Part shown: positions 1-30,854 of the stretch, in pieces
Position numbering within the stretch: the stretch's first letter is position 1
Layout of the letters: each line of letters starts with the position of its first letter
IMG/VR virus record: IMGVR_UViG_3300031577_000010
Span: 1-30,854 of that record
Source: a virus
Taxonomy: Duplodnaviria > Caudoviricetes
Length of the DNA stretch: 30,854 nt
Direction: 5' to 3' (one strand)
Program-made: the position numbers and the translations under genes
Notes under the pieces: model-generated
The model's database searches: none
Seen by the model: the letters and a program-made list of their open reading frames with translations, nothing else
Told to the model about the DNA's origin: nothing

Positions 1-787
1 GGCATCTACAGCACTCCATTTTTGCATCTTCAAAACGTATCTGCCCCCATTTTAGAGGTTGAAATTCACCACAGGCCGGACAAGGATAACTCCATTCTTC
101 CTGCGTTCCACCTAAGAAGGCGGCTTCAATACGGCTCACATTCTTAATGGTTGGCGTACTTACCGTTAAAAATTTACGATTCCAGAAAGTAACAGTACGC
201 TTCGCAGCCAGTGCAAGCGGATCGCCTTCTGTACCGGCACTTGCAGGATACCTGTCTACTTCATCCGCGAGAACTACCCTAATTGGTCTACTTGCCAAAC
301 CTGATGCGGCATTGGCCCCTACTATAGTCACATGACCACCTGGGAAAACCTTATGCAGCATTGTATTGTCACTACTTCGAGTTTTAGCCTCCGACACCCG
401 GTTCCGGAGTACAGGAGTATCCCGAATCATCGGCGCCAGTCTATCTTTAGAAAAATCCTTCGCCATAGGCTCGACATTCGGCTGAATGACCAAGATAGGT
501 GAAGGATCGTAGTGTATAAAGTATCCAAGTGTATTTAAAAGCAACTCAGTTTTACCAACCTGGGCAGAGGACATTATAACAACATTTTCATATTCTGGGT
601 CAGTTACAGCGTTCATAATCTCCCGCATATAAGGAGCTACATCTGTAGACCACCGACCTGGAGCAGAACTTGATTCCGGAGATAATATCCGATACTCGTC
701 GGCCCATTCTGAGACGGTTAACTCAGGTGGCGGGGCTACTACAGCTGCTATTCCTTTAAATAACCGTTGCGTAGAGCGCTTATCCAC
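1..787 (-). CDS. terL: Terminase large subunit, lambda GpA family (5' part; runs off the window edge)
   Basis: Not in the ORF track. Manual translation from GTG at 787 gives MDKRSTQRLFKGIAAVVAPPPELTVSEWADEYR...GRW...PYMREIM...SSAQVGKTELL...PGG...GANAASGLASRPIRVVLADEVDRYP...EGDP...STPT...CPACG, which are the typical GpA motifs. Overlaps the terS stop by 8 nt. Confidence 0.95.
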   Translation of the reverse strand, partial: MDKRSTQRLFKGIAAVVAPPPELTVSEWADEYRILSPESSSAPGRWSTDVAPYMREIMNAVTDPEYENVVIMSSAQVGKTELLLNTLGYFIHYDPSPILVIQPNVEPMAKDFSKDRLAPMIRDTPVLRNRVSEAKTRSSDNTMLHKVFPGGHVTIVGANAASGLASRPIRVVLADEVDRYPASAGTEGDPLALAAKRTVTFWNRKFLTVSTPTIKNVSRIEAAFLGGTQEEWSYPCPACGEFQPLKWGQIRFEDAKMECCRC

Positions 788-1358
788 CAGTTTTCACCGA
801 GCCTTTGCGCGTTGCCTCGAAAGACTCTGGGTCATATTCGGATAATTCTTGTAGCGCATCCCATAATTGTTTCTTTATCATACTCTGAATTACAGGAATT
901 TCGGTTTGAGCAACCATCCGAGGGGCTAACGTCGTAGGAATAGCCATTATTCTAGCCCGAAATGCACCGAGCATGTCCCCCATTACAGCCTCAACATCTT
1001 CTCGCCGGTGAAGTTCCCCCATCTGGGTTTTTAGGTCTAATTCTGCTTTCATGCGTTGCGCACGGGTTAAACCAGTACGTTCTACAGCCAAATTAGTTCC
1101 CTCCGAGGGCATATTCCCGCTTTTTACATCTTTAGCCACCTTTGTAGCTATCCCTCGCATATTTACTGAACCTTTCAGAAAGTTAATATAGCCCTGGAGG
1201 GCATCTACAAGCTTATAAGTTCCTCTTTTATATGTTTTTATCACTTCATCGGACGCTAATTGTCTAAGTCTGCGTTCAGTTAAGTCCAAAAGTTGTGCAA
1301 GCTGATCCGCCTTGATGTCAGCAGTTATTAAGTCGTCGTATAATAATACATTTTTCAT
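780..1358 (-). CDS. terS: Terminase small subunit (Nu1-like, N-terminal winged HTH)
   Basis: LAQLLDLTERRLRQL HTH, G.Y.L...LQGYI, and ELDL...GEL...DV...FRARIMAIP..LAP pattern; directly upstream of terL. Confidence 0.9.
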   Translation of the reverse strand: MKNVLLYDDLITADIKADQLAQLLDLTERRLRQLASDEVIKTYKRGTYKLVDALQGYINFLKGSVNMRGIATKVAKDVKSGNMPSEGTNLAVERTGLTRAQRMKAELDLKTQMGELHRREDVEAVMGDMLGAFRARIMAIPTTLAPRMVAQTEIPVIQSMIKKQLWDALQELSEYDPESFEATRKGSVKTGG

Positions 1359-1429
1359 TGAAATCGGCTCCTAAATATTGGTACTTACAGTGCGTATTAT
1401 AGCGCACTTTGAGGCAATAGTCCAATTTT

Positions 1430-1500
1430 TTCGTGCCTAGCCAACCAAAGCGCGCTTTGCGACCCTTGCGCGAACCTACGTTCTCACAGTACCTTCGATA
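1430..1500 (-). other. Candidate cos/packaging site
   Basis: GC-rich island (minus strand AGGTACTGTGAGAACGTAGGTTCGCGCAAGGGTCGCAAAGCGCG...AAAAAATT) about 70-140 nt upstream of terS, bordering an AT-rich tract. This is the usual cos position in Nu1/GpA phages; the exact cut site cannot be determined. Confidence 0.4.
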
Positions 1501-1739
1501 TATGGGGTATTGTGTAGTATTCTCTGTGTCAATGCTGTTATGTTAATGTATATTTATTCATTTTATATGTATAAGTATACATGTTTATACAGGGTATACT
1601 GCATAGTCATAGCAATCAAGAGCTACAGCGAGCTACAACAAGCTTCTATACTAGTAAGCTTGTACTAAATTAATAGCGATTTACAGCCTTAATCAGCCTT
1701 ATTTGAGCAACGCCTTTAGTTCGATAAAGGGCAAGGTAT

Positions 1740-1920
1740 TTAAACTTAAATAAATAAAGCACTCTTAGCAGCATTTAAATTAATAAAATAACAATTAATA
1801 TATACTATATAATAATAAATAAATAATAATATATATTTATATTTATATAGTAAGTTATATTTATCTTTATTTTTATATATATCTGCACTCTTTTTTCAAT
1901 TTTTTCCTTTTAACATTTTG
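1740..1920. other. Extremely AT-rich low-complexity non-coding tract
   Basis: Runs such as tatactatataataataaataaataataatatatatttatatt; no ORF. Confidence 0.7.
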
Positions 1921-2164
1921 CTTACTTAGTGCTGTAAAAAGGTTGCCGGGAAACGCGCTCCGAAAACAGGTAAAATATATATAAATCTCGCCTCCCAAAA
2001 ACAGCCATATTTGACCATATTGTACATTCTAGCAAAATAAACGCACTAGCTCCAGCTCGTTGTATCTCACGTGCAACCCCTTTTTACTCCGTTTTTCGTT
2101 TTCCGTATCGCTGTAAACTATTGTCGCCCGCTGTTTTCCGCGCTATTTAATGAAGTAAATATTT

Positions 2165-2183
2165 TTAGTCTACTTTTGTCCAA
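2165..2183. promoter_or_regulatory. Palindromic motif copy TTAGTC-N7-GTCCAA
   Basis: One of 8 copies; lies just upstream of the -35 box, with a half-site GTCCAA at 2199-2204 in the promoter spacer. Confidence 0.7.
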
Positions 2184-2189
2184 AATATA

Positions 2190-2218
2190 TTGCATTCCGT
2201 CCAATTAAGTGCTATATT
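2190..2218 (+). promoter_or_regulatory. SigA-type promoter of the plus-strand operon
   Basis: TTGCAT (2190-2195), 17-nt spacer, TATATT (2213-2218) with extended TGn. Confidence 0.75.
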
Positions 2219-2378
2219 ATAGATGTGAGCTGCAGTAAAGCTCATACCCGGCTAAGTAAGCGCATATGTCCTGTATCGGGCCACGGCGTACCAAGGGTGT
2301 TTATCTTGCTAGTGTCCATGAGCTGCAAAGTTCGCGGACATTATGGAAGGTAAATTTTAAAGAAAGCTAGGTGTTAAA

Positions 2379-2573
2379 ATGAAAAAGTTAATAATTAAAG
2401 CGTTACTGGTTGTAACGCTAATGGTAAGCAATCAGCATTTTGTAGATGGTAAGTTATTCGTCGATTATGTTTTGAATGGCGAAGAATATCATGGTGTCTA
2501 TGTTGAGGATATGCTGAACGATTTGGGCGGGGCACTTGACGCCGATAACGAAAACTTATACCCAATTAATTAA
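2379..2573 (+). CDS. Small protein with signal-peptide-like N-terminus
   Basis: MKKLIIKALLVVTLMV; RBS AGGTG; first gene after the promoter. Confidence 0.65.
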   Translation: MKKLIIKALLVVTLMVSNQHFVDGKLFVDYVLNGEEYHGVYVEDMLNDLGGALDADNENLYPIN

Positions 2574-2586
2574 TTATGTTCACATT

Positions 2587-2605
2587 TTGGACACAAAATG
2601 TCCAA
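2587..2605. promoter_or_regulatory. Palindromic motif copy TTGGAC-N7-GTCCAA
   Basis: ttggac acaaaat gtccaa, immediately before ribozyme 1. Confidence 0.75.
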
Positions 2606-2679
2606 TTTCGCAGAGTAACGGCCTTCGGGCCGGTAATGCGGGGCCGGGATTCCCGGCGCGGTTACAACCCCCGCCAATT
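2604..2679 (+). ncRNA. Twister ribozyme, type P5 (copy 1)
   Basis: GCA-GAGUAA, P1 CGGCC-UUCG-GGCCG, G-U^AA-UGC-GG, P3 GCCGGG-AUU-CCCGGC, P4 GCGG-UUACAACCC-CCGC; pseudoknot T1 GUAA:UUAC. Matches the twister core (UAAUGC...GCGGUUACAA..CCGC...GCAGAGU) in permuted order. Predicted cut at 2634/2635. Confidence 0.85.
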
Positions 2680-2695
2680 AGGAGGAATGTTTATT

Positions 2696-3538
2696 ATGTC
2701 AGGTTTAGCAACTCGCTTTGGAAAAAATTCTTTTGGTTTTCGGTCTAACAACCCCCTTACAGACGAACAAATTTTTGGTGTTGCTCCTAGCATATTTGCA
2801 GCAGGAAAGCACGAATCACGGTCAGAGCGCTACACCTATATTCCTACTATCGATGTTTTAACAGGTCTACGGAAAGAAGGTTTTCAGCCTTTCATGGTTG
2901 CGCAATCCCGCTCCCGGATCGAAGGAAAGTCAGAATTTACAAAACACATGCTGCGGCTGCGGCAAGGCGGTCAAATTACTAACCCTGAAACGTTTGAAAT
3001 TATCTTGATTAATTCTCACGATGGAACATCCAGTTATCAAATGTTAGCCGGTGTATTTCGCTTTGTGTGTCAAAATGGCATGGTATGCGGTGAAACCTTC
3101 GAAGACTTGCGCGTCCCGCATCGCGGGAACATTGCGGAGAATGTAATTGATGCCGCCTATACAATTTTAGACGACTTCGAAGCGGTTCAAAGCTCTATGG
3201 ACGTTATGAAGGACACGCCGCTCGCATTACCTGAGGCGCAAGCATTCGCAGAGGCTGCACTGTCACTAAAATATGATGAAGATTCCGCGCCGGTTATACC
3301 GGATCAACTTTTAACGGCTCGCCGGTATGAGGACAGAGGGAAAAACGACCTATGGACTACGTTTAACCGGGTACAAGAAAACTTATTAAAAGGCGGCTTG
3401 CGCGGGCGGTCTACTAACGGCAGGCGGACCACTACCCGCGAAGTAACCTCAATAGATAACAACGTTAAATTAAACAGGGCGCTTTGGATCCTATCAGAAA
3501 AAATGGCCGGTTTAAAATCAGGCGCTATGGCAGTCTAA
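2696..3538 (+). CDS. DUF932 family protein (YafZ/YubP-like)
   Basis: MSGLATRFG..., APSIFA..KHESRSERYTYIPT, KHMLRLR, INSHDGTSSYQMLAGVFRFVCQNG, LWTTFNRVQENL. Start moved to ATG 2696 (RBS AGGAGG 2680-2685); the upstream in-frame extension reads through the ribozyme. Confidence 0.92.
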   Translation: MSGLATRFGKNSFGFRSNNPLTDEQIFGVAPSIFAAGKHESRSERYTYIPTIDVLTGLRKEGFQPFMVAQSRSRIEGKSEFTKHMLRLRQGGQITNPETFEIILINSHDGTSSYQMLAGVFRFVCQNGMVCGETFEDLRVPHRGNIAENVIDAAYTILDDFEAVQSSMDVMKDTPLALPEAQAFAEAALSLKYDEDSAPVIPDQLLTARRYEDRGKNDLWTTFNRVQENLLKGGLRGRSTNGRRTTTREVTSIDNNVKLNRALWILSEKMAGLKSGAMAV

Positions 3539-3612
3539 ATTTCGCAGAGTGACGGGGCGCAAGTCCCGGAAATGCGGGGCCGGATATCCCGGCGCGGTCA
3601 CAACCCCGCGAA
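3538..3612 (+). ncRNA. Twister ribozyme, type P5 (copy 2)
   Basis: GCA-GAGUGA, P1 CGGGGC-GCAA-GUCCCG, G-A^AA-UGC-GG, P3 GCCGG..CCGGC, P4 GCGG-UCACAACC-CCGC; T1 GUGA:UCAC covaries with copy 1. Predicted cut at 3570/3571. Confidence 0.85.
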
Positions 3613-3629
3613 GAAAGGTAGGCGATTAA

Positions 3630-4412
3630 ATGCAGTATGAACACATGAACGCCTTGAAATGTCCGGACATTGAAAAATTCTTTGGCGATAAAAATTATAT
3701 TGCCGAAGAAAAATTTGACGGTGTTCGCCTTTTCTATGAAGGCGGCAAACTTTTTACCCGGAACGGCAAAGAAAAAGCCACTAAATTACCTAGTATTATT
3801 CAAAGGCTGGAAGGTATACCCGCGATCCTTGACGGTGAACTTTACATTCCTGGCAAAACTTCAAAGGACATTACTAAATTCATTTCGTCGAAAAAATTAG
3901 TCGAATCAAACGAACTATGTTTTGTCGTTTTTGACGTGTTGGAGTATAAAAATATTTCGTTAGCGCCGAGCGCGTGGATTGACCGCCGCACAATTTTGGA
4001 ACGCCTTGCAGCTGAGTACCATCTATCTATTTCAGCCTTTTCAGAAGACAAAGAAAGCCTTTTAGGACGTGTGCAGCTGCGCGGCGGCGAAGGCGTAATG
4101 TTAAAGAATATTCGCAGCTGTTATATTCCCGGCAGCAGGCCTGCGAATACCTGGTACAAAGTCAAAAAGCACGATACAACGGACGTAATAATCACAGGTT
4201 TCACACCTGGAACTGGCAAAAACGAAGGGTTAATAGGCAGCATTAACTTTCAGAATGGACGCTGCAGCGGCATGACAGACGAATTCCGCACCTGGGCTAC
4301 TTCGCACCAAAACGAGTTAATAGGCAGGACTATGGAAATCGGCTATATGGAACGGACTGAGGCGGGCTGCTATCGCCACCCGGTATTCATTCAAATTAGG
4401 GAGGATAAATAA
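3630..4412 (+). CDS. Minimal ATP-dependent DNA ligase
   Basis: Motif I EEKFDGVR, III LDGELY, IIIa VFDVL, IV EGVMLK, V WYKVKK, followed by an OB domain ending RHPVF..IREDK. Confidence 0.93.
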   Translation: MQYEHMNALKCPDIEKFFGDKNYIAEEKFDGVRLFYEGGKLFTRNGKEKATKLPSIIQRLEGIPAILDGELYIPGKTSKDITKFISSKKLVESNELCFVVFDVLEYKNISLAPSAWIDRRTILERLAAEYHLSISAFSEDKESLLGRVQLRGGEGVMLKNIRSCYIPGSRPANTWYKVKKHDTTDVIITGFTPGTGKNEGLIGSINFQNGRCSGMTDEFRTWATSHQNELIGRTMEIGYMERTEAGCYRHPVFIQIREDK

Positions 4413-4414
4413 AA

Positions 4415-5317
4415 ATGAAAAAGACAATTACAAATATGCTTGGATTATCAAAAAATATTATCAATCCCTTCCGGAATACCATTCATTTTTATTCTGACAA
4501 TGGTAATATTATTGCCCATAGTACTAATTTTGCGATTGACGTGAAATTTAATTGCGGGGTAACTTCTGCGGCTTTTAATATAGTCGTCTCCTCCGCTGAA
4601 GTTAGGAAGACGCTAAAACTATCTAGTTATCCTGAAATAGTTTATAGTCAGCAAGGGCTAGCAGTTAACGGCGTGTACTTGCAGCCTGTAAAATGTCTCT
4701 ATCCAGAATGGGAGCTAGAAGAAATGCGCGAAGTAACAAAATTAGATAAAAATAGTATTGATGTTATTACCACGGCCAGCAAATACGCTGCAATAGATGA
4801 TACTCGGCCATTGTTTCAGAATGTTTACATTGACAGTAAAAACATCGTTGCTACTAACTCACATATCCTTTATACAAAACCACACACTCTAAACATCGAA
4901 AAACCTTTGTTTATTGACGTTAACGCCGTTCCTTTTTTGACTGACGGTACTTTATACGCTAATAAAAGCAAATGTAAATTAGAAAATAGTAATGTGGAGA
5001 TTATTTGGCATATGACGGATAGAGTTTATCCAGACTATAGCCGAGTCATCCCGACAGAGGGCGAAGTAATAGATTTTGTTAACGATAAGGCGTTGATGAA
5101 TAGCGTAAAATTGCAAACAGTACAGGCAGAATTAAAAGATAAAACCCGTAAGCCTATTAATTTTATCAAAGATGCTTTTTTTAATGGCGACTATGTGCAA
5201 AAGGCACTTAAAACTTTACCAACTACTTTTACGCTGAAATATAAAAGTAACCATGCACCGGTATTATTTGAAAGTGCCGACGAAAAAATAGTTTTAATTC
5301 CCGTTAAGGTCAGCTAA
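4415..5317 (+). CDS. Divergent DNA polymerase III beta-clamp-like protein
   Basis: AAIDDTRPLFQNVY, VATNSHIL, YPDYSRVIP, FNGDYV..AL and C-terminal PV...VLIPVK resemble DnaN signature segments. Confidence 0.7.
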   Translation: MKKTITNMLGLSKNIINPFRNTIHFYSDNGNIIAHSTNFAIDVKFNCGVTSAAFNIVVSSAEVRKTLKLSSYPEIVYSQQGLAVNGVYLQPVKCLYPEWELEEMREVTKLDKNSIDVITTASKYAAIDDTRPLFQNVYIDSKNIVATNSHILYTKPHTLNIEKPLFIDVNAVPFLTDGTLYANKSKCKLENSNVEIIWHMTDRVYPDYSRVIPTEGEVIDFVNDKALMNSVKLQTVQAELKDKTRKPINFIKDAFFNGDYVQKALKTLPTTFTLKYKSNHAPVLFESADEKIVLIPVKVS

Positions 5318-5472
5318 TGGACACCGAGTATAAATGCCCATTTTGTGGTAAAACACTAGGAAAGGGCCATATACAGCAAGGCTATATAGTGATAAAATGT
5401 AGCCGATGCAAGCAATTCATAAATGTGCCGGGAACGTCTTTGAACGTCAAGAGCGCTAAACATTTTGTTTAG
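5317..5472 (+). CDS. Com-family (Mu Com-like) zinc-ribbon regulator, 51 aa
   Basis: Below the ORF-track cutoff: MDTEYKCPFCGKTLGKGHIQQGYIVIKCSRCKQFIN...; CxxCGK.L...IKCxRC pattern; TAATG coupling to the previous gene. Confidence 0.75.
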   Translation: MDTEYKCPFCGKTLGKGHIQQGYIVIKCSRCKQFINVPGTSLNVKSAKHFV

Positions 5473-5485
5473 CGCTCTTTTATTT
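5449..5485 (+). terminator. Intrinsic terminator of the plus-strand operon
   Basis: Perfect 14-bp stem AAGAGCGCTAAACA/TGTTTAGCGCTCTT followed by TTATTT. Confidence 0.85.
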
Positions 5486-5902
5486 GTGGGTAGGATTGAC
5501 GGATCACGGCTGCCGTGGATCGTGCCTATAAATAATTATTAGTAGCCCTTGCACCATAAATTTTTGGTGATATATACTATATCTTAAAGGTAGCTGTTAG
5601 GCATTCAATTTGCCCCCTATTTCTTATATTTTATCCTTGCGTACTTCTCTATTAAGTCGGTAAGTTCCGCTGTTATAGGTGAAATTCGGCCCGGTTTGGT
5701 CTTATTTTGTAGAAATCAGGCAATCTTGTATATTCACCGTATAAAAGGTCACCGCAAAATGAACCATCATTTTACCTATATTGTCGATTCGAGCAGAATA
5801 CAGAAAGGGACAAAAATCGGGAAAACGAAATATGCAAAACTGGACAAGTCATTTTTTATAACATGTTTTCAAAAAATTTTTAGTGCTAAAATCACGCAAG
5901 GA

Positions 5903-6748
5903 TCAGCATTCACGGTACGGCGTAGGTGATTTACTAATTTCGAATCCTTTTATTTTCTTAACGCTAAACAGCATGCTCGCAGATTTAGATGCCATTTGCT
6001 GCTGTGGATTTGGACCAACTTTTAATTTTTTAAAGGGCCATTCTTCCGCTGTATATCCAAGCGGTATTTCTAAATAAGGCACTAAGTTATGTTTTCCAGG
6101 TCGTAAATTAAATCTTGGATCTGTTATAGGAATTGAATCAAGTGATATGATTCTCCATTCTTTCTCTTCTGACCAACAAGGCTCTTTAATTATTGCGGCT
6201 ATAATTCCAAGTTTCGTTGGAATCTTCTGCCAAAGTATTTTTTTGATTTCCGCTTGGTCAGTTTCTTTTGTCTTAACTTCTTTGTAGTCACTATAAGCTG
6301 TTTCCAGAAACTCTTTTATTAGTCGTTTCTGAACTTCAATTTCGTATTGGCAAGGATAAAGGTGAAATTCGTGATTTTTCCCAATAATATTAAGTAATTT
6401 ATTAGAGTCAAACCCCAGAGAATAGCCACCAGTTGACGGACAATATCCTCTCCATTGACTTAATAAGTCTTCGCTTTCACTCAAAGAAAATACAAATCTA
6501 TTAGTTTCCTTAATTTGAAACGCAAACTCTTTTACTAATAGAATAAAATTTTCTTCAAATTCTCTAGGATCCAACTTATTATTTAAAAGGTTAAAGGCAT
6601 AATAAAATTCAGCTGAATCATTTAAGTAATGTATATTAGTTGCCCATATAGACGTGTTTGTTATAATACCAAATAAACCAGCTGGAGATGTATAATGATA
6701 AAGAAGCTCAGGGGGTTTTGTATCAATAATAGTATTTAATAGACTCAT
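5903..6748 (-). CDS. DUF2971 family protein (moron, possible defence effector)
   Basis: LYHYT, IWAT...LND..E, FSLSE..DLLSQWRGY...GYSLGFD, K...WSEEKEWR, VGP. Start moved to ATG 6748 (RBS AAGGAG); AT-rich. Confidence 0.85.
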   Translation of the reverse strand: MSLLNTIIDTKPPELLYHYTSPAGLFGIITNTSIWATNIHYLNDSAEFYYAFNLLNNKLDPREFEENFILLVKEFAFQIKETNRFVFSLSESEDLLSQWRGYCPSTGGYSLGFDSNKLLNIIGKNHEFHLYPCQYEIEVQKRLIKEFLETAYSDYKEVKTKETDQAEIKKILWQKIPTKLGIIAAIIKEPCWSEEKEWRIISLDSIPITDPRFNLRPGKHNLVPYLEIPLGYTAEEWPFKKLKVGPNPQQQMASKSASMLFSVKKIKGFEISKSPTPYREC

Positions 6749-6821
6749 AATGACTCCTTTCGAAATTACCTTACAGAAAGCTTCCATATTTGCACTTGCT
6801 TTTCCTGCCCTACGAAGCTGA

Positions 6822-7052
6822 CTATTTTTCCAGAAACCATTTACCTTCGTCCTCAAACAAAAATACCTGTTTACCCAGGATCTTGCAGGCATATCTTATA
6901 CCAAGTCCACCGCCACGCAAAGAAGCCGCCCGTCGTACGTCAATAAGTCGATCTATCTCGAATACCCGGCCATCTTCCCATTTTAGGGATAATGGTCTAA
7001 TAGAGCCATCAACATTATGCCTTGCAATAACCTCAACAAATATTTTTATCAA
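6822..7052 (-). CDS. Small SOS-regulated protein of the type found beside Y-family polymerases in clostridia
   Basis: VEVIARH..DG.IRPLSLKWEDGRVFEIDRLIDVRRAASLRGGGLGIRY pattern; RBS GGAGGGG; LexA box upstream. Confidence 0.75.
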   Translation of the reverse strand: MIKIFVEVIARHNVDGSIRPLSLKWEDGRVFEIDRLIDVRRAASLRGGGLGIRYACKILGKQVFLFEDEGKWFLEK

Positions 7053-7071
7053 TTTGCCACCCCTCCATTTC

Positions 7072-7114
7072 GGAACATATGTTCTATTTTAAACCTGTCA
7101 TAATCACAAATCAA
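7072..7114 (-). promoter_or_regulatory. SigA promoter with Gram-positive LexA (SOS) box
   Basis: GAAC-ATAT-GTTC at 7073-7084 directly downstream of TAAAAT (7086-7091), 17-nt spacer, TTGATT (7109-7114). Confidence 0.85.
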
Positions 7115-7238
7115 TAGATAGAAATTCAAAGCTTACTGCTCGTCCTCTCCGCGCAGCAATGTTCCGCTGCCGCTTCACCTTTATTCCAAAATCAAAATCC
7201 CTGTATTACTTGCTTCACAACCCTTTTCTGGTGCATCT

Positions 7239-7290
7239 AAACCTACTAACAATCTACAAGCGGCCCACAAACCTACCTATAATCTACCTA
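7239..7290. repeat. Direct repeats AAACCTAC-N4-AATCTAC x2 (30-bp period)
   Basis: Copies at 7239-7257 and 7269-7287, giving four AA(C/T)CTAC units. Confidence 0.7.
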
Positions 7291-7323
7291 CAAAGAAAGA
7301 CCTCGGAAAGCCGAGGCCTTTCT
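7290..7323 (-). terminator. Intrinsic terminator ending the ParM-FtsK-relaxase module
   Basis: Minus strand AGAAAGGCCTCGG-CTTT-CCGAGGTCTTTCT-TTG directly after the stop at 7327. Confidence 0.8.
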
Positions 7324-7326
7324 GTT

Positions 7327-7518
7327 TTATTTCGTTGTCAACCACTGTGCAACATATGAGACAGCAGATAAAGCAGTCGTCCATTTAAGTAATTGCCGGT
7401 ACGACTCTGGGACCATGAAAATGAATAGCCCATATATAACTAAAGTAATAAACACTTCAAGGAATACATCGCCGAAACCGCTTAAAAACTGATTTGCCTT
7501 CTCCCATCCGTCAATCAT
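7327..7518 (-). CDS. Small two-helix membrane protein
   Basis: Hydrophobic segments VFLEVFITLVIYGLFIFMV and WTTALSAVSYVAQWL; overlaps the upstream stop. Confidence 0.75.
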   Translation of the reverse strand: MIDGWEKANQFLSGFGDVFLEVFITLVIYGLFIFMVPESYRQLLKWTTALSAVSYVAQWLTTK

Positions 7519-7757
7519 TTTCCAATTCCGAACACTGCTAACACGGCCACTAAAGCAGTCAACGCTACAGCCGCTAACGACGCTACACTTCCTAACATCC
7601 CAACCGCGTCGGCCAGCTCTGCGTACCAGCCTTTTTTAGAAGCTGTAAGAAGCGCCTTTAGCAAAGCCACCGTTAATCCCGTTATCCCTATTCCGATGCA
7701 CATTGAAGCGGGAGTGCCCGGTTTAACAAATTGCCATATAAATTCACTGTATGACAT
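7515..7757 (-). CDS. SpoIIIAC/SpoIIIAD-like membrane protein
   Basis: GLTVALLKALLTASKKGWYAELADAVG...AVF aligns without gaps to B. subtilis SpoIIIAC as I recall it (GIVVAFLHTILDQMGKKEYAQWVTLLG...AVF). Confidence 0.6.
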   Translation of the reverse strand: MSYSEFIWQFVKPGTPASMCIGIGITGLTVALLKALLTASKKGWYAELADAVGMLGSVASLAAVALTALVAVLAVFGIGK

Positions 7758-8356
7758 TTCTCCATATCCCCCATCATTTTTTCATAAGATACGATTTCAA
7801 ACTCTAACTTTGATTTTACTTTTGGCGGTTTTTCACTAACTACCAAGATTTTCGGGAACCGTTCAACGTATTTCGTCCACCACTGGTTAGCATATCCGTC
7901 CGTGTTATACCATTTCTCGTATTTCTCCGCTTTGTCAAACTTATTAAAACCCCGATCAAATTCAATAAAGGCGAACCGGTATTTTTCAGTTACCGTGTTA
8001 AAAATACCGATCAGTCCATCAGGTCTTAACACATTGTAATTAATCTCATAATTGAAGGAATAAACCTTTTCCCAGCTTCGCAGATTTGATAATAACCATA
8101 ACCTAATCCAGTTCATTCCGACTCTGTGCTCCTGTTGTAAAGGTAGTTTCGAGCTGTAATAGCAGTAGGGTTGCCCAAGGTTTTCTCTGTGCCGTAAGAC
8201 TTTCCCAGCCTCTGACAATCGCTGCATTCTCTTCTGTGCCATATGCAGCGATGGAAAAAACATTTTAGTCAATTGAAATATATCTAAGCAACCCCAATCG
8301 TTTAATGTCTCTTGGATAAGCCTATCTCGGTAACAGCTTTTTTGGTGATTGTTCAT
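7688..8356 (-). CDS. Replication-relaxation (Replic_Relax, MOB_L-type relaxase-like) protein
   Basis: N-terminal wHTH (QL..MFF....AQKRMQRL...G), H.V..N, RPDG, FIEFDRG, K.EKY, FPKILVVS; adjacent to FtsK. Confidence 0.8.
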   Translation of the reverse strand: MNNHQKSCYRDRLIQETLNDWGCLDIFQLTKMFFPSLHMAQKRMQRLSEAGKVLRHRENLGQPYCYYSSKLPLQQEHRVGMNWIRLWLLSNLRSWEKVYSFNYEINYNVLRPDGLIGIFNTVTEKYRFAFIEFDRGFNKFDKAEKYEKWYNTDGYANQWWTKYVERFPKILVVSEKPPKVKSKLEFEIVSYEKMMGDMEKCHTVNLYGNLLNRALPLQCASE

Positions 8357-9428
8357 TATGCCATATCACCCCCTGCCTACCCTGCAACAGCAAGCGGGCC
8401 TCGGCTACCGGCAAATAGGGCGCTTGGACTTCCAGCTGCCTTTCCCATTGATAAATAGCCCGACCTTTAATTTCAGGTAGCATAGCTGCGGCGTCATTGT
8501 CTAAAAGCATTCGGGAGTTCACCGCGTCCCGTGTCCTGAATACCAAACTAGCATTTATTAGCGCGCGTGATGAAGTCCACCCTGGCCACATATCGGCGCT
8601 GGGACGTTGTGTACTCAGTATCGCAGTAAACCCTGCAGCTCTACCTAACCTTAAAGCGCGGTTGACTAACGTTTGGCAAGTTTCATCTTGAAGTTCTGCT
8701 AATTCATCGATCACAAGCAGCATAAAAGGCATAAATCCCTTAAATTCTTGAATTTTGACACACCCGGCGCGCTCTAAAATGTCTAATCGCTTATCAATTT
8801 CCTTGTTAATCGCTGTTAATACTTCGCGAGCTTGAGGGATATCCGTTATAACAAGAGCGTGGTTCTTCAAGTATGTAAATTCCAGGCGTTTCATATCGAC
8901 AATGACGCAATAAGCGTCCCTCAATAGAAGGATATTACACACCAAGGAGTGAATCGCGTTACTTTTCCCCCATCCAGGCATTCCTGCAATCATTAAATAA
9001 GGGCTATCTGCTAAATCCCTGACAACCGGGCCAATTGCTGATTTACCGAAATACACAGGCAAGAAAGCTCCCTCTAAATCTGTAGGCTCATATGGTAATA
9101 TCATGGGAATCGGTTCGCTAAGTACGGTTAATATAATCGCTTTCCCCCTTTTTTCAATTTCTACGCAGCCTGCTGCAGCATCCGCGAAATAATGTTTTTT
9201 ACTCTCTAAATCCCGGTAAGCGATCCCCGGTGGCATATGAAACACAAAGTAATGCTGACTCTTATTTTTATTATGCGAAATTACAAGAGGTCTTGGTTCC
9301 TTTGGCCATAAAGCTTCTACCGTATCAAGTATAGCGGCTGAAACTTCGTTACCCTTTCTGTGGCGCCAGGCCCGTTGAACAGTGGACACAACCGGGGCTA
9401 ACATACTATTATCTTTGTTTACCACCAA
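8322..9428 (-). CDS. FtsK/SpoIIIE-family ATPase (no N-terminal TM domain, no gamma domain)
   Basis: Walker A GMPGWGKS, VDMK..E, Walker B LVIDELAEL, LGRAAG, STQRP, A..LP..KGRAI. Confidence 0.93.
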   Translation of the reverse strand: MVVNKDNSMLAPVVSTVQRAWRHRKGNEVSAAILDTVEALWPKEPRPLVISHNKNKSQHYFVFHMPPGIAYRDLESKKHYFADAAAGCVEIEKRGKAIILTVLSEPIPMILPYEPTDLEGAFLPVYFGKSAIGPVVRDLADSPYLMIAGMPGWGKSNAIHSLVCNILLLRDAYCVIVDMKRLEFTYLKNHALVITDIPQAREVLTAINKEIDKRLDILERAGCVKIQEFKGFMPFMLLVIDELAELQDETCQTLVNRALRLGRAAGFTAILSTQRPSADMWPGWTSSRALINASLVFRTRDAVNSRMLLDNDAAAMLPEIKGRAIYQWERQLEVQAPYLPVAEARLLLQGRQGVIWHNEQSPKKLLPR

Positions 9429-9649
9429 TCGTCACCCGCTTCCTTGATTTCAATTTTGGGCACAGTTACCGTGCAGCCAGCCATTTTTTGAGACACAATC
9501 TTTTCAATCAGAGCTGTAATACTGTTATCCGGCTCAATTTCTTGCCGGATCCGCGTTTTAACCCACTCGCTAAAATTACCTATACGACTAATAAATTCAA
9601 CAATATCATGATCCTTTGTCGAAAGATAAACCGGCTTTATTTTCCCCAT
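9419..9649 (-). CDS. Small ParR-like (putative RHH) DNA-binding adaptor
   Basis: Directly downstream of parM; beta-strand IKPVYL followed by helices (D.DIVEFI...NFSEWVK..IR). Start ATG 9649 after GGGGTG. Confidence 0.55.
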   Translation of the reverse strand: MGKIKPVYLSTKDHDIVEFISRIGNFSEWVKTRIRQEIEPDNSITALIEKIVSQKMAGCTVTVPKIEIKEAGDDWW

Positions 9650-10452
9650 CGTTGACACCCCAGCCAATAGTTGCCTCTCGCGTTAGCATTAATTGGGTCC
9701 TCGACAATTCGGGCTGTAGGATAATATTCTTGCATCCAGTTTCCCATTGCCAAGGCTCCGCCCCCGGCAAGCAAGATTTTCTCAGATTTTACATTAAGCC
9801 ACCGGCGTGATAAGTCAGCATAAACGCGTCTAGCCAATTGCTCTGCCGCGGCATCTGTCCCAGCGTTCTCAATCTCGATACAGCCATAATTAAGCGTAAA
9901 GCTATCAACATCAATAAATTTGCCGTTTTTTATAGTCAGTGCATTTATTGTGCGGCTTCCTAGATCAATAACCCGGCACATTCTACCCGGATTATTTGCC
10001 CAATAAGCGCCGCCGCCCTCAATTGTTATCCCTATGTCATCTTCGCCTAGCGCTATTGTTGAACGAGTCCCATTTACCTCAACATCGTACCTACCCGACA
10101 ATAACCGAATGTACTCTTGCTTTATGTCCGGAGTATGTTGCTCGACCGGCAACCCCGTTACTAATTTGATTCGCTCACCTGGTACCGCCATTAATGCTAG
10201 TGCGGACAGTGTGAGTATTTTAGTTTCTTCGTGAATCTTACTTTGAGTCACCATTTCACGTCGGAAGCGACTCTCATTAGCCGCCAGGTCGCCTACAAAA
10301 TACTTTTCGTTATTGATAGAAATGCTGTAGTTTCCACCTTCACTGACGTTCCTTTCGCGCCACTCGCCAACTACAGCCGGAATACTCAAAGCTCTTTGAC
10401 CGTTAAAAGCTTTGACTGCTCGGCGACCGCAGTCAATAGATACTACCTGCAT
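9637..10452 (-). CDS. ParM/StbA-family actin-like ATPase
   Basis: SIDCGRRAVK, YFVG..A, LVTGLPV, EGGGA, VIDLGSRTIN, LLAGGGA, P.NANARG actin-fold motifs. Start ATG 10452 after GGGGGTG. Confidence 0.92.
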   Translation of the reverse strand: MQVVSIDCGRRAVKAFNGQRALSIPAVVGEWRERNVSEGGNYSISINNEKYFVGDLAANESRFRREMVTQSKIHEETKILTLSALALMAVPGERIKLVTGLPVEQHTPDIKQEYIRLLSGRYDVEVNGTRSTIALGEDDIGITIEGGGAYWANNPGRMCRVIDLGSRTINALTIKNGKFIDVDSFTLNYGCIEIENAGTDAAAEQLARRVYADLSRRWLNVKSEKILLAGGGALAMGNWMQEYYPTARIVEDPINANARGNYWLGCQRWGK

Positions 10453-10464
10453 CCTTGCACCCCC

Positions 10465-10495
10465 TATATAGTTTTGTATATAGCTCACTATATAG
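10465..10495. repeat. Three TATATAG repeats at a 12-bp period upstream of parM (parC/operator candidate)
   Basis: Copies at 10465-10471, 10477-10483 and 10489-10495. Confidence 0.65.
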
Positions 10496-10550
10496 GTATG
10501 CATCAGAGACTATTTATTGCGTGTCCACTACCAAATTTATTTTTAATCAA

Positions 10551-10584
10551 ATAAAAAAGATGGCCTGCATTATCACAGGTCATC
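10551..10584 (-). terminator. Intrinsic terminator after the XRE gene
   Basis: Minus strand GATGACCTG-N8-CAGGCCATC-TTTTTTAT. Confidence 0.7.
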
Positions 10585-10776
10585 CTCATAAAACAATTCT
10601 TCAATTGGTATATTTAATTTTTTTAATATCTTCCAAGTTGATTCTAAATTGGGTTGTGTTCTATTTAATTCCCATTGATTGTATAAGTGACGGCCAACTC
10701 CTAGATGTTCTGCAAATTCAGTCTGGTTCATTTCATGTTTATGTCGAAAACTTTTTAATTTGTTTTTCAGTTCCAT
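10573..10776 (-). CDS. XRE-family HTH regulator
   Basis: NKLKSFR...MNQTEFAEHLGV.R..YNQWE....QP......I...L....EELF. Confidence 0.9.
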   Translation of the reverse strand: MELKNKLKSFRHKHEMNQTEFAEHLGVGRHLYNQWELNRTQPNLESTWKILKKLNIPIEELFYEDDL

Positions 10777-10861
10777 AGCATCATCCTATTCAGGTTCTAA
10801 ACCAAATAATTCATGGGTTTATAGTAATTATTTGAATATTTTTCATAAATAGTCGTTGAAC

Positions 10862-11212
10862 TTAACGCAATCCAAGATAATTCGTTACTAAATGCTTTGC
10901 AACCTCTGAAATAACTCCAAATGTTACGTTTCCTAGTGGTTTAATTGTATCTTTTGTTTTTTCCCAAATATTACTATTTCTAATATTGTCAAGATACCCT
11001 CTGCCATTCGGCGTTATATCGATAATGTACCCATTACTTGATTCAATAAAGCTAGCATCGCAGAGATATTTGACATGATAATATACAACACGATTATCAT
11101 AAGAAGTAAAACGTTCTTCCCATATCAATTCAGCAGTATAGTTAATATCACCATCGGCTTTTTCTTCAATAAACATCAGAATTTCTCTAATTAAATCATA
11201 ATTAAGCTTCAT
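10862..11212 (-). CDS. DUF2513-like protein (moron)
   Basis: MKLNYDLIREILMFIEE, YHV.YL.DA.FI, ITP.G..YLDNIR...IW.KTK. Confidence 0.8.
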   Translation of the reverse strand: MKLNYDLIREILMFIEEKADGDINYTAELIWEERFTSYDNRVVYYHVKYLCDASFIESSNGYIIDITPNGRGYLDNIRNSNIWEKTKDTIKPLGNVTFGVISEVAKHLVTNYLGLR

Positions 11213-11255
11213 TTTGTGCCTTCCTTCTTTCAGACCAAATAAAGTCTCTTCAAAT

Positions 11256-12026
11256 CTAATTATCTTTTGGGGAGTAGTACCCTACCGACAACTCCCCTTT
11301 CATAATATCTACAATTTCTTCAAAATGTTTATCAATTATTTCTTTTAGCTTTAAACTTTTTTCATAACGTAAAGCTCTTTCTTTTTGCTCTCCAAACTCA
11401 CTTTTACAGTTTATAAATAGATCGAACAACTGATTATTTAAGTCTTTTAGTTTTATTAAAAGGGGAGGAGAAAGATATAATTGAGACTTTAAATAAATAT
11501 TTTTCATTTGGTTTATAGCATTTTCGGCGTCAAATTCTTCTTTAAATTTTACATATTCACGAATTTCTCTCTCTGCTTGGGTTCTATCCCTTTTCCATAA
11601 TGCTACAAGGTCATCAATTTTTCCTTTAGGTAACAGAAGCTTCTTCAAATGTTCACTAATGTCGTCTTCATTATACCCGGAATAAGATGGCATCAATTTT
11701 AAAGCACTTGCAAGCTGTAAAGTGTAGCTATATGCGTTTAAAATTTCCTCGTATAATTTAATATAATGCTCATGTTTTTTCGTTGTGTAAAGATTAAAAT
11801 CAGATAATTTTCGTTGGTACTCAAACTTAGTTTGCTCACTAATATCCTGTAAATCTCGCTTATACTTTTCGAGTTGTTTAGCAAAGTAGAAATCAGTCCT
11901 TTTGAAATATGAATCAATTACTTTGCTTAAAAGAAACTTAAAACCTGCGAATATGGTTATCCCTGATACACCTAATGAAGTAATAACGGTATTCCAATCC
12001 AAAGACTTTAGCCATTCAATCATCAT
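11256..12026 (-). CDS. N-terminally membrane-anchored helical protein (AT-rich moron)
   Basis: TM segment VITSLGVSGITIFAGF followed by a coiled-coil-rich body; low GC. Confidence 0.8.
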   Translation of the reverse strand: MMIEWLKSLDWNTVITSLGVSGITIFAGFKFLLSKVIDSYFKRTDFYFAKQLEKYKRDLQDISEQTKFEYQRKLSDFNLYTTKKHEHYIKLYEEILNAYSYTLQLASALKLMPSYSGYNEDDISEHLKKLLLPKGKIDDLVALWKRDRTQAEREIREYVKFKEEFDAENAINQMKNIYLKSQLYLSPPLLIKLKDLNNQLFDLFINCKSEFGEQKERALRYEKSLKLKEIIDKHFEEIVDIMKGELSVGYYSPKDN

Positions 12027-12067
12027 ATCACCTTTTATATAATCGTTTTAACATAATTATAGCATAA

Positions 12068-12096
12068 AAGGAAAAGATAGGATTTACCTATCTTTT
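12068..12096 (-). terminator. Terminator ending the replication-region transcript
   Basis: AAAAGATAGG-N5-CCTATCTTTT perfect inverted repeat. Confidence 0.7.
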
Positions 12097-12180
12097 GGGC
12101 TCACATATTCCGATTCTCTTAGCTTCGGGATTCGTGCATCGTGTCCCGTCGCATGAGCTACAGATATAAGGGCTATCCAT
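12088..12180 (-). CDS. 30-aa Cys-rich peptide
   Basis: MDSPYICSSCDGTRCTNPEAKRIGICEPKR; RBS GAGGAGG; overlaps the upstream stop. Confidence 0.45.
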   Translation of the reverse strand: MDSPYICSSCDGTRCTNPEAKRIGICEPKR

Positions 12181-12577
12181 TGCCGGTCGCCTCCTCGTTG
12201 TTTATTCCCTCCGCTAATTCATTAAACTTGATAAATAACTTATCCATAGCATATTCAAACATATTTCCATGTCCAGCTTCTTTCCCTACAGCAACATGGG
12301 CTAATTCCTCTGCCAATGTATCTACTATTTGGCTAAGCTCTAAATCTGGATTTAATAGTATAAGAGGTATTTCTCCATTTTTAAATCTAGTTGCCCCTGC
12401 CGCCCCGATTCTAACAATGTCATTTTTTTCTATAAACCAAAAGTCTCTATCGTCTAAATCGTTAATTGTAGGCTGGGGAATATCATTTGAAAACTCTATT
12501 TCGCAAGTTTTATCAGGCCACAACTCCGAAAACGCTTGAATTAGTATTGAAAACGGATCATTTTTAATCTTTATCAT
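12173..12577 (-). CDS. Zincin/ImmA-like metallopeptidase-fold protein
   Basis: ILLN......DTLAEELAH.......H (ExxxH variant of HExxH); RBS AGGAGGAG. Confidence 0.55.
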   Translation of the reverse strand: MIKIKNDPFSILIQAFSELWPDKTCEIEFSNDIPQPTINDLDDRDFWFIEKNDIVRIGAAGATRFKNGEIPLILLNPDLELSQIVDTLAEELAHVAVGKEAGHGNMFEYAMDKLFIKFNELAEGINNEEATGNG

Positions 12578-12598
12578 CGCCGCTCCTCCTTACAGGGA

Positions 12599-12751
12599 TT
12601 ATCCATCCCACTCGCTTTTTAATTCAGTTATAATTTTTGATGCTTCTTGTCTTGTTAAATCAACGCCTAAATAATTGTCACAATTATAACCTAAGTTATC
12701 ACAAAGCAACTTGATAAAATCTCGCTGGGCAACAGTTGCTAGATTATCCAT
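12599..12751 (-). CDS. 50-aa hypothetical protein
   Basis: MDNLATVAQRDFIKLLC...LTRQEASKIITELK (AT..Q..FI / LT..EAS..I motif common in phage mini-proteins); RBS AAGGAG. Confidence 0.65.
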   Translation of the reverse strand: MDNLATVAQRDFIKLLCDNLGYNCDNYLGVDLTRQEASKIITELKSEWDG

Positions 12752-12869
12752 TGTGTTCACTCCTTTGCCTTAGATAAGCTAGCCAATAGCCCTCTTGTCT
12801 ACCTACTGCAAACCCTATAACAAACCCCGTCAGCAATCCAAACAGTGCTACTATTATGAGATCAACCAT
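12744..12869 (-). CDS. 41-aa single-TM protein
   Basis: MVDLIIVALFGLLTGFVIGFAVGRQEG...; RBS AAAGGTG; fills the gap in the operon. Confidence 0.55.
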   Translation of the reverse strand: MVDLIIVALFGLLTGFVIGFAVGRQEGYWLAYLRQRSEHNG

Positions 12870-13524
12870 CACTATCACCTTTCTTCAAAATAATAACCTT
12901 CCGTTTTTGTACTCCAAAGTTATCACAGTCATCTTTTGATTCCATGAAAACGTCTAATTTATATCCTTTAATAGCCCCGCCTGAATCCTCTACCACTCTT
13001 TCGCCGATTCCATCAATAATAACCCGGCTACCGGGCGGCAGTACTCGAAAGTCTGCCGCTATTGTTCTGCCTTCCGTGGCCCGCGATCCGGTCGCCGTAA
13101 TACCATAACCTTCATCCCCTGGCCGTTTCCCGGTAGACTCTACGCCATTGTTGTAGGCTGTCACCTCAAAAATGAGGCAATCGTTACTACTACTATTGCT
13201 ATCCCAACGATTATGTAGGCTGTATCGACTCGTTTCTCTGCTTTCTTGGCGCGGACGCTCCATAAATTCGTTAATTCTTTCCATTCGCCCGCTTGACTCT
13301 CCCAGAAATTTTTCAAGTCTGTCACTACAGTTATATTTTTCGACGTCTTTTCCAAAGCCGATTGTAAACATTGAACCTCTTTCGCTAACCGATTGATAGT
13401 TTTGCGCTCCCAAGTTTTCCGTAAACTCTTGTTTTTGTTCATGTAGCCGCCCATAAAACACGCCTCCCATTATTATCATTACAGCGACCAACCCCAGGTT
13501 AAATCGGTTTTTTAAAAACTTCAT
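12862..13524 (-). CDS. 3D-domain (cell-wall-acting, lytic-transglycosylase-like) protein with N-terminal TM
   Basis: VTAY, GITATG, TIAAD..VLPPGS.V.I, VEDSGGAIKG..LDVF. Start uncertain (13524 or 13539). Confidence 0.85.
   Translation of the reverse strand: MKFLKNRFNLGLVAVMIIMGGVFYGRLHEQKQEFTENLGAQNYQSVSERGSMFTIGFGKDVEKYNCSDRLEKFLGESSGRMERINEFMERPRQESRETSRYSLHNRWDSNSSSNDCLIFEVTAYNNGVESTGKRPGDEGYGITATGSRATEGRTIAADFRVLPPGSRVIIDGIGERVVEDSGGAIKGYKLDVFMESKDDCDNFGVQKRKVIILKKGDSDG
13161..13454 (-). CDS. Coiled-coil protein with C-terminal TM, nested out of frame inside the 3D gene
   Basis: GGGAGG RBS 8 nt upstream of ATG 13454; heptad pattern followed by AYIIVGIAIVVVTIASF. Confidence 0.55.
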   Translation of the reverse strand: MGGYMNKNKSLRKTWERKTINRLAKEVQCLQSALEKTSKNITVVTDLKNFWESQAGEWKELTNLWSVRAKKAEKRVDTAYIIVGIAIVVVTIASFLR

Positions 13525-13756
13525 CCGGTAAACTTTCAAGTAAATGTTTCAATTCATTAATTTTTTCATAGAGCGCTTCAATCGTTTTTGGAATCTTTAT
13601 ATCGTGTTCAATCAGCCCTTTAATTGCAAGACGATAAGTTGGATAATACCCGATAACTTCTACTCGGTCAGCTCCCTTTTTGCTAGTAACTTTCTTTTGT
13701 AGAATCACGTTGCACGGGTCCGTTGTTAAGAAATATTCGTCATTTATTTTTATCAT
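13499..13756 (-). CDS. Hypothetical phage protein
   Basis: IKINDEY.LT.D..NVILQKK...GYY pattern common in Firmicutes phages; RBS GGAGGT. Confidence 0.75.
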   Translation of the reverse strand: MIKINDEYFLTTDPCNVILQKKVTSKKGADRVEVIGYYPTYRLAIKGLIEHDIKIPKTIEALYEKINELKHLLESLPDEVFKKPI

Positions 13757-14240
13757 GGTGTACCTCCATTAGATAAACACCCAAGGCTTCAATTACTCGC
13801 CATGCGGCAGCCGCTGGATGCCCACCGGCAACCGTGTCGCTTTTATCTCCAGCAAGCCAGCAATGAATGTGTGTCAGAGCATGATTAAGATGTTCCTGCC
13901 AGGGTATCTTTTTCCAGTTATCCGGTCCATAACGCTTTTGCCCATAACCGCTACGCTTTGCGATTTCCAGCATTGCGACCGGCGAAAAGTCGATCCAGCA
14001 ATAAGGCGAATCGGATTGCTTGCCTCCTTGTTCATTAACCTTGACTTTGGCATCCGGAGAAACACCCTCTATTGCAAAATTGGCGTTAGCTACAGGATAA
14101 CAGGCACTAGCAGCTTCTACTGCCAAAGTTGCTGCCGCTGTCGCTGGACTCCAGCAAAGATATTCTATGCACTCAGCACATGGTTTTTCAGTAGCCTGTA
14201 GTTCAGTAAATTTACAAGTGACACAATTCCGTTCAATCAT
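13740..14240 (-). CDS. dATP/dGTP diphosphohydrolase-domain protein (DUF5664-like) with N-terminal CxxC-CxxC
   Basis: YG.KRYG.DNWKK......NHAL.H..W..GD......H.AAAAW. Start moved to ATG 14240 (RBS AAGGAGGG). Confidence 0.7.
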   Translation of the reverse strand: MIERNCVTCKFTELQATEKPCAECIEYLCWSPATAAATLAVEAASACYPVANANFAIEGVSPDAKVKVNEQGGKQSDSPYCWIDFSPVAMLEIAKRSGYGQKRYGPDNWKKIPWQEHLNHALTHIHCWLAGDKSDTVAGGHPAAAAWRVIEALGVYLMEVHHDKNK

Positions 14241-14709
14241 CTTCCCGCCCTCCTTTTGGACGTTTTTTGTCCAAATTGTAAGTATAGTAATTCCGATCAT
14301 TATTTTTCTTAATGACTTCCCGCCGTAAATCTTCAATATCTTTTTCGGAATAACCAAGAATATGCAGCATTGTTTCGCGCGTCATTTGCCCGTCGATAAG
14401 TTCCATAGCATAGTCGTGCTTTAAGAGCTTGCTGTAAGTACTTCGCATAAAGCACATATAAGCTTCAGTTTCTTCTATGTTCTCACTTACAATATGGTTG
14501 TACTGTTTTGGAAGAGTGTTACTGAGATATCTAATAGCCGGACGTATCTTTGTTTCCTCGTTCCGTTTGAACCAGCCCAAAAGGTTTCTATAATGCGACA
14601 AAGCACTGTTTACTTCACGTAATTCCTTTTCCGATAATTTGCGTTTATCCCAGCCTTTAGTACTCAACTCACAAGCTGTTTGTAAAAGTAACGCAATTTC
14701 GTCTAACAT
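14233..14709 (-). CDS. Hypothetical protein
   Basis: 158 aa, RBS GGAGG, operon context. Confidence 0.75.
   Translation of the reverse strand: MLDEIALLLQTACELSTKGWDKRKLSEKELREVNSALSHYRNLLGWFKRNEETKIRPAIRYLSNTLPKQYNHIVSENIEETEAYMCFMRSTYSKLLKHDYAMELIDGQMTRETMLHILGYSEKDIEDLRREVIKKNNDRNYYTYNLDKKRPKGGREDD
14256..14274. promoter_or_regulatory. Palindromic motif copy TTGGAC-N7-GTCCAA
   Basis: ttggac gtttttt gtccaa, abutting the RBS of the 14240 gene. Confidence 0.7.
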
Positions 14710-14719
14710 TTTAATCCTC

Positions 14720-14929
14720 CTATTTATTCTTTTTCTTCATTTCCTGTTTAAACATATCAATTGACATGTTTATTCCTTGAAGTTCAATATAAGCAGCGAC
14801 TCCCAGCACCAAAAAGCCGGCATTCGGGCACCCCCTTTCATACCCTATTATTGCAACTAGACCAATCGTTGCTAACCAAAGAAGGTTGCGAAATATCCAC
14901 CTATTTCGTAGTTCTTCTTTATCTTGCAT
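14720..14929 (-). CDS. Small two-TM membrane protein
   Basis: LLWLATIGLVAIIG and AGFLVLGVAAYI. Confidence 0.7.
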   Translation of the reverse strand: MQDKEELRNRWIFRNLLWLATIGLVAIIGYERGCPNAGFLVLGVAAYIELQGINMSIDMFKQEMKKKNK

Positions 14930-17375
14930 TCTTCTGATCCCTCATTTCTAACCATTTTTCAATTGACATTTTATCCCCCCATCGGTAGCCTACAGACGCT
15001 TCCGCTTCAATCGGTAACGGAAAGTCGGTTAACGGCGGACGCTCCATGATTTCCTTAATAAGTTTGGCAGCCGGAATTACCACATTCGGATCATCGTCAA
15101 GCTCCATCAATATTTCATCATGTATTTGCCCAATCATATCTGTTTTTTGATGCTGCAGAATACCACCTTTACCAATCATTTCATAAACCTCATTTTGGCA
15201 GCGCTTCATGATATCAGCAGCTGATCCCTGAATTGGGGTATTTGCAGCTCGCCGTTCATCCCCCGATTTCGCGCGCCGGTCATAGCTGTTAATATTGGGA
15301 AGCATACGAATATAACCGTAGATAGTTTGCACGTATCCTTGTTCGCGGGCTTTTAAGGCTATCTTTTCTTGAAATTCAGGTATCCTTTTGTAGGTGTTTT
15401 TTACAGCGTTTACAATCTTAGCGCATTCGTCTAAGGTCTTACGGACTTTGTAATCCGTTTTAATAGTCTTCTGAAGCGCGTGTTCCGTGCCGCCGTAGCA
15501 AATTCCAAAGTTACCGGCTTTGGCGTGTGTTCTTTCCACTTTTGTAATTTCAGCTTCAAGTTTGCCGGTCATTGTTGACGCAGTTTTCCGGTGAAGGTCG
15601 CCCCCATTTTTAAATGTCTCGGTCATTGTTTCGTCACCCGAAGCCCACGCCATTAAGCGAAGTTCAAACCCGGAGAAGTCAATAAAGAATAAAATTTTCC
15701 CTGCGGGGGCACGGTAAAAATTACGGATACCAAAAACATCGTTATCGGTTCTCGGTACATTCTGGCCGTTGGGGTGGAAGCTGTTGAGCCTACCCGTCTC
15801 AACCCATTGTGAGTAGCCCGCGTGGATTCTTCCGGATATCGGGTTAAGGTATTTACTACGCCCGTCAATGTGACTTGATAGTAGTGTCGTATATGTCTGC
15901 ACCTTCTGAACAAGTTCTAAAAGTTCAAGAATATATTCCCTATACAAATACTCGGAACGCCCTTCAATTACTAAATGCTTTTCGTGCGATGGTACTAGCC
16001 ATGCTTCCTCTTTTAAATCGTGCAATTTGTTTTCAACCATGAATGTCATATCAATTAGTGCTTCTTCATCAAGTGAAGGTTCGCTAGTTTTTTCTGATAA
16101 CCGGGCCGCGGGCGCCTTTAAAGTATCAAAGAGAAAAGATTTTACGCTACCAGTTTTCCCCGTCTTCCCAGGCTGTAGATCAACCCCGAATCGTTCACCG
16201 AGTTTTTTAATTCCGTCTATAGCTTCATCCCTCATGGTTTCAGCCTCTAAACGTTTCTTGTTTGCAAGCTCCATATCCCAGGACATTCCCCAATATTCCA
16301 TTAATCCAATGACCCTTGTAAACGGCATTTCAATATTGTGTAACCATTCATCATATTTGGGTATTTGTTTTGCGATTTCGCGCCAGTATAAATAATGTTG
16401 TACGGCGTAGTCCGAGTCCTCCGCGCTATAAACTACAGCTTTTGGATCATCCGAAGATATTTCGCTGAAAAATTGAACATGACGCTCTTTAAGCAATTCT
16501 TCGAACGGTGTCATTTCTACCCCGAATACCTCTTTAGTCATTGGCTTTAAGCCTTTTCCCTCGGCTGGCCTTTTAGGGTCGGCGATACGTTCTGGAGCTA
16601 CAACTTGCAGGCAGCGCACCCACATAATAAGCGGATCAGCAACCGGGGCCATAATGTACATGCCAATGGCCGCGGTTTGTTTAGTTTCGAACGACATATT
16701 TACAGCTATCTTAGTTATTTTTCGGTTTTTGAACAAGCGCTCATTTAAGATATCAAATACTTCTTTGCGTCGGCCTCGCTCTAAAGACCGGGTAAATTCT
16801 TTTACTTGATCTTTTGTTTTACCCATAGCCCGCGCTACATTGCAGATTACGGTTTTCGCATTATAAACTTTCTCCCCAGGGTGCTTTATAAATATTACCC
16901 GTGCTTCATGGGGTGCAGCGCTTAATGACAATGTGCAGATTTCCGACTTCCAAGGGTCTAACGGAGCTTTCAGGAAGTCGTTTGCCATTGCCTTATCATA
17001 CTTTGCCTGTGCAGCGTTCAACTCGCTATTTACGCGTTTAATCGTTTTTTTGTCCTCGAATTCTTCAGCTCGTATTAAATCATCTTGTAACGCTAATATT
17101 TCGCCACGAAATTCATCATGTCTTGATTGCCACATTTCCCGGTATTTATCACTTATTGTAGTTTCATAGTCAAATCCACAAAGCCCCGTTTCCTCGCAAC
17201 GTTTCAGGTATGCTATTAACTCAACATCTGTAGTAATTACCTGGTAGTCTTTCACTTGTTGGCCAGGTTTTTCGGGCCACGTAATATCAGAAACGCTTTT
17301 CTTTTTCGCTATTTTAGGCTTACTAAGTTCTTTTCGCGCAATGCTATTATTTTTAAAAAAATTACCTATCGGCAC
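14919..17375 (-). CDS. Family A DNA polymerase with 3'-5' exonuclease domain
   Basis: Exo FDYET and YSAED; TGRLNS..PNGQNVP; motif A DFSGFELR; motif B R..AKAGNFGICYG; NTPIQGSAADI; motif C QIHDE. Start likely GTG 17375 (RBS GGGAGG). Confidence 0.95.
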   Translation of the reverse strand: MPIGNFFKNNSIARKELSKPKIAKKKSVSDITWPEKPGQQVKDYQVITTDVELIAYLKRCEETGLCGFDYETTISDKYREMWQSRHDEFRGEILALQDDLIRAEEFEDKKTIKRVNSELNAAQAKYDKAMANDFLKAPLDPWKSEICTLSLSAAPHEARVIFIKHPGEKVYNAKTVICNVARAMGKTKDQVKEFTRSLERGRRKEVFDILNERLFKNRKITKIAVNMSFETKQTAAIGMYIMAPVADPLIMWVRCLQVVAPERIADPKRPAEGKGLKPMTKEVFGVEMTPFEELLKERHVQFFSEISSDDPKAVVYSAEDSDYAVQHYLYWREIAKQIPKYDEWLHNIEMPFTRVIGLMEYWGMSWDMELANKKRLEAETMRDEAIDGIKKLGERFGVDLQPGKTGKTGSVKSFLFDTLKAPAARLSEKTSEPSLDEEALIDMTFMVENKLHDLKEEAWLVPSHEKHLVIEGRSEYLYREYILELLELVQKVQTYTTLLSSHIDGRSKYLNPISGRIHAGYSQWVETGRLNSFHPNGQNVPRTDNDVFGIRNFYRAPAGKILFFIDFSGFELRLMAWASGDETMTETFKNGGDLHRKTASTMTGKLEAEITKVERTHAKAGNFGICYGGTEHALQKTIKTDYKVRKTLDECAKIVNAVKNTYKRIPEFQEKIALKAREQGYVQTIYGYIRMLPNINSYDRRAKSGDERRAANTPIQGSAADIMKRCQNEVYEMIGKGGILQHQKTDMIGQIHDEILMELDDDPNVVIPAAKLIKEIMERPPLTDFPLPIEAEASVGYRWGDKMSIEKWLEMRDQKNAR

Positions 17376-17994
17376 TTTCCAACCTCCCTTCAAATACTTC
17401 CCTTGCTTTCCGTCGCATTCTTTGTTTTGCATTATCCACCTGTTTCCAAGTTAAATGACGCCTTGTTTCTATTTCGGATGGTTTAAACCCGGCCATCGTA
17501 TCACGGAACACGGGTATTTCAATGCCCCGAAGTACATTTTCTATGTCAGCTACAGTTTCTTTAACAATTAGGTTAGCTAAAACGACGTCCTCTTGCACTT
17601 TTTTATCAATTATTTTATAAAAACTTGTATCGTCATTATCTCGTCCGTACCGATTTGATACAATTTTAGCATCAAGTGACACACAACCTTGATTCGCGCG
17701 GCGTTTATCGTAGTGCATGTTACGAACAAGTGTAGCAAGTCTGTAATACGCGTTATCCCATACCCAGCTAAATGCTTTCATCCCTTTTTCTGGTTTATAT
17801 GTGTTCACGCTTAAAACGCCATATATTACGCCTTCCTGCACCATATCTGCAAAATCATAGCAACTCGGACTTTTATACCAATTTTTGATAAGCCAGCTTG
17901 CTACTAAATGTTGTAGTTGTATTGCAATACGTTCCAGCGCTTGTTGATCCCCGTTTTTCGCTTTAGGTACTAAGTCTTCAAAATCAACCTTCAT
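17362..17994 (-). CDS. Sigma-70-family factor, SigH-like
   Basis: AKNGD..ALE, DMVQEG..G....V.TY, SLD, and a C-terminal KQVDNAKQRMRRK resembling SigH KSIDNALQRVKRK. Confidence 0.8.
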   Translation of the reverse strand: MKVDFEDLVPKAKNGDQQALERIAIQLQHLVASWLIKNWYKSPSCYDFADMVQEGVIYGVLSVNTYKPEKGMKAFSWVWDNAYYRLATLVRNMHYDKRRANQGCVSLDAKIVSNRYGRDNDDTSFYKIIDKKVQEDVVLANLIVKETVADIENVLRGIEIPVFRDTMAGFKPSEIETRRHLTWKQVDNAKQRMRRKAREVFEGRLESADR

Positions 17995-18006
17995 ACAACC
18001 ACCTTC

Positions 18007-21000
18007 CTAATTATCTTCGTCCTCAAACATGCCGTCGCCAAAGCAACGAGTCACAAAGCTATTAAACAACGGGGTTTTCTTTAATCCACCTGAAGTCTTA
18101 ATGACCATATTCAATCTAGTAAGTAGTGTAGTGATTGCTTTAGCTTGATCCCGTTCAATATTCAGCATATCTTCTACATCCTTAACTGCTAAATATCGTT
18201 GTTTTGCAAAGAGTCGTATAAACTCCCCATATAATTGGTCGCCTCGGAGTACTGAAAGTTTTCTGAGCGCGTCTTCTATCTTGGTATACTTACTATCTGT
18301 TAGCTCTTCTTCTTTAACAGAAACCTTCGCTAGAAAGTTAAGGCCACATCCTGGGGCATTGTATATATCCCTTAGATATACTTCTGTGTACTCAACGTGC
18401 CCCGGATAAACTATAATGTTTTCCCCTGAGTCATCAACCGAATGCGTAAGAGCTGCAAGGGCCGCCGCGATCCGTATTACTTTATTTCGTTGGTCTGCCG
18501 GCGACACCAAGGGAACATCGGTTGCAGCACCATAAGTTTTCGAGAGACTTGTTGCCGCTTTTAAAGTAGCCTCAATGGTTCCGGGCGCAAATTTCACTTG
18601 TTCCGGGGTCCGACTCCAGGCAAACAAAACATTATGCTTTAAGGTTGTAGCTGTAATGGATTTCGGGTACGTTGGCAGTACTCTATTGTAAGCTTCAGGG
18701 TCCACGTCCATCATCTTCATAAAAATTGCAAAATCAAAACGGCGAATGTCTTCATTAAAAAAGATATCTTTCAACACTTCCGCGCCTTGGGAATATGCCG
18801 CGATCCGTTTACCTTTTGGAACATTGCCAGAAAGAATAGCCCGAACCCGACAAGGGGTTTCCGCACTTGCAGCCTTCTTTACTTCAAGTCGCCCGTCAGA
18901 GCGAGCCATAGTCATTTGTGCATATTCCTCTGCCGGGATACTTGGAGCTTCATCGATCCAAATAAGTTCCTTATCTGAAAGCGGCCACGCTCCCCAGGTT
19001 AGGAGCCACGAACCACCAGAACCAGCTTGCTCCATCTTATAGGTTAAGCCGGTTCGCCCGGTAGTTTCAGCATTGATACGTGTACCGAGTCCCGCGTACC
19101 GTAAAACCTCTTCAATCAGCATGGATTTCCCGGTGCCCGTATCCCCTAAGATCATTAGCTCAAGCCATCCTCTAATCGGCGTATTTGCCCACGGCACTTT
19201 GAGTTTAAGAATCGAGTGCAAGACAAGCAATACTCCGAGTAATGTTGTGTCTCTTTCAACGATATGGGTAACGTTATACGTGAGATCATCGCAGATTGAC
19301 TTAATTTTTCCGTCAATCTTCCCAGGATCATATCTTGTGGAATTGTCGCTATCATCGTCTCTGCTAGGTCTGAGTGTTTCAAGGTCACGTTTGATATCAT
19401 CATTAATCGAAAACGATTCCACAACGTCCTGCAGAGACTTTGCATTTTTAAGGAGAATTGTCGCTTCCTGGTTTTTTGGATGGGGATAAACGTAACCAGT
19501 GATTTCGTAATATTTATTTTCAAGGACGTTCGAACCTCCCAAATTATAAACTCGTCTTAATACATAACGCTGCTCGCGGTTATCGTCGTCACTTATAGCC
19601 GATGCCATTGGAATTACAGCTAATTCATCAACATTGATTGTAGCCGTGACTTCAGTGTTATAGCGCTTGCAATCCGGAATAGCTGAAATGCTTTTTAAAA
19701 TACCGTGAATTACATCATCCGTAGAACCACACATTTGGATTAATTCACGGTTGGTTATTCCAAGATTTTTGTACCCGGTATGCGTTGGTAATTCGTATAG
19801 GGGGCAATGGCTTTTGGAACAGGTTTTATAGCCCCAGCAATAGTATTCAACGTCCTTAGGCACAATGTACGGAGTTGATTTTTTCCCGGCCACCATAACT
19901 TTAGTTTTAATTAATTTATTAGTAAATTCCGCATTGCCAGCTTGCGCTAAATGACATTCTGGTATTTTGGCTTCATCTACATTTTCAATTAGGCAAGGGC
20001 AAAGATCCCCGGCACACTTAACCCGGTCATATTCTTTTACCCCAGGCTTTTTATCCCCATGAAGACTTCGGATAAACGCACAACCAAATTTATATTCATT
20101 ATCCTTAGAGTAAACCGCATTTACTACAGACCGAGTATTTGCTCGCCGTTGTTCCTTCTGATAACCACTATCAGCTGTCGTGAATCGTAATACCCATTCT
20201 TCAAGGGTTGTCAGCGCTTCGTCTTGGTCGTATTCTGCAGCCTTAAAGAAACAAGCAAGCTGTACGGTTGCCGCGTTCCTGTCCCCGGCTTTCTTCCACC
20301 CATTATCTAAAATATCTTGGACGCAGGCCGGGTAAACGTCACGAGTAAATCTGTAATCGGTTTTGTCATAGCGGCTTGTAGTTGCTACTGCAGCCTGAAT
20401 GTACTCTGCTAATTTGTCCTTGTATAGGTGCCCGGCGCGCGGCCTAAGTACACCTTTTGCCTTAGGTTCTTCAATACTCCGCGGCGCTGCAGCCATAGCT
20501 TTTATTTCATCAATCGTAAGCGTGTGTAATTCTTTAAAAGTAATTGGTGTTTTAAAAAGCTTAGTCTTTTCATGGATTGACAGGGGAAGACGCAACATTC
20601 TCCGGTCGCCGTAAACCCCTAAATCCAATGTCGCTATTTCAAGGCGTTCCACAAGGTATCCCGCCAAATGTTTCATTACTTTATGCAAATCGGGGCGCGG
20701 CTCAATCCCTATAATTACTGGATCAATTAAAATATGAAAACCCTTGCTACCGCTGTAGAATATTTGGAGGTCTGAAGGCTGTAGATCCATTTCATCAGTA
20801 AAAAAACTTGTTATTTTTGCAGCATCCTTCTGACTATTTTCTGGATTTTTGTCGCTATCAAGGTCAAAGAAAAGGGGAGCTATTACAGGCTCCCCTTTCA
20901 TTCTCACCGGACTAGGGAACCGCTGTACTGTTGCGAAAACCCTGTAGTTATTGGCGACATTTTGTTGATATTCAGCAATTTCATTTATATGGATTCGTTT

Positions 21001-21087
21001 CCACGGCTGCGGGCGGTCGCTGTCGTCAGGATGGTACACATCACAATATTGAAAGTCGTTTATGGATAGTTCTGATTTTGTCGCCAT
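18007..21087 (-). CDS. AEP primase-polymerase fused to an MCM-type AAA+ helicase
   Basis: AEP motifs LFFDLD, YSGSKGFH, R.LRLP; PriCT-like RN...LA.FF. MCM motifs GDTGTGKS, GLT, GAW.LSD...WIDE, SGN, RRFD, plus a Cys cluster. Confidence 0.88.
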   Translation of the reverse strand: MATKSELSINDFQYCDVYHPDDSDRPQPWKRIHINEIAEYQQNVANNYRVFATVQRFPSPVRMKGEPVIAPLFFDLDSDKNPENSQKDAAKITSFFTDEMDLQPSDLQIFYSGSKGFHILIDPVIIGIEPRPDLHKVMKHLAGYLVERLEIATLDLGVYGDRRMLRLPLSIHEKTKLFKTPITFKELHTLTIDEIKAMAAAPRSIEEPKAKGVLRPRAGHLYKDKLAEYIQAAVATTSRYDKTDYRFTRDVYPACVQDILDNGWKKAGDRNAATVQLACFFKAAEYDQDEALTTLEEWVLRFTTADSGYQKEQRRANTRSVVNAVYSKDNEYKFGCAFIRSLHGDKKPGVKEYDRVKCAGDLCPCLIENVDEAKIPECHLAQAGNAEFTNKLIKTKVMVAGKKSTPYIVPKDVEYYCWGYKTCSKSHCPLYELPTHTGYKNLGITNRELIQMCGSTDDVIHGILKSISAIPDCKRYNTEVTATINVDELAVIPMASAISDDDNREQRYVLRRVYNLGGSNVLENKYYEITGYVYPHPKNQEATILLKNAKSLQDVVESFSINDDIKRDLETLRPSRDDDSDNSTRYDPGKIDGKIKSICDDLTYNVTHIVERDTTLLGVLLVLHSILKLKVPWANTPIRGWLELMILGDTGTGKSMLIEEVLRYAGLGTRINAETTGRTGLTYKMEQAGSGGSWLLTWGAWPLSDKELIWIDEAPSIPAEEYAQMTMARSDGRLEVKKAASAETPCRVRAILSGNVPKGKRIAAYSQGAEVLKDIFFNEDIRRFDFAIFMKMMDVDPEAYNRVLPTYPKSITATTLKHNVLFAWSRTPEQVKFAPGTIEATLKAATSLSKTYGAATDVPLVSPADQRNKVIRIAAALAALTHSVDDSGENIIVYPGHVEYTEVYLRDIYNAPGCGLNFLAKVSVKEEELTDSKYTKIEDALRKLSVLRGDQLYGEFIRLFAKQRYLAVKDVEDMLNIERDQAKAITTLLTRLNMVIKTSGGLKKTPLFNSFVTRCFGDGMFEDEDN

Positions 21088-21102
21088 GAGACAGCCCTCG
21101 CT

Positions 21103-21783
21103 TTATTCGACTTTGATTCCAAATTCCTCCGGCTTAAACATTCCTACAGCCTCAAAGGTGTACGATAAATATTCGTCAGCCTTACCCTTTTTAGTCTCTG
21201 TTCCGATCCTGGTTACGACTTGCGCTATACCGGTCCATTTAGGTATCCCCTTTGACTTAACCCCACGCATTAATGCTGCGGCGTACTGTCCATATGAAAT
21301 CGTACCAGTTTGCGGGAAAGATAGGATATAAATTTCAGGCATGTCGCCAGGGGTTAGAGTAGCCACCGGAACAACATAGGCGAGATAGCAAAGGTTAATA
21401 TCATCGATACTATAACGTTCCCTTCGTTCCGGCGAAGCTTCAAGCCAGCTTTCCAAAATTCTTTCAGCGTCTTCACTCGTTTTTTCTGCTACAATCAACT
21501 CACCTTCTTCAGGAGACTTTTTAAGTCCCCAAAGTAAATGCCGTTGTTCTCCCTGGGCAATTATCACGTCAAGAGTGTCGCCAAAGTTCTCGTTTTCATC
21601 GTTGCGAAGAACAAAATCACCTTTCTTGTTAATTTTAAGCCATTGGGCAATTCGTACAAAATCAAGGTCCATCCCGGCGTTAATCTCCAGGAAACGACGT
21701 TTAGTTTCCTCCAGCATCCCGGCAATATAATTCTGGGGCACGTCTGCCAAAGCATTCGTTTGGGTCGTCGTTACTTCATTCAT
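21103..21783 (-). CDS. Hypothetical replication protein (possible ssDNA-binding protein)
   Basis: Acidic, beta-rich 226 aa directly upstream of the primase-helicase; strong RBS. Confidence 0.6.
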   Translation of the reverse strand: MNEVTTTQTNALADVPQNYIAGMLEETKRRFLEINAGMDLDFVRIAQWLKINKKGDFVLRNDENENFGDTLDVIIAQGEQRHLLWGLKKSPEEGELIVAEKTSEDAERILESWLEASPERRERYSIDDINLCYLAYVVPVATLTPGDMPEIYILSFPQTGTISYGQYAAALMRGVKSKGIPKWTGIAQVVTRIGTETKKGKADEYLSYTFEAVGMFKPEEFGIKVE

Positions 21784-21806
21784 TTTATTTGCTCCTTTTT
21801 TATTTT

Positions 21807-21825
21807 TTGGACATTATTTGTCCAA
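21807..21825. promoter_or_regulatory. Palindromic motif copy TTGGAC-N7-GTCCAA
   Basis: ttggac attattt gtccaa, intergenic, upstream of the RBS. Confidence 0.75.
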
Positions 21826-21860
21826 TTTTAGGGCATAATAATATTGGGTTTTAACCTTTC

Positions 21861-22433
21861 TTAGACCTTATCCCAATTAGTAGCTAACATATCCGCTGCG
21901 TGTAAAGCGGTAATTAAAGGATACCTGGCAAAAGCTGTTCCCATTGACGAACTGCCTGCATAGCCACCTCGCGCCGTGTCATCAAATCCGCCCATATGCC
22001 ACCGAATCGCCATAAGTTCATCATCTGTTAGCTTAATAAAACGCTGCAAGATAATGACGGACTTTTCACCGTGCCCCGCTGGAAAGTCATCTTCCACAGT
22101 ATAGTAGGGAACCTTAACCCATTGCCCGTTTTCCTTAGAATTACGATAGGCTACTGTGTAATAGTCAGCCTTGCAAAGGTCATGACATAGAGCTGTGATT
22201 TCCAAGGAACTCTTAGAGCTATCAGGTAGTACGTGGAAAGTTTCATCGAGCTTATCTAAGTACTTATAAACCATTAAAGAATGCTCCAGTAGTCCACCTT
22301 TCTTTGCTCCGTGGTGCTTGGTACTTGCTGGTGCTGTAAAGAAATCGGTGTTTTCTATAAATCCAATTAAATCATTGATTCCTTCACGTTCCACCGAAGT
22401 AATAAGCATTCTAAATTCTTGCTCCAAATCCAT
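21861..22433 (-). CDS. HD-domain phosphohydrolase
   Basis: FFTAPAST.HH....GGLLEHS, LCHDLCK, GHGEKS, AIRWHMG, ADM. Confidence 0.9.
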   Translation of the reverse strand: MDLEQEFRMLITSVEREGINDLIGFIENTDFFTAPASTKHHGAKKGGLLEHSLMVYKYLDKLDETFHVLPDSSKSSLEITALCHDLCKADYYTVAYRNSKENGQWVKVPYYTVEDDFPAGHGEKSVIILQRFIKLTDDELMAIRWHMGGFDDTARGGYAGSSSMGTAFARYPLITALHAADMLATNWDKV

Positions 22434-22646
22434 TAACCTACTTCCCCTCTTTTCGTAAACTCACAAGCCTTAACCCATAAGGATATAGTTAGTAACGCGA
22501 CACCTTGATGATCCTTTTCAGCCTCTACATCAACACTAAATGATTTTACAGTTAACAAAGACTTACCGTCAAGCGTCGGGAAACTTCCATTATGATAATC
22601 AAAAACCGGGGGCATTCTCTTTAAGTACCATATTTTTAAGTGCCAT
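22433..22646 (-). CDS. Small hypothetical protein, apparently frameshifted
   Basis: RBS AAAGGCGG and ATG 22646 give MALKNMVLKENAPGF-stop; the +1 frame continues to 22433 (track ORF 22433-22615 has no clear RBS). Confidence 0.45.
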
Positions 22647-22663
22647 TTTTAACCGCCTTTCTT

Positions 22664-22682
22664 TTAGTCAATTTTTGTCCAA
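22664..22682. promoter_or_regulatory. Palindromic motif copy TTAGTC-N7-GTCCAA
   Basis: ttagtc aattttt gtccaa, intergenic, abutting the RBS. Confidence 0.7.
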
Positions 22683-22689
22683 ATTACAG

Positions 22690-24357
22690 TCAGTACTTTA
22701 GATCATTCAGAAACTTTTCAAGGTCTTTAATATCACGTTTAGGTTTCGCAGGAACCTTCAGTCCTAACCTGTTATATACCTTACGCCGGGAATTGTACTG
22801 TGCTTTCAGAACGCCTACATTATAGTCTACGTAGTCCCACCATACTGCTTTTTTATCAGGTTGTAAAGGGTCAATTCGCATGATTCTCCCGATAGCCTGT
22901 TCAACTGCAGCACCGTTATTTTTATCCTGGCCATCACCACGTTTTGGCGTAACCAAGTGGCCATGATTAAGGTGAGGTAAGTCTAAACCCTCTTGTACAA
23001 GCTGTCCCGTGGCAATTAAAATATCAATTTTACGGTTCGCGGCATCCTCCATAATATGCTTTCTTTGAGCTGTAGAAATGTTCCACTCTTTGTATTCTTG
23101 ATCCGTATAATTTTTAACTTGAACCTGCCAGCGTTTTACCGATTTATTATATCGATAAGCGTTAGCCTTGCCCGATTGTATCATATCTTCCGCTTGCGAC
23201 TCATTACGGCAAACTTTCCAACCCCAGCGCTGTAACGGTCCATGAACTACAGCCACCTTTTTAGAACATAACAGTTTACGAAGCTCTAAATGAATAGCGT
23301 GGCAATAAGGAATACTATCAGCAATTACTATCTGGGATCCGTCTTGCGCGTAAATGTTTCGTGCTATAAGGTCGAGTCTATCTTCATCCGCTATTAGTTT
23401 ATTTAGCAAATCCCTGTAATCTAATTCCTCACCGCCAGCATCTACAGCGTTATTGCTGCTACGTATACTTGCTTGTTCATAGCAAAAATCGGTGTAAACA
23501 AATTTAATTTCAGGTTTTATTAATCGTCCAGAATCGTATAACCCTTGCCGGTCAATCTCATAGAGTTTCGGGCCAATCCCTGCGTACATATAGCTTTCAA
23601 GCCCGTCTTTCCTATCCGGTGTTGCCGTGAGTCCCAACATGTGCCGCGCTTTTAGCTGCCCGATAACCTCCATAAAACAAGCGGCCGGCAAGTGGTGACA
23701 TTCGTCTACTACAACCGTTCCAATAAATTGATTAAGCTGCTCAACTAGTTCGGGGTTAGCCTGTAAGGTCTGTACTGTTGCTATGATAAGTTTTCCGCTG
23801 CCCCAACTTACCGTACCCTCGGCTAGTTTGCCAATTTCTCCAACGTCCGGCATACACTGTTTAGCACGTTTCGCGGTTTGCTCTAAAAGGTCTTTGGTGT
23901 GCGTGATCCACAGGGCAGATACTTTGTGAAAGAATACATACCTTAATCCCATGACAGTTTTTCCTGAACCGGCCGGAGCTATCAAGCAACCAGAGTTACC
24001 TAACATTTCTTGAATTGCAGTATACTGACTGTCAGATAACATGAAGTCTGTTGACCAATTACCGAAATCAACTTTAATTCCATCCGTTTGCAAAATTGTT
24101 TCCTGTGTCTGGTTCGCCAACTCCATGGAACAAACAAGGCTAACCAGTTCACGTCTAAACCCTCTCGGCACAATCAGATCTGTTCCTTCGGAGGTATAAA
24201 GCTGCAGCTTCGGCTTAATCCCCCATGTAGGTTGCCTACGCGCCTTTCGTTTTTTAAATTCTGGATTATCGACGGTCAGTTTCGCGGTTACCGCGGCCCG
24301 CAAGGGGGTAGAAGCGCCCCGGATTCTGATATTATTTGATATTGTTATCTGAATCAT
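22690..24357 (-). CDS. SF2 (DEAD/ResIII-like) helicase
   Basis: APAGSGKT, ATVQTL, DECHH, LTATP.R.DG, EGLD, QAIGRIMR. Start ATG 24357. Confidence 0.92.
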   Translation of the reverse strand: MIQITISNNIRIRGASTPLRAAVTAKLTVDNPEFKKRKARRQPTWGIKPKLQLYTSEGTDLIVPRGFRRELVSLVCSMELANQTQETILQTDGIKVDFGNWSTDFMLSDSQYTAIQEMLGNSGCLIAPAGSGKTVMGLRYVFFHKVSALWITHTKDLLEQTAKRAKQCMPDVGEIGKLAEGTVSWGSGKLIIATVQTLQANPELVEQLNQFIGTVVVDECHHLPAACFMEVIGQLKARHMLGLTATPDRKDGLESYMYAGIGPKLYEIDRQGLYDSGRLIKPEIKFVYTDFCYEQASIRSSNNAVDAGGEELDYRDLLNKLIADEDRLDLIARNIYAQDGSQIVIADSIPYCHAIHLELRKLLCSKKVAVVHGPLQRWGWKVCRNESQAEDMIQSGKANAYRYNKSVKRWQVQVKNYTDQEYKEWNISTAQRKHIMEDAANRKIDILIATGQLVQEGLDLPHLNHGHLVTPKRGDGQDKNNGAAVEQAIGRIMRIDPLQPDKKAVWWDYVDYNVGVLKAQYNSRRKVYNRLGLKVPAKPKRDIKDLEKFLNDLKY

Positions 24358-24490
24358 TTTCTGCCTTCTTTCTAAATGGGCTATTAATCTTAATGCTGAA
24401 AGATCCACCACAAGCAACCATAGCGATCACCAATAAAGCGATTAAGATTATGGCCCCATTACCAATAATTCGAAGAGCTTCCACAATCAT
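24332..24490 (-). CDS. Small membrane protein
   Basis: MIVEALRIIGNGAIILIALLVIAMVAC; RBS AGGAG. Confidence 0.6.
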   Translation of the reverse strand: MIVEALRIIGNGAIILIALLVIAMVACGGSFSIKINSPFRKKAENDSDNNIK

Positions 24491-24723
24491 TTTTTCGTTC
24501 TCCTTTCTTCGGTATAGCAGGTAATACAAAGACCATCACCAGGGTATCCATTGCGTACCCCGCAAATAGGGCACATTCCTGAAAGAGTTTGCCAAGAGTA
24601 CCGGCAATTGTGGTTGGGACATTGGAGCCTGATTTTATTTGCTACGTAATTAGACACTGTGACCATAAACCCACGGCCCCCACATTTCGGGCAATCTTGC
24701 TGCCTGACTAAGCACTTAGCCAT
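24487..24723 (-). CDS. Zinc-finger protein
   Basis: CPKCGGRG, CPNHNC, CPICG, CITC. Confidence 0.75.
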   Translation of the reverse strand: MAKCLVRQQDCPKCGGRGFMVTVSNYVANKIRLQCPNHNCRYSWQTLSGMCPICGVRNGYPGDGLCITCYTEERRTKK

Positions 24724-25274
24724 TTCACCAGCTCCCTCAAATCGTAACCCGGTTTACCGTCAATGCTTAATCGGGGAAGTTTTACACCTCGCACCATAGC
24801 GCGCATTTCATTTATAGTCACATAATTTAAACCCGTGTGTTCCATTCGATGCAAAAACCATTTTATCTGCATACCGTATGCTTCATCTGTAAAAGAATTT
24901 AAAAACGATACTAAGATTACCCCGTGATTACGTCCGCCAATACGCTCGTAATCCCACAGCCCTTTAATCTGGCTAGGACGAATATCTGATAAACCTAACC
25001 GTAATTTACTTTTCCGTTTTAATTCAAATAAAGCTGTAAAGTCAGGTGTAACTACAATCTCGTCTGCCGGTCTACTCCCACAATCATCCGAAATCCGCAT
25101 TCGCCAGGAATTAGGGATTAGGCTCCAACTCCTACGAATTTCATTTTGAAAGTCTTCACCCCGTTGTCTGCGCTCTGCTTGTTTTTCTGAACTATGACTA
25201 TCTGCCGATGGTGAACAATTTAGCGGTGGTTCGGGAGTTGCCGGAGTTGGCCTTATCCCTCCAAGCCCGTTCAT
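24708..25274 (-). CDS. RecU-like PD-(D/E)xK nuclease / Holliday junction resolvase
   Basis: RGEDFQ.EI, PAD.......FELK, IRPSQI.GL. Confidence 0.7.
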   Translation of the reverse strand: MNGLGGIRPTPATPEPPLNCSPSADSHSSEKQAERRQRGEDFQNEIRRSWSLIPNSWRMRISDDCGSRPADEIVVTPDFTALFELKRKSKLRLGLSDIRPSQIKGLWDYERIGGRNHGVILVSFLNSFTDEAYGMQIKWFLHRMEHTGLNYVTINEMRAMVRGVKLPRLSIDGKPGYDLRELVKWLSA

Positions 25275-25618
25275 TTCTCAACGACTTCCTTAAAGCCTTG
25301 GGTCCAGCCAGAAGATAAGTCAATTTTGTCGGGCTTCGAATACTTTACAGCGTAGGGTTCAACATCGATTTTCCAGGCAAGGTCTATGGCCGCCCGTTGA
25401 AATAGGTCCGCATGCTCGCAGGCTTTATAAGTTGCAAGTGCTTCCTTATAAGTTGCGGTATAAACCTGGTCATATTCCTTTGGATTACGTAATCGGCCTT
25501 CCGGTACTTTCTTGTCAGCTTCATCCGAAGCAGCTTTTACAGCTAATTTTTCCTGCACAACCTGCAGTGGCACGTCATACGCGGATCCATCGCCCATCCA
25601 CACTCTAACAAATTTCAT
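25271..25618 (-). CDS. Hypothetical protein
   Basis: 115 aa, RBS AGGAGG. Confidence 0.75.
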   Translation of the reverse strand: MKFVRVWMGDGSAYDVPLQVVQEKLAVKAASDEADKKVPEGRLRNPKEYDQVYTATYKEALATYKACEHADLFQRAAIDLAWKIDVEPYAVKYSKPDKIDLSSGWTQGFKEVVEK

Positions 25619-25629
25619 AGTAATTCCTC

Positions 25630-25746
25630 CTAAAATTTATTTGGTTTATCTTTTGATAAAACTCCGGCGTCAATCTTTGCCTGAAGTTTCAAAAGCTGTT
25701 TTACCTTTCGACGTTTTAATGCTTCCGGAGAGCGCCTACCAGACAT
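25630..25746 (-). CDS. 38-aa basic peptide
   Basis: MSGRRSPEALKRRKVKQLLKLQAK...; RBS AGGTGAGG; TGATG coupling. Confidence 0.5.
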   Translation of the reverse strand: MSGRRSPEALKRRKVKQLLKLQAKIDAGVLSKDKPNKF

Positions 25747-26249
25747 CAGCTTGCCTCACCTTTCTTTGCTGCATTTGCTGCTTGGAGTAAAAAGTAATCC
25801 TCTTCACTAATCTCCTTCACACCAGACACCGTAAAGCTCCACCTGCTACGTGTCATTGATAAAATACAACGATTCAACAGGAAATGATAACCTCCCTTAC
25901 CCCAAGAGAATGGAAGCTGCAGCGCGTCGTTAACTTCGTATGTACGCACCTTATGCAGTCCAAGTTCTTTCGCAAGCTTCACATACGCCCTATTAATTTT
26001 AGAATTAGCCTTGGCTTTGTACAATCCATTATTAAGTGGAGCGTTACAAAATTGATTTTTAAGATCATCTGGAACGTTAACCAAATACAACGCCAGTTCT
26101 GTTATCCCTAAGTTATTTTCAATTTTTACGCCTAATAAACTTTCAATCTTTTCTACTACATCTTTTTCATACCACTTTTGGCTACTCGTAAATAAACCTA
26201 CGAACGGCTCATAGGCTGGACATTCCGGCAATATCTCGAAATACTTCAT
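25746..26249 (-). CDS. Hypothetical protein
   Basis: 167 aa, RBS GGAGGT. Confidence 0.75.
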   Translation of the reverse strand: MKYFEILPECPAYEPFVGLFTSSQKWYEKDVVEKIESLLGVKIENNLGITELALYLVNVPDDLKNQFCNAPLNNGLYKAKANSKINRAYVKLAKELGLHKVRTYEVNDALQLPFSWGKGGYHFLLNRCILSMTRSRWSFTVSGVKEISEEDYFLLQAANAAKKGEAS

Positions 26250-26668
26250 TTCTTACCTCCAGCCAAGAAATTCAATAAAGCTTCCTGCAATGCAGCTTTC
26301 CGGTCTGCGGCTTGCGCTGCAGCGGTTAACAAGTCCCGCTCTTTGTATTCCCTTGCCATTTCAGCATCTACAGCTGCAAGACGTGCCTCAACTTCTGCGC
26401 GCGTTCTACGTAAAGCAGCTGATTTGTTTCTACGAAACGCATCCCTTTGGGACTCATTTTTTAACGTCTGAAAAATTGGATCACTCATAATAGAGCCAGA
26501 TTCCAAAAGCTTAATTTCAGTATCAAGCGTAATCTTTTCCTTAATAAGCGTAGGTCTATTTACCCCAACCTCTTTCCGGTCCATGATGTCACGGGTTAAC
26601 ATATCCAAATCATCAATGCTCCGGGCTAGAGCCTCCGGTTTAAGAATCTCGGAATATCTAAGATACAT
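26246..26668 (-). CDS. Coiled-coil hypothetical protein
   Basis: KNE.QRDA..R followed by a long heptad run. Confidence 0.75.
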   Translation of the reverse strand: MYLRYSEILKPEALARSIDDLDMLTRDIMDRKEVGVNRPTLIKEKITLDTEIKLLESGSIMSDPIFQTLKNESQRDAFRRNKSAALRRTRAEVEARLAAVDAEMAREYKERDLLTAAAQAADRKAALQEALLNFLAGGKK

Positions 26669-27610
26669 TTACTTTTCCTCTCCTTTCAAAAGCTCAATGG
26701 CTTTACTAACAACCTCCGCAGGTATATTTTCTTGCTTACCGATTTTTTCAATAATCTCCGGTATATTCATTCGAGCTACTCCGGTTCCCGATTGTACTAG
26801 CCCCGTAAACTCTTCCATAGCATATTGCCGGTCAACGTTTTCCTCTATCCTGGTCCGGTCAAGTACCTCGTTACCCGGTCTAGCACATTTTAATGGGATT
26901 AATTCGATATCCATTTTGTCCGTATCGATCAATGCTACTTGTATCGGCCTAGTCATTTCGGCTTCACTTGCTGAAATCCGCATCAAGGCACCCGGATTGC
27001 AAAACACTTTCCCATCTTGGCGCTTAATAACCCCGTAGCCTACATGATCGTGCCCCGAAAGAATAATGTCCGCATTCGTTTCAACTTCATAGAGATTCGT
27101 AAATCGTGCTTCGTAGGGTAGATTGTGATCTAGCAGCATTGAATGGATAACAAGGATTTTAACCGCCTCTTCATCGAACCAACTTTGCGTATACCCATAC
27201 ACTTCTACATTAGACGTGTACGGCTGATAATTAAATTCTTCTTTTGCGTACATTTCAGCACTGCGCCAACCACCCTCCACAGATAACTGCGGCACAAGTA
27301 ATTCCAATAGCTGTAGACTTGTCCGCCCATATGTTTCTAGGTTATAGCCAAAAACATCATGGTTGCCGACCGTCGCATAAATTGGAACCGGGCATTTATC
27401 CAGGAGAGCCTTAAACTCCAATAATGTTTGAATTGATACTTCCGGGCTGTGAAAGATATCCCCAGGCTGTAGGATTGCGGTCACTTCGTTATCTGCAGCT
27501 ATTTTAAAGACTTCCCGGAGTTTTTCTTTCGCGGCTTCCTTATAGTCATCGGTACGGTTCCGAGGATTATTGCCTCGTAAGTGCCAATCACCAGTAAATA
27601 GAATTTTCAT
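26669..27610 (-). CDS. SbcD/Mre11-like metallophosphoesterase nuclease
   Basis: GDWH, GDIFH, GNHD, GHDH, NPGAL.R. Confidence 0.92.
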   Translation of the reverse strand: MKILFTGDWHLRGNNPRNRTDDYKEAAKEKLREVFKIAADNEVTAILQPGDIFHSPEVSIQTLLEFKALLDKCPVPIYATVGNHDVFGYNLETYGRTSLQLLELLVPQLSVEGGWRSAEMYAKEEFNYQPYTSNVEVYGYTQSWFDEEAVKILVIHSMLLDHNLPYEARFTNLYEVETNADIILSGHDHVGYGVIKRQDGKVFCNPGALMRISASEAEMTRPIQVALIDTDKMDIELIPLKCARPGNEVLDRTRIEENVDRQYAMEEFTGLVQSGTGVARMNIPEIIEKIGKQENIPAEVVSKAIELLKGEEK

Positions 27611-27903
27611 GAAGCATCAACTCTTTCCGCAACTCGTTCTAAAAAGTAAATTCGGTATGCTCCGTTTAAGTAGTCGCCAATTGTTAGGCTTTCATATTCA
27701 GGGCCGGTTCCATCATTGTCCATATAAACTACTTCAATTTTAAAATCTTCAACATCATAAATTAACGCTGAATAAAATTTAAGGTTGTAATCCTCAGGTT
27801 TACTTAACATCCGGGACCGCGGGGTCGATAACCCTACATCAATAGCCCGCCCTACTTTAAACACGTCCTTGTCAAATACGGGTACATCCTTAACACCTTC
27901 CAT
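27607..27903 (-). CDS. Hypothetical protein (paralog of 27934-28176)
   Basis: GVKDVPVFDKDVFKVG. Confidence 0.75.
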   Translation of the reverse strand: MEGVKDVPVFDKDVFKVGRAIDVGLSTPRSRMLSKPEDYNLKFYSALIYDVEDFKIEVVYMDNDGTGPEYESLTIGDYLNGAYRIYFLERVAERVDAS

Positions 27904-27933
27904 TAATTAACGCCTTCCTTTCTGAACAAAATT

Positions 27934-28176
27934 TTACTTATCATCATCCTTTATCATTAAACGTGTAAGAAAAACCTTTCCTTGAACTGCGTCATCAATA
28001 GCCACTTCTTTATCTATCCATTCACCTTTATCTGATAAATAGCAAACTAGAATGTTTAGCGGACCACTTTGCTTGATAATAGCGTCTTGATTAATACCTT
28101 CAGTCATAAGCCAGACTGCACTGCCAACTTTATAAACGTCAGTATCAAAAATGGGGCTATTTCTAACACCTTTCAC
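27934..28176 (-). CDS. Hypothetical protein (paralog of 27607-27903)
   Basis: GVRNSPIFDTDVYKVG. Confidence 0.75.
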   Translation of the reverse strand: MKGVRNSPIFDTDVYKVGSAVWLMTEGINQDAIIKQSGPLNILVCYLSDKGEWIDKEVAIDDAVQGKVFLTRLMIKDDDK

Positions 28177-28814
28177 TAACTCACGACACTCCTTCCATTT
28201 ACCTGCCTTACCGAAAAGCTCTTATGCCCAGCTGCAGCAAGCGACTCGGAATGAGTGATAAGGATTATTTGCCGGTTAAATTTCTCGCTGTATTGCCGCA
28301 AGAAGTAGGCTACATTTGGGGCATACTCGGCACTTACCATCTTGCCGATTTCATCTAAGAGCAAAGGGCCACGGTTACCTTCCAGCTCTATAATTGCAAG
28401 CCTTAGGGCAAGCGTTACCACGTCAACCACTCCACCCCCTTTCGAATAGTCGGGCGGTTCCAGCCTCACGGTCACGCCGTCCGCTTCTATAAAATATTGA
28501 CACTCCGGGCGATTCGCGCGAACAGTAAGCTCCAGCCAAAATTTATACCCCACATCAAATACCACGGAGAGCGCCGACGTTACTATTTCTTCGATTCGGA
28601 ATTTCGCTTGTTTTCTCGCAAAGTCGCTTGTGAGCTGTAGGAGTATCGAAACCTTATCAAACGTTTCAATATCTGCTTTAATCTTTACAGCCTTATTGCA
28701 AGCATCATCGAATTGTGTTCTTAACAGATCCCGCGCCCCGACCATCGAATCATAGTGGCTTCGAACTAACTTTAATTTTCTTTCTATGTTATTGAACCGG
28801 TAGCCGTTAGCCAT
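28176..28814 (-). CDS. SbcC/Rad50-like ATPase, C-terminal half
   Basis: Signature-like SKGGG...LALRLA, Walker B LLLDE, H-loop IILITH. Confidence 0.85.
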   Translation of the reverse strand: MANGYRFNNIERKLKLVRSHYDSMVGARDLLRTQFDDACNKAVKIKADIETFDKVSILLQLTSDFARKQAKFRIEEIVTSALSVVFDVGYKFWLELTVRANRPECQYFIEADGVTVRLEPPDYSKGGGVVDVVTLALRLAIIELEGNRGPLLLDEIGKMVSAEYAPNVAYFLRQYSEKFNRQIILITHSESLAAAGHKSFSVRQVNGRSVVS

Positions 28815-28816
28815 TT

Positions 28817-29050
28817 TTAAACCTCCGGAATCAGCGCTTCGAGTTTTTCAAAAAGGGCACTCTGTTCATCCCTCAGCTTTTGCATTTCCACGTCGATTGT
28901 ATTAGGAGTAACCCCAGCTGCAGCCATATCCTTTTCAACCTCAGCTAATTGCTCCTTGGCCGCTGTGTGTTGTGTCTCGGCAACCGTTAGCGCCTTTTGC
29001 GCTTTCTCGTATTTCGACTGAAGTGCCTCAATCCGCATTTTATCGTCCAT
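28817..29050 (-). CDS. Short coiled-coil protein between the SbcC halves
   Basis: Helical hairpin with a G.TP turn. Confidence 0.75.
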   Translation of the reverse strand: MDDKMRIEALQSKYEKAQKALTVAETQHTAAKEQLAEVEKDMAAAGVTPNTIDVEMQKLRDEQSALFEKLEALIPEV

Positions 29051-30449
29051 GACAATCCTCCTTAATTTTTTGACCGCATAGCGGACATTTATTTAGGGAC
29101 TTCCAACAAGCTTCTAGTTCATCGTAAGCCGCGTCCCGATTAGCTAATTGACGCCAGCTTTGGTTGAAAAGCTGTCGTTCAGCATTCATAGCCTGGTACC
29201 AGCGAACGTTAAGCAGTTCCAGCTCTGAAAGCCTTTTCTGAGAGAGGCGTAGAGCGTCGAAAAAAGTTGGAGCAGACATAGCACCATTGTTTTTAGTCAT
29301 AATTTGTCCAAATTCTTTGCATAACGAAATAAGGCGATTTCGCCGACTACTAATATTTACTAGCGTTGATAAGGCTTCATCAATAACCCGCAAACGGGTT
29401 ATTGGTTCCCGGCATTCATTTACGATGGACATTTTATGTCCAATTTTATAGTAAAAATTTGTATTTTCTAGGTTTTTTTGGTATGATTCTAATAGATTTT
29501 TAAGCTGCAAAAAATTAAATGTGCAATCCCTTAACCTCGGCAGGTACACGGATGCCGTTTTAATATTTTGGCTATGCTTTAAAATCTCACCTAATTCACC
29601 GAGTCGCTTAGTTAGCGACGAATGCCTTACCTCCATACCTAGTAGCGTGTCGGAGCGCTGCTGGGTATTTTTTAGTTGCCCCAGGTCTTTTTCAGCTTGT
29701 GCTAAAGGTAACGTCAAAACTTCTATAACGGCCCAGGTATCATCATACTTTTTCTGCCACTCATGATGTTTGTTGTTTAACATTTCCAGTGCTTCAAAAT
29801 GTACGGCTGTAGCTTCTAGCCTTTCTTTTAGCCCTTCACAAATCAATAGCCGTGCTTCGATATCCTCCAATTTATCGAAGGCTTTTAATTGTTCAACGAT
29901 TTCTGCTTGAAGCTTTTCTACAGCTTTTCGCTCTCTACTTAAGGCGTGGGTTTCCTGGGACGCAGATTTCAGCGCTTTGTCTACTATTTCAGCTTCAGCA
30001 AGCTTACCCAATACTTTAGCCCCAGCGCTTCCCGGCTCACTTAATAGAAATGGCGTGTCCAATTGAAAAGCAAAATTAAGAGCTGTAGTAAAATCCCCGA
30101 ATATCGTTTCCCGGATTTCTAACATTTCCTGAACTTCTACAGGTACTTCCGCCTTTTCGTAGGCTGTAATCTTTCCCCCTTCCTCAATCTCATAATTCGT
30201 TTTAGCCCCTTTTCGCTGTTTCGTGACACGGTTACCACCTGACATAATAATTGTAACTTCGGCGAATCCTACAGCCTTATTAACGAAAGAATCGCCAGCC
30301 GGTTCCCCAAACGCAAGCCACCGGAGCGCACGGATAATTGCGGTTTTACCTGAGTCGGTTGCGCCGGTAATGACATTCAAGTTTTTGTCTAGGTTTACCG
30401 TTGTGTCTTCATGGGATTGAAACCCTTTGATAATGATTGTTCGAATCAA
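29040..30449 (-). CDS. SbcC/Rad50-like ATPase, N-terminal half ending in a zinc hook
   Basis: GFQSH, Walker A GATDSGKT, Q-loop FQLD, coiled coil, C-terminal CPLCGQ. Start likely TTG 30449 (RBS AGGAGG). Confidence 0.88.
   Translation of the reverse strand: MIRTIIIKGFQSHEDTTVNLDKNLNVITGATDSGKTAIIRALRWLAFGEPAGDSFVNKAVGFAEVTIIMSGGNRVTKQRKGAKTNYEIEEGGKITAYEKAEVPVEVQEMLEIRETIFGDFTTALNFAFQLDTPFLLSEPGSAGAKVLGKLAEAEIVDKALKSASQETHALSRERKAVEKLQAEIVEQLKAFDKLEDIEARLLICEGLKERLEATAVHFEALEMLNNKHHEWQKKYDDTWAVIEVLTLPLAQAEKDLGQLKNTQQRSDTLLGMEVRHSSLTKRLGELGEILKHSQNIKTASVYLPRLRDCTFNFLQLKNLLESYQKNLENTNFYYKIGHKMSIVNECREPITRLRVIDEALSTLVNISSRRNRLISLCKEFGQIMTKNNGAMSAPTFFDALRLSQKRLSELELLNVRWYQAMNAERQLFNQSWRQLANRDAAYDELEACWKSLNKCPLCGQKIKEDCHGR
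29293..29443. repeat. Two intragenic copies of the palindromic motif
   Basis: TTAGTC-ataattt-GTCCAA at 29293-29311 and ATGGAC-attttat-GTCCAA at 29425-29443. Confidence 0.65.
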
Positions 30450-30471
30450 GTTCTTACCTCCTTTCAAAATT

Positions 30472-30504
30472 AAGGTCCGCGACTACGGCATAGCCGCAGA
30501 CCTT
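30472..30504 (-). other. Intergenic RNA hairpin (attenuator, terminator or processing site)
   Basis: Minus strand AAGGUCUGCGGCUA-UGCCG-UAGUCGCGGACCUU; 14 bp including G-U pairs, which are valid only on the minus strand. Confidence 0.6.
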
Positions 30505-30510
30505 TTTGTT

Positions 30511-30780
30511 TTAATCTTCTGTTTTTTCTTCTTTTACGATAATACCCGGTTCTGGAAACGCAAGAACCTTTCTTCCGTTGATTTCATACACGTTGTTTTG
30601 AAGCAGGGACTCTAAATCTTCCGGCTTAAACCGCATGTACGATCCAACCCATACGAATGGAATTTTTCCGGCGTGAGCCATGCCATATAAAGTTGATTTG
30701 GAGATGTTTAGGCGAGCAGCAGCGTCACGACCATTCAAAAGAACAGGAACATTTCTCTCACATTGTACATCGTTTAACAT
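30511..30780 (-). CDS. Excisionase-like HTH (HTH_17) DNA-binding protein
   Basis: LL...DAAARLNISKSTLY......KIP...VG..RF..EDL. Confidence 0.85.
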   Translation of the reverse strand: MLNDVQCERNVPVLLNGRDAAARLNISKSTLYGMAHAGKIPFVWVGSYMRFKPEDLESLLQNNVYEINGRKVLAFPEPGIIVKEEKTED

Positions 30781-30795
30781 GAATATCTCCCCTTT

Positions 30796-30814
30796 TTAGT
30801 CTAAATCTGCCCAA
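30796..30814. promoter_or_regulatory. Palindromic motif copy TTAGTC-N7-GCCCAA
   Basis: Abuts the RBS AAAGGGGAG of the HTH gene. Confidence 0.6.
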
Positions 30815-30854
30815 AAAATAAGTACTTCGGGACATCGCAGAGCTTGTCTTACGC

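Follow-up and report, generated by a model that had tools for sequence, protein, structure and literature searches.

A phage-borne DNA translocation operon associated with spore-forming bacteria and its possible role in the transfer of phage DNA to the forespore

The window, a stretch of 30,854 nucleotides of tailed-phage DNA, contains an operon of six genes, which encode an actin-like protein, a small putative DNA-binding protein, a soluble FtsK/TcpA-like ATPase, a MOB_C-like protein and two small membrane proteins, TM-A and TM-B. The cassette built around the ATPase and its MOB_C-like partner is found almost only in spore-forming bacteria. The chances are slightly less than even that it is a pump moving double-stranded phage DNA out of the mother cell and into the forespore.

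Organization of the operon and its precedent

All six ORFs are on the minus strand and are chained by overlaps. Another locus, L001, retains the gene order, and its FtsK, relaxase-like and membrane proteins are 60-88% identical to those of the window. The order is thus not due to chance, and the six overlapping, co-oriented genes of the initial annotation form a real operon. The terminators placed at both of its ends were found as well. A hairpin with 13-bp arms (7294..7323, no strand assigned) marks the operon end, and a hairpin with a T tail on the minus strand (10564..10579) closes the upstream XRE gene (10573-10776). In a scan of the region the number of terminator-like sites, three, was not above the 4.1 expected by chance, and the count of sigma-70 promoters was no different from chance.

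Pfam gave no match for the small DNA-binding ORF or for the two membrane ORFs. Neither VirB4 nor any other T4SS family was found by Pfam or PHROGs among the 45 ORFs of this 30.8-kb partial phage genome, in agreement with the initial annotation, and the FtsK-like protein scores a negligible 15.7 bits against a VirB4-like NCBIfam model whose cut-off is 325. The sigma factor of the window does have SigH as its best match, but scores only 38 bits where the cut-off is 212, and is weak evidence for a link to sporulation. The host of the phage is likely a member of the Negativicutes or Clostridia.

The core of the module had been described before, and it is therefore not new as such. A 'DNA translocation operon' consisting of a relaxase, a soluble ATPase, a membrane protein and an actin was reported for the Bacillus phages 0305phi8-36 (orf200/201/203/207), SPO1, GBSV1 and Gamma/Cherry/Fah (Pathria et al. 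2012, PMC3357382). The available text of that paper proposes cell-to-cell transfer in biofilms, reports that the cassette is dispensable for plaque growth of 0305phi8-36, and mentions no sporulation link, cis site or nuclease-less forms. Like that operon, the window's is phage-borne and free of T4SS genes, and has a gene related to MobC of CloDF13 adjoining an ATPase without a membrane domain, with a separate membrane protein and an actin-like gene close by. Homologous FtsK/relaxase-like pairs are present in GBSV1, Gamma, Cherry and Fah. The membrane proteins differ, being VirB6-like (orf203) or VirB2-like in the Bacillus phages and a SpoIIIAC-family pair in the window. The present analysis adds the association with spore-formers, the SpoIIIAC link, fusions to M23 peptidases, the cis element, the nuclease-less subclade and the promoter enrichment. 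The cassette is carried by hundreds of Bacillus phages and plasmids, where it has been given names such as 'replication-relaxation' but no function. No paper testing it in sporulation was found in a literature search that fell short of most subscription journals and of supplements.

The motor and the MOB_C-like protein

The FtsK/TcpA-like ATPase (8322..9428, minus strand, 368 aa) matches Pfam FtsK_SpoIIIE with E=3e-13. Its structure model (pLDDT 92) is an alpha+beta motor with an amphipathic N-terminal helix. The initial annotation correctly noted that this FtsK has no membrane domain of its own, as both the membrane domain and the gamma domain are absent by Pfam and in the model. In structural comparisons TcpA is closest (E=1.6e-25, TM 0.61-0.73) and FtsK is next, and the best NCBIfam match is Streptomyces TraB. 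The motor fold and the Walker A/B, TQRP and arginine-finger motifs are shared with pCW3 TcpA, Streptomyces TraB and FtsK/SpoIIIE, whereas the N-terminal membrane or gamma domains of these proteins are lacking. The partner genes may supply both missing domains. The predicted complex of FtsK with TM-A scored 0.00, which weighs neither for nor against a contact.

The neighboring gene (7688..8356, minus strand) encodes a protein of the PF13814 family (Replic_Relax, E=2e-7), comprising a winged HTH and a PD-(D/E)xK nuclease. The window copy has the predicted catalytic residues D113/E132/D134/K142/Y146, and D113, E132, K142 and Y146 are invariant or nearly so in 42 aligned sequences. The N-terminal HTH matches PagR weakly (E=0.19), and a single-sequence fold model has a pLDDT of 31. 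No HUH triad is conserved in the alignment. The protein had been taken for a MOB_L relaxase, but MOB_L is an HUH family (PMC6736028), and the D..ExD..K..Y signature excludes that identity and makes the protein MOB_C-like, as judged by the fold and residues known for MOB_C (PMC12857230, PMC6736028). As a single query it found no matches in viral contigs or INPHARED. Two of the family alignments, including that of this protein, contain no segment conserved well enough for pattern scans.

The MOB_C modules of CloDF13 (MobB/MobC) and pAD1 (TraX) have the same winged HTH and PD-(D/E)xK domains, the same signature, an adjoining ATPase and nearby direct repeats. Their ATPase, however, is membrane-bound and of the VirD4 type, and that of the window is soluble. 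Furthermore, unlike these mobilization modules, the window's family occurs in phages of spore-formers and includes a conserved nuclease-less subclade. The nuclease core is missing in 10 of the 59 distinct relatives, although the gene itself is conserved. In these proteins divergence is biased to third codon positions, and the motifs of the partner FtsK are intact. Because the core has been deleted and yet the gene is kept, nicking looks dispensable in this subclade. The earlier suggestion that the module moves nicked DNA is difficult to reconcile with these relatives, or with a motor closest to TcpA and FtsK.

The membrane proteins

TM-A (7515..7757, minus strand, 80 aa) is a two-helix membrane protein, and TM-B (7327..7518, minus strand, 63 aa) is its paralogue, the two profiles matching with a probability of 95%. 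Comparisons of the TM-A family with SpoIIIAC gave probabilities of 59-69%; at 69%, 50 gap-free columns were aligned with a score of 26.9, whereas none of 100 column shuffles exceeded 14.8. Probabilities for unrelated hairpins were 0-1%. The window's own TM-A clade reaches only 2.9% when compared with SpoIIIAC directly, and the link runs via the family (74%). The SpoIIIAC/AD family, PF06686, is the only Pfam family matched repeatedly: 9 of the 150 relatives of TM-A match it at E<=0.02, and two of the 150 pass its cut-off. The window's TM-A and TM-B have no PF06686 match that reaches the Pfam gathering score. The ESM Atlas ranks a SpoIIIAC/AD cluster first for TM-A (0.86), which is a lead only, as 14% of the cluster members carry the family; it gave nothing for TM-B. 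Profile comparisons of TM-A and TM-B with SpoIIIAD were not significant, and that of TM-B with SpoIIIAC was weak (18%). Thus the SpoIIIAC/AD likeness first noticed for TM-A holds for its family but not for the window's clade taken directly. As far as profiles can tell, the TM-A/TM-B family is related to SpoIIIAC, and the window copy is linked to it by way of the family alone.

In 12 related loci TM-B is fused to an M23 peptidase with zinc motifs; the TM-B of the window is unfused. The combination of a transmembrane segment with an M23 domain is reminiscent of SpoIIQ, although the zinc motifs are intact in the cassette relatives, unlike those on the SpoIIQ side of the comparison. Fusions of TM-B with TM-A and one of the relaxase-like protein with TM-A also occur, and many TM-A proteins have a signal-peptide-like leader. 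The SpoIIIA-SpoIIQ channel (PMC2703783) contains the same two-helix hairpin family, and the two repeats of SpoIIIAD resemble the tandem paralogues or fusions of the cassette. In contrast to the channel, the cassette has the hairpin parts only, below the Pfam cut-off, coupled to a DNA motor. The window contains neither the eight-gene spoIIIA operon nor a SpoIIQ-side partner. In Bacilli the cassettes carry a different membrane protein, which is VirB2/TrbC-like, albeit with weak scores (three of four tested, E 0.002-0.008), and has no profile match to SpoIIIAC. No bridge was found between the SpoIIIAC-like type and the pilin-like type (probability 0-1%).

The actin-like gene and the candidate centromere

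The actin-like protein (9637..10452, minus strand, 271 aa) belongs to the Alp/ParM family (Pfam ALP_N, E=1e-22; PHROG 691) and has intact actin motifs. The listed ORF begins at 10503, and the homologues begin at the ATG at 10452. The following gene (9419..9649, minus strand; ORF to 9649/9667) encodes a protein of 76 aa, matched only by phrog_8400 (E=1.5e-5). The protein probably has an RHH fold and could be either a ParR-like adaptor or a relaxosome-type auxiliary protein. Small ORFs resembling this gene precede FtsK in loci without ParM. Three 8-bp near-palindromes of the CTATATAG type, with a 12-bp period (10464..10495, no strand assigned), overlap the -10 box and the leader, and are a candidate parC or operator for the RHH-like protein. 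No such near-palindromes were seen upstream in L001.

The arrangement is similar to the type II (ParMRC/Alp) partition systems of plasmid prophages, which also have an actin-like ATPase, a small RHH-like gene and short repeats upstream, but the match of the window's RHH-like protein is weak. Here, unlike in those systems, the two genes are co-transcribed with the pump and are optional in the family: ParM is linked to the cassette in 5 of 59 distinct loci, and it is hence not the core part that the initial annotation had made of it.

The candidate promoter and the downstream element

A candidate mother-cell (sigmaE/sigmaK)-type promoter precedes the operon (10492..10526, minus strand; GGACA.GCAAT..., -10 GCATACCTAT). 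It scores 7.6 bits with a matrix derived from the regions upstream of spoIVA/spoIIIAA in the hosts, has a spacer one base shorter than those of the hosts, and occurs once in the window. The sigmaE/sigmaK consensus consists of an ATA or AC -35 box and a CATA..T -10 box at a set spacing (PMC3789822). The actin genes of L001 and three other loci (L011, L084 and L129) have similar boxes in front of them. Of 57 cassette heads called automatically, 8 scored at least 12 bits, compared to 12 of 610 other operon heads, and at least 10 bits were reached by 11 of 46 hand-picked heads versus 21 of 920 shuffles. By itself, the -10 box shows hardly any enrichment (7/46 versus 75/920 at >=8 bits), and none of 18 Bacilli cassettes reaches 8 bits with the matrix. 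Mother-cell-like promoters thus appear to be enriched in the clostridial/Negativicutes clade, are weak in the window and were not found in the Bacilli copies. The FtsK gene of phage Fah belongs to the 'delayed' genes of the lytic cycle (PMC4113786).

A conserved element 3' of the operon (7150..7290, plus strand) consists of a pyrimidine tract, a CCTGTA-type box and AA(A/T)C(C)TAC repeats with a 12-bp period, at 7239, 7251, 7269 and 7281. Repeat arrays follow the cassette in 17 of 54 downstream regions, and were scored in 8 of 170 control gaps and in 2 of 324 shuffles. The direct repeats to which MOB_C relaxases bind are 70-120 bp away from nic (PMC12857230), and by likeness to the oriT of that family the element is a candidate oriT-like or pump-loading site. 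Behind Bacilli cassettes no array was obvious by eye (unscored). KOPS/SRS-like purine motifs behind the cassette (23/54 versus 292/1080 in shuffles) are too weak to claim. The repeat type clusters on the tree of the relaxase-like protein, with 7 changes versus 14.6 after shuffling (33 loci labelled by eye), but kin share labels and co-evolution of repeat and relaxase is not claimed.

Distribution among hosts

The initial annotation had made its reading depend on restriction of the module to spore-formers, and such restriction was borne out in two class samples. The pump and its partner were found together in 25 of 269 spoIVA-positive and none of 131 spoIVA-negative Bacilli genomes, the centre genome being left out (p=3.4e-5), and in 4 of 56 versus 0 of 114 in Negativicutes (p=0.011); these p-values overstate independence, as the genomes share ancestry, those of spore-formers are larger and sequences from spore-formers were the source of the profiles. 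In a broad phylum sample the difference (7/325 versus 0/75) was not significant (p=0.23). Among plasmid records, one Bacillus-type query gave 347 matches, 345 of them in ten listed genera, all of which we take to be endospore-forming. Another query against phage records gave 105 matches, 103 of them in Bacillus or Geobacillus phages.

Relaxase-like matches do exist in spoIVA-negative genomes; the four that could be read are all without this FtsK alongside. Records named as Staphylococcus, Listeria and Stenotrophomonas phages also match. One intact copy (L013) is in a MAG named Archaeoglobus that has no spoIVA, and its neighbors resemble a Bacillota mobile element. Phages with dissimilar life styles have the cassette, the phi29-like DLc1 among them, and so do the B. 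subtilis phages 268TH007, phi18-2, 019DV002 and SPO1.

Proposed function and alternatives

In the proposed scheme, for which we infer the timing of expression, every protein contact, the substrate and the direction, the operon would be transcribed in the mother cell from the sigmaE/sigmaK-type promoter. The winged-helix domain of the MOB_C-like protein would bind the repeat array behind the operon and place the hexameric motor on DNA of the phage itself, replacing the missing gamma domain, and the nuclease, where kept, would open the DNA at the repeat site. The two hairpin proteins might form a passage in the septal or engulfing membrane or, alternatively, dock on the host SpoIIIA-SpoIIQ complex, a wall peptidase taking part in some relatives. 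The motor would then pump double-stranded DNA into the forespore, so that the phage, which would otherwise die with the mother cell, persists in the spore. The optional ParM-RHH-parC unit would carry the DNA to the pole. The route of the DNA across two membranes is left unexplained by this scheme.

The most serious alternative, which we regard as rather doubtful, is mobilization or minimal conjugation, where a MOB_C relaxase, an oriT, an RHH auxiliary and a TcpA-like coupling protein send phage DNA to neighboring cells by way of either a mating channel that is borrowed or a contact of the TraB type, together with a wall peptidase and membrane proteins resembling pilins. PMC3357382 puts this idea forward. 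Every part has conjugative relatives: RHH proteins are common auxiliaries and MOB_C relaxases bind direct repeats (PMC12857230), pCW3 TcpA is the closest solved structure, TraB is the best NCBIfam match, the Bacilli membrane proteins are weakly TrbC/VirB2-like and leaders are frequent in TM-A. However, the best family for the window-type membrane protein is SpoIIIAC and not VirB2, the window has no VirB4, its clade appears to be enriched in mother-cell-type promoters and the nuclease-less subclade is conserved. Conjugation is common in spoIVA-negative lineages, whereas none of the 245 spoIVA-negative genomes sampled in the two classes was found to have the cassette. A vegetative maintenance role, in replication initiation, dimer resolution or clearing phage or plasmid DNA from the division septum, is unlikely. 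It agrees with the linkage to ParM-RHH in the five loci and in Izhevsk, SPO1 and 0305phi8-36, with earlier annotation of plasmid-like prophages (PMC9658697, PMC11526630) and with the frequency of the cassette on Bacillus plasmids, and the repeats could be replication iterons. On the other hand, the cassette is also carried by integrase-bearing integrating phages and a protein-primed phi29-like phage, the window already encodes a full DNA polymerase/primase-helicase set, and the SpoIIIAC-like proteins, M23 fusions and host restriction are unaccounted for.

Sabotage of sporulation would account equally well for the host restriction, the mother-cell-type promoter and the likeness to SpoIIIAC. Here SpoIIIAC mimics would poison the feeding channel, and the motor and nuclease would damage the DNA of the forespore or pull it out, so that the cell stays available for lysis; phage sigma factors are reported to change sporulation (PMC9429907). 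This is quite improbable, considering that a cis site next to the operon points to DNA of the element itself as the substrate, that nuclease loss is tolerated and that resident plasmid or prophage copies would be costly in spore-formers. Least credible, and very improbable indeed, is defence against phages or superinfection of the HerA plus PD-(D/E)xK nuclease type. A motor is combined with a restriction-like nuclease, there are weak structural matches to HerA defence complexes, and the FtsK domain matches the PADLOC mad8/SspH models. Neither the nuclease nor the membrane proteins match PADLOC, HerA-nuclease models were not matched for both partners, and the nuclease-less subclade, cis repeats and wall-peptidase fusions would have no explanation.

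If the cassette does load the forespore, it would explain a widespread gene set and provide a route for persistence of phages and plasmids in spores. Phage entrapment in spores has long been known and is attributed to host segregation sequences (PMC12991052). A wider proposal, possible rather than probable, is that phages and plasmids of endospore-formers share a 'spore-entry' machine, in which FtsK is split into a motor, a domesticated MOB_C loader and SpoIIIAC-derived or pilin-like membrane parts, and which would pump the element's own double-stranded DNA from mother cell to forespore, possibly docking on SpoIIIA-SpoIIQ. This would amount to conjugation-like transfer inside one sporangium, with a testable pore or docking role for SpoIIIAC/AD. 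The cis element and the nuclease-less variants are specific handles for testing, and B. subtilis phages carry the cassette.

Organization of the operon

The cassette is genuine and conserved, and is a variant of a phage cassette that has been described before but not explained. As the initial annotation stated, the window contains six overlapping genes bounded by two hairpins; all six lie on the minus strand. The start of the first gene, which encodes a ParM-like actin, was placed at 10452 by homology, and a possible -10 box lies within the 51 bases upstream of it, together with three palindromes spaced at a 12-bp period. The start that gives the small membrane protein TM-A (7515-7757) a length of 80 residues comes with a ribosome-binding site and is also kept in L001, a homologous locus with the window gene order. 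The partition unit, consisting of the actin and an RHH-like protein, is optional. A ParM-like gene is found at the cassette head in five of 59 distinct loci, and by eye in L260, and RHH-like ORFs are often kept in loci without ParM. The association of actin and RHH with the cassette also occurs in 0305phi8-36, SPO1 and Izhevsk. In many loci the candidate cassette promoter is immediately preceded by an XRE gene for a protein of 60-70 residues, closed by a terminator; this holds for the window (10573-10776, minus strand), L007, L008, L104, L108, L111 and L120.

The motor and its partner

The structure model of the FtsK motor (89 sequences, pLDDT 92) predicts an alpha+beta motor fold, in which neither a gamma domain nor, in agreement with the initial annotation, a membrane domain is present. 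The N-terminal helix is amphipathic, with a hydrophobic moment of 0.66.

The relaxase-like partner had been linked to MOB_L, whose members have an HUH core according to the available text of PMC6736028. This link is not supported: the core is of the restriction-enzyme-like MOB_C type, not HUH, and its residues D113, E132, K142 and Y146 vary little or not at all across 42 aligned homologues. The partner gene follows the motor in every close FtsK locus (L007-L017, L078-L129, L131, L132), but not at the distant FtsK loci (L018-L077, L130, L133-L157) or in SP-15 (L003). Ten of the 59 distinct partner copies, 106-185 residues in length, have no nuclease core, and four others, of full length, fail the strict motif pattern. 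Seven pairs of short copies differ mostly at third codon positions, as do the neighbouring FtsK genes and two intact pairs, and most motors beside short copies have intact Walker A/B and TQRP motifs. Because the short copies are conserved without the nuclease core, DNA binding, rather than nicking, would be the indispensable job of the partner in that subclade.

A natural fusion of the MOB_C-like protein with TM-A is present in a Pelosinus MAG (L008, 7073-8023). The phi29-like, protein-primed phage DLc1 (L005) carries a three-gene cassette at 3609-5588. Its relaxase-like gene is 61% identical to a copy in a temperate siphophage, which suggests recent transfer between phage types.

Small membrane proteins

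In most loci one or two small hairpin genes precede or follow the motor-partner pair. A TM-A profile of 39 sequences aligns with host SpoIIIAC (5 sequences) over 50 gap-free columns with a probability of 59-69%, beating 100 of 100 column shuffles, whereas holin, pilin-like and BtCS33-type hairpins reach only 0-1%. For scale, SpoIIIAC matches the two SpoIIIAD repeats at 86% and 33%. Of all families, PF06686 is matched by the largest number of members in each set (3/39, 3/18 and 9/150). The proposed likeness to SpoIIIAC is supported at the level of the family; the window TM-A matches SpoIIIAC directly at 2.9%, and four of 300 shuffles score equally high against either HMM. Window TM-A is divergent, matching a family built without it at 74%. 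TM-A and TM-B (7327-7518) are paralogues (probability 95%). TM-B continues into an M23 peptidase in 12 loci, and all four of those scanned pass Pfam.

Most Bacilli copies have a different membrane protein, weakly TrbC/VirB2-like and annotated likewise in PMC9658697, as far as its available text goes. By eye, an M23-peptidase-like ORF comes after the pilin-like gene of two cassettes from Bacilli (L241, 2548-2770; L242, 2538-2760).

In L099 a 3D-domain gene occupies the position of the M23 extension, directly after the cassette; the window 3D protein might therefore supply a wall-opening step. This SpsC-like wall-active protein is encoded at 12862-13539 (minus strand), 2.4 kb upstream of the cassette.

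Candidate cis element and promoter

Behind the last gene, 3-5 short repeats with an 11-13-bp period occur in 17 of 54 regions, against 2 in 324 shuffled sequences and 8 in 170 control gaps; about a dozen of the 54 regions are close kin. In fifteen chosen downstream regions the alignment spans a pyrimidine tract, a box rich in A and T, and the repeats, and the element can face either way relative to the operon; the window copy of this candidate element lies at about 7150-7290. The array also occurs in L007 and L104, where no RHH gene precedes the motor, a pattern that favours the winged helix of the partner as its putative binder. MOB_C TraX is described as binding a set of five direct repeats that lie 70-120 bp away from nic (PMC12857230, in part).

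Of 19 regions upstream of host spoIVA/spoIIIAA, 18 contributed to a two-box promoter matrix, which agrees with the mother-cell consensus published in PMC3789822, as given in its available sections. Among cassette heads called automatically, 8 of 57 score at least 12 bits, compared with 12 of 610 other heads; at least 10 bits were reached by 11 of 46 heads, hand-placed after the motif was known, and by 21 of 920 shuffles. The post hoc pattern GACA.GCA..CATA occurs seven times in 1.0 Mb of loci, six of them at cassette heads, and once in the window, at 10526. Three observations count against a mother-cell promoter. The window candidate scores 7.6 bits. None of 18 Bacilli heads reached 8 bits, a set from which another 8 loci had been dropped because they were coding or too short. 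The FtsK gene of phage Fah is a delayed lytic gene in the portion of PMC4113786 available.

A sigma-70-family gene (17362-17994, minus strand), between the primase-MCM and DNA polymerase genes, could drive the cassette itself. SigH, named in the initial annotation, is its best match, but at 38 bits, far under the cut-off.

Host range

With spoIVA (TIGR02836) as the sporulation marker, 270 of 401 sampled Bacilli genomes were positive. A relaxase-like match was present in 54 genomes; of the best 30 loci examined, 26 had an adjoining motor, and all 26 were in spoIVA-positive genomes. With the centre genome excluded, the pair occurs in 25 of 269 positive and 0 of 131 negative genomes (p=3.4e-5), a reading that left out weak relaxase-like matches in positive genomes. 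Three negative genomes have a relaxase-like match, two without a motor and one on a contig that is too short. In Negativicutes the pair was found in 4 of 56 positive and 0 of 114 negative genomes (p=0.011). The predicted restriction to spore-formers is supported by these two samples; in the phylum sample the difference is not significant (7/325 versus 0/75, p=0.23). Ten named-genome hosts were tested for spoIVA and nine have it; the exception, a MAG named Archaeoglobus, speaks against the restriction but may be misbinned. Its locus, L013, has an intact cassette and integrase genes. These tests are subject to genome relatedness, genome size and the origin of the profiles in spore-former sequences. 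A further caveat is a small number of matching phage records that bear the names of non-spore-formers; SpaA1 is 100% identical to Bacillus phage BceA1 in the matching gene.

Possible functions

The comparative data lend support to a putative link to sporulation. The cassette looks like an FtsK/SpoIIIE that would have been rebuilt from three genes with its own loading site and be restricted to spore-formers. In the portions available, spoIIIE is one of the genes that PMC10294663 gives as enriched in phages of spore-formers, with the suggestion that segregation genes may aid entrapment; PMC12991052 names the SPO1 ParM in light of entrapment, and PMC4113786 raises a possible role in 'regulating sporulation'. 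Mobilization of DNA between cells is a less probable but serious competitor. The operon has already been described, with biofilm transfer proposed (PMC3357382, in part), and pCW3 TcpA ranks first against the window motor in sequence and structure searches, with FtsK next. TcpA itself, in the available text of a review (PMC12857230), is closer to FtsK than to VirD4 and may move double-stranded DNA.

Beside a sporulation-linked pump, vegetative maintenance is improbable, and sabotage of sporulation slightly more so. Defence is very improbable as the role of the cassette. A DUF2971 protein (5903-6892, minus strand), with weak PADLOC PDC-S31 matches (E 9e-8), is possible defence cargo. In the literature search, which covered open papers without supplements, no paper was listed that tests the cassette or reports the SpoIIIAC relationship, the cis element or the nuclease-less forms.

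Genome setting

The window, part of a phage genome and 30.8 kb long, encodes the small subunit of terminase, DNA polymerase A, primase-MCM, SbcCD-like proteins and a sigma-like protein. The primase-helicases of Bacillus phages phBC6A51, PHBA67-T and vB_BboS-125 are 56-58% identical to that of the window. The closest named-genome copies of its FtsK, at 36-49% identity, come from records of Dethiobacter, Pelosinus, Desulfosporosinus and Pelotomaculum. A 76-residue ORF (6822-7052, minus strand) is of almost the same type as a gene that follows DinB in L001 (2233-2472); the window has no DinB there. An SOS-box-like palindrome, CGGAACATATGTTCT, was noticed by eye near this ORF, at about 7071-7085. 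An opposite-strand block (2576-5472, plus strand) encodes DUF932, an ATP-dependent ligase, a sliding-clamp/resolvase-like protein and a zinc ribbon. The SbcC/Rad50-like ATPase (28176-30467, minus strand) is divided into three ORFs of 475, 77 and 212 residues; each ORF has its own PHROG, and relatives therefore share the split.
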